From IMG/VR virus record IMGVR_UViG_3300050014_000899: 64,000 nucleotides of DNA. One strand, given 5' to 3'. Both the position numbers and the translations under genes were made by a program. This stretch comes from a virus. Below the pieces are notes generated by a model. That model was not told where the DNA came from, did no database searches, and saw nothing but the letters and a program-made list of their open reading frames with translations. Positions within the stretch are counted from its first letter, which is position 1. Each line of letters opens with the position of its first letter. Of the stretch, positions 1 to 64,000 are shown piece by piece.

Positions 1-106
1 CTAGTGCAAAAAGTGGCGGATCAAAATTAACCCCCGAAGAATTAGCTCGTTTATTGGCAATCTATTCTGCTTTGGATGATAAAATTTTCAGAAAACAATT
101 AGCATA

Positions 107-640
107 ATGTTCTCCAGAGAAATGACCCCAATGACTCTTGGCATCGGAATTGAAGCCAAGATACAAGCAAGAATGGAAGGAATGGGTAAACTCAGAAAGG
201 GGTTACCGGATTCTATTGTATGGTCAATTCGTCATAATGAACGTGGGTTTTTTGAATATTTTTTAGCTCAGGAAGGAGCAATTGAAAAATGTTTGGAAAA
301 TTCAGATATTTCAAAAGAGATAGTTCATAAAAATGCTCATTGGGCTTTAAAGAGTATTGTGGAAAAATCCCCGGATAAAGCATCTATGAAAATTTTACCT
401 AAAGTCATTGTTAGAAATAACGGTAATATGCTTCAGCTTCTTTTAGAAAAATGGGGAGAATACTATAAGACCATGCAAGATTTCAAAAAGAGGTTATTTA
501 TGGCACTGTCTAATATGGATGGAACCAAAAAACTAAAACCGCCGACGATTAAGTCTTTGGAATACTTTTTTACTCTTGAAGAAATAGACGATATTCTGAT
601 CAAAAGAGGGCAGGCTCATGTAATAATTAACCTATCATGA
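107..640 (+). CDS. hypothetical protein with N-terminal F-x-R...P...L-x-IG motif
   Basis: ORF; MFSREMTPMTLGIG shared with paralogous N-termini. Confidence 0.7.
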   Translation: MFSREMTPMTLGIGIEAKIQARMEGMGKLRKGLPDSIVWSIRHNERGFFEYFLAQEGAIEKCLENSDISKEIVHKNAHWALKSIVEKSPDKASMKILPKVIVRNNGNMLQLLLEKWGEYYKTMQDFKKRLFMALSNMDGTKKLKPPTIKSLEYFFTLEEIDDILIKRGQAHVIINLS

Positions 641-978
641 ACTTTGAAAGAACAAATAATCCTTTAAAATCTCTTGATATTGGAAAAGATAGAATGCTCA
701 AAATTGGGGATTCTTTTACGGTTCATATCGGAGATATGAAAGTTCCAGTTGTTGCTACTTCTGATGAAACCAGAAATAAGCATTTCTATATGGAGAAAAC
801 CGATTGTTTTGGTCAAAAAGAATATACCGGATATGAGGTTCGACAGGTGGGGTACAATGGATCTTTATACATCGGAATTGCAGAATGGAGAGAAAATTGT
901 GAACACCCCAAATGGGAACATACAGATCATCCAGAAGATTTTCGAAAAATAAATCCAGAAGATGGAAGTTATATGTAG
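637..978 (+). CDS. hypothetical protein, FER..P..LDIG N-terminal motif family
   Basis: MNFERTNNPLKSLDIG; ATGA overlap with upstream gene. Confidence 0.75.
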   Translation: MNFERTNNPLKSLDIGKDRMLKIGDSFTVHIGDMKVPVVATSDETRNKHFYMEKTDCFGQKEYTGYEVRQVGYNGSLYIGIAEWRENCEHPKWEHTDHPEDFRKINPEDGSYM

Positions 979-1333
979 ATTTGAACGTAGAGCTGATCCG
1001 ATTAAAACATTAGATATTGGTAATGCTAGGATTCTTCGAAAAGGAGATATGTTTGAGGTTACCCTTCCCTATTTACTTTGTGATTGTGATTGTGATGGGC
1101 AAGGGTATACTCATAGATGCATTGCAGTCAAGGATGAAAAAACAATGATTCTGATGAATATAGGAAAGTATAAAATTCCTCAATTGGTGACTTCCGAAAA
1201 CAGGGACAGAATTAAAGATTATACTGAACGTAGGGAAATAGAATTTTATCTTCTTAATGTTGGATATGGAACAGCATATTTTGATGAAAAATTGAATATT
1301 TGGAAAATCGAAGAAAATGAATCGATAAGATGA
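962..1333 (+). CDS. hypothetical protein, FER..DP..LDIG N-terminal motif family
   Basis: RFERRADPIKTLDIG; related to 637..978. Confidence 0.75.
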   Translation: MEVICRFERRADPIKTLDIGNARILRKGDMFEVTLPYLLCDCDCDGQGYTHRCIAVKDEKTMILMNIGKYKIPQLVTSENRDRIKDYTERREIEFYLLNVGYGTAYFDEKLNIWKIEENESIR

Positions 1334-1406
1334 ACCTTTAACGAACTTTTAACGTTTAAAATTTTTTTACTAAGAAAACTTTTCGTATAATTGCACTATT
1401 AAACAT

Positions 1407-1493
1407 AATCTGCTTGTGTCTTTGTGAGCAAGGAATCAATGATTACCGGTCTGGATTTTAAATTCAGCGGCGGGAACTAACAGCAAGCAGATT
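1407..1493 (+). ncRNA. putative small structured RNA
   Basis: 10-bp closing stem AATCTGCTTG/CAAGCAGATT, just after TATAATTG promoter-like motif (1386) and followed by a U-tract. Confidence 0.4.
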
Positions 1494-1511
1494 TCTTTTT
1501 ATTTTTGTTTA

Positions 1512-2063
1512 ATGGAAAATTTAATTTATGGTCTTTATTGTCCTATAAGAAAAAAACCAGTTTATGTTGGTCAAACTACTAAAGGAATTGATAGACCCTT
1601 TCAACATATAAAAGAACGATCTCATAGTAAAAAAGTTAATGAGTGGGTTCATGAATTAAAGAAGGATGGATTAACTCCAATAATAGTAATTTTGGAGACT
1701 TTTGAAGATTCTTCATTGTTGGATGATAAAGAAAGATTTTGGGTTCAGAAATTTTTAAACGAAGGCGAATTACTTTTAAATCAACAATTAGTATCCCCTT
1801 TAATTTTAACAGTAGCTGAATTTTCAGAACAGAGGGAAACAACATTTAAAGATGAATTAGCTTTATTTGTTAAGGGAAGGAGAAAAATTTTAAATTTAAC
1901 TCAGCAAAGATTTTGTGAAAAGACTGGGATTGGATTAAGATTTCTTCGAAGTGTTGAGCAAGGAAAATTCAAAAAAGATAATTTTAGTACGAAATCAATT
2001 GAAACTGTACTTTATTATTTAGGAGCAAGATTAACTATAGGACCTTATAAAAAAGAAGAATGA
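1512..2063 (+). CDS. GIY-YIG nuclease fused to XRE-type HTH
   Basis: LIYGL...VYVGQT N-terminal; LTQQRFCEKTGIGLRFLRSVEQG HTH. Confidence 0.75.
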   Translation: MENLIYGLYCPIRKKPVYVGQTTKGIDRPFQHIKERSHSKKVNEWVHELKKDGLTPIIVILETFEDSSLLDDKERFWVQKFLNEGELLLNQQLVSPLILTVAEFSEQRETTFKDELALFVKGRRKILNLTQQRFCEKTGIGLRFLRSVEQGKFKKDNFSTKSIETVLYYLGARLTIGPYKKEE

Positions 2064-2275
2064 AATTATTTCTCTTAAAAAGAAAATTCGATGGATTTGA
2101 TCACTGGGATGTTACAATGGGTCTCGTGGTCGCTGCAGATAATGAAAATGATGCTTGGGAAGTTAATGGAGCAATCAATTTCAATCTTGACCGTCAAGAG
2201 GTAGAAATAACAGAATTAGGGGGAGCAAACCCAAACATTGAAAGAGGAATTATTTTGGAAGATTATAAAAGCTAA
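2060..2275 (+). CDS. hypothetical protein
   Basis: ORF in operon context. Confidence 0.6.
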   Translation: MKLFLLKRKFDGFDHWDVTMGLVVAADNENDAWEVNGAINFNLDRQEVEITELGGANPNIERGIILEDYKS

Positions 2276-2280
2276 ATAAG

Positions 2281-2625
2281 ATGTTAACAGAAAAAAATAC
2301 CGTACTTTTACCTCTTGAAGATTATAATGATCTTAGAGATTTTAAACAGAATCTTGAAAAAAATAATTCTGCTCGAATTACAGGAGGCAGATACAGTGGT
2401 GGAAACTCTTACACTTTTGTGTCTACAGAAGAAACGGTAAAATTGGCTACAAAATTTAATGATGAGCTGATTAAGGAAAATAATGAATTAAGATCTAAAG
2501 TTTCAGAATTGCAAACTTTGAAGGATCTTCCAAAACCGGCACCAGTACCGTTAAACACATACCAACTTAATGAACTCAAAAATATGACAATTTGGGAGTT
2601 CAGAAAATGGAAAAAACAAAAATAA
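2281..2625 (+). CDS. hypothetical protein
   Basis: ORF in operon context. Confidence 0.6.
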   Translation: MLTEKNTVLLPLEDYNDLRDFKQNLEKNNSARITGGRYSGGNSYTFVSTEETVKLATKFNDELIKENNELRSKVSELQTLKDLPKPAPVPLNTYQLNELKNMTIWEFRKWKKQK

Positions 2626-2669
2626 AAATAATTTTACATTAAGTTAAAACTTTTCGGGAAAATCCCGTA

Positions 2670-2676
2670 ATATATA
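2670..2676 (+). promoter_or_regulatory. ATATATA phage promoter-like motif for tRNA operon 1
   Basis: same motif precedes leader 2, the head genes and most homing endonucleases. Confidence 0.55.
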
Positions 2677-2701
2677 GAGAAACTAATAAATACTACAGCA
2701 A

Positions 2702-2806
2702 ATGACAAGGCGTGCAAATATGGATAATTTCGTGGATTGGGGCTTTAATAGAGCAGCCAATAAAGACGGAGGTTATGGATGCCCGCTAAGGTGGAGAGGT
2801 ATTTAA
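2702..2806 (+). CDS. leader peptide 1 (MTRRANMDNFVDWGFNRAANKDGGYGCPLRWRGI) of tRNA operon attenuator
   Basis: 34-aa ORF between promoter and terminator; codons 3-24 encode only amino acids whose tRNAs follow; GGATGCCCGCT (2777-2787) is complementary to the terminator 5' arm. Confidence 0.8.
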   Translation: MTRRANMDNFVDWGFNRAANKDGGYGCPLRWRGI

Positions 2807-2833
2807 CGAGGTAGTTAAAAAAATCTTTATATT

Positions 2834-2866
2834 AAGCGGGATCCCAACAGGTCCCGCTTTTCTTTT
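2834..2866 (+). terminator. attenuator terminator of tRNA operon 1
   Basis: AAGCGGGATC-ccaaca-GGTCCCGCTT then TTCTTTT, immediately before the first tRNA sequence. Confidence 0.85.
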
Positions 2867-2878
2867 GATTAAAATTAT

Positions 2879-2911
2879 GGAGCTTAAGCTAATCTAGTGA
2901 AAGCACTAACT
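2879..2911 (+). pseudogene. truncated tRNA 5' half (Phe-like D arm)
   Basis: GGAGCTT-AA-GCT-AATCTAGTGAA-AGC then no anticodon or T arm. Confidence 0.45.
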
Positions 2912-2933
2912 CATCTAAATTTCTCTACTTTAT

Positions 2934-3020
2934 GGTCTCAGGAGCTGCTAGGCGTGGCTGCCGGACTGTCACTCCGGAACAGGTAAAACTGACAGGTGGG
3001 TTCGAATCCCATTGAGACCG
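2934..3020 (+). tRNA. tRNA-Asp(GTC), long variable arm
   Basis: ccgga-CT GTC AC-tccgg; T arm gtggg TTCGAAT cccat. Confidence 0.85.
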
Positions 3021-3075
3021 CAACAAATATGCTCGGTAAAGCCTCTTATGATAAATAACGTAACTGAGTACTTAT

Positions 3076-3152
3076 AGGGGTGTAGTTCAAGTGGTAGAAT
3101 AGTGGTCTCCAAAACCAAAGGTTTGCGGGTTCGAGTCCTGCCACCCCTGCCA
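3076..3152 (+). tRNA. tRNA-Trp(CCA)
   Basis: cloverleaf, loop CT CCA AA, encoded CCA end. Confidence 0.92.
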
Positions 3153-3242
3153 GAGATTTAGTATATGTGAAGACTTGAAGGACTTTGGCCCTTGATTTTA
3201 GAGCTTACATACTTTCATGCCAATGAAGGAACTAAATCACAA

Positions 3243-3316
3243 GGGGAATTAGCTCAGTTGGCTAGAGCACCTGCCCTGCAAGCAGGGGGTCACGAGTTCG
3301 ACTCTCGTATTCTCCA
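3243..3316 (+). tRNA. tRNA-Ala(TGC)
   Basis: G3:U70 pair; loop CC TGC AA (C33). Confidence 0.9.
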
Positions 3317-3360
3317 CTCGAGGATGTTCGGCATCATTCAACTCATTCCAAGAAGGTGTC

Positions 3361-3447
3361 AAGTAACGAATGTCTAAGTTAAGTCACAGCGGCCGTACCT
3401 ATAACGGTCAAAATTTCATGCTCGGGCTTTTTTCCGGTTCGTTACTT
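3361..3447 (+). ncRNA. hairpin RNA displaying a 23S rRNA helix-69 mimic
   Basis: closing stem AAGTAACGAA/TTCGTTACTT; GGCCGTACCTATAACGGTC at 3391-3409 matches H69 at 18/19. Confidence 0.6.
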
Positions 3448-3450
3448 TAT

Positions 3451-3523
3451 GCGCTTTTAGCTCAGATGGTAGAGTAGGTGCCTCTTAAGCATCGGGTCCA
3501 GGGTTCGATCCCCTGAAGGCGCA
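3451..3523 (+). tRNA. tRNA-Lys(CTT)
   Basis: ggtgc-CT CTT AA-gcatc. Confidence 0.92.
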
Positions 3524-3608
3524 CAAATGAAAGTGAACGGCGCGTCTACCGTTTAATGATTACCGACAAGTTGAAAAAGTCTTGGGCTATAACAGCTTTC
3601 ATTTATTT

Positions 3609-3684
3609 GGGACGTAGGTCAAACGGTTAAGATGTCGGCCTGTCACGCCGTACGGAGCGGGTTCAACTCCCGTACGTCCCGCCA
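3609..3684 (+). tRNA. tRNA-Asp(GTC)
   Basis: loop CT GTC AC; GCCA end. Confidence 0.92.
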
Positions 3685-3786
3685 ATATGTAGTAAGAAAA
3701 GGGTTACATCGGTTATGATTGGTTCGATTCCAATTTTACCCTGCGAAAGCTCGGGTGAATTAAAGCTCTTTTCAATTTTCTCATAT
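3685..3786 (+). ncRNA. Y RNA (YrlA)-like RNA 1
   Basis: GTAGTAA..GGGTTACATCG...CTC..TTTTCTC scaffold enclosing a T arm and loop-closed acceptor stem. Confidence 0.6.
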
Positions 3787-3792
3787 CGTTTT

Positions 3793-3866
3793 GTCGATAA
3801 TAGTTTAATGGTAGAATATCCAGCGGTAAAACGAGGGAAGGAACCGGTTCGATTCCGGCTAAGACT
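3793..3866 (+). pseudogene. degenerate tRNA-like element
   Basis: D arm TAGTTTAATGGTAGAATA and T arm CCGG-TTCGATT-CCGG, no regular anticodon arm. Confidence 0.5.
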
Positions 3867-3869
3867 CCT

Positions 3870-4019
3870 GGGAGTATAGCTCAATGGTAGAGCAATTGGC
3901 TGTCTACAGACAGAAGTGTCTGAATAAAAACTTTAGGTGAAGTCTTATGAAGTTAAAGGAATCAAAATCCTCTTCATCTGCTAACCAATAGGTTCTGGGT
4001 TCGAGTCCCTGTGCCCCCG
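3870..4019 (+). tRNA. tRNA (Asn-like body) interrupted by a 78-nt insert in the anticodon loop
   Basis: attgg-CTGT[3904-3981]TAA-ccaat; intact D and T arms; G73. Confidence 0.7.
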
Positions 4020-4086
4020 CTAATAACTAATAAGCAAAAAGATAAAAGTTCGAAACTTTTTCTGAATATATAGTAAAAGATATATT

Positions 4087-4806
4087 ATGAAGAGTTGCGA
4101 AAATTGTCAAAAAGAGCATGAAGGAACTTATGGTTCTGGAAGATTTTGTTCAGCTGAATGTGCTAGGGGATTTAGCACAAAAGAAAAACGTTCTTTGATA
4201 AATGAAAAAATAAGCAAAAAAATGAAAGGATCGGGACATTCTGATATAAAAATAATTTGTCCTATATGCCAAACAGAATTTGAAGTTTCATGGAATAAAA
4301 GAAATCAAAAATTTTGTTCACGAAATTGTTCAATGAGATTTTCTAATTCTCAACCAGAAAATATAAAAAATTTATCTTTAAAAAGAATCAACAAAATACT
4401 TAAAGGACAAGTAAATGATTATGGTATAAAGATGATATATAAATTCAAAAATAAGGATATTAAATGCGATTCAAAAATAGAATTTGCTTGTTTAAATTTT
4501 TTTGAAACTAAAGAGGCATCAGAGATGGAAAGATGCAATCTAATTATTGAATATAAGGATAAAGATAAAATAAGAAGATTTAATCCGGATTTTAAAATAA
4601 AAATAGATAATAATATTTATATTGTTGAAGTTAAGAGTTATATGAGTATTAAATCTATAAATGAAAAATGGCGAAATTATAATGAATTATCTAAATTGAA
4701 AAAAGAAGCTTTAATAAATTTTTGTCAATTAAATAACTATATTCCCTTTTGGTTTACAAAAGATTTAAACAGAAATTTTTATAATAATGTTTCGGTCGTA
4801 CTATAA
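4087..4806 (+). CDS. free-standing homing endonuclease, Zn-binding N-terminus plus PD-(D/E)XK (TnsA-like) domain
   Basis: CxxC...FCSxxC repeats; DSKIE...FNPDF...IVEVK. Confidence 0.75.
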   Translation: MKSCENCQKEHEGTYGSGRFCSAECARGFSTKEKRSLINEKISKKMKGSGHSDIKIICPICQTEFEVSWNKRNQKFCSRNCSMRFSNSQPENIKNLSLKRINKILKGQVNDYGIKMIYKFKNKDIKCDSKIEFACLNFFETKEASEMERCNLIIEYKDKDKIRRFNPDFKIKIDNNIYIVEVKSYMSIKSINEKWRNYNELSKLKKEALINFCQLNNYIPFWFTKDLNRNFYNNVSVVL

Positions 4807-4864
4807 TTGGTCAGACTGCACTCTGTTAAAGTGAATAATGTAGGTTCGAATCCTACCCGAAACG
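4789..4864 (+). tRNA. tRNA-Asn(GTT)
   Basis: cact-CT GTT AA-agtg; acceptor GTTTCGG/CCGAAAC; irregular D stem; overlaps endonuclease stop. Confidence 0.75.
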
Positions 4865-4938
4865 CCGCGCCGCCCAAAGGACGGATGCCCTGGTCACACA
4901 AAACCGTATTTGTGCAACTCACCTACGGGGTGAGTATT

Positions 4939-5175
4939 GCCCTGGTAGTTTAACTGGAGGAGGAACATGAAGTTATTAAATGCTCTCAACACTCAGCGCT
5001 GAGATGTTGGTCAAAGAGACATCAGACCTGATAAAAAAGTTAGGGAGGTGCAAAGGCATTTATTAAAGAATGGTGGAATAGCTTGCCATCCAAATTTAAT
5101 TTATGCTGGTAATAGACATTCCGAGAATTCTGGATTCGTTCAGAGGTGTGGGTTCGATTCCCGCTGGGGGTTCCA
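4939..5175 (+). ncRNA. giant tRNA-like RNA (anticodon arm replaced by about 165 nt)
   Basis: 5' acceptor and D arm; 3' T arm gtggg TTCGATT cccgc plus TCCA end. Confidence 0.55.
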
Positions 5176-5183
5176 ATTTTAAA

Positions 5184-5256
5184 GTTCTTTTAGCTCAGTT
5201 GGAAGAGCGCTTCCGTGACATGGAAGAGGCCGTAGATTCGAGTTCTACAAGGAACA
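5184..5256 (+). tRNA. tRNA-Val(GAC)
   Basis: cttcc-GT GAC AT-ggaag. Confidence 0.9.
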
Positions 5257-5261
5257 CAAAC

Positions 5262-5337
5262 AGCGACATAGCTCAGTGTGAGAGCGCTCCCGTTCATAGG
5301 GAGAGGTGCGGAGGTTCAATTCCTTCTGTCGCTACCA
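5262..5337 (+). tRNA. Met-like tRNA with aberrant anticodon loop GTTCATA
   Basis: full cloverleaf with ACCA end; central triplet TCA, CAT off-register. Confidence 0.55.
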
Positions 5338-5338
5338 A

Positions 5339-5440
5339 GGGAGTATAAGCTGTTAGATGCATAAACAGCCATACGGGAGAACGGCGAATTTGGTGCTAAG
5401 ACCATCATCCGCTGAGAGGGTTCGAATCCCTTTACTTCCA
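5339..5440 (+). tRNA. non-canonical Ala-acceptor tRNA-like RNA
   Basis: GGGAGTA/TACTTCC-A (G3:U70), T arm, no D arm, TGC in the first hairpin loop. Confidence 0.5.
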
Positions 5441-5505
5441 CGAAATTCACTGTGAAGGTGAAATTTAATTTTCTTTCCAAAAGTTCGAACATAAGAAAGA
5501 AGATT

Positions 5506-5580
5506 TGCGATATAGAGCAGTGTTAGCTCGCTCCCGGGAAAAGGGAGAGGTCGGAGGTTCAATTCCTTCTGTCGCGACCA
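5506..5580 (+). tRNA. initiator-like tRNA body with loop GG GAA AA
   Basis: paralog of 5262..5337; GAGC/GCTC D stem; ACCA end. Confidence 0.55.
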
Positions 5581-5654
5581 GTTCCTTTAGCTCAGCTGGA
5601 AGTAGCGCCACCCCTACATGGTGGATGTCATAGGTTCGATCCCTATAAGGAACA
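5581..5654 (+). tRNA. tRNA-Val(TAC)
   Basis: ccacc-CC TAC AT-ggtgg (C33). Confidence 0.85.
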
Positions 5655-5655
5655 C

Positions 5656-5795
5656 AAACTGTAGTAAAACAGCGAGTTACTTCGTATTCCAAACGACTAG
5701 TCTAGGTGCAAATCCTGGGTCCCCTGCCAAAATTACTTAGGGGATTAGTGTAATAGATAGCACAGTAAAAACACTCAAGTTAAATTTCTCAGTTT
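5656..5795 (+). ncRNA. Y RNA (YrlA)-like RNA 2 containing a circularly permuted tRNA-Trp-like domain
   Basis: scaffold GTAGTAA..GAGTTACTTCG...CTC..TTTCTC; order T arm, GTCCCCT-GCCA-linker-AGGGGAT, D arm. Confidence 0.65.
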
Positions 5796-5957
5796 ACGGG
5801 AATGAAACTATTAGGGGGCGGAACCCTTTTATCCACAGTAGGAATAGTGATAAGGAAGCAGGCCGATCACCTGAGTGAGTTCGATTCTCACCATTTCCAC
5901 TAGTAGACCGTTATAATTTCATAGGACTCACATTGGAGAGTACAGCGTAGAAATTAA

Positions 5958-6031
5958 TGGGACACATGTTCCAAGGCAAGGCGAATGAGTTTTGCAAACT
6001 TGTTGGGAGGTTTCGATTACCTTTGTCTCCA
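5958..6031 (+). tRNA. tRNA-Ala(TGC), atypical D arm
   Basis: tgagt-TT TGC AA-acttg; G3:U70; A73. Confidence 0.65.
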
Positions 6032-6036
6032 CACAC

Positions 6037-6132
6037 TGCGGAAGAGTGAAACGGATAGAGATTTTAATTAATTTCGCTATCATCCAGGGCTCATAACCCT
6101 CGGGATATTGGGTTCGACTCCCATTTCCGCTA
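6037..6132 (+). tRNA. tRNA-fMet(CAT) with insertion in the D loop
   Basis: GGG-CT CAT AA-CCC; 1:72 mismatch; enlarged D loop. Confidence 0.75.
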
Positions 6133-6249
6133 CTAAAAACAAATGGCAGCACAACACCTAAAGGGACGCTTTTAAGGTAGTGGCCGAAGCATCGAAAATC
6201 AGAAATGACCTGCCGATGTAAAAAACGAATCCGGGCGTTTGTTTTATAT

Positions 6250-6336
6250 GCCGTCGTGCCAGAGTGGCCAATCGGGGAGGGCTCATATCCCTTGGCTTTT
6301 ATAGCCCCATAGGTTCGAATCCTATCGACGGTACCA
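6250..6336 (+). tRNA. tRNA(CAT) with long variable arm
   Basis: gaggg-CT CAT AT-ccctt; GGCT-tttat-AGCC arm; ACCA end. Confidence 0.8.
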
Positions 6337-6352
6337 AATTTAATGTATAAAA

Positions 6353-6859
6353 ATGTATTATACAATTTACAAAACTACGAATAAATTTAATGGCAAGTTT
6401 TATATCGGAAAGCATCAGACTCAGAAATTAAATGATAATTATTTAGGGTCTGGAAAAGCTTTGGAACTGGCTATTAAGAAATACGGTAAAGAGAATTTTC
6501 AAAAAAGAATTATTTTTGTTTTTGATAATGAAATTTTAATGAATCAAAAAGAAAAAGAAATTGTTACAGAGAATTTTATATCCAGCAATACAAATTATAA
6601 TTGTGGGGTTGGGGGAGAAGGAGGAGCTCAATTCTTAAATAAATCTCACTCTGAAAAAACTAAAAAATTGCTTGCTGAAAAAGCTAAATTAATAAAGCCC
6701 TCTAAAGAAACTAGAGATAAAATATCAGAGGGTAATAGAAAAAGAACATTATCTAAAGAAACAAGAAATAAACTCTCTCAAAAATCTTTCGAGAGATGGA
6801 AAAAATTGCGGGTTGGAGAAAATAGTCATCTCATTGGGCTCATAACCCAAGGTTGCTAG
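6353..6859 (+). CDS. GIY-YIG (Seg-like) homing endonuclease with NUMOD3 repeats
   Basis: TIYKTTN..GKFYIGKH...YLGSG; HSEKTKK repeats. Confidence 0.85.
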   Translation: MYYTIYKTTNKFNGKFYIGKHQTQKLNDNYLGSGKALELAIKKYGKENFQKRIIFVFDNEILMNQKEKEIVTENFISSNTNYNCGVGGEGGAQFLNKSHSEKTKKLLAEKAKLIKPSKETRDKISEGNRKRTLSKETRNKLSQKSFERWKKLRVGENSHLIGLITQGC

Positions 6860-6882
6860 GGCGGTACTAGTGCCCGCTACCA
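6807..6882 (+). tRNA. tRNA-fMet(CAT)
   Basis: ttggg-CT CAT AA-cccaa; 1:72 mismatch; overlaps 3' end of endonuclease ORF. Confidence 0.8.
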
Positions 6883-6887
6883 ATTAA

Positions 6888-6999
6888 GCTGTAGTAACTG
6901 TAAGAATTACTTCGTTGAGTTCGATTCTCAATTTTCCCGCCAGATTTTAAAGGGAAAATCGCCACAAAGGGTGGCATTATTCTTCTAATTTTTCTCAGC
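6888..6999 (+). ncRNA. Y RNA (YrlA)-like RNA 3
   Basis: GCTGTAGTAA..GAATTACTTCG, T arm, loop-closed acceptor stem, TTTTCTCAGC. Confidence 0.6.
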
Positions 7000-7055
7000 G
7001 AAAATACATGCCGGATGACCCCCGTTGTATCACGGTGCCGGCTCCAATAAGGTCA

Positions 7056-7128
7056 GATCTCGTAGCTCAGTTGGTAGAGCACATCCCTTTTAAGGATGGG
7101 GTCCTGGGTTCGAGCCCCAGCGGGATCA
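7056..7128 (+). tRNA. tRNA-Lys(TTT)
   Basis: catcc-CT TTT AA-ggatg. Confidence 0.93.
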
Positions 7129-7129
7129 C

Positions 7130-7235
7130 AATCGTAGTAATGGAAAGAGTTACTTCGTGCTAATGGTTAGCAAAATCCTGTTAAGATTACTTCGCGGTTC
7201 AATTCCGCCTGTTACCTCTTCCGATTTTCTCGATT
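7130..7235 (+). ncRNA. Y RNA-like RNA 4 carrying D, Asn(GTT) anticodon and T arms
   Basis: same scaffold; TGCTAATGGTTAGCA, aatc-CT GTT AA-gatt, gcgg TTCAATT ccgc. Confidence 0.6.
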
Positions 7236-7237
7236 AT

Positions 7238-7312
7238 GGGAGCTTAGCTCAGTTGGTTCAGAGCATCTGCCTTACAAGCAGAGGGTCGAGGGTTCGAATC
7301 CCCCAGTTCCCA
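7238..7312 (+). tRNA. tRNA-Val(TAC)
   Basis: tctgc-CT TAC AA-gcaga. Confidence 0.93.
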
Positions 7313-7401
7313 CATAACGTATAAAATAATATACGTTAACTAAGAAAAAGGGACTTAATGTATAATATTTTATCCGTTATGACCCGATAATATCCGATAA
7401 T

Positions 7402-7474
7402 GGTCCGGTAGCTCAATGGATAGAGCACCTGCCTTCTAAGCAGGTGGTTGAGAGTTCGAGTCTCTCCCGGATCA
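7402..7474 (+). tRNA. tRNA-Arg(TCT)
   Basis: cctgc-CT TCT AA-gcagg. Confidence 0.93.
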
Positions 7475-7481
7475 CTAATTT

Positions 7482-7556
7482 GGTCTCATAGTACAACGGA
7501 TAGTGCGCGAGTTTCCTAAACTTGAAATCCGGGTTCGATTCCCAGTGAGATCACCA
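7482..7556 (+). tRNA. tRNA-Arg(CCT)
   Basis: cgagt-TT CCT AA-acttg; ACCA end. Confidence 0.9.
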
Positions 7557-7570
7557 AATAATTTATAAAC

Positions 7571-7804
7571 ATGACTCATACTCTTAAGCAAATTGTTAAG
7601 GGTAATACTGCTCGCTTTTCATATGCATGCGAAGGGAAGCTCTATTACACTATTGAAGTAGAAGAATCAGTATATCAAGTAGAATTGGACAGTACCGCCG
7701 ATGAATGGAGGGCAACATATATGACCCCAACTTTTCCTGCCATCACTCTTATGAGATGGATCAGAAAAGGTATGGAAAATGAAAAATTTATTCAGATAAA
7801 GTAG
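7571..7804 (+). CDS. hypothetical phage protein
   Basis: ORF after tRNAs. Confidence 0.65.
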   Translation: MTHTLKQIVKGNTARFSYACEGKLYYTIEVEESVYQVELDSTADEWRATYMTPTFPAITLMRWIRKGMENEKFIQIK

Positions 7805-7825
7805 ACAACTTTAGGATATTTTTCG

Positions 7826-7833
7826 TATATTTG
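7826..7833 (+). promoter_or_regulatory. Bacteroidota RpoD -7 element (TAnnTTTG)
   Basis: TATATTTG; same motif at 17628, 21190, 30283, 40633. Confidence 0.6.
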
Positions 7834-7837
7834 TCCC

Positions 7838-8269
7838 ATGGTAATTCACGAAATATTGAAGGAACATGGGATTTTTAGTAATGACATAAAAGTCAAAATT
7901 AAAAATGGCCAGATTAAATTAAATGGAGAAGTTGTTACGGATCCTTTAATGGATTTGGATATTGAATTCGTGAAGAAGGAGGACCGGCCTACCAAAGAAA
8001 CCCCTGCATTTGAAGATGCTGGAAATTTTCTTTTCAGAGCAATTAGTAAAGACAAAGAATGTTTTGACTTATGTACAGCTATGGGGGTTGATGGATTGGG
8101 TATTCATCCAGAATTTTGGCCAGATTTGAATTTTACCAACAAACTAGTTGAAAAATTTAGAAAGGTTTATGTCTTAAAGATTTCTAAAAAAGAATGGATC
8201 ATACTCCAGAAAAAAGAAGTTGAAATTGAAACGGAAGAATTTTTAATATTGAAGAAAAATGATTGTTAA
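7838..8269 (+). CDS. hypothetical protein, possible S4-like RNA-binding N-terminus
   Basis: IKVKIKNGQIKLNGEVVTD resembles the S4 motif. Confidence 0.45.
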   Translation: MVIHEILKEHGIFSNDIKVKIKNGQIKLNGEVVTDPLMDLDIEFVKKEDRPTKETPAFEDAGNFLFRAISKDKECFDLCTAMGVDGLGIHPEFWPDLNFTNKLVEKFRKVYVLKISKKEWIILQKKEVEIETEEFLILKKNDC

Positions 8270-8492
8270 AAAAAGAACTGATAAGATTGAAGTTGACCTG
8301 ACAGGTCCGCATGGAAATGCTTATGCTCTTTTAGGATTAGCAAGTGATATTTGCAAGAATTTAAATCGTCTTGCAGGAAAAGAATTATATGACTTCAAAG
8401 AAATTGAAAAAGATATGAAGAGTTCTGATTATGAACATCTTTTGGAAGTTTTGGAAGAACACTTTGGTAACTTTATAATATTATACAGATGA
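8259..8492 (+). CDS. hypothetical phage protein
   Basis: DLTGPHGNAYALLG...MKSSDYEHLL. Confidence 0.65.
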   Translation: MIVKKRTDKIEVDLTGPHGNAYALLGLASDICKNLNRLAGKELYDFKEIEKDMKSSDYEHLLEVLEEHFGNFIILYR

Positions 8493-8896
8493 GATTTGCA
8501 AATGATCCAGCGGAGCCAACAACTCCCACGAACCCGAAATTATCTTCGATAGCTTATACATTGTCAAAATTGACTGTATTGGAAGCTAAAGAATTAGCTG
8601 ATATACTTGAAAACGATTTTGGTATCAAGAAAGCTAAAACAGAGTTTAAACCTGCAGGATATGAACCTGTTCCTGAAGTGGAACAAACTGAATTCAATGT
8701 TTACCTCAAAGAAATTGGCAATCAAAAATTGCAGGTTATAAAAAAGGTCCATGAAGTAATGGGATTGGGTCTTAAAGAAGCCAAAGCATTGGTTGATTCT
8801 ACCCCCTGTCTTTTAAAAGAAAAGATTTTAAAAGCTGAAGTAACAACCATAAAAGCCGAATTGGAAAATGTCGGAGCAGTAGTGGAAGTGAGATGA
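8489..8896 (+). CDS. rplL: ribosomal protein bL12 (L7/L12)
   Basis: LTVLEAKELADILE; EQTEFNVYL..KLQVIKKV..GLGLKEAKALVD; LENVGAVVEV. Confidence 0.9.
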   Translation: MRFANDPAEPTTPTNPKLSSIAYTLSKLTVLEAKELADILENDFGIKKAKTEFKPAGYEPVPEVEQTEFNVYLKEIGNQKLQVIKKVHEVMGLGLKEAKALVDSTPCLLKEKILKAEVTTIKAELENVGAVVEVR

Positions 8897-9180
8897 AATT
8901 AAAGAACCTCATATTAGCATTAAAAGATCAAGGTCCGCTTAAAAGAGCTTTTCGAAACTTCTTTATAACTGGAAATGCATGGGGTTTATTTTCCATAAAC
9001 TCTCACATAAGGCAGGATACTCAAAAGCCAAAGGTGACTTATAATACTCAAGAAACAGCTGCTAAATCAGCTATCAGTTTGGGTAAGAAAAATGGGGTTC
9101 ACTTTAGCTATTACAAATGTGCTTACTGTGATGGTTATCATATCGGTAAGAATAGAGACAATAAAACAAATGAAAAATAG
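8893..9180 (+). CDS. hypothetical protein with C-terminal Zn motif
   Basis: YKCAYCDGYHIG. Confidence 0.6.
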   Translation: MKLKNLILALKDQGPLKRAFRNFFITGNAWGLFSINSHIRQDTQKPKVTYNTQETAAKSAISLGKKNGVHFSYYKCAYCDGYHIGKNRDNKTNEK

Positions 9181-9571
9181 AGCAAAAGGTTTTTATTGGG
9201 TTCAATATGCAAATTTATCTTGGGTAGTTTGCGAATGGGATGGTGTCCAATGGCATCACCAAGGGGCAAGTTATCCGGATGAAAGTTTTAAACAGATTCA
9301 TGAGATAAGAATTGAGCCTCCAAAACCCAAAGATGTTAGAAATTCCGATGGTATATGGACTCCAGAATGTTTAATTTTTTAAAATGAGAATAATAATCAC
9401 AGCTGAAGAAGCAATCGATAAAGGAATCTGGGAAGATTTATGCGACATGGTCGGATACAGTTATTATGCAGTTAACGAAGGTATGGACCCTGATACAGAA
9501 ATTTCTTTAACAGAGGATCAAGCAAGACAGCTGGGAGTAATACCTGCAAAAAATAGTATTTCCTGGGACTA

Positions 9572-10206
9572 ATGAAAGCATATCACACAATACAGAAATA
9601 TACCGAGGATCACTATGGAAAGTTTGTATGGGCTTTCGATAAGGTAGATGGATCTAATTTCAGGTAGAGTGGGATAGAAAACTTTCAAAGAAAAGCCAGT
9701 TTACATTTGGATTCAAAAAATTCGGGACAAGAACCGAAATGATAATGAACAACAGAAATCCATTTATTGAAGCTGTTACTTTGTTTGAAATGGAATATGC
9801 TCCAAAATTTGACCAGATTTTTAAAGACGCAAAAGAGCTAAGAGGAGTTCCGATAATTACCTTATTTGGAGAGTTTTATGGTCCAGGTAGCTTTGCAGGT
9901 ATGCACGATTGGAACGCTACCCATAGTTTAACATTTTTCGATGCGGCAATATATAAGAAGGGATACCTTCCTCCATCAGATTTTCAAAATCTATTTGGAG
10001 AACTCCCCATACAAAAACTTATTTGGAAAGGAATTTTCAATGAGGAATTTGTAAAAAGAGTAGAAGCCAATGAATTCGGACTTTCCGAAGGAATAGTTTA
10101 CAAGGGCGTTGAAGACGGAGATGTCTTTATGGGCAAAATCAAAACTCTTCAATGGCTCGAAAGTATAAGAAATAAGTACGGTATCAAAAAAATGCTAGAG
10201 TACTAA
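9572..10206 (+). CDS. ATP-dependent RNA ligase-like nucleotidyltransferase, frameshifted near 9664
   Basis: motif I DKVDGSNFR upstream of the shift; LFGEFYG, FFDA, EGIV, MGKIK downstream. Confidence 0.7.
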
Positions 10207-10393
10207 TGGAAGATTTCAAAAAGAAGCGAAAAGATCTTCGCGATCGAAAAAGAGAAGCAATGAACGAGGAATATAAATCCGCCAAAGAAAGAAAAGGGGT
10301 TGTTAACACATTTAAAAGAGAATCCAGATCCATTAAGAGATCTGAGAAAAATGAAATAAAGAAAGTTCTTCGGAACGATTTTGGAATTTAAAC

Positions 10394-10469
10394 GCGCCGG
10401 TATCACGCCTCGCTACGAACGAGGAGAAGTGTAATTGGACACATGAGGGTTCGAATCCCTTTCGGCGTT
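10394..10469 (+). tRNA. non-canonical tRNA-Arg(ACG) lacking a normal D arm
   Basis: cctcg-CT ACG AA-cgagg directly after the acceptor strand; TAATTGG after the anticodon arm; T arm. Confidence 0.65.
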
Positions 10470-10637
10470 CTAATGGGTAAAGTGTTATACGGTCTGAAGC
10501 CCGGGTTTGGGAAATGAATCATCAGAGTACCTCAGGTCTATAAAATAACACAAGAGGGGAATCTTTTCAGATGATCAATCCTTCAAAGACGCTGAATTTA
10601 TCCAGGTGGGAAGGGTTCGCCCGATTCTCACCAAATT

Positions 10638-10709
10638 GCGGAGGTAGTATAACGGTTAGTATAGGGCCTTGCCAAGGCTCAGATGGGTTTTCGATTAACC
10701 TTCTCCGCA
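10638..10709 (+). tRNA. tRNA-Gly(GCC)
   Basis: gggcc-TT GCC AA-ggctc. Confidence 0.85.
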
Positions 10710-10761
10710 CAAAGTAGCAAAATTGGTAGAGCGCATGTGAATATATATAGAAAATATTCGC

Positions 10762-11568
10762 ATGCTACCAAGAAATAAAAAAAATTGTGAAAAATGCAAT
10801 AAAGAAATAAGTTTGTCTAATTTTAATTTGCATTATTCTTCATGTAAAGGAAATATAGAAGAAACAAAGATAAGAGTAAAAGAAGAATGGAAATTGGTCA
10901 ACGGAAAATACAAATGTCCATATTGTAATAAAGAGTATTCGAAGAATGGAATTTCTACACATATTATAAGAAATCATACCGAAAAAGGAAAAGGGCAAAA
11001 TCCCAATATTGGTTTTTTAAAGGAAACCCAAATTATTTGGAATAAGGGGTTATCAAAGGAAACAAATAAAAGTCTTGAAAATCTTTCAAAAACATTATTA
11101 AAAAAATATAAATCTGGAGAATTAAAATCCGGATTTAAAAATAAAAAACATAATAAAATATCATGTGAAAAAATGTCTAAAAGTGCTATTCTAGCATTTC
11201 AAGAAGGAAGACATTCTGGATGGGTTTCAAGAAAAATACAAAGTTATCCTGAGATATATTTTGAAAAGGTTTTAAAAAGCAAAAAGTTATTTGAAGAATG
11301 TATCCCTGAATATTTTATTAAACATAAAAACAATTCTAATTATTTTTTGGATTTTTATTTTCCAAATAAAAGGATTAATTTAGAAATTGATGGCTCTCAA
11401 CATGAATTGGAAGATCGAAAAATATCTGATAATCAAAGAGATAATTTTTTATCAGAACAAAATATATTTGTTTTTAGAATAAAATGGAGAAACCCAAAAT
11501 CATTAGATGGTAAAAAATATTTGGAGAATAAAATAAAAGAATTTATTGAATTATACAAGCGGAAGTAG
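10762..11568 (+). CDS. homing endonuclease, Zn finger plus DUF559/Vsr-like nuclease
   Basis: KCPYCNKEY..THIIRNH; YFLDFY...LEIDGSQH..DNQRDNFL. Confidence 0.8.
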   Translation: MLPRNKKNCEKCNKEISLSNFNLHYSSCKGNIEETKIRVKEEWKLVNGKYKCPYCNKEYSKNGISTHIIRNHTEKGKGQNPNIGFLKETQIIWNKGLSKETNKSLENLSKTLLKKYKSGELKSGFKNKKHNKISCEKMSKSAILAFQEGRHSGWVSRKIQSYPEIYFEKVLKSKKLFEECIPEYFIKHKNNSNYFLDFYFPNKRINLEIDGSQHELEDRKISDNQRDNFLSEQNIFVFRIKWRNPKSLDGKKYLENKIKEFIELYKRK

Positions 11569-11631
11569 CTCAGTTGGTAGAGCACCGTCCTTCCACGTCG
11601 GGGGTCGCGAGTTCGAACCTCGTCTTCCGCT
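11559..11631 (+). tRNA. tRNA-Gly(TCC)
   Basis: GCGGAAGTAGCTCAGTTGGTAGAGC; loop CT TCC AC. Confidence 0.9.
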
Positions 11632-11638
11632 CAATTTT

Positions 11639-11710
11639 GCCTCTATGGTGTAATGGATAACATGGGTGACTTCGGATCATCTGTTACGGGTTCGAATCCT
11701 GTTAGGGGCA
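11639..11710 (+). tRNA. tRNA-Arg(TCG)
   Basis: ggtga-CT TCG GA-tcatc. Confidence 0.88.
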
Positions 11711-11731
11711 CAACTTTTTTAAACTAAAATA

Positions 11732-12031
11732 ATGAATTATACAAATTATATTTTAAGCGGAAACTCTATCAATATCAATTCTCTCATCTCCAAAAAAAGA
11801 TACTTAAAACCAATAACTATTACAATTGCTATTCCAGTAGCTATAGTAGGATTTCTAGCATTTTCGGGAATATTACCAGCAACCTATATAATAGATCGTG
11901 TTAAAGAAGGAGAAATTAAATATCTTAAAGTTATAAGAAAATATAAAAGAAACAAAGAGTTTCAAGCTTTTTTAGAAACCATTTCAGATGATAAAGAAGA
12001 AATGAAAAGAATCAAAAAAATGTATCATTAA
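11732..12031 (+). CDS. hypothetical membrane protein
   Basis: one hydrophobic segment. Confidence 0.55.
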   Translation: MNYTNYILSGNSININSLISKKRYLKPITITIAIPVAIVGFLAFSGILPATYIIDRVKEGEIKYLKVIRKYKRNKEFQAFLETISDDKEEMKRIKKMYH

Positions 12032-12330
12032 TCATGAAAAAATTATTCGATGGTCATTAGGTAAGAAAGTTACCTAAAATAAGACCATTATGAGAAGAAG
12101 ACATTATTTGAAAACGACTCAAATACTTGAGCACACCACAAATCGTAGAGAATTTAAAATTCTTACCACCGTTGATCAAGATCCATATCCTGAAGAGTAT
12201 GGGTATTACCAAAAGCACAAATGGGGATTCAGAGGATGCAGAAAGTCCAGATTAATCTGGAAACATCAAGTAAGAATGTATCGTACTTGGAAGCATAATA
12301 GAAAAACCCAGTATAAATATAATAAAAACG

Positions 12331-12723
12331 ATGGATATATCCACAATAACGAAGGAACAATTTGATTTAGCTTATAATAAGTTTCAACCAAATGCTTGGG
12401 TCAAATTTGGATTTAAGTACTTTTCTAATAGTACTTTAAAAGAAAATTTCAAAATAAAGAAAACTGTAACTTGGATTCTCGGTGTTCTTTTTGGAATTGG
12501 TTTTTTAGCAACTGTAATTGGATTACCGCACAATGTAATTGCAGTTCCTGTTCTAATATATTCAGGAATTATTGTTATTTTAGCTATTATTATGGGGGGA
12601 TCCGCTCTAATGAATAATCTGAGAATTAAAAAAATTCAGAAAGAATTAGGAGTAAACATTTGGCAATATGAAGCTTTAGTAAATATGTTTTATCCAACCC
12701 CTATCAACCCACTTCAAAATTAA
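12331..12723 (+). CDS. hypothetical membrane protein
   Basis: two hydrophobic segments. Confidence 0.65.
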   Translation: MDISTITKEQFDLAYNKFQPNAWVKFGFKYFSNSTLKENFKIKKTVTWILGVLFGIGFLATVIGLPHNVIAVPVLIYSGIIVILAIIMGGSALMNNLRIKKIQKELGVNIWQYEALVNMFYPTPINPLQN

Positions 12724-13310
12724 TGAATAAATTGAGTCCTTTTCTTCAATACAAGGACATCCTTGAGAAATATTTGTCTCCTAAAACCATTTTTAAATTA
12801 AAGGAGGCTTGGAATGAACCCAGAAGAAGGTATCATAATGAAGATCACTTATATCAGATTTTAAAAGATCTCGAAAAAAGTAAATCAAAAGTATCTTCAG
12901 TTCAATGGGAATCTTTAGTAATAGCCGCTTTCTTTCACGATGCTATTTATGTTCCGGGGAATTCCAATAACGAGGATCAGTCCATTAAAGTTTTCTTAGA
13001 GTCTTTTTTAGGAAAAAGATTTGATATGGTTAAAGCTATTAAAGAAATGATCAAAGCAACTCAATTTAGAGTGGTTCCAGCGGATAAACTAGTTAAGATT
13101 TTTTGGGAAGCAGATAATGCAGGATTCCAGGGACCATTTGAAAGTTTTTTAGAAACCGAGAAGAAGATTAGATTAGAGTTTGGACATGTTTCTTTGCATA
13201 CTTATAAGAAAGGAAGACTAAAGTTTCTCAATTCCTGTTTAGGATTAATGGGGCCAAAAGCAGACGAAAACGTCTCAAAACTAATCGAGTACATAGAAAA
13301 AAATTACTAA
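12723..13310 (+). CDS. HD-domain phosphohydrolase
   Basis: EPRRRYHNEDH...AAFFHDAIY..NEDQS. Confidence 0.8.
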   Translation: MNKLSPFLQYKDILEKYLSPKTIFKLKEAWNEPRRRYHNEDHLYQILKDLEKSKSKVSSVQWESLVIAAFFHDAIYVPGNSNNEDQSIKVFLESFLGKRFDMVKAIKEMIKATQFRVVPADKLVKIFWEADNAGFQGPFESFLETEKKIRLEFGHVSLHTYKKGRLKFLNSCLGLMGPKADENVSKLIEYIEKNY

Positions 13311-13369
13311 TTTTAACGTTTTTTCTTCAAAAATATTTTTTTTCTAAGTAAAATAATTGTACATTTACT

Positions 13370-13813
13370 ATGAAATTAAAAATAAGAGATATGAGAACCA
13401 CAGGCGTTATCGAATTCGAAGGATTTAAATTCAAAAATACAGAATTTCAATTTAAGAACAAGAAAGAGATGAACAGCTTTTTTAATGAGGTTCTTATTGA
13501 TAGTCCTCAGAGATTCATTAATACTTTGGATCGTTGGAATTTGGAAAATATGCACATTGCGTTTTCACAATTTATGCTGATGAAAGTTATTGCTTTTTCA
13601 GGTCTTGGAATGGGATTAGTATCAATACTTGCAAAGCTTCCGTCAATTGTTGGAATTGGTTTCGTAGTAATGGCAGCAGTTAATTATATTGCAAGCAAAA
13701 AAGCCGAAAAAAGACTTGATAACATCAACTACAGCAGAGGAGATTATGAAATGATGGCTGAAGGACTTGATGAAGTTCGTGAAGATTTAATAAAAGAAAA
13801 AAATTCAAAGTAA
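13370..13813 (+). CDS. hypothetical membrane protein
   Basis: two hydrophobic segments. Confidence 0.6.
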   Translation: MKLKIRDMRTTGVIEFEGFKFKNTEFQFKNKKEMNSFFNEVLIDSPQRFINTLDRWNLENMHIAFSQFMLMKVIAFSGLGMGLVSILAKLPSIVGIGFVVMAAVNYIASKKAEKRLDNINYSRGDYEMMAEGLDEVREDLIKEKNSK

Positions 13814-13848
13814 TACAAAACCTAAGCATTTTTACGTATATAAGATAG

Positions 13849-13855
13849 ATATATA
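13849..13855 (+). promoter_or_regulatory. ATATATA promoter-like motif for tRNA operon 2
   Basis: same motif and near-identical spacing to ATG as for leader 1. Confidence 0.55.
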
Positions 13856-13879
13856 AAGAAACAACAAAAAGTTAAAACA

Positions 13880-13957
13880 ATGAAAAGGCAGTCCATACAT
13901 ACGATTAGTATTACCTCATCACACGATAAGGGCGGCCTTTTTATGACTAGACTTTAG
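13880..13957 (+). CDS. leader peptide 2 (MKRQSIHTISITSSHDKGGLFMTRL) of tRNA operon attenuator
   Basis: 11 consecutive Ser/Ile/His/Thr codons before a Ser/His/Thr/Ile-only tRNA operon; GGCCTTTTT (13934-13942) can pair with the terminator 5' arm. Confidence 0.85.
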   Translation: MKRQSIHTISITSSHDKGGLFMTRL

Positions 13958-13982
13958 TACTAAGATATTAAATGATTTATTC

Positions 13983-14015
13983 AAAGGAAGGCTCCAATCA
14001 GTCTTCCTTTTTTTT
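13983..14015 (+). terminator. attenuator terminator of tRNA operon 2
   Basis: AAAGGAAGGCT-ccaatc-AGTCTTCCTTT plus T-run, 5 nt before tRNA-Ser. Confidence 0.85.
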
Positions 14016-14020
14016 GTTTT

Positions 14021-14106
14021 GGAGAGTAGCATTCGATGGTGGATAACAGGTCTCGAAAACCTGGCCGGCGGTTCAAATCCCAAGGGTTCGACTCCTTTAC
14101 CCTCCG
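14021..14106 (+). tRNA. tRNA-Ser(CGA)
   Basis: caggt-CT CGA AA-acctg; long variable arm; G73. Confidence 0.85.
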
Positions 14107-14122
14107 CTAGAAAATAAAATAT

Positions 14123-14212
14123 GGATGGGTACCCAAATTGGTTAAGGGGGCGGTCTTGAAAACCGTTAGGTCGTGTAAACACGGCGCGTGGGTTCGAACC
14201 CCACCTCATCCG
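14123..14212 (+). tRNA. tRNA-Ser(TGA)
   Basis: gcggt-CT TGA AA-accgt; long variable arm. Confidence 0.92.
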
Positions 14213-14215
14213 CAA

Positions 14216-14285
14216 GGGGCGAAACCAACTTCGCAAGTTGGATCTGGATTTAGCTACCAGATAAGCATATGTGTGATGCTGTCCC
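14216..14285 (+). ncRNA. three-hairpin small RNA of unknown type
   Basis: CCAACTT/AAGTTGG, ATCTGG/CCAGAT and AGCAT/ATGCT hairpins closed by GGGGC/GTCCC. Confidence 0.45.
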
Positions 14286-14291
14286 GGTTAT

Positions 14292-14368
14292 GGTGGTATT
14301 AGTGTTAGTGGTAAGCACGAAAGTCTGTGGAACTTTTAGGATGGGTTCGAATCCCATATAACACCCCA
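14292..14368 (+). tRNA. tRNA-His(GTG)
   Basis: aaagt-CT GTG GA-acttt; encoded G-1, C73 and CCA. Confidence 0.88.
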
Positions 14369-14372
14369 TTAT

Positions 14373-14452
14373 GGTAGACGTAGCTTAATTGGTTAAAGGG
14401 CCAGATTGTGGATCTGATGCGATTGAGGGTTCGAATCCCTTCGTCTACCCCA
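14373..14452 (+). tRNA. tRNA-His(GTG)
   Basis: caga-TT GTG GA-tctg; encoded G-1, C73 and CCA. Confidence 0.88.
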
Positions 14453-14453
14453 C

Positions 14454-14526
14454 GCCTCTATAGTATAGTTGGTAATTATAGCTGATTCGTAATCAGCAGA
14501 CTGGGATTCGAATTCCCGTAGAGGCT
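14454..14526 (+). tRNA. tRNA-Thr(CGT)
   Basis: gctga-TT CGT AA-tcagc. Confidence 0.88.
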
Positions 14527-14533
14527 CAATAAT

Positions 14534-14607
14534 GCACCCTTAGCTCAGCTGGTAGAGCACTTGCTTGGTAAGCAAGAGGTTCCCGGATTCGATCTCCGGA
14601 GGGTGCT
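14534..14607 (+). tRNA. tRNA-Thr(GGT)
   Basis: cttgc-TT GGT AA-gcaag. Confidence 0.9.
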
Positions 14608-14688
14608 CAAAAGCATACGTGTATGCGACAATAGTGAAGAGTGGTAATACACCCCGCCGTTAACTTGAGGAGGTCAGGCACTATTTTT

Positions 14689-14773
14689 GGAGGGTTGACC
14701 GAGAGGTAAGGTATCGCTCTGGAAAGGCGAAGTCAGGGTTAAACTTGGGTGGGATCGTTACCCGCATCCTCCG
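14689..14773 (+). tRNA. tRNA-Ser(GGA)
   Basis: tcgct-CT GGA AA-ggcga; long variable arm. Confidence 0.85.
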
Positions 14774-14780
14774 CAAAAAT

Positions 14781-14853
14781 ACTGGTGTGGCGCAATGGTA
14801 AGCGCAGGACCCTTATAAGGTCAAGGTTGGGGGTTCAAGTCCCTTCACCAGTA
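14781..14853 (+). tRNA. tRNA-Ile(TAT)
   Basis: gacc-CT TAT AA-ggtc. Confidence 0.88.
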
Positions 14854-14860
14854 CAAATTT

Positions 14861-14937
14861 CGGCCTGTATACCCTCTGTCTGATAAACAGTTGAAAGGTT
14901 AGCTGGTTGCATAGTGGTTCGACTCCACTCAGGCCGA
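14861..14937 (+). tRNA. non-canonical tRNA-Ile(GAT) lacking a normal D arm
   Basis: CGGCCTG/CAGGCCG acceptor; ctgt-CT GAT AA-acag; TAGCTGG after the anticodon arm; T arm. Confidence 0.65.
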
Positions 14938-14943
14938 CAAAAT

Positions 14944-15016
14944 GGGCGTATCATATAGTTGGTTAGTATACGTGCCTGATAAGCACGACACGGAGGTTCG
15001 AGGCTTCCTATGCCCA
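14944..15016 (+). tRNA. tRNA-Ile(GAT)
   Basis: cgtgc-CT GAT AA-gcacg. Confidence 0.88.
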
Positions 15017-15091
15017 CAAATTCTAGAGGGTTAAGAAATGGGGATAGCAATCTAGCCTGCATTTTTACGGATATATATAATAAATAATATT

Positions 15092-15838
15092 ATGTATAAG
15101 TGTAATCATTGCGATAAAGAATTTGAATTAAAACAACAAAAAACTAATCATGAAAGATGGCATGCCAATCCTAAACACAATGAGATTAAAAAAGAATATT
15201 GTTGTTCGATATGTGGAAAAACATTTACAAATTTTGGATGGAAACAAATTCATGAAAAATATTGTGATGGATCAGGATTAACTAAAAAAGAAAAAATTCT
15301 TAAAAACAGAGAAAATAATAAAGGCAAAACTTTTGATGAAATTTTAGTTCAAAAAGGAACTTATGAAAAGTTTTGTCAAAATGTATCTTTTGGAATGAAA
15401 GAAGCTTTTAAAGAAGGCAAATTTACCGGATCCCCATCTACAGAAGAAGGCAAAAAAAGAAAAAATGAAAAATTAAGACAGAGTACATTAAAAAGATACA
15501 AGGAGGGGTGGGATTCAAAATGTGGAAGAGCTCCTAAATATCATTACGAAAGCAAGATAGCAGGAAAAATAACTGTTGATGGGTCATGGGAATTAAATGT
15601 AGCCAAATATTTAGATAACAATAATTTTAGATGGATTAGAAATACAAAAAGATTTGATTATGTTAATTTAGAAGGAAAACAATCAACATATAAACCGGAT
15701 TTTTATATTTTTAATTGGAGTAGTTATTTAGAAATAAAAGGATTTGAAACAAAACTGGATAAATGTAAATGGGAGCAATTTAAAGAACCCCTAATAATAT
15801 GGAAAAGAAATGATTTAAAAGAATTAAAAATAATTTAA
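15092..15838 (+). CDS. homing endonuclease, C2H2 Zn fingers plus PD-(D/E)XK domain
   Basis: YKCNHCDKEF..HERWH; GSWE...YKPDFY...LEIKG. Confidence 0.8.
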   Translation: MYKCNHCDKEFELKQQKTNHERWHANPKHNEIKKEYCCSICGKTFTNFGWKQIHEKYCDGSGLTKKEKILKNRENNKGKTFDEILVQKGTYEKFCQNVSFGMKEAFKEGKFTGSPSTEEGKKRKNEKLRQSTLKRYKEGWDSKCGRAPKYHYESKIAGKITVDGSWELNVAKYLDNNNFRWIRNTKRFDYVNLEGKQSTYKPDFYIFNWSSYLEIKGFETKLDKCKWEQFKEPLIIWKRNDLKELKII

Positions 15839-15840
15839 AA

Positions 15841-15927
15841 GGAGAGTAAACCGGAAAGGTTTGCCGGAACCGCCTGCTAAGCGTGTTGAGCGTTAATTCG
15901 CTTGGTTTTCGAATATCCTGCTCTCCG
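15841..15927 (+). tRNA. tRNA-Ser(GCT)
   Basis: cgc-CT GCT AA-gcg; long variable arm; G73. Confidence 0.8.
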
Positions 15928-15933
15928 CTCATG

Positions 15934-15973
15934 AAAAAGACCCAATATAATTTTTTTATATGGGTCTTTTTTT
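15934..15973 (+). terminator. intrinsic terminator ending tRNA operon 2
   Basis: AAAAAGACCCA...TGGGTCTTTTTTT. Confidence 0.75.
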
Positions 15974-16002
15974 GTACATTTACAGAGTTAAAAAGTATAT
16001 GT

Positions 16003-16386
16003 ATGAACTTTGAAAGACATCAGGATCCTTTAACCTCAATGAATATTGGGATTACTACTTGGGATAAACTGCAGCAAGGTCAAGTCCTAAAAACTAAAAG
16101 AAGCGTAAAGCTTACCGAAATCCCTGGGGGAGCATGGAAAATAAAAGCTGATGGTAGTGTGTTGGATAATTCTATTGGTAAAGATATGTTCTGCCATCTT
16201 ATTCGTGTAAACCACGTTAGGGTAAAAGACGGAAAAACAAAAATTTTACAAATTGTATTTGCTGAATATTTATGGTTAGACAGTATAGCTAAAGATACTA
16301 AACAATTTACAGCTACAAAAACTTTAATTGGAAATATTGATCAGATCAAAAGTAGATTTGAAATTATTCAAAGAGTAAAAATATGA
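16003..16386 (+). CDS. hypothetical protein, FER..DP...IG N-terminal motif family (start corrected)
   Basis: MNFERHQDPLTSMNIG; the upstream extension in the ORF track overlaps a tRNA and terminator. Confidence 0.7.
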   Translation: MNFERHQDPLTSMNIGITTWDKLQQGQVLKTKRSVKLTEIPGGAWKIKADGSVLDNSIGKDMFCHLIRVNHVRVKDGKTKILQIVFAEYLWLDSIAKDTKQFTATKTLIGNIDQIKSRFEIIQRVKI

Positions 16387-17168
16387 AAAATCATTTTGTC
16401 CGAGGGGGAAATGTCATTAAGAAATTAGGTATAGGAAGATCCATTCTTGATGAACTCATGGAACATAAGGTTGCTAGACCTATGAATGATCCTCGTGAAA
16501 AGCTGGAGGGAGATGAAAAATACAGTCAGAATATTGCTGTTTGGATAAATCCTAGTAATCAAACCTGTTTTAATGCTATGTGGTGTGACTATCAGAATCT
16601 GGAGGATTGGATGAACGGAAAAGGACCGATGGTTAAAGGGGATACAGATGAGGAAAAGAAAAAATATTGGGATTATGCTGTAGCTGAAGCAGAAGACACG
16701 GAACATATGATGTGGTCCATTTTATATCATTGGAAATGGTTTGACCAGTTTACAACAGATTTTGATCCTCATAAACATGCAGCTTCTTTTGGAATAAGTA
16801 ACGTTATAAAAAATCCTCTTAAGCTTAACAAGAAAGACCCCTCGGAAACTATAAAAGCTATGTATGCTCCGTATGTGGATGAAATGGCCAGAGATATGGA
16901 ATATAGGGACTGGGGTAACATTAGAAGAGAAGCTGAAAAAGAATGGTATGGGATTAAAAGAACCCTTTATTGTTTAGGAATTGGTTATATGGGAGCTTGC
17001 AATACCCCAGAGGAGATTGAAAATCTTAATTGGATTGAAGGTATTGTTCTATCTAAAGCATATTATAATGGATTGATTAAATATTCCCCCCATAAATCTC
17101 TTCCTGATTTTGCATGGCTTTCCCAAAAAGAGCAAGATAAATACAAGAAAGATAAGATGGATTTATGA
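16383..17168 (+). CDS. hypothetical protein with related N-terminal motif
   Basis: HFVRGGNVIKKLGIG. Confidence 0.7.
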   Translation: MKNHFVRGGNVIKKLGIGRSILDELMEHKVARPMNDPREKLEGDEKYSQNIAVWINPSNQTCFNAMWCDYQNLEDWMNGKGPMVKGDTDEEKKKYWDYAVAEAEDTEHMMWSILYHWKWFDQFTTDFDPHKHAASFGISNVIKNPLKLNKKDPSETIKAMYAPYVDEMARDMEYRDWGNIRREAEKEWYGIKRTLYCLGIGYMGACNTPEEIENLNWIEGIVLSKAYYNGLIKYSPHKSLPDFAWLSQKEQDKYKKDKMDL

Positions 17169-17587
17169 AAAACCAACTCCTATGGAATGAATCGCTTGAA
17201 ACTGGTATCGTTGAATTAGATATTCAGCATAGAAACCTTTTCAACATATTTAAGATTCTACGCGATGCTATTGAAAACAAAAAATCTTCATTAGTTATTA
17301 AATACATTATTGAAGAGGTAGAACGATACGGAGAGTATCACATAAATGCCGAAGAAGAGATTCTAAGAAAATATCAGGTATTAAGTGAATCCCATTATAG
17401 GGAACACGAAAGCTTCAAAAAAATCGTTCATGATTTTAAAGAAAGATATATCACAACCCCAGATAATATTTTAGCTGAGGAAATTTCTAAATATCTCTAT
17501 AGCTGGGTAACGAATCATATCATGAAAATTGATATGGAAGACATTCGGCTTCTGAATGAAGAATTTAAAAAAGCTGGAAAGCTTTAA
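17165..17587 (+). CDS. bacteriohemerythrin
   Basis: W...LETGIVELDIQH; HINAEE; HYREH; WVTNHIMKID. Confidence 0.9.
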   Translation: MKNQLLWNESLETGIVELDIQHRNLFNIFKILRDAIENKKSSLVIKYIIEEVERYGEYHINAEEEILRKYQVLSESHYREHESFKKIVHDFKERYITTPDNILAEEISKYLYSWVTNHIMKIDMEDIRLLNEEFKKAGKL

Positions 17588-17626
17588 AAAAGATCCCAAA
17601 TTATTTTTTAGTTTGGGATCTTTTTT
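17587..17626 (+). terminator. intrinsic terminator
   Basis: AAAAAGATCCCAAA/TTTGGGATCTTTTTT. Confidence 0.7.
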
Positions 17627-17655
17627 GTACATTTGTCCTATATAAATGACGACAC

Positions 17656-20296
17656 ATGGAAGAAATGGATCCCAGAGACGTAAAAGATAAAGATGGCAAC
17701 ATCGTTATGAACTGTACTGGTTACGAAGCTTATCTCAAAGAAAACGGAAAACTCAGCTTAAAAGGAATGAAAAGAGGAGACCAGATTGAGGTTAGTACTT
17801 ACTGGGGGAGCAAAAGAGTCGTAGTAGATGGTTTCGAGGATAATCATATTTTCTGCGATGATGATGGTGTTGAAATGTGTGTTGCTTTACAACAGGATTC
17901 TGGAAGACTTATGTTTGTTGATAGAACTGAAAGATAATGGCAAAAGAAACCGAATTACACAGAGCTATAATGAGTAGCCGAGAAATCTCCTTCGAAGAAG
18001 CAGATGATTTGATTGCTGAAATGAAAGAACGATTCAAAGAAGGGGAAGACCCGGAAGAGGTTCTTTTAAGCGAAGGATATGAACCTGATTACGTATTTGA
18101 TATATTATTTGACTAATGAAAACATTTGAAGAAATCGACATTACTGCTCCTCTTTTGAAAGAGGAATTCTTCATGTTATTTGATACTCAGCTTCCATTAA
18201 ATGATGCTGAAAAGAAGAAAATAAATGAAGACTATTTTCCCTTATATGCTTTATTTATAACTGATGGCGGAGTTACGCCGGAAGTAGCATTTGAAGCAAC
18301 CAAAACAGTTTTTTATAGTCAGGAAACTCAGATTAAAGAACGTCTCGATGGAAAAATTTGAAAATACAGGAAAAACAACCCATTGCGATGCATTGGGAAA
18401 TCCTATTGAAATAGGCAAGGCTTATGGTTTTTCTAAAAATGTAAACGGTCTTACCCAAGTCATAATAGGGGTTGCTAAAAAACTTACTGATCATGGGGTA
18501 ACTCTTACCGTAATCAGTTCTTGCAAAGCTCTTTATGATTATGATTCGGAACCTGAAGAAACAAAAGCATCTGTAACAACTCGAGGAATGATGATGTTTC
18601 CTATTCCGCCAGCGAAAACTCGTAATCCCGGGACATTTATTCATGGAAACAACAACGGGTTTGCTCATTTGGATGATTAAGATTTAACCAGAATTTAACA
18701 AAAACTTCAAAACTATCTCTAAAACTAGCATAAAAAGAGTGTCCAGAGAGAAGGTAAGAAGGTTACTTATAATAGAAAGGAAAGAAATGGCAACAAATTT
18801 CATGACGACTAAGTTCGATAAGTGGTTAAACAGAGATGTTAAAACCCACAAAAAAGGAGTAACCTTAATCCATTTATTTCACGAAGTATGGAGAACCGGA
18901 AAACTCAATGAGAAAAAAGATAAACCAGCTCACCTGGTTATCTATGATCCCCATGATAAACAATACGATGTTTATGGGCAGGAAGCTTTGGATTTAATGA
19001 GTGCCTACACTCGCGAATTTCGTGGATGCATGAGAGTCGATCCAGCCAAAGTAAAAATCTATATCTTATCTTCAATCCTTGATAAAAAGGAAAACTGGTG
19101 CTTTAATCTTTCGGAAAAACCAGCTGTTGATGCTATGATCAAAGTTATTTATAACAACGGAACGATCAAAGTTATCAAATCTACAGGTAACTGGGAGCCT
19201 GAAGTTATTGACAGAAAATACTCAGAGGATACTTCTATACCTCAAACAATTTACCCGGTTGCTTATAAATGCAAACAATGAAAAGCGATAAAAAATACGT
19301 CGTTTTAGAACATCTAACCCTACCAGATAGAGGTTTTAGATTTTTCACTGCCAATACGGAAGATAATACTCACGGACGTAATGGGGAACTTTGGTATAAA
19401 GAAGTTCTTTTTACCGATAGCACCAAGGAAGCTCAGGAGGCATGTCGAAGTCTTGGCGAGGTTCCATCCATGCATGAATTGGAAGAATATTATAGAAACT
19501 TATTAGAACAAGAAAATGAAAATTAAAGGTTATGTACTCGTTGGGGTTTCCAGAGGGGTTTCCAGAGATGTAAATTTTTACTTCTCTAGATCTCAGGAAA
19601 AATTTGTGGATAGTGTTATGAAATTAAATCTGTCTGATCTGGAAGAAGAACCAAGCGGGGTTGGCCCAACTGAGATGCTTAAGATAAGACAGGATTATCC
19701 GCTTATTGATAGTATCAAAGGATATGCTAAAATCAAAATTAAAATAAAGCTATGAATAGAAGAAACTTGCGTAGAATGATTCTACTTTTAGCCACTGCTG
19801 TTGCTATAATTCTAATGTTATCCAGCTGTATGTGCAAAGGGATGCCCGATGATGCAGTAACAGTCACCACGAATTTTTATGTTACCGATGTTTATGTCGG
19901 CAAATATTCTAAGGTAAAGGGATATATCATTTACAAAGATATAAAAATCCCAGCTGATAATGGTGGTTCTGGATATTATAGTTTAACTGAAGGAAGCGTT
20001 GTTCCGGTAACAATTAGTATTGCTATAGAGAATGATGGGTATAATTCTGTTACTCTTAGAACTTCCGCTCTGGATTTAACCAAATACATTCAATAATGGA
20101 ATTCAATACATGCGGCACTTGTGGTGCTAAAAATGGAAGAGCAGGTCCTCTTATAGCTACAGAAAAAAGCAATCGGGTTTTTGAATGTATGAATTGTCAT
20201 GATACCAGGGAATCTGGAGAAATTACTATTCATACGAATCTATCCAGAACTGATGCAGAAATTGAAAAAACAATGAAAATACTTGATACAAAATGA
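17656..20296 (+). other. run of small hypothetical early-type ORFs
   Basis: abutting ORFs at 17656, 17937, 18116, about 18348, 18739, 19269, 19516, 19752 (lipoprotein-like LSSC) and 20096. Confidence 0.6.
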
Positions 20297-21165
20297 AAGA
20301 CGAATTAGGTGACAGAATGAAGGGTAATTACGAAGACAGAACTCGTTTCTCCCTTCCAAGAAGAACATATACAATTATCCGAGTTGACGGAAAAGCATTT
20401 CACACATTAACAAAGGGGATGTGTAAACCGTTCAGCGTAGATTTTAAACAAAACGTATTTGCTGGTTTTATGGACAAAACAGCAAAAGCTTTATGCGAAC
20501 ATATTCAAGGAGCTCAGTTTGCTTTTGTTCAGTCCGATGAAATCTCAGTTTTGTTAACTGATTTTGAAAAGACTACAACTGATGCATGGTTTGATGCCAA
20601 TATTCAGAAAATGGCTTCCGTAGCTGCTTCAATTGCTACAGCTGCTTTTAACAAAGCTAGACTGATAAGAGTTTTCGAGGAATTCCCCAATACATTTGAT
20701 ATTGAACCTGAATTGGATTGCTATACTGTTGCAAAAATGATCGATATGGTTAAAGTTGGGGAATTTGATGCAAGAGTATTTACTATCCCGGATCCAATAG
20801 AAGTTGAAAACTACTTTATATGGAGACAAAAAGATGCCGTAAGAAACTCTGTTTCGATGGCCGCTAAATCTCTTTATTCAACAAAAGAACTCGAAGGAGT
20901 ATCTTCTCAGGGAAAACTGGATTTGATTCACGATAAAGGAGAAAATTGGAATGATCTCCCCGATGGATTTAAAAGAGGACGTTTAATATCTTACAACTAT
21001 TCTTTTGATCTTGAAACTGCTCCTTTAAATACTGGATCCTTTAAAGAAGAACACCAAATGGTTGAGGGGGTTTCCAGAGGAGCTTGGGAAGTTAATCCTG
21101 CTCCGGATTTTCTTAAGGAAAGGGATGAGTTGAGAGACCGTATTCCAAAAATAGAAGTAAATTAA
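20293..21165 (+). CDS. Thg1-like tRNA(His) guanylyltransferase / 3'-5' polymerase
   Basis: RVDGKAFH, VQSDEIS, FDARVF, YFIWRQKDAVRNS. Confidence 0.92.
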   Translation: MKDELGDRMKGNYEDRTRFSLPRRTYTIIRVDGKAFHTLTKGMCKPFSVDFKQNVFAGFMDKTAKALCEHIQGAQFAFVQSDEISVLLTDFEKTTTDAWFDANIQKMASVAASIATAAFNKARLIRVFEEFPNTFDIEPELDCYTVAKMIDMVKVGEFDARVFTIPDPIEVENYFIWRQKDAVRNSVSMAAKSLYSTKELEGVSSQGKLDLIHDKGENWNDLPDGFKRGRLISYNYSFDLETAPLNTGSFKEEHQMVEGVSRGAWEVNPAPDFLKERDELRDRIPKIEVN

Positions 21166-21201
21166 TTTTTTTACTAAGGATTTTTGTTGTACATTTGCTT
21201 T

Positions 21202-21729
21202 ATGAATAAGTATTTAATCTACGGACTTTATTGCCCATTTACCGATAACTTACATTATGTCGGACAAAGCAGTACCGGAATGACGAGACCCAAATCTCAT
21301 ATGACCGGAAGAAGTTCAAAGAAAATAGGTGAATGGGTTGACCAATTAAAATTTTTAGGATATAAGCCTATAATTAAAATACTTGAAGAATGCTCAAAAG
21401 ATAATCTTGATGAAAAAGAAAAATATTGGATTAAAAAATCCAAAGATGAGGGGGCATATCTTTTAAATGTTGTGTACAACAAAACTGAGAAGATATTATT
21501 TCAAAAAGAATATGAATTTAGTGATGCGGATATTTTAACTATTGCTAAAATAATTCGAGAAACCCGCCACAAATTAGATATTCGTCAAGAGGATTTATGC
21601 GAAGCAGCAGGAATTACTCGTCCAACTTTATACATGATTGAAAAAGGAAACAATAAAACAGTTTATAATAATTTGAAAAAGGTTTTGGGGATTTTGGGAT
21701 TTGAAATTACGATTCGAAAAAAATCATAA
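21202..21729 (+). CDS. GIY-YIG nuclease fused to XRE HTH (paralog of 1512..2063)
   Basis: LIYGLYCP...YVGQS; IRQEDLCEAAGITRPTLYMIEKG; start moved downstream of TACATTTG. Confidence 0.75.
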   Translation: MNKYLIYGLYCPFTDNLHYVGQSSTGMTRPKSHMTGRSSKKIGEWVDQLKFLGYKPIIKILEECSKDNLDEKEKYWIKKSKDEGAYLLNVVYNKTEKILFQKEYEFSDADILTIAKIIRETRHKLDIRQEDLCEAAGITRPTLYMIEKGNNKTVYNNLKKVLGILGFEITIRKKS

Positions 21730-21782
21730 CGTCAAATATCTTTTACAAAGGCCCCGGTAAATTCGCAAATATAATTGACATT

Positions 21783-22055
21783 ATGGAAAATACTACATTT
21801 GACAATAAACAAAAGGAACTTAGGGAACAACTCATGGCAAGACCTACCCCGGTTCACTTTACTTACAGAAAAGCTGATGGAACTATCAGAGATGCCATTG
21901 GTACCCTTCGTCCTGGATTAATTCCGGTAAGCAAAGAACCTAAGTCTCCTAATTTAAACGACAATCCAAGTCTTAATCTGAGATATTATGATCTTCAGAA
22001 AGAGGCTTGGAGGTCTTTAACACAGGATTGTTCAATTATAAATATTTTGGACTAG
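21783..22055 (+). CDS. WYL-like/SH3 beta-barrel protein
   Basis: VHFTYRKADGTIRDAIGTL...YYDLQKEAWRS. Confidence 0.7.
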   Translation: MENTTFDNKQKELREQLMARPTPVHFTYRKADGTIRDAIGTLRPGLIPVSKEPKSPNLNDNPSLNLRYYDLQKEAWRSLTQDCSIINILD

Positions 22056-22114
22056 GTTAAATGATGGAACAAAACTTTTTAGAAGATTTTGATATATAAT
22101 ACAAAAACAATATT

Positions 22115-22693
22115 ATGTTTTATGTATATCAATTAAGTTCTTTATCTTACGGGGTTTTTTATATTGGAAAAGGAAAAGGAAACAGAATGTACCGGCATAG
22201 TGAAATAGCTCGGGGAAATTCTATTAATAGGAAAACTAATATTCATTTGTATAACCGAATTTTAAAAATTATTCAGTCAGATGAAAAATTGGTTTATAAA
22301 AAAATATTTACTTCTGAAAATGAGGAGGAATGTTTAAAAGTTGAAATCCAATATATTAAGGAATATGGAACTTTTCATAAAGTTAAAGGAATTAAGCGAG
22401 GCCCTTTATTAAATTTGACACTAGGTGGAGAAGGAACTTCCGGATATACATTATCCGAAGAGACAAAAGAAAAAATGTCAAAAGCAAAAAAAGGAAAAAG
22501 TTTGCCTAAATGGTCGGATGAGTCGAAAGAAAAGTTGTCAAAAACAAATATGGGGAAGAAGGGATTCTGGGAAGGAAAAAATTTATCCGAAAAAACAAAA
22601 GAGAACATGAGCAAATCTCATCTTGGAAAAAATAAAGGACCCATTTCTGAGAAACGAAGATTAGCTATTATAGAAGGAATGAAAAAATATTGA
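22115..22693 (+). CDS. GIY-YIG homing endonuclease with NUMOD3 repeats
   Basis: FYVY..FYIGKG..R; LLNLTLGGEG; SEETKEKMS. Confidence 0.85.
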   Translation: MFYVYQLSSLSYGVFYIGKGKGNRMYRHSEIARGNSINRKTNIHLYNRILKIIQSDEKLVYKKIFTSENEEECLKVEIQYIKEYGTFHKVKGIKRGPLLNLTLGGEGTSGYTLSEETKEKMSKAKKGKSLPKWSDESKEKLSKTNMGKKGFWEGKNLSEKTKENMSKSHLGKNKGPISEKRRLAIIEGMKKY

Positions 22694-22890
22694 TACAGAG
22701 AATTCGTCGCACTACGGTGAGAAACTTCAGTCCATCACAGCTGAAAGCGGGAGATCTAACTAATCGTTAATACCGCTGAGAGATGCAACTTAAACAGACT
22801 TAGACTAAAAGCTGATCAATGATAGTCGGGTTAAGGCCAATAGACAAATGACGAAATAAAGCAAAAGACTGGGTACGCTCATATCAATAT
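22687..22890 (+). ncRNA. rnpB: minimal RNase P RNA
   Basis: P1 ATATTGATA/TATCAATAT; P2 TTCGTCG/TGACGAA; P3 CAC-TACG-GTG; P4 GAGAAAC-T-TCAGT/ACTGG-GT with bulged U; TAGACAAATG before P2'. Confidence 0.7.
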
Positions 22891-22895
22891 TAAAT

Positions 22896-23003
22896 GGTTT
22901 CGTAGCTTAGGGGCAGAGTACTGGCGGAACATGCGGGGAGCGAGAGATCGTCCGTAATGACCTAGAGGCATACGGGGCGGAGGTTCGATTCCTTCCGAGA
23001 CCA
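22896..23003 (+). ncRNA. tRNA-like RNA with expanded anticodon domain
   Basis: GGTTTCG/CGAGACC acceptor, D arm, T arm GGAGG-TTCGATT-CCTTC, about 55-nt middle domain. Confidence 0.55.
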
Positions 23004-23016
23004 CAAAAATTAAATT

Positions 23017-23550
23017 ATGAACACAAAACAGATTGCAGTTACAGGAGATTTGGCTTTAGGGAATTCGGTAAAACCCCTTTTGAAAAATACAGAACTTTAT
23101 TGCGAAGTCTGTAAAGACTACACTGAACACGAAGAAGGTGAAATCACAAAATGTATGGTTTGCGGCTCCGTCTATCGGAATGTTAAAAGATATATCATCT
23201 GCGGTAAACCTGATAATGCAGAAGTAATTGCAGCTCGCGAGGCATTATTGGACAAAGAACCCGATGTTATTATCATCGATGAAGAGGTTGCTTGGAAACA
23301 TAAGGTTAAAGGATTTTCTAACAATCCATTCCAATCTCGCCCAACAATGCCAATCTATCCTAATCCCGAATTATTTCAGGGTTTAGAAGATATGAGATAT
23401 GATCATCTTTCCAAAAGAGAAAGAAATGCTGTTATTGAGCCGGTTCGTACCGAACCTAAATACCAAAGGAACGAACCATGTCCTTGCGGTAAAACCGACG
23501 ATAATGGTAAGAGATTAAAATACAAAAAATGCTGTGGAAAAAATGGCTAA
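23017..23550 (+). CDS. SEC-C motif protein
   Basis: RNEPCPCG...KYKKCCG. Confidence 0.75.
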   Translation: MNTKQIAVTGDLALGNSVKPLLKNTELYCEVCKDYTEHEEGEITKCMVCGSVYRNVKRYIICGKPDNAEVIAAREALLDKEPDVIIIDEEVAWKHKVKGFSNNPFQSRPTMPIYPNPELFQGLEDMRYDHLSKRERNAVIEPVRTEPKYQRNEPCPCGKTDDNGKRLKYKKCCGKNG

Positions 23551-24494
23551 GAAAGAAAAAAGAATCAAAAATCAGGACATTATTGATTTCCGATATTGGC
23601 TAATCAATCAGATGTATCCCGGATCAGTTCCCGATACTTCAAGCACTTCTTTTATTGTTAATGGAAAGAAAAGAGAAATGGATCCGTATGAAAGAGCAGT
23701 CTATGATGAAGTGCTGCTTCAGTTTAACAGTCACTTTGGAGTAAGAGGTTATGATATAGGATAATTATGGCTATAAATTTTGCAGAGTTAGATAAGGAGC
23801 TCAAGGAGGGTCCGCTAACAAGAGACGAATTATTAATCATTGAAAGATTTGAAAATCAGATCGACAAAGATATAAAAAGACAATATACTGGAAACAACTC
23901 GGTTCATATTTCTGATCATCAAGTTGAGTTTACTTTTGACTCAATACAGGATCGTCAATTAAATCTTCCTTATGCCCGAAGAAAAATCATGACAAAAGAA
24001 CTTTTGAATCGATATGATAGAGCTGGATGGAAAGTTCAGAAGGATTCAGGTGGAGAAGATGATGGCCCAAATCGTCCAGCAATTCCATTTTACGTATTCA
24101 CAGGCAAAACCTTAAGATAATGTATACGGATGCACTTTCACTCGAAGAAAAGAAATACAGGCAAACAAAGTCTGTAAGGTGGTTAGATACACCAGAGGGA
24201 ACTATTTGGGCAACATATGGTTTTAGAAACTATATCCAGCCCGTTGATCCGAATTTAAGATATACCCCGCTTGGAGTTGATCTTGATCTTTTGTTTGATG
24301 AAGATGAAGCAATATTTGAACCTACAAAATAATATGGCTAAAATTATTATTGATCCCGTCGGAGACTATGATGTAAATTGGAGAAGGGGTCTTTGGAAAT
24401 CTGTTTGGAAAAATGCTTTTATTCCAGAAGGTTTGCGAGGAAAAATCAAAATAGTTTTTGATAAGAAAGACGGGCATCCTATAATTAAAAAGAA

Positions 24495-25070
24495 ATGATT
24501 GAAACCCTTGCGGTCATATTTACTATAATAGATGTTTGGCTGACAACCAAAAGGCATATTTTAACTTGGCCTGTAGGAATCATCGGGGTTATTCTTTATG
24601 GCATCGTTTTCTGGAATTCCAGACTTTATTCTGACTTTGGTCTTCAATTTGTTTTCTTAGCTCAAAGTATTGTTGGCTGGATAACTTGGAGCAGACATCT
24701 GGAGGATGTTAAAACTCATACGAGAGTCACATGCATGACTCCAAAAGAAATGGCTTATTGGTTTTCTGGGGGAATTTGGGCATATATCATTTTAGCCATA
24801 GTGATGAAAAAATATACAAATGCTGCTGTTCCATGGGTAGATTCATTTGTAGCAGTTTTTAGCTTAATAGCCAACTGGTTACTTGCTAAAAGGAAACTTG
24901 AAAATTGGTATGTCTGGATTCTTGCAAACACGATTTATGTCGGACTATTTTTATATAAAGGGCTTTACCTATCCTCAGTTCTATATGCTGGATTAATATA
25001 TTTGGATATTGTAGGATTGAAAGATTGGACCAAAAAATTAAAAGAACAATTTTTAATGTTTAAATCATGA
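24495..25070 (+). CDS. pnuC: nicotinamide riboside transporter PnuC
   Basis: multi-TM; WPVGIIG, PWVDSF, LLAKRKLENWYVWI. Confidence 0.9.
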   Translation: MIETLAVIFTIIDVWLTTKRHILTWPVGIIGVILYGIVFWNSRLYSDFGLQFVFLAQSIVGWITWSRHLEDVKTHTRVTCMTPKEMAYWFSGGIWAYIILAIVMKKYTNAAVPWVDSFVAVFSLIANWLLAKRKLENWYVWILANTIYVGLFLYKGLYLSSVLYAGLIYLDIVGLKDWTKKLKEQFLMFKS

Positions 25071-25751
25071 ACTGCGCAGCTAAATTATTTTGGTTAATGT
25101 TAGGGCTCTTTTTTATCATGTGCCTTATATTCTTCTTTTCGTGGATAGTGATGATTGTATTTGGAGCAATTCTGATAACCGGAATCTGCGGAATATTCTC
25201 CAATAAAAGAAAAAAGGAAATATCTATTTCAGTAAGAGGTACTGGAACTGTGGATGAAAATGGAAAAGTGACAGATTATAAATTGCAAGGTATTGATATA
25301 GTGGAAAATGAAAACACCAAAGAAAGCTAAAATGAGCGATGATCCTCGATGGGAAAAATATGATGAACTGAGGAAAGCTGGAGATATTTTAAAAGCAGAT
25401 AAATTAAAAGAGGAAATCAAAGATACTTACATTTGGAAAAAACCGTGTCACCATGTCGGAGAAAAATGAACTAAGCAAATCCTATCGCGATTGGGAAAAA
25501 GATGTTGATCTTGACGAACTGGATAAAAAAATGGCAAAAGAATTGGAAATGACACAGCAGGATAAGGACTTGGCTAAAGTTACTGGTTTTGTTAGTAAAA
25601 ATTATGGGCCAAAAGCTGCTCTAATTTTTTACATTGATTTTATACAACCTATTAAAGAACGTTTAGAAGAATTAAAAGATGAGTCATAAACGTATAATTT
25701 TTGTGGGTTCAACTTTTTCGGGAATGAACTTGGATATATATAATAAAAACT

Positions 25752-26615
25752 ATGTATTCAAGAAATTGTCCAAAATGCGGAAAAGTAATAAATTATCGAA
25801 ATAAAAGATCTTTTTTAATTTCGATAAAACAAAATACCAACTGTGGGCCATGCCGTTCTGCTGGTATAAATAAAGGGAAAAAAGCTTCAGAAAAAACAAA
25901 GAAGAAATTAAGTATAAACAATTCCGGCTCTGGAAATGGTTTTTTTGGTAAAAATCATACAAAACAATCCAAAGATGCTATAAAAAATTATAATATTGGG
26001 AAAACATATTCTGATGAAACAAATAAAACTAAAGGATTAAAAGGAGAATTAAATCCTAGATATGGCAAAAATAATTATGATTCATGGCTTAAAAAATATG
26101 GAGAAAAAGAAGCAAATGAAAAACTTAATAATTTTAAAAAGAAAGCATCAATAAATTCTTCAGGAAAAAATAATCCAATGTATGGTAAGCCTTCCCCAAC
26201 TGGTTCTGGGAATGGTTGGTCTGGTTGGTATAAAAATAAATATTTTCGAAGTTTGCGAGAACTTTCTTTTATAATTTACTATATTGAAAGATTTAATCTA
26301 AAATATGAAACTGGAGAAAGTAAGAAATATCAAATAAAATATAAGGATAATGAAGTTGAAAGAAATTATTATCCTGATTTTTTTATAAGCAACCATTATT
26401 TAGTAGAAATTAAGCCAATAAAACTTTGGAATAGTAGATCCGTTCTATTAAAAAAAGAAGCAGCAATTAGATTTTGTGAAGAGAGAGGATTAAAATATAA
26501 ATTGATAGACCCCATAAAATTAGTTACAAAAATCGAGTTAATGAAAAAAATTGAAATGGGGGAACTCCAATTTTTAGAAAAATATCAACTAAAATTAAAT
26601 AATTATGAGTCATAA
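25752..26615 (+). CDS. homing endonuclease, NUMOD3 plus TnsA-like nuclease
   Basis: NPMYGK; YFRSLREL; YYPDF..LVEIKP. Confidence 0.8.
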   Translation: MYSRNCPKCGKVINYRNKRSFLISIKQNTNCGPCRSAGINKGKKASEKTKKKLSINNSGSGNGFFGKNHTKQSKDAIKNYNIGKTYSDETNKTKGLKGELNPRYGKNNYDSWLKKYGEKEANEKLNNFKKKASINSSGKNNPMYGKPSPTGSGNGWSGWYKNKYFRSLRELSFIIYYIERFNLKYETGESKKYQIKYKDNEVERNYYPDFFISNHYLVEIKPIKLWNSRSVLLKKEAAIRFCEERGLKYKLIDPIKLVTKIELMKKIEMGELQFLEKYQLKLNNYES

Positions 26616-27090
26616 ACGCGTGATAATTTGTGGCGCAACTTGCTCCGGTAAGACCTATCTTCGAAAGAAACTTGAAGAAAAAGGATTTCATTTTGATGTT
26701 TCATATACTACTCGCCCTCGTAGACCAGGTGAGGAGGACGGAGTTCATTACAAATTCATTAAACAAGATGCATTTGAATTTATGGTTAAGATAGGATCTT
26801 TCTATGAACATGTAGAGTATAATGGATTTGGTTACGGAACTGGAAAACAGGAATGGAATACCTCAGATTGTTTCATCATGGAAACTGATGGTATCAAACA
26901 CATTGATAAAACCAGCAGAAAACATACATTCATCATATACATCAACCCACCAGTAAAAATTCGTAAAGAAAGAATGCTTGGAGAACGTGGTTGGTCCGAA
27001 GAAGAAGCTAATGCGAGACTCAAAACAGATAAGAAGAAATTCAAAGACTTCACGGATTACGATTTAATGATTACAAACCCCGATTTCTAA
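26605..27090 (+). CDS. gmk: guanylate kinase-like
   Basis: GATCSGKT; SYTTRPRRPGEEDGVHYKF; YGT. Confidence 0.85.
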   Translation: MSHKRVIICGATCSGKTYLRKKLEEKGFHFDVSYTTRPRRPGEEDGVHYKFIKQDAFEFMVKIGSFYEHVEYNGFGYGTGKQEWNTSDCFIMETDGIKHIDKTSRKHTFIIYINPPVKIRKERMLGERGWSEEEANARLKTDKKKFKDFTDYDLMITNPDF

Positions 27091-27332
27091 TGAAAGAAAT
27101 ACTAACCGGTTTATTATACCTTTTAGGATTTATAGCAGTCCTTATAGGAACTCTATATTTTCTGGGTCATGCTGGCCGAATTATTAAGAATTTTTTCTCT
27201 TGCTGTAGCTATACCCCTCCAGAAAACTTTGAAGATACCTGTTTAAGAGGAGTAACAAGTATGCTAATTCTTTTATAGTAGCTGCATTTATAATGGTATG
27301 CTATGCTCTAGGATCTGCAATTTTAAATTAAT

Positions 27333-28226
27333 ATGGACTCAAAATCTCTACAAAAGAAAGTTTCGGGGGTTTTCAAAGATAACTTTGGATATACTCCTCT
27401 TAGCGAACGTCTTCAAGATATTCAAAGAGAATTCTTTGAACTTATGAAATGGACTGATGTAAAAAATCTTAAAGAGGAAGCAGGGGATCTCTTAACTTCC
27501 TTGATTGCTCTTCATGAAGAAAATGAGTGGTGGTTTGATGAGAATGTTCATGCAACTTTAGAAAAAATAGAAAAGAGGAAACTTCAATATAAAACACTTG
27601 GAAGAAAAACCAAGGTAGCTATTTATGGCGGAGCATTTAATCCTATCACAACTGGTCACATTCAAGTTTGTAAATTCTTATTGAACACTTCCAAAGAATT
27701 TGACGAAGTTTGGATAATGCCGGCTTATCACCACATGTATAATAAAGAAATGGTATCTCCCGAACACCGTCTTTCAATGTGTGAACTTGCTGCTCAGGTT
27801 GATAAAAGAATCAAAATATTCCCATTTGAGATTGACAATAAGCTTCATGGGGAAACTTATTACTTTGTCAAGAAACTCAAAGAAGAAACACTTAACGAAC
27901 AATACAATTTTAGCATAGTTATTGGTTTGGATAATGCTAATACTTTCTATCATTGGGTTAATTATGAACTACTTGAAAGACTAATTCGTTTCGTGGTTGT
28001 TCCTAGAAAAGGATACTCAGCTATTGAAAATGCCTGGTATTTTAAAGAACCTCATATTTACTTACATGAAGATCCTAATGCAATAGAGGTTTCATCTTCG
28101 GAAGTTCGAGGACTATTAGGCATGTCGGAATTTAACGCAGAAAATCATAAACATTTAATGACTAAAATTTGTCCGGAAGTCTTCGAGTATATTATAAAAA
28201 ACAAATTATACATCTATGGCACGTAA
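27333..28226 (+). CDS. nadD: NMN/NaMN adenylyltransferase with N-terminal MazG-like domain
   Basis: EEAGDLL N-terminal; YGGAFNPITTGH, HRLSM, IGLDN..W, VSSSEVR. Confidence 0.85.
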   Translation: MDSKSLQKKVSGVFKDNFGYTPLSERLQDIQREFFELMKWTDVKNLKEEAGDLLTSLIALHEENEWWFDENVHATLEKIEKRKLQYKTLGRKTKVAIYGGAFNPITTGHIQVCKFLLNTSKEFDEVWIMPAYHHMYNKEMVSPEHRLSMCELAAQVDKRIKIFPFEIDNKLHGETYYFVKKLKEETLNEQYNFSIVIGLDNANTFYHWVNYELLERLIRFVVVPRKGYSAIENAWYFKEPHIYLHEDPNAIEVSSSEVRGLLGMSEFNAENHKHLMTKICPEVFEYIIKNKLYIYGT

Positions 28227-28481
28227 ATCTATTTGTTCAGATTGCGGCGAAGTTCTGGAACCAACTAACAAAGATTATGTTGTTTGCGGAAATTGCGGTG
28301 AATTCCAATGGGTTGACTTTGATCAAAAAATAGAAGAGGAACCTACAATTTCAGAAAGACTCAGGGAAGCTGCAAAGAAATATAAAGCAGTAACAGAAGA
28401 GATGGGGGTACCCGGAAAATTTCACGGAAATAAAGTCATGAAAAGCACATTGGTTAAAAAGAAACGTAATAAAAAATATTA

Positions 28482-29018
28482 ATGGTAAGACCTATCGTAT
28501 TATTTGGAGACCCTATGCTAAGGCTTATTAGCACAGAGGTTCAAAAAAATAGCAAAATTCCTATTGAGCCGCTTCTTGTTGACATGTTTGAAACTGTGAA
28601 GAAAGCAAACGGTGCTGGTCTTGCTGCAATTCAAGTTGGAGTTCCTCTTCGTATTTTTGTTGTTGATGCTAATCTTGAAAAGGAGGACTTTCACTTCAAA
28701 CAGTCATTTATAAATCCTAAGATTTTAAAAGAATGGGGAGAACCGGAAAAGCATCCGGAAGGTTGTCTTTCTATTCCTCAATTAACAGCGATGATCTCAC
28801 GTCTTCCTAATATAGAATTCGAATGGTATGATGAAGAATGGGTTTACCATAAGGAAGAATTTTCTGGTTACGCAGCTCGCATTATACAGCATGAATACGA
28901 GCATTTAAATGGTGGGTTATATGTTGATGATCTGGATCTCATGTGGAGCGAAATGTTTAAACTTCCTCTTGACTTAATTGAAAAAAGAAAAATCAAATTA
29001 CCATATTTATGGAGATAA
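28482..29018 (+). CDS. def: peptide deformylase
   Basis: GAGLAAIQVG, EGCLSIP, QHEYEHLNG. Confidence 0.95.
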   Translation: MVRPIVLFGDPMLRLISTEVQKNSKIPIEPLLVDMFETVKKANGAGLAAIQVGVPLRIFVVDANLEKEDFHFKQSFINPKILKEWGEPEKHPEGCLSIPQLTAMISRLPNIEFEWYDEEWVYHKEEFSGYAARIIQHEYEHLNGGLYVDDLDLMWSEMFKLPLDLIEKRKIKLPYLWR

Positions 29019-29244
29019 CATCTGATTTCATTTACACAGAAAGGATCAAACGATTAGAGAAACTCTATCAGGATGGAATTGATCTATTGAAAGAAAATAA
29101 AAGACAATGGGATAAAGCTGTCGACGATGAAACCTGCAATCCCATTATGCTAAATATCATAGCGGATAATATGTACTCGATGGAAGAAACTCTTCGAGTC
29201 ATTAAGGAACGAATGGGTACAATTAAACTTGAAATATCCAATTA

Positions 29245-29754
29245 ATGAAGAATAGAATACCACATGAATTTTTTATAACCAAAGGTTCTGGTTGTAGTGA
29301 CTTAGCTCTCCATCCGGGTTCATATCACATGGCTTTGCATGATGCTGGAATACACCAATTCAATATAGTTGGATATTCTTCAGTGTTACCTGCTTCAGCT
29401 AAACTCGTAACTACTGATGAAGTAGATTTACCCGAATTTGGTTCAGAACTTTCTACAATAATGGCTTGTGCCAGCGGTAACTACGGAGAACATATTTCAG
29501 CAGGGATTATTTATGCTTGGTTATACAAGGATGATAATTTTGATGAAAAAATCGGTGGCATTGTTTGTGAACTTGCCGGATATTTTAACGTAGAAGAATT
29601 AGAAGGAAGATTGTATGCAGTTATTGAAGACATGCATAAGAAAACTTTCGACCAATACTTTATGGGGGAACCTCAGGTTCTTACAGAATCTCTTACCATA
29701 GATAAAAGATTTGGTACCGCTTTAGTTTCAATGTGTTTCGTAAATTACAAATAA
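29245..29754 (+). CDS. pyruvoyl-dependent arginine decarboxylase
   Basis: ALHDAGI..FNIVGYSSVLP self-cleavage motif. Confidence 0.85.
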   Translation: MKNRIPHEFFITKGSGCSDLALHPGSYHMALHDAGIHQFNIVGYSSVLPASAKLVTTDEVDLPEFGSELSTIMACASGNYGEHISAGIIYAWLYKDDNFDEKIGGIVCELAGYFNVEELEGRLYAVIEDMHKKTFDQYFMGEPQVLTESLTIDKRFGTALVSMCFVNYK

Positions 29755-30843
29755 GATGGATAGCAGGATTTGTACATATCTCAACACTGTTGAGCTGGAT
29801 GCAGTAATCCAGAGAATAATTAACGAACTTACAAATATTCAGATTATATCTGTTGTTCGTACTTCGGAATTTCAAAGATTAACTCCTACATCGGGAGACT
29901 GTGCCGATTATATAATACTTTATACCAATACCAATTAATATGACAAAAGAAGAAATTGCTCGAGAAGTAGCTGTAATGACCCCGGTTAAAAATGGTCGTT
30001 ACTTAATGGGAACCAAAGCATATCATCAACTTGGTGATATAAGCAGAGATGAACCTGATCTTTTCTGTGCTTCTGCCGAAACCGAAAAGTTTTACATTGG
30101 TATGTGGGTTACTGGTTTTGGATTTTTCAATGTATGTTTCCCTAAAGAAACCAGCCGGGAACTTACTCCTGAAGAAATTGAAAAGTACAACAAAACCTAC
30201 ATTCAGATCTCTTCACAGCCTCCCATAAAATTAAAAGTCGATTAATTTCTTAAAAATATTTTTTTTCTAAGGAATAATTGTGTACATTTGTATCCACATT
30301 TAAATTAACTTAATCGAATACACATGAAGAAAATCGTATTGTTATTTATGCTACTTATTTTTTCAGCTGTGGCTTATTCCCAGTCTAGCGGAATAACACT
30401 CACTCCTGATCAAATTAGTAAGTTGGACCCCGCCACAAAGGCTCAGATTGTAGCTTTACAGGCTGAACAGAAAACAGATCAACTAATTTCTACCGGATCA
30501 AAATGGGTAGGATTAGGAAAAGAAATTGCTGAAGCTGTAAATGAATCAGCTAAAGGAGTCGCTTTAACTGCATCTGAATTTGCCGAAACTAAACTCGGAA
30601 AGTATACCATGTTTCTTATTGCTTATAAGGTACTTGGTGGAGATTTTCTGCGATTTTGCTTCTTATAAACACTATGGTTTATGGAGGTCTTATCTGGTTT
30701 CTTGATTCCCAACTTTTGCAGGATATAAAAGATCCAATCAATCCTAAAACAGCAATTAATGCAATTCTTTTAACTGGATGGGCATTAAGCTCTGTAGTTT
30801 GTTGCATACTTCCATACATTAAACTTCATAAAAACAAGACAAT

Positions 30844-32307
30844 ATGATAATGTTCGGTGCCCTTATCGTTGTTATCCTTATCACTGGGATATTCTATTTT
30901 CTCAAACCTAAAGAATTTACTTGGTGGGAATTTTTTGTTCCTATGATTATAACTACCGGAATTATATTCGGTATGAAAGCATTGGTTGAACGTAGCAATG
31001 TTATGTTCACGGAATATTGGGGGGAAACTATCGACGTTGTCGGGGAAGAAGCTCCTTATAATTACTGGCATAGTGAAACATGTTATCGTCAGGTCGCTTG
31101 TGGAACTGACAAAGATGGGAATACAGAATATTGTTCAGAACCTTATGATTGTTCTCATCAGGAAGACGTTGGTCCAAGTTGGTGGGCTCATACTAATTTA
31201 GGAAACACTTATTCTCTTACTGAACATCAGCATGATAGTATCGTAGCTTTGTTTAGAACTCCTAAAATAATCGTTAGCAGAAGAGACAATTATTCTCCTC
31301 GGGATCGAGCTGTTGGCTCAGATGGAACTAAATTTGAAGGAACTTGCGTAGGACAATCTAGCCCAATATGGAATACAACTTGGTCTGGGACAGATCAAAC
31401 TCGGAAAGGCTATTTTACAATGCATACTTATGAAAATCGAATTAAAGCTTCGGATTTAACCATATTTAATATTTCAGTTATTGATGATAAAGAAGCAGAT
31501 AGTATTGGCCTTTATAAATACCCAAATATGAATGAAGGCGGATTTTTCAGAGGGATTGGGGATGCTATTTATTTTCCCACAATACTTGGTAAGAATGTTT
31601 CCAAAACTACTCAAACAAAATTTCAACGACTTAATGCGAAGTTTGGTCCGTCAAATGAATTAAGATTGTGGATTCTCTTATTTGATAAGAAGCCTGCTTC
31701 AATAGCTGCACTTCAGGAAAATTACTGGGTTAAGGGAAATCAGAATGAATTAATCATTTGTATTGGAACCAATGGCGATGAAATTACTTGGGTACATTCA
31801 TTCTCATGGGCTTTATCTGGAGACCTAACAGCCGAAACAACTCAAAAAGCTTTGGATCTTTATATGATGAATATTGAAACCAAAAAGGGCCAAACTCTTC
31901 CAGTTGCAATACCATTAAATTCTCAGCTGAAAGAAACTATCGGAAAAGGAACAGGCATAGATACTGCATTACTTCCTCCAGTTCTTCCTTTAAACTTGAA
32001 TAAGAAAGATATAACCAAAGTCACCAAAGGAAAGTATCCTGTTCTCAACGATCAAACCTGGGATGTATATTACAACTATCTTAATCAGAACCTAAACAAA
32101 TTTAAGAGGAGACATTTTGAGGAATTTTCTTATTTGAAAGTAGTTCCAAAGACATGGCAGGTTATCTTGCTATACGTATTAGCCATTGCCATTGCGATAG
32201 GTATAAACTTTTGGAATATCAGTAATGAGTTTAATGATGATAGTCCAAGGGGAAATTCAGGCTACGGTGGTTACAATATTCAATACAGAAATAAATTCAG
32301 GTACTAA
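30844..32307 (+). CDS. membrane-anchored hypothetical phage protein
   Basis: N- and C-terminal TM segments, Cys-containing soluble region. Confidence 0.7.
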   Translation: MIMFGALIVVILITGIFYFLKPKEFTWWEFFVPMIITTGIIFGMKALVERSNVMFTEYWGETIDVVGEEAPYNYWHSETCYRQVACGTDKDGNTEYCSEPYDCSHQEDVGPSWWAHTNLGNTYSLTEHQHDSIVALFRTPKIIVSRRDNYSPRDRAVGSDGTKFEGTCVGQSSPIWNTTWSGTDQTRKGYFTMHTYENRIKASDLTIFNISVIDDKEADSIGLYKYPNMNEGGFFRGIGDAIYFPTILGKNVSKTTQTKFQRLNAKFGPSNELRLWILLFDKKPASIAALQENYWVKGNQNELIICIGTNGDEITWVHSFSWALSGDLTAETTQKALDLYMMNIETKKGQTLPVAIPLNSQLKETIGKGTGIDTALLPPVLPLNLNKKDITKVTKGKYPVLNDQTWDVYYNYLNQNLNKFKRRHFEEFSYLKVVPKTWQVILLYVLAIAIAIGINFWNISNEFNDDSPRGNSGYGGYNIQYRNKFRY

Positions 32308-32645
32308 TGAAAATGTATATCTTCCTCTGGGAACATGTCCCAGATCATATGGCACCGGTTGTTGCAGCTCATGCTTCATTAGCTTGTTATCTTAAATTTC
32401 AAGACGATCCAAGAATGAAAAAATGGCTGGAAACCTCATTTAAAAAAGTAGTTTGTCGAGTATCTGAATCCGACTTTAAATGGTTAAAGCTGTGTGATAA
32501 GATTGATAACCTTAAACATCTCAATTATAATGTTACTACAGAATCTTCATTAAGTGGAGAAGAAGTAGCTATTACATTCTGTCCTGAAGAAACATTCCCT
32601 GAATTCTTTCATAAATTTAAACTCTGGAAACCTAATAAATCTTAA
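32307..32645 (+). CDS. peptidyl-tRNA hydrolase, PTH2 fold
   Basis: KMYI..AAHASLA..W...FKKVVCRV..P...KFKLW. Confidence 0.7.
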   Translation: MKMYIFLWEHVPDHMAPVVAAHASLACYLKFQDDPRMKKWLETSFKKVVCRVSESDFKWLKLCDKIDNLKHLNYNVTTESSLSGEEVAITFCPEETFPEFFHKFKLWKPNKS

Positions 32646-32705
32646 AGTCCGGATTACTGGGGATATTTGGTATTTCTTCATGAATATATAAATAAAAAGA
32701 TATTC

Positions 32706-33569
32706 ATGAAAGAATTAAGAAAAGAAAAAGAATTATATATTTGTGAAGAATGTGGAACCCTACATAAAAAAATTAATGGTTTATTAACCCATGTTGCTTT
32801 AAAACATGATAAAAAAGCATATTTTGATAAATGGAGAAAAGAAGAAATAGATGATAAATGCAAAATTTGTAATCAAAAAACCGAATTTATTTCTGTTTTC
32901 TTAGGATATAAAAATGGATGTTGTAAAGAGCATCTGAATCAATATGTTTATAAAACTAGTCAAGAAGCTATATTTGATAGATATGGAGTTGAAAATCAGT
33001 ATCAAAGAGAAGATGTAAAAAAGAAATTGAAAAAAACCTGGTTTAAAAATTATGGATTTGATAATCCTTCCAAATCTGAAGCTATAAAAAGTCAAAAAGA
33101 AAAAACTTGTTTAAAAAATAATGGAGTTAAATATGCTTTACAATCCTTAGTATTTCAGGAAAAATACAAGCAAACTTGTTTAAGAAAATATGGGGTTGAA
33201 TATAGTCATCAGAATAGAGGGATTTTAGATAAAGCTCTAAAATCTAGTAGATTGCTAAAACCCTTTGCCAATACCTCGCTAAAATATCAGGGAACATATG
33301 AATTAGATTTTTTAGAAAAATATTATAATAGTTATCCAGATATTAAAAAAGGATTTTCTTTCAGATATAATTATAATGGCAAAAATAGAGTCTATCACTC
33401 TGATTTTTATATTCCTTCTTTAAATTTAATTGTCGAAATAAAAAGTTCGTATATTTTAACACTTGATATAGAAATTGAAGAAAAAAAGAAAAGTGTTTTG
33501 AATAGCGGATATAACTATATAATGATACTTGATAAAAATTATGAAAAAATGATAAATTATGAAAAATAA
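32706..33569 (+). CDS. homing endonuclease-like protein (KYG repeats plus PD-(D/E)XK)
   Basis: TCLRKYGVE repeats; YHSDFYIPSLNLIVEIK; start moved downstream of ATATATA. Confidence 0.75.
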   Translation: MKELRKEKELYICEECGTLHKKINGLLTHVALKHDKKAYFDKWRKEEIDDKCKICNQKTEFISVFLGYKNGCCKEHLNQYVYKTSQEAIFDRYGVENQYQREDVKKKLKKTWFKNYGFDNPSKSEAIKSQKEKTCLKNNGVKYALQSLVFQEKYKQTCLRKYGVEYSHQNRGILDKALKSSRLLKPFANTSLKYQGTYELDFLEKYYNSYPDIKKGFSFRYNYNGKNRVYHSDFYIPSLNLIVEIKSSYILTLDIEIEEKKKSVLNSGYNYIMILDKNYEKMINYEK

Positions 33570-34371
33570 GGTAATTGTTGGTAAGAAAATATTATTCATA
33601 GGAGACATCCACGGTAATTCAGAGTGGGAAGATCTTGTAAAAGAAGGTCTAAAATCTTTTTATGAAATTGTTTTTCTTGGCGATTATGTCGATAGTTTTC
33701 ACGTTCGTCCAGTAGAACAAATTCACAATTTAAATAATCTTGTTAATTTTTTAAGCAAGCAACGTAAGATTGGTGGCAAAGTTACTGCTCTTTTGGGAAA
33801 TCATGATTATGCTTATATCTATAATTATCCAGGTATAAGTGGACATAATTTTATTCAAGGACCAGAATACCGTAAGATATTCACAGATAATCTTGATTTA
33901 TTTCAAATGGCCTGGGGATATGCTAGTGCCAATACTGGAAGATATACTCTTGCCAGTCATGCAGGATTAACTCAAACATTTTGGAGTCAGTTTATGTTAC
34001 CGGAAATGAATAATCCAGAAAGTACGGTTGCTCAATTAATTGCTGCTGAAGAAAGAGGAAATGGAAGTGTCGATGGCGATCCATTTAAACCGGCTCGAAA
34101 ATTGGCTATTCATGAGAAGCTAAATTTTTTCAGGGATAAAAGCGACATTTTATGGAAAGTAGGATCTGATCGTGGTGGATGGGGAACTCCCGGACCACTA
34201 TGGGGGGATTTCAGAGAATTGCTTGAAGATCCATACGAAGGAATTGATCAGGTTGTAGGGCATACACCCAAAATTTCTCCTTCGGTAGTTCCAAACCAGA
34301 ATGGATGTTTTTATGCTTGTATTGACAATTGGGGAAATAAAAAAACAGCTAGCTTGATCGTCTCTTTATAG
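33559..34371 (+). CDS. calcineurin-like metallophosphoesterase
   Basis: GDIHG, GDYVD, GNHD, SHAG, GHT. Confidence 0.9.
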   Translation: MKNKVIVGKKILFIGDIHGNSEWEDLVKEGLKSFYEIVFLGDYVDSFHVRPVEQIHNLNNLVNFLSKQRKIGGKVTALLGNHDYAYIYNYPGISGHNFIQGPEYRKIFTDNLDLFQMAWGYASANTGRYTLASHAGLTQTFWSQFMLPEMNNPESTVAQLIAAEERGNGSVDGDPFKPARKLAIHEKLNFFRDKSDILWKVGSDRGGWGTPGPLWGDFRELLEDPYEGIDQVVGHTPKISPSVVPNQNGCFYACIDNWGNKKTASLIVSL

Positions 34372-34396
34372 AATATATAAAGAAAACGACCTACGC

Positions 34397-35434
34397 ATGA
34401 AAGTTATTATAAGTATTGATGGCGGCGGAATACGAGGAATTGTAACCGCCGCCATTTTAGATTACATCGAAAGAAAGATACAAGAAATTCAGGGGGATAA
34501 TAGAATAAGAATTGGTAATCTAGTTGACTTAGTGGCTGGAACCTCTACCGGATCTATTGTTGGAGCTCTAATGCTTATTCCATCTGAAACAAGTCCATGG
34601 GCAAAATATACCATGAAAGAAATCATAGATTTGTATTTTAGTTTAGGAGAAACTGTTTTTAAATCTGACACTAAACATAATTTTAAAACTTTGTGGGGAT
34701 TAATTGGTCCACAATTCTCTGCAAGTAATATCGAGGATCCATTATTAACTCAATTTAATCATTACAAATTAAAGGACCTTATTAAACCTTGTTTATTTAC
34801 TGGCTACGACATCGACAAAAGAATAGTCAATATCTACACTAACTCGGATATAGATCGAAAATATGCTGAGTATTATGTAAAGGATATTGTAAGAGGATCT
34901 ACTGCTATTCCATCAATTTTTCCACCAGCTTATTTTAAAGAAGGAATTGACATTAATACTATTGTCGATGGTGGAGTTTTTGCAGGGAATCCTTCCATGA
35001 TTGCTTATATTGAAGCATTCAAAACACTTTTTGGAAAAGCAGATAATGTTGCAAATTTAGATCCTAATCAAGTTCTGATGATTTCTTTAGGAACTGGAAT
35101 AGGAGTTAGAACCCCATATTCATTCAATACAGTTAAACGTTGGGGAAAAGCTCAATGGTTAATGCCGGTTCTAAATGTCCTAATGTCCGCAGCAACAGAT
35201 ATTACCGATTATGAAATGTCGATGATGTTTAAATCTGTTTTGAGAAATGATAACTATAAAAGAATAAATCCCCCTCTTACCCATAATGTTCAACCTTCTA
35301 CCGATGCATCAAAAGAAAACATGTTGAATCTGCTGAAAGATGCCAACGATTACATCGAAGCAAATAAAGCATATCTCGATTTAATTGCACATGAAATTTG
35401 TGATCTTCACTACCTAATTAAGCTCGACGATTAA
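34397..35434 (+). CDS. patatin-like phospholipase
   Basis: DGGGIRG, GTSTG, DGG..NP, SLGTG. Confidence 0.92.
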   Translation: MKVIISIDGGGIRGIVTAAILDYIERKIQEIQGDNRIRIGNLVDLVAGTSTGSIVGALMLIPSETSPWAKYTMKEIIDLYFSLGETVFKSDTKHNFKTLWGLIGPQFSASNIEDPLLTQFNHYKLKDLIKPCLFTGYDIDKRIVNIYTNSDIDRKYAEYYVKDIVRGSTAIPSIFPPAYFKEGIDINTIVDGGVFAGNPSMIAYIEAFKTLFGKADNVANLDPNQVLMISLGTGIGVRTPYSFNTVKRWGKAQWLMPVLNVLMSAATDITDYEMSMMFKSVLRNDNYKRINPPLTHNVQPSTDASKENMLNLLKDANDYIEANKAYLDLIAHEICDLHYLIKLDD

Positions 35435-35445
35435 GAAAATATACT

Positions 35446-35472
35446 AAACCCCAGCGAAAACTGGGGTTTTTT
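35446..35472 (+). terminator. intrinsic terminator
   Basis: AAACCCCAG-cgaaaa-CTGGGGTTTTTT. Confidence 0.8.
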
Positions 35473-35614
35473 GTTGTGGGCTTAACATTGAAGTAACATC
35501 ATGAATTCGTATAAACCCTTAAAATACATGCACTTTCTTAGATATTTTCAGTCATATTTTAATTAAATTTTAACTATTTTACGTTATACCCCTTATCCAC
35601 AAGAATACTAAACG

Positions 35615-35626
35615 TATATATAAATA
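35615..35626 (+). promoter_or_regulatory. late-type promoter
   Basis: TATATATAAATA contains the T4 late consensus TATAAATA. Confidence 0.6.
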
Positions 35627-35642
35627 AAAAAATAGTATTCAG

Positions 35643-38009
35643 ATGAGTCAAAGAAACGTATTGATCCTTGAAAGATCGAGCCAAAACCTTCAAAAGATAA
35701 GTAAAGAAGGAAAAGTTGTCCTAGAAGGTGTCTTTGCCGAATTCGGAGTCGAAAACAGAAATGGACGTATTTACGAGGAAAAGGAATACCTTCCACATTT
35801 GGAATATCTAAAGAAAGATATTGCATCAGGTAACTTACTTGGCGAACTAGATCACCCAGAACGTTTTGAAGTAGCCTTAGGCAGTGTTTCTCACAGAATT
35901 TCCGAACTTTGGTATGACCAATCCGCTAGACAAATTAAAGGTAGAATTGAGGTTCTCAATACACCTAAAGGCCAGATCGCTAAATCTCTTTTAGAAGCTG
36001 GTATCCCACTTTCAATCTCTTCACGTGCCGCTGGTACGGTCAATGAAGACAAAACCGTTTCAATTCAGCAAATTTACACTTATGACTTAGTTGCTAAGCC
36101 AGGGTTTGAGAATGCCCAATTGTCAACCGTTAATGAAGGTGCTAAGGCACGTATTCAGAGTCAAATTTCTAAACTAAATGAGTCTTACAGTAAAGGTGCG
36201 TCTCATAACGTTGCCAAGACTGAATTTGGTATAGTCAATGAAAATATTACTATTGTCGATTTAACTGACAAATTTCCATCAGTTAAGTTGAGGGAAGAGG
36301 CAATTGCCCTTCAAAACCCAAACGTTAAAAATAAAAGCGAGTTTAAAATGGAAAATGTTAATGAAGATCAGGCTCTTCAGCAATGGACAGTATTCTTTAA
36401 AAACGAGCTTAGCAAAATGAACCAAAAGTTAACTTCAATTGAGAACACTATTCTTGAAGGAACTAATGAAGGTGTTGCCAAAGAAATTGGAATTATTAAG
36501 GAATACCTTGAAAAACTAAGAGGCGTTCAAGAAAAATCTCTTAATTGGACAGGCGATATTGCTAAAGCAGTTAACAAAGTTGCTACCTATGCAGACACTC
36601 TTGCAGAAAAGAACAACGTTCACTACAAACTTACAAAGAAAGTAGTTGAGACAGTTGATCACAATGCTAAGACTTTAAATGCAACCCAGGACTGGGTAGG
36701 TAACAATGCAAAGATTCTTAATATTGTTGCAGAAACAGTAGACCACAATGCAGAAATGACAAACGGTCTAAATGAATGGAACGGCCAAATTTCTAAGGCA
36801 GTTAATGCACTCCATGAATGGGGTGGCGAAAAAGCAAAAGCAATTAATGGAATTCACGAGTGGACTTCATCTATTGCAAAGAATGTAAACGAAATGGCAA
36901 ACTGGTCAGAAGACATGTTCGGAAGAGCAGTTAGCAAAGAAGATGCGAAGACTCTTATTAAATATATCGAGTTGGTAGCTGAATCCAAAAAGGATCCTGA
37001 ACTCAAGGCAAAACTTGACGAAACACTATCTAAACATGGGATCACCGAAAAACCATTAACCGAATCTATGATCACAGGAATTAAAGGAATTAAAGGACTC
37101 GGTGTTATCACAGACGTTACTAAAATTGGCAACGAAAAAGTAAACACCGATGCTGGCAAGAGTGCTGGCGTAACCTTCGATGGTAAAACTATCGTTGCGA
37201 AAATGAATAAATCTAAAGTTGGTTCTGGAAACAAACCAAAGGCTCTAAAGACGATCGAAGATCAGAAAATGGAACCAGGTAAAGTATCCGGAGCTAAAGT
37301 AAAAGGAATTATGGTTCTTGACAAAATCAGCGGAACCCTACATTCTGTAAAAGGAACCTCAACAGAAGGTAATCTCAAAACTTCAAAACAGAACATGAAG
37401 CTTGATACCAAACCTGCTGGAAAGGGATTTATAACCGAAAAACAGGAAACTCCAATTCTTACAAAGGCACCCGCCATTAAAGAAAGAGCTTCTAAACTCG
37501 ATGAGAAACTAAGTGCAATCATTACCAATATCGAAAAAGAAAAGACTTTGATTGAAAACGCGAGGGCTCAATATCCATTTATCGCTCTCTTAGCTGAAAG
37601 TGATAAGAAAGATTTTGCTGCACTATCAGACTCCGACAAAAAGAAGGTAGCCGCAGAAGTTAGCAAAAATCCAACTGTTGATTCTGGAACAATTAAAGGA
37701 CTATGGTCAGCTGCATTAGTTGAAAACAAAGTTGAAGAACCATTATGGTTAGCACTTGCTCCAAAAGAGTACAAAGAGCTATACACAAAGGCTTCTCCCG
37801 TTATGCAGGAATCTATTAAAGCTAGATCAGAATTCTATCCTCTAGAAACACAGTACCAAATCATCAATTTCTGGGAAACTTCTAAGATTGCCCCAAGAAC
37901 ATCAAGCCTCAATGAGGTCTTCGTTGCTCCAGGCGTTAAGGGAGAAGAACCAAAAATGGACCCATTCATCGCTCAAATCGGTGAAGAAATGAAAAGGTAT
38001 CAGAGATAA
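35643..38009 (+). CDS. prohead protease (T4 gp21-like) fused to long scaffold-like region
   Basis: LEGVF..NRNGRIY; LGELDHP; VSHRI; ISSRAAG; YDLVAKPGF. Confidence 0.9.
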   Translation: MSQRNVLILERSSQNLQKISKEGKVVLEGVFAEFGVENRNGRIYEEKEYLPHLEYLKKDIASGNLLGELDHPERFEVALGSVSHRISELWYDQSARQIKGRIEVLNTPKGQIAKSLLEAGIPLSISSRAAGTVNEDKTVSIQQIYTYDLVAKPGFENAQLSTVNEGAKARIQSQISKLNESYSKGASHNVAKTEFGIVNENITIVDLTDKFPSVKLREEAIALQNPNVKNKSEFKMENVNEDQALQQWTVFFKNELSKMNQKLTSIENTILEGTNEGVAKEIGIIKEYLEKLRGVQEKSLNWTGDIAKAVNKVATYADTLAEKNNVHYKLTKKVVETVDHNAKTLNATQDWVGNNAKILNIVAETVDHNAEMTNGLNEWNGQISKAVNALHEWGGEKAKAINGIHEWTSSIAKNVNEMANWSEDMFGRAVSKEDAKTLIKYIELVAESKKDPELKAKLDETLSKHGITEKPLTESMITGIKGIKGLGVITDVTKIGNEKVNTDAGKSAGVTFDGKTIVAKMNKSKVGSGNKPKALKTIEDQKMEPGKVSGAKVKGIMVLDKISGTLHSVKGTSTEGNLKTSKQNMKLDTKPAGKGFITEKQETPILTKAPAIKERASKLDEKLSAIITNIEKEKTLIENARAQYPFIALLAESDKKDFAALSDSDKKKVAAEVSKNPTVDSGTIKGLWSAALVENKVEEPLWLALAPKEYKELYTKASPVMQESIKARSEFYPLETQYQIINFWETSKIAPRTSSLNEVFVAPGVKGEEPKMDPFIAQIGEEMKRYQR

Positions 38010-38079
38010 TTGCGACGCTATGTCCCTATTTCAATGAACCGTTAAAAAATAAATAAATAAAAATAAATAATTTTTCAAA

Positions 38080-39834
38080 ATGAAACAATTAAACGAACAA
38101 CAAATCGTAGAAAAATGGAGTCCTATGATTGAGTCTACAACCGGTCTTAAAGATAAGTCAAGACTTAATTGGATTTCTAAATACGCTCATTTTCACGCCT
38201 TAAACGAGGCTGACATGGGTGGTGTATCTGCACCATATGCAACTCTATTCAATGTTCCTGGCGTTGGTAATGCTCAGCCTGCTTCTCAGGCAGCTACAAC
38301 TGGTAACCAGTTCTATCAGCAAGGTACAAAGGGTTCAGGTGACAAATGGCCTGCACTTCTTCCAATGGCTCTTCAGGTTGCTGCAAGAACAGTTGGTTTC
38401 GACATCGTTAACGTAATTCCTATGGCTGGTCCAACTGGCGTAGTTTCTTACCTTGATTATGTATACGCTGGTGGAAAACAGCCTTATGGCGCTCCTCCTG
38501 CTCACGATCCAAACTCAGCTAACCCTCCTTATTTCCAGGGAAGCAACGCAACCGGAAAATTTGAAGCTCCACTTGCATTCAAAATCCAGCTAAAAGCTGT
38601 TGATGCTTCTGCAGTTGTAGCCGGACTTTACAATGGTGAAGTTGTTACATTCCAGAATGGCGGACCTTCAATTCAGGTTACAGCTACTTATATTGGAAAA
38701 TCACGTATTGATGGTTTTGCAATGTTTAAAACAGGCGCTTTCACAGGAACAACCAAGAACTTAGCAGAAGTATTTGATGGCTCAGCTATCATCGTTTCTG
38801 ACACATCAGTTGGTGGTGTTGTTACTACTTACCCAACCTTAGTTTCTACTCTTGAAGATCAGATCCAGGGATTCACTGGCGCTGGCGAACAGGACAATAA
38901 CGCATGGCAGGGAACATTCGTATCAGGTACAACCCTTTACGAACCTATGGAAAGAGGCGTTGGTGAAATGCAGTACCCAAGGGCTTTAGGTCTTCAGGTA
39001 TTCACCAAATTCGTTACCGTTGGAACTTACCAGGTATCAGTTTCTGTAACTCAGGAACAAATTCAGGACCTTAACAAACAGTGGGGTATTGATGTTATCG
39101 CAATGGTAGAAAACGCTGGTATCAACGAAATCAGCCAGTCAATTAACAAACACATCCTTTCAAGATTATTCGGTCTAGGATGGAAGAACCACCTTAGAGC
39201 TTACAATGCTGAAGCTATTAACCTTAACTTCAGAGTAGACTCATCAGCTGACGGCGTAACTGCTGCTTATGCTTATCCAGATGGCGACACCACTTTCTCA
39301 ACCGCAACAATGATCATCCCAGGTTATAGAAGCTATGGCCCAGCTAACACTGGATCATTCGAAAACCAGGATACAGCTATCAAGAGAATTATGGCTCTTA
39401 TACTAGCTGGTGGAAACGTTATTATGCAACGTGGTCGTAGAGGCCCAGCTAACTTTATCGTTACAAACATAAAGATTGCTACCGCTCTTCAGACAAACGC
39501 ACAGTACACATTCTCCCCAATCGCTAACACATTCAACCAGAATAACGGATCTCTTTATCCACTCGGAACCATCGCAGGAATGACATTATATGTTGATCCT
39601 AACATGATGTACGAAGACACAAGAGTACTTATCGGAAGAAAAGGTGCTAGTGACGAACCAGGAACAGTATTCTGCCCATACTTAATGGCTGAATCAGTAA
39701 AACTCATCACCGAAGGAACAGGTGCTCCAAAGGTAATCATCAAATCAAGATACGCTCTTGTAGATGCAGGTTTCCATCCTGAGACCCAGTATCTCTGCTT
39801 GTACATCAAGACAAACGCAGGTGCATTACTTTAA
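38080..39834 (+). CDS. major capsid protein (T4 gp23-like)
   Basis: VIPMAGPTG; EQIQDL; EISQSINKHI; GRRGPANF; FCPY; KSRYAL. Confidence 0.93.
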   Translation: MKQLNEQQIVEKWSPMIESTTGLKDKSRLNWISKYAHFHALNEADMGGVSAPYATLFNVPGVGNAQPASQAATTGNQFYQQGTKGSGDKWPALLPMALQVAARTVGFDIVNVIPMAGPTGVVSYLDYVYAGGKQPYGAPPAHDPNSANPPYFQGSNATGKFEAPLAFKIQLKAVDASAVVAGLYNGEVVTFQNGGPSIQVTATYIGKSRIDGFAMFKTGAFTGTTKNLAEVFDGSAIIVSDTSVGGVVTTYPTLVSTLEDQIQGFTGAGEQDNNAWQGTFVSGTTLYEPMERGVGEMQYPRALGLQVFTKFVTVGTYQVSVSVTQEQIQDLNKQWGIDVIAMVENAGINEISQSINKHILSRLFGLGWKNHLRAYNAEAINLNFRVDSSADGVTAAYAYPDGDTTFSTATMIIPGYRSYGPANTGSFENQDTAIKRIMALILAGGNVIMQRGRRGPANFIVTNIKIATALQTNAQYTFSPIANTFNQNNGSLYPLGTIAGMTLYVDPNMMYEDTRVLIGRKGASDEPGTVFCPYLMAESVKLITEGTGAPKVIIKSRYALVDAGFHPETQYLCLYIKTNAGALL

Positions 39835-39862
39835 TAGTTAATCAGTTAGCTAGATAAAACAG

Positions 39863-39891
39863 AAAGGAGAGAATTAATTCTCTCCTTTTTT
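39863..39891. terminator. bidirectional terminator
   Basis: AAAGGAGAGAAT/ATTCTCTCCTTTTTT between convergent genes. Confidence 0.75.
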
Positions 39892-40545
39892 ATTGTTCCA
39901 AACATTCTGCATTTTATGACAAAATTCTGCATATTTTATTTGACCCTCATCGATACCATATTGCTCTATAAAGCATTCAATAGTATTCGTAGGTCCTTTT
40001 CTTTTTCTAGCTTCTTTAATACTTTCAATAAAAATATTATATCGTCTATTCCCCTCTTCTTCTCCCCATTTTTCAATATATGTTGATAATCTAGTTCTTC
40101 CAGTTCTTTTTTCTTTCATATCTCCAAGATACTTTTCATATTTTTTCATTCCAATTTCTTCCCCGTATCTTTTTATATAGTGATCCCGGTTAGATCTCCC
40201 TTTGAGAGAATTTCCAATTTTATCTTTTGTTTTTCGAGAATGAGAATAACCTTGAAGCGTACTTCCTCCTTCGGTCATATTATACCCAAATCCAAAGGAT
40301 CCAAATTGATTTACATAAAAAATTTCTTTATCATCTAATTCTTTAGCCGGTATTTCGCTTTCCAATATTTTCCATTTAAAATTGGATTCCCCATACTTAC
40401 GTAAAGCCTCATAAAATCTATTTGGCAAATTATATTTAAAAGCATTATCTAAATGTTTTTGTTTCCTTAACTTTAACGATACAACAGTCTGGCCAATATA
40501 TTTTTTTCCATTCTGAAGATTTTCGGCACAATAAATTATTCCCAT
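39874..40545 (-). CDS. GIY-YIG homing endonuclease
   Basis: GIIY..NGKKYIGQT; GYNMTEGG. Confidence 0.85.
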   Translation of the reverse strand: MGIIYCAENLQNGKKYIGQTVVSLKLRKQKHLDNAFKYNLPNRFYEALRKYGESNFKWKILESEIPAKELDDKEIFYVNQFGSFGFGYNMTEGGSTLQGYSHSRKTKDKIGNSLKGRSNRDHYIKRYGEEIGMKKYEKYLGDMKEKRTGRTRLSTYIEKWGEEEGNRRYNIFIESIKEARKRKGPTNTIECFIEQYGIDEGQIKYAEFCHKMQNVWNNKKGEN

Positions 40546-40663
40546 AGTATCTTTATTTTATCCCAATACATTACTTATACTATTTATCAACAAAAAGTTT
40601 CAAAAATATTTTTTTACTACGGAAGTATTTCGTATATTTGTCTTGTAATCAAAAAAGAAAAAG

Positions 40664-41029
40664 ATGAAAGAGATTGAAAACAAAATCAAAGAATTTCTGA
40701 AATTATCAAAGGAAAAACCTGAAGATTGGGATCTCGTTACCGAACATATGCGTAAGCAGGATAAAATGATGGACGAACTTACCGAAATGTCAAGAGAAAA
40801 GAAAACTCTTCTTGGTCGTACCATAAAATTCAGTGTTGCTGATGGTCATGCAGTTTATGTCGTTACCAAAGTTGGTCCGACTTCAGTTAAACTTTCCTGG
40901 ATTGATTATTGCGACGGATATTGTGACAGACATTACGGAGAACGTGGTGGAAGTATGAAAATCCGCGAAGCTCAAGCTCACGCATCTTTTGAAGACATGC
41001 TGGATAATATGAGTAAATGTAAAAAATAA
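40664..41029 (+). CDS. hypothetical phage protein
   Basis: follows TATATTTG promoter motif. Confidence 0.65.
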   Translation: MKEIENKIKEFLKLSKEKPEDWDLVTEHMRKQDKMMDELTEMSREKKTLLGRTIKFSVADGHAVYVVTKVGPTSVKLSWIDYCDGYCDRHYGERGGSMKIREAQAHASFEDMLDNMSKCKK

Positions 41030-41174
41030 TGGACGAAAAATTAATTGAAGAAATCATTTTAAAGCTTGACGAATACGCAAGAGATTACGACAATTATGAT
41101 TATGGCTTGCCTCTCCATGATGAACACATGGATAAAATGAAAGCCATAATTCAGGAAATCATAAAAAAAGGAGC

Positions 41175-41858
41175 TTAAAGCTCCTTTTTCCATTCAATTG
41201 GTTGTCCTACGAAAGTTTTGTCCGGATTTCTAACCTTAAATAACTTTTCATTGCCTGTTAATCTTAATTCCTTAAGATCTGCAATGTGAGCTATATGAGT
41301 ATTAATTACTCTCGGCCAAATATATTTCCATAGGAATGGCTGGTCGGTATTAAAATATTTTCCTCTGGGCTTATAAACATCCTGGAAAGTAAGACTTTCA
41401 AGATATTCATTAAGCATATCATCATATTGAAATTTAATCTTATCAATAAATTTGGAGGTAGCTCCCCACATCCCTCCGCATATTGGAGCATTATGCATTG
41501 GATTGTCTCTCATGATATGAAATTCTTTTCCGCTTTCTTCCCATTCTCTAACTGCATCAGCTTCTCTTGGATTTAATCTCGAATCTGCATCACGTACGAT
41601 AAATCTTTCTATGGAATCATCCTTAAGGGGTTCAAATCTCCAGAATAGACCATAACATCCATCGGATTTATCCATGATGACCGTCTCAGCTCCCTCTTGT
41701 TCCATACGCTCAACGATATTTTGAGGCACTGTTTCATCCATATAAAACCTACACGTCCAGCCTGGGTAATATTTAGGTGCTAGAACGAGATTCTCGTACG
41801 CGGCTTCAGCATACTTGGGATTTTTGCCCCAAACTGAAAAAGAAATTATTTTATTCAT
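41175..41858 (-). CDS. putative glycosyltransferase (GT-A-like)
   Basis: ISFSVWG..KY; FWRF; IVRDADSR; GGMWG; DQPFL. Confidence 0.6.
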   Translation of the reverse strand: MNKIISFSVWGKNPKYAEAAYENLVLAPKYYPGWTCRFYMDETVPQNIVERMEQEGAETVIMDKSDGCYGLFWRFEPLKDDSIERFIVRDADSRLNPREADAVREWEESGKEFHIMRDNPMHNAPICGGMWGATSKFIDKIKFQYDDMLNEYLESLTFQDVYKPRGKYFNTDQPFLWKYIWPRVINTHIAHIADLKELRLTGNEKLFKVRNPDKTFVGQPIEWKKEL

Positions 41859-42036
41859 ACTCTAAATTCTAATATTATTTTTTGTTTGCATTTTAAACAC
41901 TCTTTGTATTCTATTCCATTTGTGGGATCCCGAACATAAGTCCAATCACATTCAGTTGCGCAAGGAAATATTTTGGGTTCCTCGGGAAAGTAATCACTCA
42001 TTTCAGCAATTATTCCTACATTACCAACTAAAGTTA

Positions 42037-42822
42037 TCATAGTTTTTTAAATTCTTCAATAATTCTTTTTTCCCAATAACTCATATAAAGCATCTCAGCA
42101 TTGATTTCGATAGGTTTTTCTAATAAATCCGGAGTTATTTCATCCCAACTATTTACTTGTATGATGGGAAGATTGTAATTTTTATAAATTTGATGTCGGA
42201 GAGTAATGGGGATACATCCTAAATATAGAGACTCCCATAATCTATGAGTATCTATTCCATTACCCCGGGGACATATAACAAACTTATTTTTAGACATATT
42301 AATGCAATAAGTTTCGAAACTAAGTCCAGATTCTTCAATAATTGGTAAATTATTTTTTTTAAGTATCGAACTAATTATACCCCGACTGGGATTTGTAGAA
42401 GAATTCCAATTACAATATAATGTTAATTTTTTTTCTGATTTTTGTAATTCATTTAAATTTTCTTCTAACCATTTATGATTTGTAAATTTTCCTTTAGAAC
42501 TTCCTATGTGATTTTCAAGTCCTATTGGAACAGAGATTAAATCGGGATTATTGTATATTGCATTTTCGGCAAACCATTTTTTAATGCTATTTGGTTTTAA
42601 TGAAAATCTCATTACATCTATGGGATAATCCGACATATGGGTTATCAAAATATATTTTTTTCCAAAAACCCCTAAATGATTAAATAATTGGGGGATAAAA
42701 TCGGTTTTGCAATAAATTATAGCATTATTTCGTAACATTTCTGTTGAAAAAATGGAACGATCTAAATCAATAGCAAAATTTGAGATCTCAGAAAATTTAT
42801 ATCCGTTAATATAATCCAGCAT
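42037..42822 (-). CDS. exostosin/GT47-like glycosyltransferase
   Basis: FVICPRGNGIDTHRLWESLYLGCIP. Confidence 0.75.
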   Translation of the reverse strand: MLDYINGYKFSEISNFAIDLDRSIFSTEMLRNNAIIYCKTDFIPQLFNHLGVFGKKYILITHMSDYPIDVMRFSLKPNSIKKWFAENAIYNNPDLISVPIGLENHIGSSKGKFTNHKWLEENLNELQKSEKKLTLYCNWNSSTNPSRGIISSILKKNNLPIIEESGLSFETYCINMSKNKFVICPRGNGIDTHRLWESLYLGCIPITLRHQIYKNYNLPIIQVNSWDEITPDLLEKPIEINAEMLYMSYWEKRIIEEFKKL

Positions 42823-42823
42823 C

Positions 42824-43519
42824 CTATAATATTTTCCAGTTTAATTTAAATTTAGGATTCGGGCTGTCGGATCTGGCATAAGAATGCAAAAATAGAGATT
42901 TTGTATCAATTTGCATAGTATCAATAAGACATGAAAAGGAACTATCAATGACATGAACTTCAGCGGCTTTTTCTATTGTATAAATAAAATCAAATATTCC
43001 GATATTATTAAAGTCCGATGGATTAATGATTTTTATGTCTTTTCTAATATGCGAAAAATTTATTTCTCTTCCAGTTCTAAGATCATTATGGAGAAAAATA
43101 TATTCTTGATTATCTTTCAATTTCAACTTATCATAATACGTTTCTTTTTCCCGACTCAAATCTCTTTCCATGTGAAATTTATTCCATCTATCCTCAATCG
43201 GAATACCTGCTGAAATATAGAATCCCTCATCAAATGTTTTAAAAATACCAGTATGCAGTTTTTTAAACCATTCAGCCGTATGACCTATAATAAGATAATT
43301 CTTTAAAGGATTGATCTGTATAAAAAAGCTTATATCATTATCCAGAGATATTACTCTTAAGTTTGATAAATCCCTAAACATTCTTATAACATTTTTAACA
43401 TTTTTGGATTTAGAAAATAAATAAACCCAATCATATTTAACAGCATTTGTTCTTACTATTGCATTGCAAATAATATGATCCCCCAATCCTAAATGATGAT
43501 AAATGTATACGGAATTCAT
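42824..43519 (-). CDS. putative GT-B glycosyltransferase
   Basis: HLGLGDHI; AAEVHVIDSSF. Confidence 0.55.
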   Translation of the reverse strand: MNSVYIYHHLGLGDHIICNAIVRTNAVKYDWVYLFSKSKNVKNVIRMFRDLSNLRVISLDNDISFFIQINPLKNYLIIGHTAEWFKKLHTGIFKTFDEGFYISAGIPIEDRWNKFHMERDLSREKETYYDKLKLKDNQEYIFLHNDLRTGREINFSHIRKDIKIINPSDFNNIGIFDFIYTIEKAAEVHVIDSSFSCLIDTMQIDTKSLFLHSYARSDSPNPKFKLNWKIL

Positions 43520-43521
43520 AA

Positions 43522-44121
43522 TTATAGTCTTTTTAATAGCACATCTCCAACAATTGTTGCGTATTTTTTATAAAAGGGGGAGAGGTATGATACAACTGCT
43601 TCAATACCTGTATTCGCTTCAATACAAAGATATTCTATATTAAAAATTCTCCAATCGATAGATTTTACAACATGTATTTCATGAGTTTCCACATCGATAG
43701 AACAAAAATCAGCATTTTTTATATTATGCTTATTCAAAATTGTATCCAACCGAAATGTGGGAATTTTTATTACATTATAAGAACCCCCATGGCCTTCAAT
43801 TTCGGATTGAGCTACGGTTTCTCGATTAAATCCGCTGGCCATTTCTCCATATCCTGATATGACAGTGAAATCTTTCTCTCCTTCCGCATCCGATATAGCA
43901 CAATTTTCTGTTATACAATTCCTGTTCGATACCAATTTTTTAAAAACTTCCGGAATAGGTTCAACGCAAATCCCCGACCATTGCATTTCCTTTTCAAAAA
44001 AATATGAATTGCTATAGGTTACCCCATCATGAGCTCCTATATCAATAAAGATTCCAAATTTTTTATGGTTTAAAAGGTGATTTAATAATTGATCTTGCCC
44101 GTATTGCGAATAATATTTCAT
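43522..44121 (-). CDS. FkbM family methyltransferase
   Basis: YSQYGQD; FIDIGAHDG..SNS; VEP; SIDVE. Confidence 0.9.
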   Translation of the reverse strand: MKYYSQYGQDQLLNHLLNHKKFGIFIDIGAHDGVTYSNSYFFEKEMQWSGICVEPIPEVFKKLVSNRNCITENCAISDAEGEKDFTVISGYGEMASGFNRETVAQSEIEGHGGSYNVIKIPTFRLDTILNKHNIKNADFCSIDVETHEIHVVKSIDWRIFNIEYLCIEANTGIEAVVSYLSPFYKKYATIVGDVLLKRL

Positions 44122-44122
44122 T

Positions 44123-44794
44123 TTAGATTCGGTTTTTAAAGTATTTTTTGGAAGGATGAACTCTTTCTAATTTATGTTCCCAAATATATGTAAATGGGTC
44201 ATAAGCATAAGTTACAAACGGATAATAGGTATATGATTTTAAAGTTTCTTTAGAAATCATATTATTATAACTATCATCTGTAGTGGTTTCAAATTTGGAA
44301 AGATATGAAATTATTTTGTTATAAGCAATATCTCGAATAAGCATTGAATGAGTACATTCAGTGAAAATAGTAGGCACAACATTTAAAAACTGAAGATTCG
44401 GAAGGGTGCTAAGACCTAATCTGGGTATTCCTGATAGATAAACATGTTCCCAATTATTTGGAAGGATATTAAATAAAATTTTGATTCTTTTTTCAAAATC
44501 TTCTGCTAAAACTACATCATCTTCTAAAACAATAAAATGGGGCCAATTATTTTCTTTAGCTATTTTTATAGTTTGAATATGAGACATTGTACAAGCAATC
44601 TCTCCGGGTTTAAAAGTATCCCCAAATCTATATCCTCCCTGTAAATGTATTTTTTTAGATTTTTCGAATTCCGATAATTTTTGCACATCTATGGCATCCA
44701 TTATAATAGCTTCAATATTAAGAGATTTTAATTGAGATTGAATATATTCTCTTCTCTCTTTTGCTCTTTCTAAACTTATAACAACGATATTCAT
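44123..44794 (-). CDS. GT25 glycosyltransferase
   Basis: VISLERAKERR; GEIACTMSH; VLEDD. Confidence 0.88.
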   Translation of the reverse strand: MNIVVISLERAKERREYIQSQLKSLNIEAIIMDAIDVQKLSEFEKSKKIHLQGGYRFGDTFKPGEIACTMSHIQTIKIAKENNWPHFIVLEDDVVLAEDFEKRIKILFNILPNNWEHVYLSGIPRLGLSTLPNLQFLNVVPTIFTECTHSMLIRDIAYNKIISYLSKFETTTDDSYNNMISKETLKSYTYYPFVTYAYDPFTYIWEHKLERVHPSKKYFKNRI

Positions 44795-44797
44795 ATC

Positions 44798-45345
44798 CTA
44801 TTTTTCAAAATACCAGCATCCCCCCAAATAAGGTTTTGCTCCGAATGTAAAATACTCATCAACAGCTCTTCTAACCCCACAAGACGGTTCATTATAATCG
44901 TGACCAGCAATAACTCCTCCTTTTTTAACCTTTGGAAACCACATACGTAGATCTTTTTTAATTCCTTCGTATCTATGGCTTCCCCATCTAAAAAAAGAAA
45001 GTCAATACTTTCATCCTCAAATTTTGAAGCAAAATCAAAACTAAAACCCACAAAAGTCTCGATAAGAGATTTTACGGGTTCAATATTTTTAGTATATGTT
45101 TCTAATAGAGAATGATTTTTGAAATCCCGGTCGTCATTATATCCATCTCCGAATCCATCGAAGGAATCAATTGTACAAAAGCGAATAGATTTATGAGACT
45201 CTTTGATTTTTTCTGCCATGAATACGGCAGATTTACCTTTCCAGGTTCCTATCTCGACAAATAAAGAATTTGAAGGAAATTTTTGAACCATGTTGCCATA
45301 TAAGGCATCAAAAGTAAACATTCCTTCCAGGTTTTCCCAATACAT
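44798..45345 (-). CDS. class I SAM methyltransferase (Methyltransf_24), frameshifted at a G run near 44983
   Basis: VEIGTWKGKS; after the shift HRYEGIKKDL..WFPKVKKGGVIAGHDY. Confidence 0.75.
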
Positions 45346-45628
45346 AATTTTAAATTTTTAATCGTTAGTATCTTCAATTTCTTCTTTTCTATTTTCCCAA
45401 CTTCCGTCGTCATTTTGATATATTTTAGCTCCACATCGTGGGCAGGTTCCAAAGTGATCAAAGCCATTAGAATCCTGCCAAAGAGAATCCTTATGCCATT
45501 TTAATAGTGTACAAAAGAATTTAAGTTTTGATTTTTTCTCCCAGTAAAATAGAATTCCAAATACAGCCAAAAATATTAAGCCAACATAAATAAATACCTG
45601 CAAAATATCCATGGAGAATGTTATTTCT

Positions 45629-46282
45629 CTATTTATTCACAAATTTTTTGCATCTATCCCCGTGCCATCTAACATAATTTCCTGGGTTTGTTTCCATACC
45701 ACAGTATTCGCAGATTTTCAAGATTTTATTTATTGCATCCCAAGCCGGTTTGCCAAAATTTGGATTCTGATCACCTAAATGGGATTGGCTTATATTTTTC
45801 TTGTGCTTTTCTGATTTGGATTTTCCTTTTAAAGCTAAACTACTGTGTAGTTTCATATTTTTAGCTTTTTCGATTCCATATAGATCTTCAACTGATTTTC
45901 CTAAAATATTATTTCTAAGAATTTCTTTTGTTTCCTCAGATAAGGGCGAATTATTACCGCCAGATCTTATATTATATCCGCCCTTTATTGTATTATCTCT
46001 AGCAATATAAAAAGTTTCCCTTTTATTAAGGATTTCGGCTAATTCTTTTTTATCTTTAGATTTGTGCTCTTCAATTATTTCCCATTCAAAATTTTCAAAA
46101 CCGTATTTTCTAATTGCATTTAAAAATTTGGTTTTTGTATTTTTATAGTATTTTGCAAATTTTTTATGACTTCTTTTTCTATCTTCTAGAGAATTAATGG
46201 ATTGGCCATAATAAATTTTCTTAGAAATTAAGCAGGTAGATTTATAAATTATTCCTATTTGTTCACAATTTGAACTAACCAT
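45629..46282 (-). CDS. GIY-YIG homing endonuclease with NUMOD3
   Basis: GIIYK..KIYYGQS; GYNIRSGG. Confidence 0.8.
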   Translation of the reverse strand: MVSSNCEQIGIIYKSTCLISKKIYYGQSINSLEDRKRSHKKFAKYYKNTKTKFLNAIRKYGFENFEWEIIEEHKSKDKKELAEILNKRETFYIARDNTIKGGYNIRSGGNNSPLSEETKEILRNNILGKSVEDLYGIEKAKNMKLHSSLALKGKSKSEKHKKNISQSHLGDQNPNFGKPAWDAINKILKICEYCGMETNPGNYVRWHGDRCKKFVNK

Positions 46283-47112
46283 TTTTCAAAATTAAGAAGA
46301 TTGTTCTCTAGTTTTTCTTTTTGCTGGGTTGTAAATATTCCTTCTGTATATCTTGTCTGAAATATAACATCATCGAAATCACTTTGTTTAACTAATTCTA
46401 TTAGTTCACTAGGTTTCCCGTGAATGAAAGCGTCAGTATTAAAATCCTGAGTTATCTGAGGGTCTCCGAAATATATCGGTAAGGAACCAGCTAAGAAAGC
46501 ATCCATCAATTTTTCCGTGGTATATCCGGGGTATGGAGTATTTTCAAAAACGATGGCAAATTTATGAGTATGCTGTTTGAAAAATTCATCCTTAGTATCT
46601 CTCCAATATTTTCCTATAGATAATTTCTGCAATGAAAAATCATTACAAAGAACCTTACCATAGGAATGAACTCGTTTATACTCATTCAGTTGCTGGAAGA
46701 ATCCATTTCGCATCATATTATTAGGATTCGAAACAGTAAAAGAACAAAATCTTTCAAAATCTTCTAGGTTTAGTCTCAGTCGGTTATACAAACGATCTTT
46801 TAGTTCGGGCTTATTTAAAATATAAACCTGCCACAAAGGTAAGCGATAGTTTGTTTCACTATGAGGATCAAATGAAATGCTATAATTAGCACCAAACTGG
46901 CCGGGTCTCCAGTTTTCACCAAGATATAAAACTCTTTTCTTACAAGGAATTGTTTTAGCTTCTTTCATCCCGCCAAAGATAGAATGAAAAACAATATCCG
47001 GATGATTTTTATCTAAAACTAAGGTAAAGTGTTTTGAAAGAATAGGGGAGATGAAGTTTTCATCATTCCACTCTGGCCAAAAGTCAGAGAACCAAATTTT
47101 TAAAGTATCCAT
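46255..47112 (-). CDS. alpha-1,3-fucosyltransferase (GT10)
   Basis: FCSFTVSN; KFAIVFENTPYPGYTTEKLMDAF..SLPIYFG. Confidence 0.88.
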   Translation of the reverse strand: MDTLKIWFSDFWPEWNDENFISPILSKHFTLVLDKNHPDIVFHSIFGGMKEAKTIPCKKRVLYLGENWRPGQFGANYSISFDPHSETNYRLPLWQVYILNKPELKDRLYNRLRLNLEDFERFCSFTVSNPNNMMRNGFFQQLNEYKRVHSYGKVLCNDFSLQKLSIGKYWRDTKDEFFKQHTHKFAIVFENTPYPGYTTEKLMDAFLAGSLPIYFGDPQITQDFNTDAFIHGKPSELIELVKQSDFDDVIFQTRYTEGIFTTQQKEKLENNLLNFEKWLVQIVNK

Positions 47113-47843
47113 TATTCGTAGTCGTTTTCGTTTATACCTAACATAAAAATATTGCCTCCTTGACCGGGGGCTAAATCGTAGTTCTTATTTTCCCCTCTTA
47201 TATTTGAAGTTAAAGATTTTGTGGGAATTACAAGTGGAGGACTTGCAATGTAGAAATTGAATCCTTCATGAGTCATCATGTGATGAGTAATAGAATCTGC
47301 AATCATGGGTTGTGCATCCGCAATAGCAATATATCTTTCCATTGCTCTTCGATTCATCCCATAAGCTAAAATAGACCAGGAAGCAAATCCTTTTGTCCAT
47401 CTTGCTTGAACTCTTATGTTTTGTGGTTCTAAATTTCCCATATAGGAATAAAGAAGCACCCCATCTTGATCTTTAGGGAGTGTATCAAAATACTTTTGAA
47501 CCTTTGTATCCCAATCTTTATGGAATGCACAGTCATCTTCAAAAATAAAAATGCTAGAACAATCTTCCAGTAAAGCAGTTTTAATTACATGATAATGAGA
47601 TTGCATTGCCCCAAATTCATTTGGAAATTTAGAATTGAAACGTACTTTTCTTCCGTCTGGACTATTATACTTCTGATTATAAGTTTCTAAAAGTCTAGCT
47701 GCATATCCAGGAACAACGGGATGAAAGAATTCAGCATCAATGTCATGCTTCTCAAATTGAGCAATCATATAGTCGAATTTGTCGCCTCGCTCTAAAAGAT
47801 TGATGCAGACAACTTTATCATATATTGCGTTAATTGTTCTCAC
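47112..47843 (-). CDS. GT25-like glycosyltransferase
   Basis: CINLLER; GAMQSH; IFEDD. Confidence 0.8.
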   Translation of the reverse strand: MRTINAIYDKVVCINLLERGDKFDYMIAQFEKHDIDAEFFHPVVPGYAARLLETYNQKYNSPDGRKVRFNSKFPNEFGAMQSHYHVIKTALLEDCSSIFIFEDDCAFHKDWDTKVQKYFDTLPKDQDGVLLYSYMGNLEPQNIRVQARWTKGFASWSILAYGMNRRAMERYIAIADAQPMIADSITHHMMTHEGFNFYIASPPLVIPTKSLTSNIRGENKNYDLAPGQGGNIFMLGINENDYE

Positions 47844-48443
47844 GGTTTAAAATTTTAATGATTTTTTCTTCAAGCCAAAAAATATAAGACGGATCATAGA
47901 CTGTTCTAATGACCCAGTTATAATACTTATTCCATCCCCTTTTATACCAGGATTTGCATTTAGATGTATAAGTTGGAGCAATGTGATTTTCAAATTGATA
48001 ATCTCTTTGTAATGAATGCCCTCCAGCTTTTTCTTCCAACCATTGACCATATTCCGAAGTTGGATAATCTGTTTCATCCCAAATTTTTACTCTCCATTGA
48101 TCAGGATCCCAAAACGGTAAGCTAGCGGTATCCATGTGAAATTTAATTCTTAAATCGCGTTCTGTTGTCATTTATTTTCGTTTAAAATAGTTCCTACTTT
48201 AGCTTTAGCTCTGTCTAAAATCTCGTAAGGACCTTCCGCAGAAGTATCCAGATATTCAAAAACTTGCTCTTCTGATACTAATTTATAAGATTCCGGGTCA
48301 ACTACCAACTTAAAGCAGGTAACCTTATAATCGTTATTTCCTGGGAAATAATCCATCTTAATTCTGTGTCCTCTAAACAATCTTTCCATGCTTATTATAT
48401 TGAGTATCATAAAATAGTTTCACAAAAAAAGGGAAATAATTCC

Positions 48444-48932
48444 CTATTTTTCTTCTTCTGAGCGATTAGAATCACATTTATCTAATAATTCTGTGAATAA
48501 CGTGTGAAATAATATGGGATCCTTAAAAATAGTTCTTGTAAATTCACCCCAAAACTTAAGTAGGTCATGAGTATCAATTTCATCACCATTTTCGGCCGTT
48601 TTTGTGATGATATTTTTGAAAAAAGATCGTGTAGTAGGGGTGTGAAGCCAATCGTTTTTTCCAGTTTTATAATCTTCTCCAAAAGACTCCTCTAGAGCCT
48701 CGCTAAGATTTTTATCAAAGAATATTTCTTTATTTCCTTGACGACTGGTATATGCATATTTATGGGCAATTTTTTGAATAGAATCTTTAACTTCCCATAT
48801 TTCGTCATCTCCAATACCTTTTTCCTGTAGTTTAGTTTTGATAACTTCTACTTCCCCGATCCCTAAATGTTTTATCGGGTCTTCTGAACGTAAAAAACCC
48901 TGGTCGCCCAGGGATTCTTTAACTATTTTCAT
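48444..48932 (-). CDS. putative internal head protein
   Basis: MKIVKESL followed by FLRSEDPIKHLGIG motif. Confidence 0.55.
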   Translation of the reverse strand: MKIVKESLGDQGFLRSEDPIKHLGIGEVEVIKTKLQEKGIGDDEIWEVKDSIQKIAHKYAYTSRQGNKEIFFDKNLSEALEESFGEDYKTGKNDWLHTPTTRSFFKNIITKTAENGDEIDTHDLLKFWGEFTRTIFKDPILFHTLFTELLDKCDSNRSEEEK

Positions 48933-48935
48933 TTG

Positions 48936-49928
48936 TTAGGCTTTCATGAATTGATCAAGCTTTGCTCTCTTTGCCTGTCTCATTTTTTCTCGAGCGGCTA
49001 ATTCAGTTTCCTTTTTCTTTTCGTCCTGAGCTTGTTTGAATTTAAGTATTTGTTCTTTCATAGATCCTTTGAATGCGTTCTCAAAGAAATCTTTAAATTG
49101 TTCAATAACGGTAGTGCTATCAGTTCTGAAAACTTCTTCTCTTTCTTCACCGCTCATATTGTAAACTACGAAACATTCGCTGGTTCCTTCTTCCTCTTTG
49201 AAATCCATTTCTGGATCCTCTGATGTTTCTTCCCCAGTTTCTTTCCCGCCTTCAGGATCTTCTTCTGGATTTTCTTCAGGTATTTCTGGACTTTCTTCTC
49301 CATCAAGTGAAGGTTCTTCTATAGGATTTTCATCTGAAGGTTCTGGAGGAGCATCTTCTGCACCTATTTTTGGATCTTCATCCGAGGGTTCATCAAAATC
49401 AAGATTTAAATCATCAGCTTCATTTAAACTCTCCTTAACTAAAGGTTTTTCTGTTTTCTCTTCCTCTTCATGTTCTTCTTCCTCTTCTTCAGGGGTTTCT
49501 TCAGTTTCTTCTTCGGCGGTTTCGGCAGATTCTTCACCAGGTTCACTAGTATCTCCGTCTTTATCAACGTCTTCAATTTCGGCATTAATTTCTTCATCAC
49601 TGATAGCTTCATCCGGAAGCATTAAAACTGCAGCTACATAATCGCTATCGAACATTTTATAAACTTGTCCTTGTTCTTCGAAGCTTTCTTTAGCTTTTTT
49701 ATTCTCTTCCCAGAATTCTTTATATTTGATGATCTTATCACCAGCAGCGGATTTAAACCTTTCAAGGTTGTCCTGAAGTTTTTTAACTACTTCTGCACCT
49801 TCTTTGGCGTCTTCGTCTTTCATTTTTTGCTCATCTTTGGAGATCTTTTCGGCTCTTTTGCCTTCTAGCATTGAAAAGAATTGGAAATCCTGAAATTTAC
49901 CTAAGGTTTCATGTAACATTTTTGCCAT
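48936..49928 (-). CDS. highly acidic protein, possible head/core component
   Basis: E/D/P-rich; LVKESLNEA; likely start MAKMLHE after ATATAT motif. Confidence 0.6.
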   Translation of the reverse strand: MAKMLHETLGKFQDFQFFSMLEGKRAEKISKDEQKMKDEDAKEGAEVVKKLQDNLERFKSAAGDKIIKYKEFWEENKKAKESFEEQGQVYKMFDSDYVAAVLMLPDEAISDEEINAEIEDVDKDGDTSEPGEESAETAEEETEETPEEEEEEHEEEEKTEKPLVKESLNEADDLNLDFDEPSDEDPKIGAEDAPPEPSDENPIEEPSLDGEESPEIPEENPEEDPEGGKETGEETSEDPEMDFKEEEGTSECFVVYNMSGEEREEVFRTDSTTVIEQFKDFFENAFKGSMKEQILKFKQAQDEKKKETELAAREKMRQAKRAKLDQFMKA

Positions 49929-50017
49929 GATCGTATCTTTTATTTTATATATCCAACCTAAAGCCCAATAGAACAACAAGTAAGTCTGAAACGTTTATGT
50001 GGCATGGGCCCAAAGAA

Positions 50018-50401
50018 TTATGAATTTTGTAAATATTTAATTGCATTTTGTAAAATTTCAATATCATCTTTTGCATATCCTAACAAAGCATTACAGTTAT
50101 TGCAAAGTAATCCCCTAACCTCATTAGTTTGATGATCATGATCAATTGATAAACTTTTTTTAAATTCGATTTGATGTTTACCACATATTTTACAACAACC
50201 ATTTTGAGAAGTAAACTTTTCATTATACTCAACTATTGTAAGATTATATGATTTGCATCGGAGATTTAAAGAATATGTTTTGCCATTTTCGGTTTTTTTC
50301 CATTTTAATTTGGCTTTAGCATATGCTTTTTTACCTTTTTCTGATTGTCGGTATTTTTTATTAATTTCTTTTTGTTTTTTCTTTTCTTCTTCCGATTTCA
50401 T
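50018..50401 (-). CDS. endonuclease VII-type homing endonuclease
   Basis: QNGCCKIC; IDHDH..VRGLLCNNCN..LG. Confidence 0.9.
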   Translation of the reverse strand: MKSEEEKKKQKEINKKYRQSEKGKKAYAKAKLKWKKTENGKTYSLNLRCKSYNLTIVEYNEKFTSQNGCCKICGKHQIEFKKSLSIDHDHQTNEVRGLLCNNCNALLGYAKDDIEILQNAIKYLQNS

Positions 50402-50486
50402 AAGTTTAATTTATAAAATATATATTTAGGAATAACATGAGCATGAGAACAAATTTGTAGATATATATAAAAAAATGTCATAGATT

Positions 50487-51284
50487 ATGAAATTTACTCA
50501 ATTTCTTGAGCTTGAAAAGCTTTCCGAGACTAAAAATACCCCAGTAAGAAAACTTATTGAAACTGCTGAAATAGCTACCCCGGGTCCTATTAATGAAGCA
50601 GATCCTGAACCCGGTGCCGAAGATAAATTGGACACCAAAAAAGGAAACATCGTTACCAAAAAAGGCAGGATGAGAATGGCTTTAAACAAACAAGCCAAGA
50701 AAATGCAAGATGGACTTAATAAAGATCTAGGCGAAAAATTTATAAAGCCTCTTATTGATCAAAAAGTTAAGGTTTATCAAAAGATGGCTGAAGTTGGCAA
50801 AGGAAAACAGCCAAAAGATATTCTTAAAGCTTTACAGGGGGATCTTAAAAATGTTAAAGCTACCACTGACAAACAAATAGGTCTTATTGAAAAGACTGCT
50901 CAGGGAATTGTTGATAACTATGCTAAGAAAATTGAATCAGCTCTTCAGAAAAAGGGATTCAAAGAAACTTCTTTAGCGGATCTTCAGTCATACTGGACTC
51001 TTTTATCCGCTCAGGTTATGAACAACGTACTTGCCAGGTTAGCTAAACTTGACGATGAAACAGTTGCTAAAACCATTCAGGATAAAGGAATTCTTAATGC
51101 TGCCAAGATAATAAATAAACAAATTCTTAATAAAGGATTAGCTGGTGAACTTGCTAAGAAAGATGGCAAAATCAAGGAATTAAAAGCTCAGGTTAAAAAG
51201 AGCATTGATGCAGAAAAGAATGAACCCGAAGAAAAACCCGCTGAAACACCAGCTGAAAAACCTGCAGAAGAAACCAAAGTATAA
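50487..51284 (+). CDS. late helical protein, probable virion component
   Basis: ATATATA promoter; MKFTQFLE..INEA. Confidence 0.6.
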   Translation: MKFTQFLELEKLSETKNTPVRKLIETAEIATPGPINEADPEPGAEDKLDTKKGNIVTKKGRMRMALNKQAKKMQDGLNKDLGEKFIKPLIDQKVKVYQKMAEVGKGKQPKDILKALQGDLKNVKATTDKQIGLIEKTAQGIVDNYAKKIESALQKKGFKETSLADLQSYWTLLSAQVMNNVLARLAKLDDETVAKTIQDKGILNAAKIINKQILNKGLAGELAKKDGKIKELKAQVKKSIDAEKNEPEEKPAETPAEKPAEETKV

Positions 51285-51300
51285 CAAAATAAAGTAGCTA

Positions 51301-52800
51301 ATGACCACTTACCTATCAATAGTAATTGAAAAAGAATTGGATGATATTGTATTTGAAGAATATGGATACACTTATCATGAAGGATTTGAATTGAATGAAG
51401 CTAAGGATGACGATGGAAAATATGAAACCCCAGTTAACAGGGGTTTATCTTTCCCAGCCAGAGCTATTCGTTACAAAAAAGCCAAGAACATCATGGCTAG
51501 ATATGCTAAGAAGATTATAAAGAAATCGGAAGGCATCATTGAAAAATTCGAATCTGAATTAAATAAGTCTATTGTCCAGATTAAGAAAAGAGGACTTGAG
51601 CTTACAAAACAACTTGAAAAAGCTAGAGCAGCTGGGAATGAAACAGAGGAAAAAGCAGCGATCAACCAACAAAAGAAATTCAAATCGGATGTTGAGTTAA
51701 ACCAAGCAGCAAGAATTCAAAATCTAAATCAATCAGTCGATAATCTTATTGGTGCTTACACTAATGGTATTAATAAAAGAATAGACGAACCCGGATATGT
51801 TCTTAAAGTAGAACTATCAGATAAAGGTAAAGCCGATCTTAAATTCTTCTGGGAAGAACATGTAGCTCTTATCCGTCAGCAAATTTATGAGAAACTCATT
51901 AAAATTATCAATCATAAGAATGTCAAGGGCCTCGAAACTCTTATTGCTAAATTGGAAGTAGAGATTGAAGATGCTGAAGACAAAAGAATGGTAGTTCGAA
52001 GATCCCGTCAAGGAATTTATCGAGATGATAAAAAAGAAGCTCTGCAAAAACAAAGGGACCAGATGAGGGGAGGTAAAAATAAAGTTGAAGGCGGGTTAGA
52101 AGAACCCGAACAACATAAACCCGAAACTGAAGGACCTAAGAATATTCAAGTAGCGGGGGAGCATGTTTTATCTGATGAAGATTTTGATAAACTCTATAAA
52201 TTTTTAGATGAAGATTTGCCGGAAGGAATCCAAAAAGAGAATGAACCTTATCGAGTTTCATACAAGGATAAAGAAATATTACATTCTTATGATGCTTACC
52301 TTCAAATAAAGAAAGATACCAAAGAAATAATGGTAGCTCTTTATAAAATTGATCAGGTTCCGGAAGACGATGAAGCTCTAAAGGAATTTGCTATTGACGA
52401 TATGGAACAAGCAGAAAATTTTGTGGATGCAGTAGAAGCAGGAGAAGAAGCTAGGGGATTTGAAGAGAAAGATGTCAAAGCTGAAAAGTATGCTGAAGTT
52501 ATCTCAGATTATCTTGAAATTCTATTCAAAACCAAGAAAAAACGTATTGTAGATTCATTTTCTTATGGATTCTATAATGATTTCAAAGGAGCTCAAAGAA
52601 TTCAAGACTTTTCTCATTATATGGCATCAGAAATATTGGATAACCCTAAACATTATGCCAAATTTTTAAAACTTCTTCAGAATGAAAGCTTTACGGATCA
52701 GCAATTGATTCTTCTTATGCTTAAATTCAAGGAGGGATATGAAAAGAGCTTAAAAGAAAGCTTCTTCTCGCTAAGAGATTATGTTAAACATCATTTATAA
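51301..52800 (+). CDS. large helical protein, probable virion component
   Basis: LNEA motif; co-transcribed with 50487. Confidence 0.6.
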   Translation: MTTYLSIVIEKELDDIVFEEYGYTYHEGFELNEAKDDDGKYETPVNRGLSFPARAIRYKKAKNIMARYAKKIIKKSEGIIEKFESELNKSIVQIKKRGLELTKQLEKARAAGNETEEKAAINQQKKFKSDVELNQAARIQNLNQSVDNLIGAYTNGINKRIDEPGYVLKVELSDKGKADLKFFWEEHVALIRQQIYEKLIKIINHKNVKGLETLIAKLEVEIEDAEDKRMVVRRSRQGIYRDDKKEALQKQRDQMRGGKNKVEGGLEEPEQHKPETEGPKNIQVAGEHVLSDEDFDKLYKFLDEDLPEGIQKENEPYRVSYKDKEILHSYDAYLQIKKDTKEIMVALYKIDQVPEDDEALKEFAIDDMEQAENFVDAVEAGEEARGFEEKDVKAEKYAEVISDYLEILFKTKKKRIVDSFSYGFYNDFKGAQRIQDFSHYMASEILDNPKHYAKFLKLLQNESFTDQQLILLMLKFKEGYEKSLKESFFSLRDYVKHHL

Positions 52801-52803
52801 GAT

Positions 52804-53511
52804 ATGGACGAAAACAAAATACCCAAATTAGAAGATTTTAAAAATTCTGCTATCAAAGAAGATTTTTATAATCCTTTTACAGAAGACGAAGAATTAGCAG
52901 CAAAGAAACCTAAACATGTTGCTGACTATGGCGGAGCTTTTCAACCAAGGAAAGAAACATTTAACCTAGGCCGTGTTGAATACTCAAAACGCCCTGGAGG
53001 AGATTATACTATGCTTGGAAAAACCCAGTTCGCCAAAGGTGAAATTGTTGAGGTTTGTCCCGTGATATTAGTTTCCGATTTAGCTAAAACTATTGACAGG
53101 TTAAAGGATATTATCTTTGAACTTGACAAAGCTAAAAATCAGTGGGGTTTAATCTTAGGATACGGATCTTTATACAGACATTCGCAAACTCCTAACCTTA
53201 CTTATGGCTATAACCCTAAAAACAAACAAATGTATTTCACCACGAATCGTTATATCAAACTTGGTGAGGAACTTACAATAGATTACGGAACAGACTACTG
53301 GGCAGAAAGAACTAATTTCAATACGATGGCTGAAATTCCGAATGTAAATAAAGATACTACCCCTGTAGCTAAACCTGAAAATGAAAGCATGGTTCAACCA
53401 AACTCTGCAGACATTGACCAGAAAAAATCAGGAGTAATGTTCAATGATCCTAATAGTAAACAAAATCCTGCTCGTACCGGCGTTGCAATGCAAGGGGTTG
53501 GGCAATCATAA
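52804..53511 (+). CDS. SET-domain protein
   Basis: KGEIVEVCP; GYGSLYRHSQTPN; IKLGEELTIDYG..YW. Confidence 0.85.
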   Translation: MDENKIPKLEDFKNSAIKEDFYNPFTEDEELAAKKPKHVADYGGAFQPRKETFNLGRVEYSKRPGGDYTMLGKTQFAKGEIVEVCPVILVSDLAKTIDRLKDIIFELDKAKNQWGLILGYGSLYRHSQTPNLTYGYNPKNKQMYFTTNRYIKLGEELTIDYGTDYWAERTNFNTMAEIPNVNKDTTPVAKPENESMVQPNSADIDQKKSGVMFNDPNSKQNPARTGVAMQGVGQS

Positions 53512-54182
53512 ACCTAAAAACCATGACATATATTGATCTTCTAAGAATTTCTTTATTAGAAAAAGACGGCGAAATAAAAACAGATGAAGGTGAAGTAAAA
53601 TCCACCTGCGTTTGTAAATCCACGGCTGTATTTCGTTTTAATGAATATGTTGAAACCACATTTCCTGGAGCTAATGATGAGGAAAGAGAAGCAATTCTTA
53701 GCGGAGTTTCGGATAAGATCCTACATGATTTGATGGAACAAACATCAGCAGAATATAATCATGTTGGAATTTGGCTAACTATATCGGGAGTTGTGATTGA
53801 AAATAGCATAGATCTTCCGGGTTTAAAAGCTATTGAAGAATTCGCACCAGATACAGAGATTGTTCCAATCTACGAATTTATAAAAATGACTTTGAAGCAA
53901 CCATGAGCGATATTGGGCAATTCGATGAATTGTATCTTATAAATCCAGAAGGAGAGCTTGTTAAAATGGGTGATAATGAACATCACCTAGAATATTTGCT
54001 GAGTTATTTTCCAGATGAAGAAAATTATGATGAAGAATTCTGGGATTTTGTTTTTGAAGAAGGATGGATTCGTATTGAACTCAAAAAGAATCATCGTGAT
54101 GGCTGGGATTTATCTTTGAACGGCGAAAGCTTATCCAAGATGAAAAAAGCTGTCAGAGATAATTTTCTAAGTAGAGTAAAAC

Positions 54183-54791
54183 ATGGAGAAAACAAGGTTC
54201 ACATTGTATGGGGAAAAAATGCATACCCATGGATGGGCTAATTATGGTAAATCAATAAAAGGCAAAACAAGTGTAGAGATTTTCGGAAAAGAAAAATCCG
54301 ATAAAATAAAAGAAAAATTATCTTTTGCTTCTTCTGGAGAAAATAATCCAATGTATGGGAAACCCTCTCCAATGGGCTCTGGTAATGGATGGTCCGGATG
54401 GTACAAAGGATGGTATTTTAGAAGTTTGCATGAACTTTCTTATATGATAAATGTTATCGAAAGATTTAAATTAATTTGGAAAAGTGCAGAGAAAAAAGAA
54501 TTAAAAATATTTTATCATGATTTTAACGGAATTAACAAAACTTATCTTGCTGATTTTCTTATAAATGAAAAATATTTAGTAGAGATTAAACCTAAATCAT
54601 TACATAGTTCGAAAATAGTTCAATTAAAAAAAGAAGCAGCTTTAAAGTTTTGTGAAAATAATCACATGGTTTATAAATTATTGGACTCCCCTATTTTAAC
54701 AAAACAAAAAATTATTGAATTATATAAAACTAATCAAATTGAGTTTATAGAAAGATATAAATCAAGAGTTATAGATTATTTACAAATATAA
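54183..54791 (+). CDS. TnsA-like homing endonuclease (paralog of 25752), 5' end disturbed
   Basis: SSGENNPMYGKPSP.GSGNGWSGWYK..YFRSL.ELS. Confidence 0.7.
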   Translation: MEKTRFTLYGEKMHTHGWANYGKSIKGKTSVEIFGKEKSDKIKEKLSFASSGENNPMYGKPSPMGSGNGWSGWYKGWYFRSLHELSYMINVIERFKLIWKSAEKKELKIFYHDFNGINKTYLADFLINEKYLVEIKPKSLHSSKIVQLKKEAALKFCENNHMVYKLLDSPILTKQKIIELYKTNQIEFIERYKSRVIDYLQI

Positions 54792-54810
54792 ACATTTAAT
54801 ACACAATACG

Positions 54811-55749
54811 ATGATTGTGATAGAAGGGCCGGATTGCGCAGGTAAAAGTACACTGGTAGATCACATACGAAAGCATTCAAAAATAGGATTAGTTAAACCT
54901 TTCTATCCAAAACAGAACCAGCTTAGCTATTACATTCATTCCCCGGCTTATTATGCTAATTTTTATCTTGAACGGTATTATATTAGCGAGCTTGTTTATC
55001 CAGAATTTAAACCAGGTAGAGCAAAAATGGAGCCTTGGCATCAATATCTTATTGAAGCTGGGTTAATGCCGTTTGCTCCTGTAATACTTTATGTTCGCCC
55101 AACTAAGGAAACTATACTTGAAAACATGAAACGTCGAGGAGATGATTATGTTAACTTGGATGAAGTAGACTTAATGATTGAGACTTATGATAAAGTTGTA
55201 AAAAGATCCTATCTTCCTAGATTTGCTTTTGACTACAAAAAAACAAATTCTCCTTCAGAAATTATAGACTGGTTAGATTTTCTAGAAAACTATCATGAGG
55301 TTCTTCAAGATTCATCTCAGCCTTTACAAAAATTTCTTTCAACAGGTAATGGATCTGCAAGACCAATTATGTTTATTGGCGATATGCCAAGTGACAAATC
55401 AATTGGTAATGGATACATTAGAGCTTTTGCCAGTTATACAGGATCTTCGGAATTTTTCCATAAGTGTTTATTTAATGCTGGATATTATCCCGAAGCTCAA
55501 ATGCCTTACTTTACAAATTGGAACAAGTGTGAAAATAACGATCTCTTAAATATGAGAGCATTGGAAGAAGAACTTAAACTTGTAAATCCATGTGCTATTG
55601 TTTGTTTAGGAGAAAAGATTCGTAAAAAAGTTGGACAAGGGGAAACTATCTTCCATCCATCCTATATAAAGAGGTTTGGGAAAGAATTGGAATACGGAAA
55701 TTATATCAAACAATTAAAAGTCATTAAAAATCAAAATAAATCTAAATGA
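54811..55749 (+). CDS. dNMP kinase fused to a UDG-superfamily-like domain
   Basis: IEGPDCAGKST, LERYYISE; C-terminal IMFIGDMP..IVCLG..HPSY. Confidence 0.7.
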   Translation: MIVIEGPDCAGKSTLVDHIRKHSKIGLVKPFYPKQNQLSYYIHSPAYYANFYLERYYISELVYPEFKPGRAKMEPWHQYLIEAGLMPFAPVILYVRPTKETILENMKRRGDDYVNLDEVDLMIETYDKVVKRSYLPRFAFDYKKTNSPSEIIDWLDFLENYHEVLQDSSQPLQKFLSTGNGSARPIMFIGDMPSDKSIGNGYIRAFASYTGSSEFFHKCLFNAGYYPEAQMPYFTNWNKCENNDLLNMRALEEELKLVNPCAIVCLGEKIRKKVGQGETIFHPSYIKRFGKELEYGNYIKQLKVIKNQNKSK

Positions 55750-56516
55750 ACACACGCGATGAACTTAGAAGAGCTTTTGAAACTCTAAAAAATAAAGGAG
55801 AAGTTGCAATCTCGGAAAAATGGCAAGCTACAACTCCACCAGATGCTCTTTTTGAAATTATCAACTATAGCTTTAAAATAACCAAGATGCCTGAAAGCTC
55901 AGATGAGCTTAAAAGGGAAACAAAATGCGATTATCCTTGGTCAGAAAATCATTTTCAAGAAAGAATAGCGGGAGAACCAACAAATCCGGGTTATGAATAT
56001 TTAAATTGGCCTTATTATACTCCTGAAAAACACAATGGGGTTTTCAGAGCAGAAGGAGAAAATTATTTTTCTCACACTTATCAAGAAAGATTTTGGCCAG
56101 ATAAAACCCTTATAGGAACTGGTAAGATGGGATACCATTTAGGTGATTTCAATGATTTAATTACCAGAATAAAAAACGATCCAGGTGGAAGACAAGCTTT
56201 CTATGCTATTTGGCACCCACAGGATTCTGCAGAGAATGGAGTTCGTCTACCATGCACAATCGGTTATCATTTCTTAATCCGTAATGGCAAACTCAATATG
56301 TCCTATCTTATCAGAAGTTGCGATATTCGTCGTCACTTTAGAAACGATATGTACATGAGCATCAGACTTGGTCAGTATGTTAGAGATCAGGTTAAAGAAA
56401 AAGTGGATCCAAATTTAAAGATGGGAGAATTCTTCTGCTGGTTAGGTAGTTTACACTGCTGGAATGGAGAAAAAGCCATGTTGGATGCAGATATTGCAAA
56501 ATTTGATAGCTTCTAA
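55746..56516 (+). CDS. thymidylate synthase family, dCMP hydroxymethylase-like
   Basis: RQA; LPCT; RSCD...FRND; GSLH. Confidence 0.8.
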   Translation: MNTRDELRRAFETLKNKGEVAISEKWQATTPPDALFEIINYSFKITKMPESSDELKRETKCDYPWSENHFQERIAGEPTNPGYEYLNWPYYTPEKHNGVFRAEGENYFSHTYQERFWPDKTLIGTGKMGYHLGDFNDLITRIKNDPGGRQAFYAIWHPQDSAENGVRLPCTIGYHFLIRNGKLNMSYLIRSCDIRRHFRNDMYMSIRLGQYVRDQVKEKVDPNLKMGEFFCWLGSLHCWNGEKAMLDADIAKFDSF

Positions 56517-56902
56517 TATGAAAGCCCCTAATTTACACGGGATTGAACACGATTTAATCGATTTATCCATCGCAGTTGTAGGTAATGCCGAAATTGGATA
56601 TACCCTATTCATAAAAGAATATCCAGAACTAATTGTAGAAGGACATACGAAAACTGAGGGGATGATAAATCTAATGGCCGGATTTCATGATTTAATGAAA
56701 AATCATATTATACAATTTGCAGAATGAACAGATTAAGTAAAGAAGATTGGATTCTATATTGGGAACAAAGTAACGAGCACACTTGCTGCGATGTTTGCGA
56801 TAAAGTAGAGGATACAATCCATTTTAGCATATTAGGAAATGTTTATGTCCTTTGTAAAGATTGCGTAAAAGAATTAAACGACACCATAAATAGTAAAGAA
56901 TA

Positions 56903-58162
56903 ATGGCAGAATCAAAACATTTAAACACAGTTGAACCAGGACATATCGTCCAAGATCGACCCGGGATTCCCTCAGATTATCACTGTACTTGTGAATACTG
57001 TCAAAAATTCATGGGTGAAATCTATAACACTGAACATGACAAATATTACAGCAATCGTATTCGTAAGGGATACTATGTTGATAAGGCTGGAGATCATCTT
57101 GATGTCGGTCATGTTATTGGTTACAAATGGGCTATACAAAATCTTTGCCCTCCCGGAGGATATGTTTTGGATCCTACCGCAGGAACTGGAACTGCTGTTG
57201 TTGAAGCCATTACAAGTGGAAGAAATGGAATTGGAATTGAACTTGAATACCCAGAGGTTGGGGAAAGAAATATCAGAGAACAGTGGGCAAAAGCAAGAGT
57301 TCCGGATCCTGAAATAAGCTCTTATTTTCGTCAAGGAGATGCTACAAAACTAGATAAATATTTTGCTGAATGGTCATTTAGTAACCCCGTTTTTAAAGGT
57401 CCTTTCTTGGATCTTATAGTAAATGGAACCCCTTACCCAAAACTATCTGGAAAAAGTTCAGATGCACCCGAAAGGAAAAATCTTCACACAAAAGTTGATA
57501 CCAGTTTTGATTACATGCATGAAGATAATATTGGACTTACGAAAGGGGATGCTTATTGGAAGCTCGTAGAGACGATATATTCAAAATCTATTGCTTATCT
57601 TAAGCCCGGAGGATACTTCGTCATCATTATAAAAGACCTAGTACAAAATAAAAAACCATATCTTCTTCACAAGTATATTACGGATGTGGTTTTGGCCAGC
57701 AATCCTGATATGGAATATCATGGGTTCTTCTTACACAAACATTGTCCAACCACAATGTTTATCAATACTTATCAAAAGAGATTTCCTGGTCTCCCAATTC
57801 CTCTTTATCAAACAGGTATTGTACTCAGGAAAAAAGGAAATTATCCCCACACTGATGGATTTCCTGTTGAAGAATCCAAAACTATTCGACAGATCCCAAC
57901 CCCCGAAGAAATAGCAACCGATAAAATAAAGAAGGATGTTGAAAAAATAGTTGATAAAAAAGCTAAAATAGCACTCGATTTATCTCAATTTAAATCAGCT
58001 GGAATGGGTCCAGAATACGAGGGGCCTAAAAAGAAAAATAAAAAAAATTTCATGGAGGAATATGATAGGGGATTTCAGGATGGTTATACGAGCGCATGTT
58101 CAGATATTAAAGAACAAATATGGCAATTAAATAAAGATAATGGTAATCGGGAGGAAATTTAA
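56903..58162 (+). CDS. amino (N4/N6) DNA methyltransferase-like protein
   Basis: VLDPTAGTGT; GIELE; NGTPY; LKPGGY. Confidence 0.75.
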   Translation: MAESKHLNTVEPGHIVQDRPGIPSDYHCTCEYCQKFMGEIYNTEHDKYYSNRIRKGYYVDKAGDHLDVGHVIGYKWAIQNLCPPGGYVLDPTAGTGTAVVEAITSGRNGIGIELEYPEVGERNIREQWAKARVPDPEISSYFRQGDATKLDKYFAEWSFSNPVFKGPFLDLIVNGTPYPKLSGKSSDAPERKNLHTKVDTSFDYMHEDNIGLTKGDAYWKLVETIYSKSIAYLKPGGYFVIIIKDLVQNKKPYLLHKYITDVVLASNPDMEYHGFFLHKHCPTTMFINTYQKRFPGLPIPLYQTGIVLRKKGNYPHTDGFPVEESKTIRQIPTPEEIATDKIKKDVEKIVDKKAKIALDLSQFKSAGMGPEYEGPKKKNKKNFMEEYDRGFQDGYTSACSDIKEQIWQLNKDNGNREEI

Positions 58163-59239
58163 ATGGGACACGTAGAAAAACTTTATTCGGAAGGAACTAA
58201 GCGACCTAAGGTAGCACCAGCTCCTCAACCAATTCCACCTAAGGATTATGAGGAACATTCTAATTTAGCTTATCATGCAGGATATGTAGCAGGCACGAAA
58301 GATACTGCTGAAAAATTCTTGAAATATTTCGAAGATAAAAAAACGATTAAAAATGAATAAAGTTACTGAAAGATATTTCACAACTCCAGAACAAGGAATT
58401 GAAATAATTACAGATGCAATAAATGCTGGATGGCATCATGTAAATGGAGCAACATTAAAGGAACTCAAGAAGGATATAAAAGCCGTCATGAAAGTAAATG
58501 GAACTGAACAGTTTTTCAAATACGTTTATGGGGTTGAAGAAGATTCCGATACAATGACATTTTCAGTCTTTGTAAAATTTGATAAAGTTTATAGTATAGC
58601 AATTAAATAATGGAACAGACTTTTGTAATTTCAGTACCAAATGATCCTAAAAACAAAAAGTACTTTGATACTTTAGATGATGGGATTCAACTCATTTTTG
58701 AATATATTTCTGCAGGATATAAAGAAATCAATGGAAATAAAACTACCGAAGTTATTGCAGATTTGAAAACTCTTTTCAATCCTAATCGTAAAAGATTGGA
58801 AGGGTATAAATTAAGAATGGGTATTCATTTTGATCCTGAATACAAAACCTTTTGTGTATTTACAGAAACTATCAAATTATGAGAAATTTAACTAATACAG
58901 AGCTTTCAGAATGTTTAAATGAGGCGTGCGTTCTATTAACTTTGGATTTTAATCAGGGAAAGGAATATGGTAACTTTGAAAAACTTCCCAATGAATCCAT
59001 TAATAAAATAAAAAAATACTCTCTTGAACATTTTGAAGTTTTTGGAAATCCCGAAGTAACCTTTAGGATTACTACAAAATTATTTAATAGTGTAAAATTT
59101 TGTAACTCAGATCCAAGGGTAAAAGGTCCAAAAATAATAAAAGCTTTAATTTTAAATAAGATGTCCGGCGTAACTTTAGCAATATCCAAAGAAGGACAAG
59201 AATTTTATAAAATTTTTAAAGAACTTATATAATATAATC

Positions 59240-59638
59240 ATGGGAAAAATTAAAAATTTAAAATTGAGTCTTGCAGAAGTTAGACTTGAAAAACTTCAGC
59301 ATGTAAAAAATCATGATTTTGAAAAAGCTTGTGCAGCTAGAGATCGAGAAAAGGATCTTTTAGATCAGATTGAAGCAGCTAGAAAAAACAAAACTAAAAA
59401 ATTCTTAACAAAAGTCAAGAGGTCAGAGATCGAAGAGATTATTTTGGGTTCTCAATTTAGCATAAATACCCCCGAAAATAGATCATTACTCGGAGCATCC
59501 CTTTCTAAAGCTTTGGGATTTTCAATGGAGGATATTACCACAAATGAATTAGTTGATGATGGATTTGTGTGCTTTAGAGGATATGACCCTATTTCTAAAA
59601 AAGTAATTTCTATCACTATTGCTCCAACCACAATATAA
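59240..59638 (+). CDS. UVR (UvrB/C) motif protein
   Basis: KNHDFEKACAARDREK. Confidence 0.55.
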   Translation: MGKIKNLKLSLAEVRLEKLQHVKNHDFEKACAARDREKDLLDQIEAARKNKTKKFLTKVKRSEIEEIILGSQFSINTPENRSLLGASLSKALGFSMEDITTNELVDDGFVCFRGYDPISKKVISITIAPTTI

Positions 59639-60179
59639 TGGGAAGCAGATATACAAAAAGTATTCCTGAAAAAGTATGGTTTCAGGAACTTCGAGAGCGA
59701 GGATGGATTGCAGGTCCTTTTGTTGCAAAGCCCAAAGGACCTGGAAAATATCTAGCATTTAGATTGATACCAGATGAAGAATACATGAAATTTGTTATTC
59801 CCGTCGGAGAACTTACTGAAGAACAAGCCATAGAACGATTGAAAGAATTGCGTAAGTTATATGCTGAAGATTTGGATATGCCAGACGCAGAAATATATTT
59901 AAAACCAAACAATGAGAACGATAACGCTTGAGGAATTAGCAGCTACTCTAACCACAATGGCTACTAAATTTCCCTATGAAATAAATGAGCTATCTATAAT
60001 TTATGATGGCGAAAATCTTGAAACGAAGATTCATCCTATTATTGGAGTAGAAAATATTGAGATCAATTTTACCGTTGAAAAAACTGAAGAAGATAAAGTT
60101 CCTCCTCCGCCTCCTCCACCCCCTCCTAGATTATTAAAAGAAGAATAACCACAATAACCACCAAAACCAACCAAACCAA

Positions 60180-61550
60180 ATGTGCGGAATAATTGTCACT
60201 GCAGCACCTCAAAAGGTTGACTGTATTAAACATAGAGGAATTCAATTTACCTCAGTAACAAAAGACGCTTGGACTTACGGTCATCACCGTCTTCCCATCC
60301 AAACTCTTGAAGATGATAAATGGTACCAACCCATTCACTTAGCTGATGGAGGATTACTATTATTCAATGGAGAGATATTTAACTTCAATGAGATAAATGA
60401 AACCCAGTTTGATAACGATACAGAGTATTTAAAAGCACTTTTTGATTACGAAGATCATTGGTACCGTCTTATCCCCGAAATTAATCTTTGGGATGGATTC
60501 TGGTCAATTGTAATTATCCGAAATGAAAAAGTTACTGCTTTTACAGATCCTCTTGGGAAAAAACAACTCTATTATAATAAAAGAGGCGAGATCTGCAGCG
60601 AGGTTAAGGGATTAACTAATTATGGACTTGTTGATCAAAGATTTATAAGTACCGTTAATAAATGGGGTTACAATACAGATGACAGAACTCTATGGGTAGA
60701 TGTTAAGAGAATTATGCCCAACTGCATTTATATGTGGGATCAGAAAACCCCAAATAATAAAGAAATTATAGCCGATTACTTTGATTGGAACTACAATGTC
60801 AAAAGCAAATCTTCATTCCACGATCTTATAGAACAATCTGTTAGAAGGAGATTACTCACCAAAAAATATAAAGTTTCTACACTGTTCTCGGCTGGTTTGG
60901 ATAGTACAATTATACTTTATTTCCTCAAGAAATTTGGTGCAGATGTAAACATCTATTCAATCAACAATGAAGAAGATGGGGTCTTTGTTCAATCCGTAGA
61001 GAACCTATGGGGATTAAATATTAACTATCTCGATGTTAAACCTGAAGAACTTCCTTTAGTCGATCGTATGAGAATTTACGACATCCAGGATTCAATGATT
61101 GATCTCGGATCAGTAATTCCGCAATACTATTTGTTCAAAGACATCAAGGACAAAATCGTTTTAACTGGCGATGGGGCTGATGAACTATTTGGAGGTTATA
61201 GAAGAATAAGCGAATATGATTCTCAGAAGAGTGATGTATTCCAGGAACTCCCATTCTATCACATGGTTCGAATTGACCGTATGAGCATGAATTTCACCAT
61301 CGAATGCAGAAACCCATTCTTGGGTCATGACGTAGTCAGAGCAGCTCTACAATTACCTTTATCAGAAAGAACTCACAAGAAAATATTAAAAGATGAATTC
61401 AAAGGATATATCCCGGATAATATAATCGAAAGAAAGAAAAACCCTTTGAAAATCAACGCTATAAGAACTAATGAAGTAGCTTATCGAAGAGAAACCATTG
61501 AAGACTATCTCAAATGGACTAAACTTAATCCACCTAAAGACCGCTTTTAA
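60180..61550 (+). CDS. asparagine synthetase-like class II glutamine amidotransferase
   Basis: MCGI; HRG; HHRL; FNGEIFN; SAGLDS; LTGDGADELFGGY. Confidence 0.9.
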   Translation: MCGIIVTAAPQKVDCIKHRGIQFTSVTKDAWTYGHHRLPIQTLEDDKWYQPIHLADGGLLLFNGEIFNFNEINETQFDNDTEYLKALFDYEDHWYRLIPEINLWDGFWSIVIIRNEKVTAFTDPLGKKQLYYNKRGEICSEVKGLTNYGLVDQRFISTVNKWGYNTDDRTLWVDVKRIMPNCIYMWDQKTPNNKEIIADYFDWNYNVKSKSSFHDLIEQSVRRRLLTKKYKVSTLFSAGLDSTIILYFLKKFGADVNIYSINNEEDGVFVQSVENLWGLNINYLDVKPEELPLVDRMRIYDIQDSMIDLGSVIPQYYLFKDIKDKIVLTGDGADELFGGYRRISEYDSQKSDVFQELPFYHMVRIDRMSMNFTIECRNPFLGHDVVRAALQLPLSERTHKKILKDEFKGYIPDNIIERKKNPLKINAIRTNEVAYRRETIEDYLKWTKLNPPKDRF

Positions 61551-61585
61551 ATGAAAGAATTAACATCATCACAATCTTTAATCTG

Positions 61586-62017
61586 ATGGAAACAACAAAA
61601 GATACTAGACTTCAGTTTGGTTTTGAAGCTGAAGACTTTTGCCGAAAACATTTTGATAGACTCAAAATTAAAGTAATGAGAACAAGGGATCGAGCAGATT
61701 GGGATCCTTATTTGGATAGAAGGATAGGAGATTTAATTATAGAGGACTATAAATTTGTTTTTATTGATGTTAAAAGGGGAGGGATTTCGGAGGATTCCTT
61801 AAATCATTTTAAGGGTCAATATTATTTTGTTTATAATGGAAATTTAACTGAATTATTTATTTTTAAACCCGAAGATATAAAAAACAATTCAGCTATTTCT
61901 AAAGAACGTTTGTCTTCGGGAGATTGGGGTATAAAACATTATATGCTCATAAAACACGTTCCCTATATGGAATTAGACGAATTTATTGCAAAACTTCATT
62001 CAAGAACATTAGTATAA
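61586..62017 (+). CDS. possible PD-(D/E)XK nuclease
   Basis: G..AE; GDL; FIDVK. Confidence 0.45.
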   Translation: METTKDTRLQFGFEAEDFCRKHFDRLKIKVMRTRDRADWDPYLDRRIGDLIIEDYKFVFIDVKRGGISEDSLNHFKGQYYFVYNGNLTELFIFKPEDIKNNSAISKERLSSGDWGIKHYMLIKHVPYMELDEFIAKLHSRTLV

Positions 62018-62022
62018 GAATC

Positions 62023-62217
62023 ATGGAAACAAAATTATATAGAAGTCGTCATGGAGTCATAGGCGGAGTTTGTGCCGGACTTGCTAAATATTGGAACTGT
62101 GATGAAGCTATCGTCAGAGTTGTTACTCTTTTAGGAGCACTATTAACAGTATTTCCATTCACTTTAATCTACATTATTTCTTGGATAGTAATACCCAAAG
62201 AACCTAAAGAAAAATAA
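62023..62217 (+). CDS. PspC domain membrane protein
   Basis: KLYRSR..IGGVCAGLAKY...IVRV...YIISWIVIP. Confidence 0.85.
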   Translation: METKLYRSRHGVIGGVCAGLAKYWNCDEAIVRVVTLLGALLTVFPFTLIYIISWIVIPKEPKEK

Positions 62218-62608
62218 TCATGGATACAAAAACACCAGATTGGACACATAGAGATTGCAAAATTTCAGATATAAGAAAACTTTATGAGATGTATATCTTT
62301 ACATTGGAATCAGCAAATACAATGATTCCAGAAGGTGGATATAGAACCCCGCTTCTTGTAAAGAATAATATATTCGAAGAAAGACTTAAAACTTACTTTC
62401 TTAAAGATGCTCACCGAGTAACAAGGGAAGAAATCCTTGGAGTTAAGTGGAACTTATTCATTACTCAAGGCTATTACATTAAGATTGTCAAAGGGGAAAC
62501 CACTAGATACCCAATGGATAAAGAAAAGTATTATGTTTCTTATTTAGAAATTGCAGGTCCTCTTGGAACTTTTCCCGACCGAATTCATGATATATAGAAT
62601 AAAACTAT

Positions 62609-63229
62609 ATGTCGGAAAAAATTCACTATGTTTATTTAACTACTAATATAATTTCAGGAAAACAATATGTTGGGGATCATACAATAAATTCCAAAGAAAA
62701 AAGATATTATATTGGTAGCGGGGAAGCATTTTTGGATGCTGTTAAAAGTTATGGAGAATCAAATTTTTTCAAAGAAATACTAGAATGGTTTGAAACAAGA
62801 AAGGATTCACACAATGCAGAAACTTTCTATATAAAAAAGTTTAATACTTTAGTTCCAAATGGATATAATATTAGTCCCACGGGAGGATTAAATGTTCAGG
62901 GATGTTTTTCAGAGGAATCTAAAAAGAAAATGTCTATTCATAACGTTGGGATGAAAGGAAAACATCATTCGGAAAAATCAAAAGAAAAAATAAGAAAAGG
63001 AAATAAGGATTTAAAAAGATCCGTAGAAACAAAAGAAAAAATTCAAAAAGCTACAGAAGGAGAAAACCACCCAAATTGGGGAAAACACTTATCCCAAAAA
63101 ACAAAAGATAAAATTAAAGACGGTAATCTCAATAAAACCCACCCAAAAGAATTTGGGGAAAAAATTGGTAAAGCACTTAAAGGAAGAGAACCCTGGAATA
63201 AAGGATTAAAATATTCACGAATAAACTAA
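62609..63229 (+). CDS. GIY-YIG homing endonuclease with NUMOD3 repeats
   Basis: YVYLTTN..GKQYVG; YIGSG; GYNISPTGG. Confidence 0.85.
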   Translation: MSEKIHYVYLTTNIISGKQYVGDHTINSKEKRYYIGSGEAFLDAVKSYGESNFFKEILEWFETRKDSHNAETFYIKKFNTLVPNGYNISPTGGLNVQGCFSEESKKKMSIHNVGMKGKHHSEKSKEKIRKGNKDLKRSVETKEKIQKATEGENHPNWGKHLSQKTKDKIKDGNLNKTHPKEFGEKIGKALKGREPWNKGLKYSRIN

Positions 63230-63442
63230 AAAACATGAAAACACAAGCAGAATTAGAAAATCAAAATGTTAAAAGTAACATGAACAAAAGAATTGAAATG
63301 TTTACGAATGACATTAAATCAAAAGAAATATTGTTTGAAACGACTGGAGAACAAAGATATAAATCAGCAGCAAACAATCTTCGAGCTAGACGTGGCGAAT
63401 TGGAATTTGTATCAGAAGTATGGTTTTAAATAATAAATCAAA

Positions 63443-63793
63443 ATGGACGACAAAACAAAAGCAATTATTGGTGCTGGAGCAGCACCTCAAACTCAGGTAA
63501 GAATTACCCCAGAGATAATCAGGGTTTCTAAAAATGTTACTTGTGAATGCGGCGGAATGCTATTCAGCGAGAAGATATTTTTCAAAATTCTCTCAGGATT
63601 AGTATCTCAGAGTGGTAAGGAAGAAATGATTCCTATGCCTGTATTCGTATGTGAAAAATGTGGTAAAGTACCTCAGTTCTTTGATTCACAAAATGTTCTA
63701 CCAGATGCAATCAAGACAACTCCTGTCAATAGAGGCGAAGTAGAAGTAAATGGAAATAAACAAGTTCCTTTCACCGTATCTAAAAACGAATAA
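63443..63793 (+). CDS. Zn-ribbon hypothetical protein
   Basis: CECGG...CEKCG. Confidence 0.6.
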   Translation: MDDKTKAIIGAGAAPQTQVRITPEIIRVSKNVTCECGGMLFSEKIFFKILSGLVSQSGKEEMIPMPVFVCEKCGKVPQFFDSQNVLPDAIKTTPVNRGEVEVNGNKQVPFTVSKNE

Positions 63794-64000
63794 TAATGAA
63801 ACTCAATCTCGCAAAATTGCAAGAAGTTGAAGCTAAATATCGCAATGATACTATAACTTTCAACGCTTTACAAACTATGGTTGATACTGCTCTTCGTCAG
63901 ACCGAGTTATTCGGACTTGACTTTGGACAACCCAGTGTTGCAACTTCGGTAACAACTCTTCTTGATCTTGGTATTCTTATTCCAGGTCCGGATGACAAAC

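Follow-up and report, generated by a model that had tools for sequence, protein, structure and literature searches.

A putative leader-peptide attenuator with codons matched to the tRNA genes that it precedes in a peat-soil phage

Leaders that respond to more than one amino acid are well documented in E. coli and Salmonella, where thrL (Thr, Ile) and ilvL/ivbL (Ile, Leu, Val) stand alongside the hisL, leuL, trpL and pheL leaders. The E. coli pheM leader attenuates pheST, encoding phenylalanyl-tRNA synthetase, and T-boxes bind uncharged tRNA directly, with no need for translation. To our knowledge, all described leader-peptide attenuators regulate either amino-acid biosynthesis enzymes or an aminoacyl-tRNA synthetase, and the regulation of phage tRNA arrays has hardly been studied. 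Literature searches returned no published trp-operon-style leader control of tRNA genes, in agreement with the initial annotation of the locus described here, which knew of no equivalent for phage tRNA arrays.

The locus lies in a 64,000-nt stretch of DNA (hereafter, the window) from the peat-soil phage IMGVR_UViG_3300050014_000899, with a GC content of 34%; the public sequencing runs listed as containing this DNA are peat metagenomes, with no RNA run among them. From 5' to 3', it comprises a promoter-like motif, a 25-codon ORF, an intrinsic terminator and a tRNA array that begins with tRNA-Ser(CGA) (Table 1). We consider it likely, with a probability of about 0.8, that this cassette is a ribosome-mediated (leader-peptide) transcription attenuator governing the phage tRNA operon, and that the tRNA set is probably made only when ribosomes read its codons slowly.

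Table 1. Features of the cassette and of the tRNA operon in the window
Feature	Position	Strand	Evidence or remark
Promoter-like block CAAAACCTAAGCATTTTT...GATATATAAAG	13816..13858	+	22-64 nt 5' of leader ATG
Leader ORF, 25 codons + stop, MKRQSIHTISITSSHDKGGLFMTRL	13880..13957	+	Kept in frame in 13 relatives
Region 1 ATGAAAAGGC, pairs with region 2	13880..13889	+	MFE fold; RNAalifold consensus
Control codons 5-15, TCC ATA CAT ACG ATT AGT ATT ACC TCA TCA CAC	13892..13924	+	Sequence
Region 2 GGCCTTTTTAT, leader codons 19-22	13934..13944	+	Alternative partners: region 1 or terminator 5' arm
Intrinsic terminator: region 3 (13983-13993), loop, region 4 (14000-14010), U-tract (14011-14020)	13983..14020	+	
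tRNA-Ser(CGA)	14021..14107	+	ARAGORN
tRNA-Ser(TGA)	14123..14213	+	ARAGORN, Rfam
tRNA-His(GTG), copy 1	14293..14368	+	ARAGORN, Rfam
tRNA-His(GTG), copy 2	14374..14452	+	ARAGORN, Rfam
tRNA-Thr(CGT)	14454..14527	+	ARAGORN, Rfam
tRNA-Thr(GGT)	14534..14608	+	ARAGORN, Rfam
tRNA-Ser(GGA)	14689..14774	+	ARAGORN, Rfam
tRNA-Ile(TAT)	14781..14854	+	ARAGORN, Rfam
Non-canonical tRNA-like RNA, GAT anticodon-type loop, no D arm at the usual place	14862..14940	+	
tRNA-Ile(GAT)	14944..15017	+	ARAGORN, Rfam
Inserted 248-aa ORF	15092..15838	+	Weak, sub-threshold C2H2 zinc-finger matches only
tRNA-Ser(GCT)	15841..15928	+	Relaxed ARAGORN settings only
Strong terminator closing the tRNA operon	15933..15972	+	-18.4 kcal/mol, z = -5.4

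By analogy, the cassette would share with the biosynthetic leaders (thrL, hisL and others) a short leader rich in regulatory codons, alternative 1:2, 2:3 and 3:4 hairpins combined with an intrinsic terminator, the masking of region 2 by a ribosome completing the leader, and the sensing of several amino acids by a single leader. The regulated genes, however, would be 10-11 tRNAs and an inserted ORF instead of enzymes, and the product would therefore be the sensed molecule itself. Further differences are that the phage leader devotes one codon to each isoacceptor (ATA, ACG, AGT, TCA, TCC and others) in place of single-codon runs, and that the leader is phage-encoded, in a lineage that likely infects Bacteroidota. 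The pheM system is similar in placing a gene of the decoding apparatus under leader-peptide attenuation, but it is bacterial, senses one amino acid and regulates a synthetase. T-boxes likewise couple attenuation to the state of a specific tRNA and control charging or supply genes, whereas the phage cassette would sense through an ORF under codon-level selection. A cmscan search of positions 2600-16100 against Rfam (E up to 1) yielded no match to the Thr_leader, His_leader, Leu_leader, Trp_leader, Phe_leader or T-box (RF00230) models; apart from two weak and unrelated matches, all hits belonged to the tRNA clan.

The ATATATA motif upstream of the leader (13849-13855) is contained in GATATATAAA (13848-13857), and the block that surrounds it, retained in 9 of 10 window-type relatives, is one that we infer to act as the promoter. 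The GATATATAWA pattern occurs six times in the window against 0.77 expected, and around 12 gene starts, including those of this leader and of a second one in the window, have ATATATA 15-35 nt upstream, mostly with CTTTTT before it. At the other end of the cassette, the terminator stem (13983-14010) consists of 11 bp with a stability of -12.9 kcal/mol, followed by TTTTTGTTTT, and only ~10 nt separate it from the tRNA-Ser(CGA) start assigned by ARAGORN. Such a gap leaves no room for a promoter; transcription of the tRNAs from a promoter downstream of the terminator, which the initial annotation had named as a finding that would speak against attenuation, cannot fit there. The arrangement of motif, 25-aa ORF, U-tailed terminator and tRNA that it had described was recovered with this ~10-nt distance, and its reading of codons 5-15 was exact when checked again on the sequence.

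With default ARAGORN settings and Rfam, the array contains nine tRNAs (Ser CGA, Ser TGA, two His GTG, Thr CGT, Thr GGT, Ser GGA, Ile TAT and Ile GAT). The Ser(GCT) gene aligns to standard Ser(GCT) genes in three relatives (L001, L007 and L014). The element at 14862-14940, recognized by neither ARAGORN nor Rfam, is a conserved tRNA-like RNA with a CTGATAA loop; it is homologous to positions 12969-13056 of relative L009, from which it differs by compensatory changes in three stems (acceptor, anticodon and T). The eleven tRNAs originally proposed hence resolve into nine standard genes, Ser(GCT) under relaxed settings and an eleventh member that is tRNA-like but escapes both tools. The 248-aa ORF has an ATATATA motif of its own at 15071, and we read it as a mobile insertion of the homing-endonuclease type because relatives carry weakly GIY-YIG-annotated ORFs at the equivalent place.

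The 11 consecutive Ser/Ile/His/Thr codons in the leader are the longest such run in the six frames of the 64 kb, the runner-up having seven. Only 0.013 runs of at least 11 are expected in the window, and none of 60 Markov simulations reached that length. Eight of the array's nine tRNA species are represented among these control codons (P = 0.014 that 11 codons drawn from Ser/Ile/His/Thr at phage usage reach 8 of 9 decoding classes), and the equivalent 12 codons in L009, L010, L011 and L016 cover all nine (P = 0.0009). The proposal that the leader lists exactly the tRNAs of its operon consequently holds for eight species but not for Ser(CGA), since TCG is absent from the window leader even though tRNA-Ser(CGA) heads the array. 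Codons outside the Ser/Ile/His/Thr set are a Gln at codon 4 in the window and an inserted Arg codon in L008.

Analysis of RNA pairing points to a switch between terminator and antiterminator. Upstream of the terminator, the strongest pairing for its 5' arm is that of GGCCTTTTT with AGGAAGGCT, at -10.4 kcal/mol; this is the antiterminator pairing initially suggested (13934-13942 with 13985-13993), and it is kept in relatives with compensatory changes. In every relative, no segment pairs better with the terminator 5' arm than region 2, and in each of the cassettes, 14 or more in number, region 2 repeats the terminator 3' arm within the last codons of the ORF. Taken singly, antiterminator pairings are modestly better than shuffled controls (P 0.003-0.09). 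Helix 1:2, in which region 1 is the predicted anti-antiterminator and would also sequester the start codon, shows a compensatory pair (A-U to G-C; RNAalifold consensus counts GC:7, AU:3), helix 2:3 presents a replacement series from G-C through G.U to A-U, and the terminator is present in all relatives, with co-variation in its upper stem (3:4). The 2:3 pairs were counted on a hand-anchored register, since in the MAFFT alignment A1 region 2 is misplaced in L014 and L015, and region 3 is displaced in L001 and L016. In masked MFE folds, a ribosome stall at codon 7 yields the antiterminator, and a ribosome at the stop codon, which masks region 2, does not; the expected effect of a ribosome footprint was thus reproduced for a stall at codon 7 but not in the window folds for stalls at codons 10 and 13, which gave no antiterminator. 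The antiterminator and terminator are predicted to be mutually exclusive, and the switch would have to be kinetic, as in trp, because the terminator is the more stable of the two structures.

The cassette was found in 13 of 13 metagenomic relatives, in which the neighboring HD protein is 39-88% identical; L002 duplicates L001, leaving 12 distinct relatives. In ten of these, the leader and terminator lie immediately 5' of a Ser/Ile/His/Thr array, with ~400 nt between terminator and array in L014, and 0.7-1.7 kb, including a protein gene, between the terminator and a Thr/Ser array in L012 and L013. The first 33 nt of the leader are identical at 27-33 positions in nine relatives and at 22 in L014, and the flanking 147-aa protein is 39% identical where 30 of the 33 leader nucleotides are identical. 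These relatives share ancestry, and counts of conserved cases are therefore not independent events. Further searches added no relatives: a DNA search of GenBank phages gave tRNA-level matches only and no close relative, an IMG/VR search with the 147-aa neighbor protein recovered zero relatives, and an IMG/VR DNA pattern scan returned three already known contigs and nothing further. No tRNAs were found near the HD homolog in LR745206.1 (L025).

Several substitutions in these leaders point to decoding as a target of selection. Codon 5 is TCC, TCA, TCT, TCG or AGT across relatives, and hence Ser throughout, codon 10 is AGT or TCG, and positions 8, 12, 14 and 15 vary solely among Ser, Thr, Ile and His. 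The switching of Ser positions between the TCN and AGY codon families indicates selection on decoding and not on RNA sequence. Leader composition also co-varies with array content, a test that the initial annotation had named, both among these related phages and in a far more distant one of 735 kb. ACA and ACT make up 34% and 38% of Thr codons in phage genes; ACA does not occur among the control codons of any of the nine window-type leaders that lack a Thr(TGT) array, and is used in the leaders of L015, L012 and L013, all three of which have Thr(TGT) in their arrays. L015 has ACA in place of ACG and lacks Thr(CGT), and both leader His codons and downstream His tRNAs are absent from L012 and L013. 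Mismatches were also detected: L014 and L015 leaders have TCG and no Ser(CGA) was detected, L016 retains ACG, ACC and TCC with no Thr or Ser(GGA) tRNA found on the contig, and L013 has Thr(CGT) and a leader without ACG.

Further cassettes were identified within the window and in a distant genome. The second leader of the window (leader 1, 2702-2806) is kept in L017 and L013. The published 735-kb phage LR756501.1 harbors four cassettes, each fitting its own array and with leaders preceded by an ATATATA-type motif. A leader with Ser, Lys, His, Phe and Trp codons precedes Trp, His, Phe, Lys and Ser tRNAs; a Leu leader using all six Leu codons precedes five tRNA-Leu; a Met/Ile/Gln/Glu leader precedes Met, Gln, Ile and Glu tRNAs; and a Thr/Pro/Ala/Val/Arg/Gly leader precedes Arg, Thr, Val, Ala, Gly and Pro tRNAs. 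No leader or terminator was seen directly upstream of the third array of this phage (Ile, Cys, Asp, Asn, Tyr; L026 from 26273). Among eight leaders and eight arrays, the true pairing ranks at the top of 40,320 permutations, and for six leader/array pairs from two distant phages it is 1 in 720. The motif GTTCTTTGAC occurs 3' of terminators in both LR756501.1 and L012/L013; a role as promoter in that position was considered and discarded, with 12 occurrences in the window against 9.4 expected and none after the window terminator. Cassettes apparently occur also in the cultured phage phiCbK, where, in the part of the genome covered, annotated terminators (48120-48166, 49745-49769 and 51465-51502) lie just 5' of tRNA blocks and gp083, a candidate leader rich in Ser, Leu, Pro and Lys, precedes Pro, Lys, Leu and Ser tRNAs.

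Taken as an attenuator, the cassette would operate as follows. Transcription would start at a CTTTTT...ATATATA phage promoter, and a ribosome on the leader would test, through codons 5-15, the supply of Ser (GGA, TGA, GCT), Ile (TAT, GAT), His (GTG) and Thr (CGT, GGT) tRNAs, with one or two codons for each. Under fast decoding, the ribosome would cover region 2 and reach the stop codon, so that the 3:4 hairpin would form and transcription would end ~10 nt before tRNA-Ser. If any one aminoacyl-tRNA were short, the ribosome would stall in the control codons, leaving region 2 free to pair with the terminator 5' arm as an antiterminator, and RNA polymerase would read the 10-11 tRNA genes as far as the closing terminator. 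If the leader were not translated, region 1 would bind region 2 and termination would be favored. Both translation of the leader and stalling-dependent read-through are what we infer from this architecture, and the natural trigger may be an anticodon nuclease, host tRNA decay, codon-usage demand or starvation. Since the operon products would relieve the stall, the circuit would constitute a negative-feedback, OR-gated supply control of one tRNA set.

An unlikely alternative is that the cassette is a true leader-peptide attenuator that senses general translation capacity, the stage of infection or Ser/Ile/His/Thr starvation, possibly as a timer set by ribosomes that become limiting or modified late in infection, the codon match serving only to let the phage's own tRNAs decode the leader. 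Because attenuators of this type react to charged tRNA, sequence cannot separate shortage of an amino acid from shortage of its tRNA; moreover, genes for ribosomal protein L7/L12 and a Thg1-like enzyme lie in the region, suggesting a wider remodeling of translation. A general sensor, however, would need neither one codon per isoacceptor nor array-specific leaders within one genome, and would leave the change from ACG to ACA that accompanies the change from Thr(CGT) to Thr(TGT) unexplained, while extra tRNA would bring no relief from an amino-acid shortage. Somewhat less probable still is that the terminator, constitutive or leaky, shields the tRNA operon from transcription arriving from upstream and never switches, the ORF being a conserved micropeptide or an RNA element of different function. 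The hairpin is indeed a strong terminator after an upstream gene, and the modest advantage of single antiterminator pairings over shuffles fits this reading, but a promoter-like motif lies between the upstream gene and the leader, Ser codon-family switches reveal selection on decoding, region 2 copies the terminator 3' arm with compensatory changes, and unrelated peptides each fit their own array. Finally, although short ORFs and A/U-rich complementary stretches are common at 34% GC, a chance ORF in an AT-rich spacer is excluded as far as sequence analysis allows by the 0.013 such runs expected per window, the retention of the ORF in 13 relatives and the 1/40,320 permutation result.

The purpose of phage tRNA genes has been debated for some 50 years; they might compensate for codon usage, replace host tRNAs as that pool decays, or allow evasion of anticodon nucleases. 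If the attenuator reading is correct, phage tRNAs would be made on demand, with slow decoding of specific codons as the signal, and the function of an array would become directly testable. It would provide a sequence rule to predict which tRNAs share one regulatory unit, extend classical attenuation to a case in which the regulated product is the sensed molecule, and supply synthetic biology with compact natural parts that report the supply of individual isoacceptors. These ideas can be tested now because cassettes occur in a published huge phage, LR756501.1, and apparently in the cultured phiCbK. More tentatively, large phages of several lineages may have split their entire tRNA complement into modules, each autoregulated by a codon-matched, OR-gated leader, such that the phage would sense, codon by codon, the decoding capacities lost to anticodon nucleases, phage-induced host tRNA decay or codon-usage mismatch, and resupply only those. 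If true, this would represent a general, previously undescribed layer of phage translation control and, possibly, a counter-defence sensor.

The Ser/Ile/His/Thr operon is the last block of the window tRNA region, and the promoter-like motif, mini-ORF, U-tailed hairpin and first tRNA-Ser(CGA) that the initial annotation had described were all found in place. Standard tools recovered nine of the 11 tRNAs claimed there (Ser CGA, TGA and GGA; His GTG twice; Thr CGT and GGT; Ile TAT and GAT), and tRNA-Ser(GCT), detected under relaxed settings, can be aligned to the regular Ser(GCT) genes that relatives carry. The second Ile(GAT) did not hold up as a canonical tRNA. It corresponds to a conserved non-canonical tRNA-like RNA with acceptor, anticodon (GAT loop) and T arms and a D-loop-like AGCTGGTT motif 3' of the anticodon arm, with compensatory changes in three stems relative to its homologue in a related metagenomic locus (L009). 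Two spacers of about 80 nt within the array contain several small hairpins and match neither tRNAs nor Rfam families.

Coordinates of the features discussed (window positions unless another locus is named; L-numbers denote fetched loci)
Feature	Locus	Position	Remarks
tRNA region	window	2934-15928	~30 tRNA genes, all + strand
Promoter-like motif	window	13848-13857	GATATATAAA
Leader ORF	window	13880-13957	25 codons, peptide MKRQSIHTISITSSHDKGGLFMTRL
Region 1	window	13880-13889	ATGAAAAGGC
Region 2	window	13934-13944	GCCTTTTTAT
Terminator hairpin	window	13983-14010	11 bp, then U-tract
tRNA-Ser(CGA)	window	14021 (start)	first of array
Spacers	window	14214-14292; 14609-14688
tRNA-like RNA	window	14862-14940	GAT loop
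Homologue of tRNA-like RNA	L009	12969-13056
tRNA-Ser(GCT)	window	15841-15928
Closing terminator	window	15933-15972	strong
Second cassette, ATATATA motif	window	2670
Second cassette, leader ORF	window	2702-2806	MTRRANMDNFVDWGFNRAANKDGGYGCPLRWRGI (begins MTRRANMDNFVDWGFNRAANKDGG...)
Second cassette, terminator	window	2834-2859
Homologous leaders	L017(-); L013	1675-1575; 1423-1509	homologous to 2702-2806
LR756501.1 cassettes	L026	6513-6659; 18847-18981
LR756501.1 cassette	L027 (reverse complement)	2287-2416
LR756501.1 cassette	L028 (reverse complement)	2905-3108
Leader MLQTSKHSKHFSSSSKWF...	LR756501.1		array: Trp, His, His, Phe, Lys, Ser
Leader MNNILHINLLNSLCLLGIKLIG	LR756501.1		all six Leu codons used; array: five tRNA-Leu
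Leader MNFRIINMIQEQMQQIQ...	LR756501.1		array: Met, Gln, Ile, Glu
Leader ...TPAPAVAFRRGTGTGTGTCVPAGCG...	LR756501.1		array: Arg, Thr, Val, Ala, Gly, Pro
Motif GTTCTTTGAC(A/G)T..TTGAAATA	L026	~18990-19010
Same motif	L027 (reverse complement)	~2520-2545
Same motif	L028 (reverse complement)	~3150-3175
Same motif	L012; L013	~12906-12920; ~14040-14055
Interrupted tRNA	window	3870-4019	Rfam 49.2 bits
TCA-anticodon tRNA	window	5262-5337	Rfam 54.9 bits
ORF	window	4087-4806	PD-(D/E)XK
ORF	window	6353-6859	NUMOD3
ORF	window	10762-11568	DUF559 + zinc fingers
ORF	window	15092-15838	zinc-finger matches only, all sub-threshold
ORF	window	21184-21729	GIY-YIG + HTH
ORF	window	22115-22693	GIY-YIG + NUMOD3
Ribosomal protein L7/L12 homologue	window	8489-8896	phage-encoded
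Hemerythrin-domain protein	window	17165-17587	phage-encoded
Thg1-like tRNA-His guanylyltransferase	window	20293-21165	phage-encoded

The run of 11 Ser/Ile/His/Thr codons in the leader is the longest in six frames of the 64 kb (runner-up, 7), with 0.013 runs of at least 11 expected and this length reached in none of 60 Markov simulations. The arrangement initially annotated is thus real and non-random. Of the nine decoding classes in the array, the 11 codons of the run cover eight (P = 0.014 for Ser/Ile/His/Thr codons drawn at phage usage).

The leader proved to be conserved in relatives. Using the neighbouring HD-family protein, we retrieved 13 metagenomic loci (HD identity 39-88%), all of which present a leader ORF and a terminator ahead of an array of Ser/Ile/His/Thr (or Ser/Thr) tRNAs. 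Both elements are kept in L015 and L016 though the first tRNA there is Ile(GAT), not Ser(CGA), and the array does not directly adjoin the terminator in L014 (gap of ~0.4 kb), L012 (~0.7 kb) and L013 (~1.7 kb). Leader conservation far exceeds that of the surroundings: the window and L001 share 30 of 33 nt there, against 39% identity for the adjacent 147-aa protein. Codon 5 is TCC, TCA, TCT, TCG or AGT, encoding Ser throughout, codon 10 is AGT or TCG, and positions 8, 12, 14 and 15 vary solely within Ser, Thr, Ile and His; this substitution pattern points to selection on decoding. In the commonest leader form (L009, L010, L011 and L016), coverage extends to all nine tRNA species with twelve codons (P = 0.0009).

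Without constraints, the window fold pairs region 1 with region 2 and also forms the terminator. The antiterminator initially proposed, in which region 2 pairs with the terminator 5' arm (region 3), finds support in all relatives, where the best upstream partner of that arm is invariably the region 2 segment, located within leader codons 18-22 and lying 9-14 nt before the stop-codon end. Compensatory double changes affect helix 1:2 (G-C in seven sequences, A-U in three), helix 2:3 (from G-C through G.U to A-U, this last reached in L015) and the terminator stem. When the effect of the ribosome was modelled by folding transcripts ending before region 4, the terminator 3' arm, region 2 was predicted to pair with the terminator arm with the ribosome at codon 7, but not at the stop codon. 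As in the trp attenuator, the terminator is predicted to be more stable than the antiterminator, and the choice between them must therefore be kinetic.

The initial annotation had suggested testing whether leader composition co-varies with array content, and this is indeed the case. Among phage genes, ACA and ACT account for 34% and 38% of Thr codons, and ACA is missing from the control run of every window-type leader that is paired with an array without tRNA-Thr(TGT). In L015, ACA replaces the conserved ACG and the array contains Thr(TGT) and lacks Thr(CGT); in L014, ACG is absent from the control run and Thr(CGT) is likewise missing. The more distant L012 and L013 present divergent leaders (MKAINNISISITSSTTGTE and MKKYFLSISTSSSTSITTLME) with ACA and no His codon, followed by arrays confined to Thr (TGT included) and Ser tRNAs, their His tRNAs being located elsewhere. 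The matching is imperfect, and exceptions exist.

Similar cassettes precede other arrays. A second window cassette, with homologous leaders in two relatives, stands ahead of a large tRNA array (Asp, Trp, Ala, Lys, Val, Phe, Met, Arg and Gly). A 33% identical HD protein homologue is encoded by LR756501.1, a published phage of 735 kb, and after locating all its main tRNA arrays we identified four codon-matched leader/terminator cassettes, each ahead of a different array. In all four, the terminator 3' arm is copied in the last leader codons, generating a predicted perfect antiterminator of 8-10 bp. When each leader was scored against each array, the true pairing came first among the 40,320 permutations of 8 pairs and was 1 of 720 when only the 6 pairs of the two distant phages were used.

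ATATATA lies 15-35 nt before about 12 gene starts in the window, both leaders included, usually with CTTTTT 6-17 nt upstream, and the same CTTTTT...ATATATA motif precedes the LR756501.1 leaders. A promoter downstream of the terminator, raised initially as a contrary case, has no room, since the U-tract ends only ~10 nt from tRNA-Ser. Another recurrent motif, GTTCTTTGAC(A/G)T..TTGAAATA, occurs in distant relatives after terminators and between tRNA-like elements, and shows no enrichment in the window.

As a whole, the window is phage-like (34% GC) and part of a ~153 kb contig; its DNA is present in peat metagenomes, and DNA searches of GenBank phages revealed no close relative. Its tRNA genes are interspersed with small ORFs and with insertions of nuclease type (PD-(D/E)XK, DUF559, NUMOD3). 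Most of the six nuclease or zinc-finger ORFs sit between tRNA genes, at locations that vary among relatives, and the two GIY-YIG ORFs lie downstream of the tRNA region. The genes for the L7/L12 homologue, the Thg1-like enzyme and the hemerythrin-domain protein are located nearby, and RNA ligases and IF1 also adjoin arrays in relatives. The tRNA with anticodon TCA, labelled 'SeC' by ARAGORN, is possibly an opal suppressor, despite which window ORFs look intact under code 11. Another tRNA, with a ~77 nt interruption in the anticodon loop region, is probably tRNA-Asn(GTT), judging by synteny with L011, L012 and L013.

At the sequence level, the reading of the cassette as a leader-peptide attenuator draws strong support from its anatomy and conservation, from compensatory changes, and from leaders and arrays that match repeatedly and independently. 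An anticodon nuclease is a plausible natural trigger, one among several. The window cassette matches no leader family and no T-box in Rfam. The initial annotation knew of no described equivalent for phage tRNA arrays, and our full-text literature searches likewise turned up no account of tRNA genes or phage tRNA arrays being controlled by leader peptides; the paper publishing LR756501.1 makes no mention of attenuation or leaders. The cassette shares its design with the classical multivalent leader attenuators (thr, ilv, his), from which it differs in that the genes putatively controlled are tRNA genes, and it would represent a variation on a known type of regulation, leader attenuation, applied to tRNA genes. 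In the cultured Caulobacter phage phiCbK (JX100813.1 46800-53200, L032), three tRNA blocks are immediately preceded by annotated rho-independent terminators, and the 45-aa, Ser/Leu/Pro/Lys-rich gp083 precedes tRNAs for Pro, Pro, Lys, Lys, Leu (three) and Ser (two). This phage could be an experimental system for tRNA-array attenuation.

Follow-up and report, generated by a model that had tools for sequence, protein, structure and literature searches.

Positions 22,687 to 22,890 of a 64,000-nucleotide stretch of viral DNA (the whole of which is referred to here as the window) constitute a conserved structured RNA gene with the architecture of a bacterial type-A RNase P RNA. The catalytic domain is complete, comprising helices P1-P5, the P4 pseudoknot with its bulged U, the P6 pseudoknot and the P15/P16/P17 arm with its GGU loop; all sequence signatures of this domain were found in the window RNA, and the junctions J3/4, J15/2 and J2/4 have been kept. 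An initial annotation had proposed that the phage encodes an RNase P RNA of very small size (about 204 nt), and this identity holds, in terms of both the type-A catalytic architecture and the covariation that was observed in every helix. We consider it probable (roughly 70%) that the gene encodes a miniaturized RNase P RNA, derived from bacterial type A and borne by the phage, which would mature phage pre-tRNAs together with the RnpA protein of the host.

The window is phage DNA, with genes for a head maturation protease and a major head protein, and it carries 26 tRNA genes along with one Thg1-like gene; the same DNA is present whole and identical in peat metagenome runs. A covariance model of the family (R1) found one copy of the RNA in the window, on the + strand only, and this strand was assigned because of G-U pairs, for example the U-G pair in P4 in 18 of 20 sequences. 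The coordinates of the RNA, its parts and its neighbors are collected in Table 1.

Table 1. Positions in the window of the RNA gene, its structural elements and the neighboring or phage-diagnostic genes.
Feature	Position	Strand	Details
Whole miniature RNase P RNA gene	22687-22890	+	204 nt; family covariance model R1, 200.9 bits, model positions 1-201
P1, 5' strand	22687-22700	+	AUAUUGAUA, 2-nt bulge, GAG; partner 22878-22890
P2, 5' strand, UUCGUC	22703-22708	+	Partner GACGAA 22850-22855; 6/6 pairs form, 5/6 compensatory among relatives
P3 hairpin, CAC-UACG-GUG	22710-22719	+	Preceded by conserved CGC; outer pairs covary
J3/4, conserved region I, GAGAAAC	22719-22725	+	Family majority GAGGAAG; type-A consensus GAGGAAAG
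P4, 5' strand, AC(U)UCAGUC	22724-22732	+	U22726 bulged; 8/8 pairs form with 22867-22874
P5, 5' strand, CAUC	22733-22736	+	Partner GAUG 22782-22785
P6 pseudoknot, 5' strand, CAGCU	22738-22742	+	Partner AGCUG 22810-22814 in P17 loop; 5/5 pairs form
Specificity-domain remnant	22743-22781	+	P7-like stem (22746-22750/22773-22777), GGAG, 3-bp hairpin (22753-22765), CGUUnnUAC
J5/15 CAA, then P15-P16-P17 arm	22786-22835	+
P15, internal loop and P16			P15 CUU/AAG; internal loop AAACA (22792-22796) opposite GGGUU (22828-22832); P16 GACU/AGUC
P17	22801-22805 with 22815-22819		Weak in window: 3/5 pairs
J15/2 (J18/2 in full-size RNAs), AUAGACAAAUGA	22840-22851	+	Matches type-A 'CCuAGAugAAUGg'
J2/4 and P4 3' strand, conserved region V, AUAAAGCAAAAGACUGGGUACG	22856-22877	+	P4 3' strand = 22867-22874
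Free-standing GIY-YIG/NUMOD3 homing endonuclease gene	22115-22693	+	Pfam LEM-3_GIY-YIG, NUMOD3; abuts RNA gene
Oversized tRNA-like element	22896-23003	+	Rfam tRNA 37.5 bits; acceptor, D and T arms intact
Head maturation (prohead) protease	35643-38009
Major head protein	38080-39834

In the window copy, 54 of the 56 modelled pairs form, and both failures lie in P17. The helices P1, P2 and P3 and the P4 pseudoknot with a bulged U, all described in the initial annotation, were recovered in place. Every one of the 11 modelled pairs of P1 forms, and 10 of these were changed on both sides among relatives; the upstream endonuclease ORF terminates within the 5' strand of this helix (stop codon 22691-22693). 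P3 is variable in relatives, with 3-6 bp or more and either UNCG or GNRA loops. The compensatory departure of P4 from the type-A consensus was likewise borne out, as UCAGUC/GACUGG stands in the place of the Rfam type-A GUCCGG/CCCGGC, with both strands changed and the pairing kept. P6 is a type-A feature, and the two pseudoknots of the RNA are invisible to minimum free energy (MFE) folding.

At the level of single letters, the signatures could be matched one for one to the Rfam type-A consensus (CGC-P3-GAGGAA.GU.C, GCAA, AAAyAG, CGGGU, UAGAUrAAUG and aACAGAA....GG.UA). Within J3/4, G33, A34, G35, A37 and A38 are invariant in an alignment of 20 sequences, and conserved region V contains the invariant C, A, A, G, U and A spaced exactly as in the type-A 'aACAGAACCCGGCUUAc'. 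The element UAGACAAAUGA, which had been placed before P2', was found directly 5' of P2' at 22841-22851. The subclade to which the window belongs departs from the family at two otherwise highly conserved junction positions, with GAGAAAC for GAGGAAG and GCAAAA for ACAGAA.

Two parts of the full-size RNA are reduced or missing, as had been noted from the sequence. The stretch from P6 to P5' is down to about 39 nt, in place of the P7-P14 block of type A, which takes up some 150 nt or more in the Rfam alignment of that type; the GGAG and CGUUnnUAC segments of this remnant are conserved, and its small hairpin is where relatives vary in length. No P18 is present between P15' and AUAGACAAAUGA in the window, just a few nucleotides (22836-22839) occupying its site. 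In the P15-P17 arm, P15 and P16 covary and the loop matches the type-A 'AAAUAG ... CGGGUAgg'. The conservation of this arm in the collected set is partly a matter of ascertainment, because the search motif described below lay within it; the GGU was also kept in an independent member, L087 (GAGGUAG).

The support for this fold from covariation is decisive. Alignment A1, built from 20 compact members with a structure of 11 helices including the two pseudoknots (56 pairs), showed standard pairs in 97.2% of 1118 cells, versus 30-45% when the 3' partners were slid by 1-3 columns. Both-sided changes were observed in 39 of the 56 pairs, compensatory pairs were found in every helix, and none of 500 shuffles attained any of the observed measures. 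In these 20 sequences, five of the eight P4 pairs were compensatory (one position, for example, is C-G in 10 sequences and G-C in the other 10), as were four of the five P6 pairs. The family covariance model R1 was built without the P4 and P6 pseudoknots and yielded 73 matches in 69 sources. In the resulting 73-row alignment, P4 was paired in 88.8% of cases with 5/8 pairs compensatory, and P6 in 97.2% with 5/5 pairs compensatory, though both helices were absent from the search model; over the two alignments, P6 pairing amounts to 97-100%.

Relatives were reached through the 177-aa protein encoded downstream, whose homologs at 65-79% identity lie on contigs that bear the same RNA at the same position. 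One of these orthologs, L001, has the near-canonical GGAGGAAGU... and ...ACAGAAUCGCGGCUAAG. A search motif common to three orthologs (AAACAGAYNTAG, 18-26 nt, TCGGGTTRRGG) revealed six IMG/VR loci, on contigs of up to 374 kb and including one of 214 kb, and 73 metagenome loci representing 68 distinct cores. In all, about 70 distinct relatives were obtained from viral and metagenome contigs. Complete members measure about 195-293 nt, with a median of 213. Some of them have kept a P18, in the form of one or two hairpins with GNRA caps at its site, and others have larger insertions in the specificity-domain stub, a series that fits descent from a full-size type-A RNA via progressive loss. In addition, the published phage genome LR756502.1, of 642 kb, contains an independent member (140.8 bits, E = 2.6e-32); this member was outside the seed, does not match the search motif, and belongs to a record without annotation.

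Among 185,579 species genomes, no family member was found with the motif. The sole motif hit there, locus L085 in an Alistipes MAG, was rejected as a chance motif match, with neither a match to the family model nor an Rfam RNA; the same genome has its own normal 424-nt type-A RNase P RNA elsewhere. No relative was detected by blastn of 22000-23600 against GenBank phages, and nothing was found by searching IMG/VR with the neighboring protein and an exact 22-mer, or phages by blastn with the copy from L008.

The covariance-model check suggested by the initial annotation gave a divided result. For the window copy, no RNase P family reached the Rfam gathering score or even E<=10 in a 1-kb search, and single-sequence folding gave an MFE z of +0.24, no better than shuffled sequence. 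The orthologs and the family model were positive. The initial annotation had named a lack of covariance-model support as grounds for refuting the identification; such support is indeed lacking for the window copy taken alone, and this outcome is overturned by the orthologs together with the family model. Five members (L001, L018, L051, L019 and L028) match the whole of RNaseP_arch (RF00373, model positions 1-288) with 31-46 bits and E values of 2e-5 to 7e-10 (L001, 37.6 bits, E = 3.2e-9). Apart from L001, these are the four that matched this model end to end among a further batch of 20 members, and all five ortholog matches are far under its gathering score of 84 bits. In our reading, RNaseP_arch scores best as a model that, like the phage RNA, is without P13, P14 and P18. 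The bacterial class A model (RF00010, gathering threshold 100 bits) matched neither the window nor any of 23 family loci, and the Alistipes RNA, serving as the positive control for it, scored 222.9 bits. Conversely, this cellular RNA received no score from the phage family model, and the phage family is therefore well separated from cellular RNase P RNAs. As no member attains an Rfam gathering score, the family is invisible to standard annotation.

Members of the family are often situated within same-strand tRNA arrays. A tRNA-like RNA had been described right after the gene, and an Rfam tRNA match does begin 5 nt downstream of it. In this element 47 nt replace the anticodon arm, it was missed by ARAGORN, and it has positional counterparts in L001 and L002; when three orthologs were folded by MFE, the enlarged middle section showed no structure shared among them. 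Across the family, a same-strand tRNA was found within 10 nt in 10 of 64 members, within 60 nt in 17 and within 1 kb in 31. For example, the RNA of L034 lies between tRNA-Ile and tRNA-Val with spacers of 0-4 nt, and a tRNA-Thr ends just 3 nt before the RNA in both L008 and L010. This tight packing suggests that the ends of the RNA may be made by tRNA-processing enzymes. Homing endonuclease genes are further neighbors, being situated directly 3' of the RNA gene, or within it, in relatives. The possibility that the RNA forms the 3' portion of a group I intron carrying the upstream GIY-YIG ORF was discarded, as no Intron_gpI match was obtained and L001 has a complete RNA that lacks the ORF.

The following course of events can be proposed. 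The RNA would be transcribed together with neighboring genes, and its ends would be produced by the enzymes that process tRNAs; a cut at the 5' end of the tRNA-like element would free the RNase P RNA with a 3' trailer of just 5 nt. It would then assemble with RnpA of the host, which is assumed to be the partner, if one is needed, because no phage RnpA was found: RnpA (PF00825) was not found in five RNA-carrying IMG/VR phage records, including one of 374 kb with 100% completeness, nor in the window and family loci in a phmmer search with a single Bacteroidota RnpA query, which has low sensitivity. The assembled enzyme would cut the 5' leaders off the many pre-tRNAs of the phage, with recognition resting mainly on the acceptor stem and 3' end instead of the T/D-loop elbow. 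The host retains its own RNase P, which weighs against a benefit for the phage; the putative gain would be tRNA-maturation capacity that is added or secured during infection and that could accept tRNAs with abnormal elbows. The dedicated 5' processing of phage tRNA arrays that the initial annotation put forward would be the natural reading, one that fits the frequent placement inside such arrays, and the tolerance of non-canonical tRNAs, also raised there, could reasonably follow from the loss of the domain that reads the elbow.

We lean slightly towards a broader proposal, in which large tRNA-rich phages carry a trans-acting, minimized RNase P RNA that would take over or supplement the 5' maturation of tRNAs, either aided by host RnpA or largely independent of protein. 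Such an RNA would read the acceptor end only, may let the phage use aberrant-elbow tRNAs and tRNA-like RNAs that the host enzyme handles poorly, and would be the smallest of bacterial type known.

The same neighborhoods bear on whether pre-tRNAs are the substrates at all. The ribozyme could have been re-targeted to the oversized tRNA-like elements, to other tRNA-like or structured phage RNAs, or to host RNAs, with the loss of the elbow domain being an adaptation to such substrates. Oversized tRNA-like elements do lie 3-6 nt downstream of the RNA in the window, L002, L022, L036 and L069, and nearly half of the members have no adjacent canonical tRNA. However, such a neighbor is present in a minority of members only, many members are located inside ordinary tRNA arrays, and both the GGU loop and the core that reads the acceptor stem are kept exactly as for pre-tRNA, so that we regard re-targeting as rather unlikely.

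A second question is whether the RNA is catalytic or acts by binding. A catalytically dead mimic might soak up host RnpA or pre-tRNAs and thereby throttle the maturation of host tRNAs or redirect the protein. The bacterial protein subunit contacts regions among P2/P3, J3/4, J15/2, J2/4 and P15, as in the Thermotoga maritima holoenzyme structure, and these conserved elements thus include protein-contacted regions, as a mimic would call for; in addition, a phage RnpA was not found, and the window copy is substituted in J3/4 and J2/4. Yet the bulged U, the spacing of region V, P6 and the GGU loop, which would be superfluous for a decoy, have been maintained by compensatory change across about 70 members, and blocking RNase P would be self-defeating for a phage that itself carries 26 tRNA genes, which makes a decoy quite improbable. 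These same maintained features also fit poorly with a decaying, now functionless remnant of a captured host rnpB, a reading that has in its favor the extensive deletions seen by comparison with cellular RNase P RNA and the homing endonuclease genes beside or within the gene in several members, but that is hardly credible given that compensatory substitutions in all helices and invariant junctions across highly diverged phages imply purifying selection on the fold, that relatives are without random indels or broken helices, and that homing endonucleases typically target conserved, functional sequences. A working, miniaturized RNase P RNA that matures phage pre-tRNAs thus continues to be the reading that we prefer.

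A hint of expression came from a peat metatranscriptome, of a study separate from the probable source of the window, in which a 151-nt contig is 100% identical to 22700-22849. The RNA may therefore be present in peat, with the reservation that contigs from RNA libraries can reflect DNA carry-over. The metatranscriptome data consist of contigs, which give no ends, strand or level, and gaps in contig cover are uninformative, including the absence of contigs from the flanking ORFs in run X12. In two other metatranscriptomes, X17 and X18, short pieces of 90-95% identity correspond to related family members. Within 21700-23200, counts of sigma-70 promoters and intrinsic terminators were not above those of shuffles, and no terminator was found after the RNA, with the promoter search covering the sigma-70 type only.

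RNase P RNA is one of two universal ribozymes and is regarded as a cellular or organellar gene. If the broader proposal above is true, no virus-encoded RNase P would precede the one described here, which would also serve as a natural experiment on minimal catalytic RNA. A version encoded by a virus would extend the translation functions of big phages, which include tRNAs, synthetases and ribosomal proteins, to a catalytic RNA. Possible reasons for a phage to carry RNase P include the processing load of 26 or more tRNAs, host shut-off and non-canonical tRNAs. The family would represent dozens of naturally selected answers as to the minimum size of a bacterial RNase P RNA, among them a conserved 39-nt stub versus a 150-nt specificity domain and variants with or without P18, and its bearing on C-domain-only enzymes and on substrate recognition would be direct. 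With a dedicated model, the gene would be annotated in many huge-phage genomes that are already published, such as LR756502.1. In the literature, with coverage of subscription journals being limited, we came across no account of an RNase P RNA encoded by a phage or virus, and phages appear in a 2024 RNase P review solely as sources of tRNA substrates (PMC11143913).

Comparison with known RNase P RNAs places the phage RNA nearest to class A (RF00010; E. coli M1 RNA, rnpB), with which it shares the catalytic topology, including P6 formed with the P17 loop and the GGU of the P15-P17 arm. The internal-loop GGU of type A pairs with the 3'-CCA of tRNA (PMC11143913). It differs from this class in being phage-encoded, in its length of 204 nt versus 424 nt for the Alistipes RNA and 367 positions for the model, in the absence of P8-P14 together with its motifs ACAGAAA and GGUAAGGGUGAAA (conserved regions II and III), and in the absence of P18. 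The archaeal RNase P RNA (RF00373) is the best-scoring model on five members and is matched over its full length, with most of the model S-domain skipped in the alignment.

The closest natural analogue of the reduction is the archaeal type T RNA of Pyrobaculum and relatives (RF02357; PMC13462272), which is unrelated in lineage and context. Type T is likewise about 200 nt long, has kept the catalytic domain and has lost most of the specificity domain; however, it is archaeal and cellular and uses Pop5, Rpp30 and L7Ae, whereas the phage RNA has the bacterial type-A P6 and P15-P17 arm with a GGU loop. No RF02357 match was listed in permissive Rfam searches of the window and the family loci, and the context is that of a tailed phage. 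Given the type-A traits, the lack of an RF02357 match and the phage location, the type T-like reduction is therefore taken to be convergent.

Engineered C-domain-only or mini RNase P RNAs are laboratory deletions, whereas the phage RNA, their natural counterpart, is a widespread gene under selection in which a 39-nt stub has been conserved. Bacterial C-domains that lack the S-domain can still cleave pre-tRNA, with or without protein, although their binding is weaker, and in a model system E. coli RNase P RNA cleaved more than 3000-fold more slowly once P18 had been deleted (PMC11143913). Because the loss of P18 is so costly, an RNA without P18 and the S-domain may be a poor enzyme on its own. 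Finally, the theta (HDV-like) ribozymes near phage tRNAs are also phage ribozymes associated with tRNA genes and tRNA maturation, but they have an unrelated fold and cleave themselves in cis, whereas RNase P acts in trans (PMC10879173).

Genes for the miniature RNase P RNA are recurrently associated with GIY-YIG homing endonucleases in this family. In several relatives, the gene is split by a GIY-YIG ORF of ~600-800 nt. Two insertion sites occur, namely the P18 position, which follows P15', and the J2/4 junction, which follows P2'; in the contig locus L010 the insert has been reduced to a degenerate remnant of ~130 nt. In addition, free-standing GIY-YIG genes directly adjoin the RNA gene, on its 5' side in the window and on its 3' side in L005, which suggests that the conserved RNA gene is itself a homing target. 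A second GIY-YIG gene, with an HTH domain, was also found in the window.

Within the clade of the window, the RNA is always bracketed by a gene for a WYL_2 (Sm-like SH3 barrel) protein and a gene for a 177-aa protein, relatives of which carry a SEC-C-type zinc motif at the C-terminal end. As both genes are absent around most of the family members outside this clade, the two proteins are probably not obligate partners of the RNA. Oversized tRNA-like elements of 92-120 nt, in which the acceptor, D and T arms are normal but the centre is expanded by 30-47 nt, lie 3' of the RNA, often separated from it by a gap of 3-6 nt. A distinct "GUAGUUCAAGGAAGAAGAAGAAA..." type of these elements, which is not called by ARAGORN, is common to L022, L036 and L045. 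Two divergent members of the RNA family (L074 and L035, 48-78 bits) have a longer, different region containing "AGGGUUAAUAGUACCACC" in place of the stub, the ~39-nt remnant of the specificity domain; this region might represent a specificity domain that has undergone less reduction, and it could help to trace the path by which the domain was reduced.

Positions of features described in connection with the RNase P-like RNA (L numbers are viral or metagenome contig loci, with their own coordinates)
Feature	Locus	Position	Remark
tRNA-His genes	window	14293-14368, 14374-14452	
Thg1-like gene	window	20293-21165	1.5 kb upstream of RNA
Thg1-like gene	L001	2287-3177	
GIY-YIG+HTH gene	window	21184-21729	second gene
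Free-standing GIY-YIG gene	window	22115-22693	directly 5' of RNA
Free-standing GIY-YIG gene	L005	130-747	directly 3' of RNA
WYL_2 gene	window	21783-22055	
WYL_2 gene	L001	3718-3990	
WYL_2 gene	L002	279-545	
177-aa protein gene	window	23017-23550	
177-aa protein gene	L001	4444-4965	
177-aa protein gene	L002	1045-1572	
Oversized tRNA-like element	window	22896-23003	
Oversized tRNA-like element	L001	4339-4431	
Oversized tRNA-like element	L002	938-1029	
Oversized tRNA-like element	L022, L036, L045		just 3' of RNA
Oversized tRNA-like element	L069		
Split RNA gene	L025	38-283 + 878-945	
Split RNA gene	L055	751-950 + 85-150	minus strand
Split RNA gene	L012	695-892 + 1480-1561	
Split RNA gene	L056	847-1086 + 157-208	
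RNA gene with GIY-YIG insert (remnant in L010)	L017, L010, L039		
Divergent RNA	L074	796-964	
Divergent RNA	L035	943-1189	

All 26 tRNA or tRNA-like genes of the window (all Rfam tRNA matches) encode a C directly 3' of the discriminator base, the post-discriminator triplet being CCA in 7, CAA in 15, CUA or CUC in 3 and CAU in one. With C74 encoded in every gene, this base could be used by the GGU internal loop in the P15-P17 arm of the phage RNase P RNA or by a 3'-end repair pathway. A Thg1-like gene, of the tRNA-His guanylyltransferase family, occupies a syntenic position upstream of the RNA in relatives. Speculatively, Thg1 would restore G-1 if the miniature RNase P cut at +1 instead of -1; G-1, C73 and CCA are already encoded in both phage tRNA-His genes, in the bacterial style.
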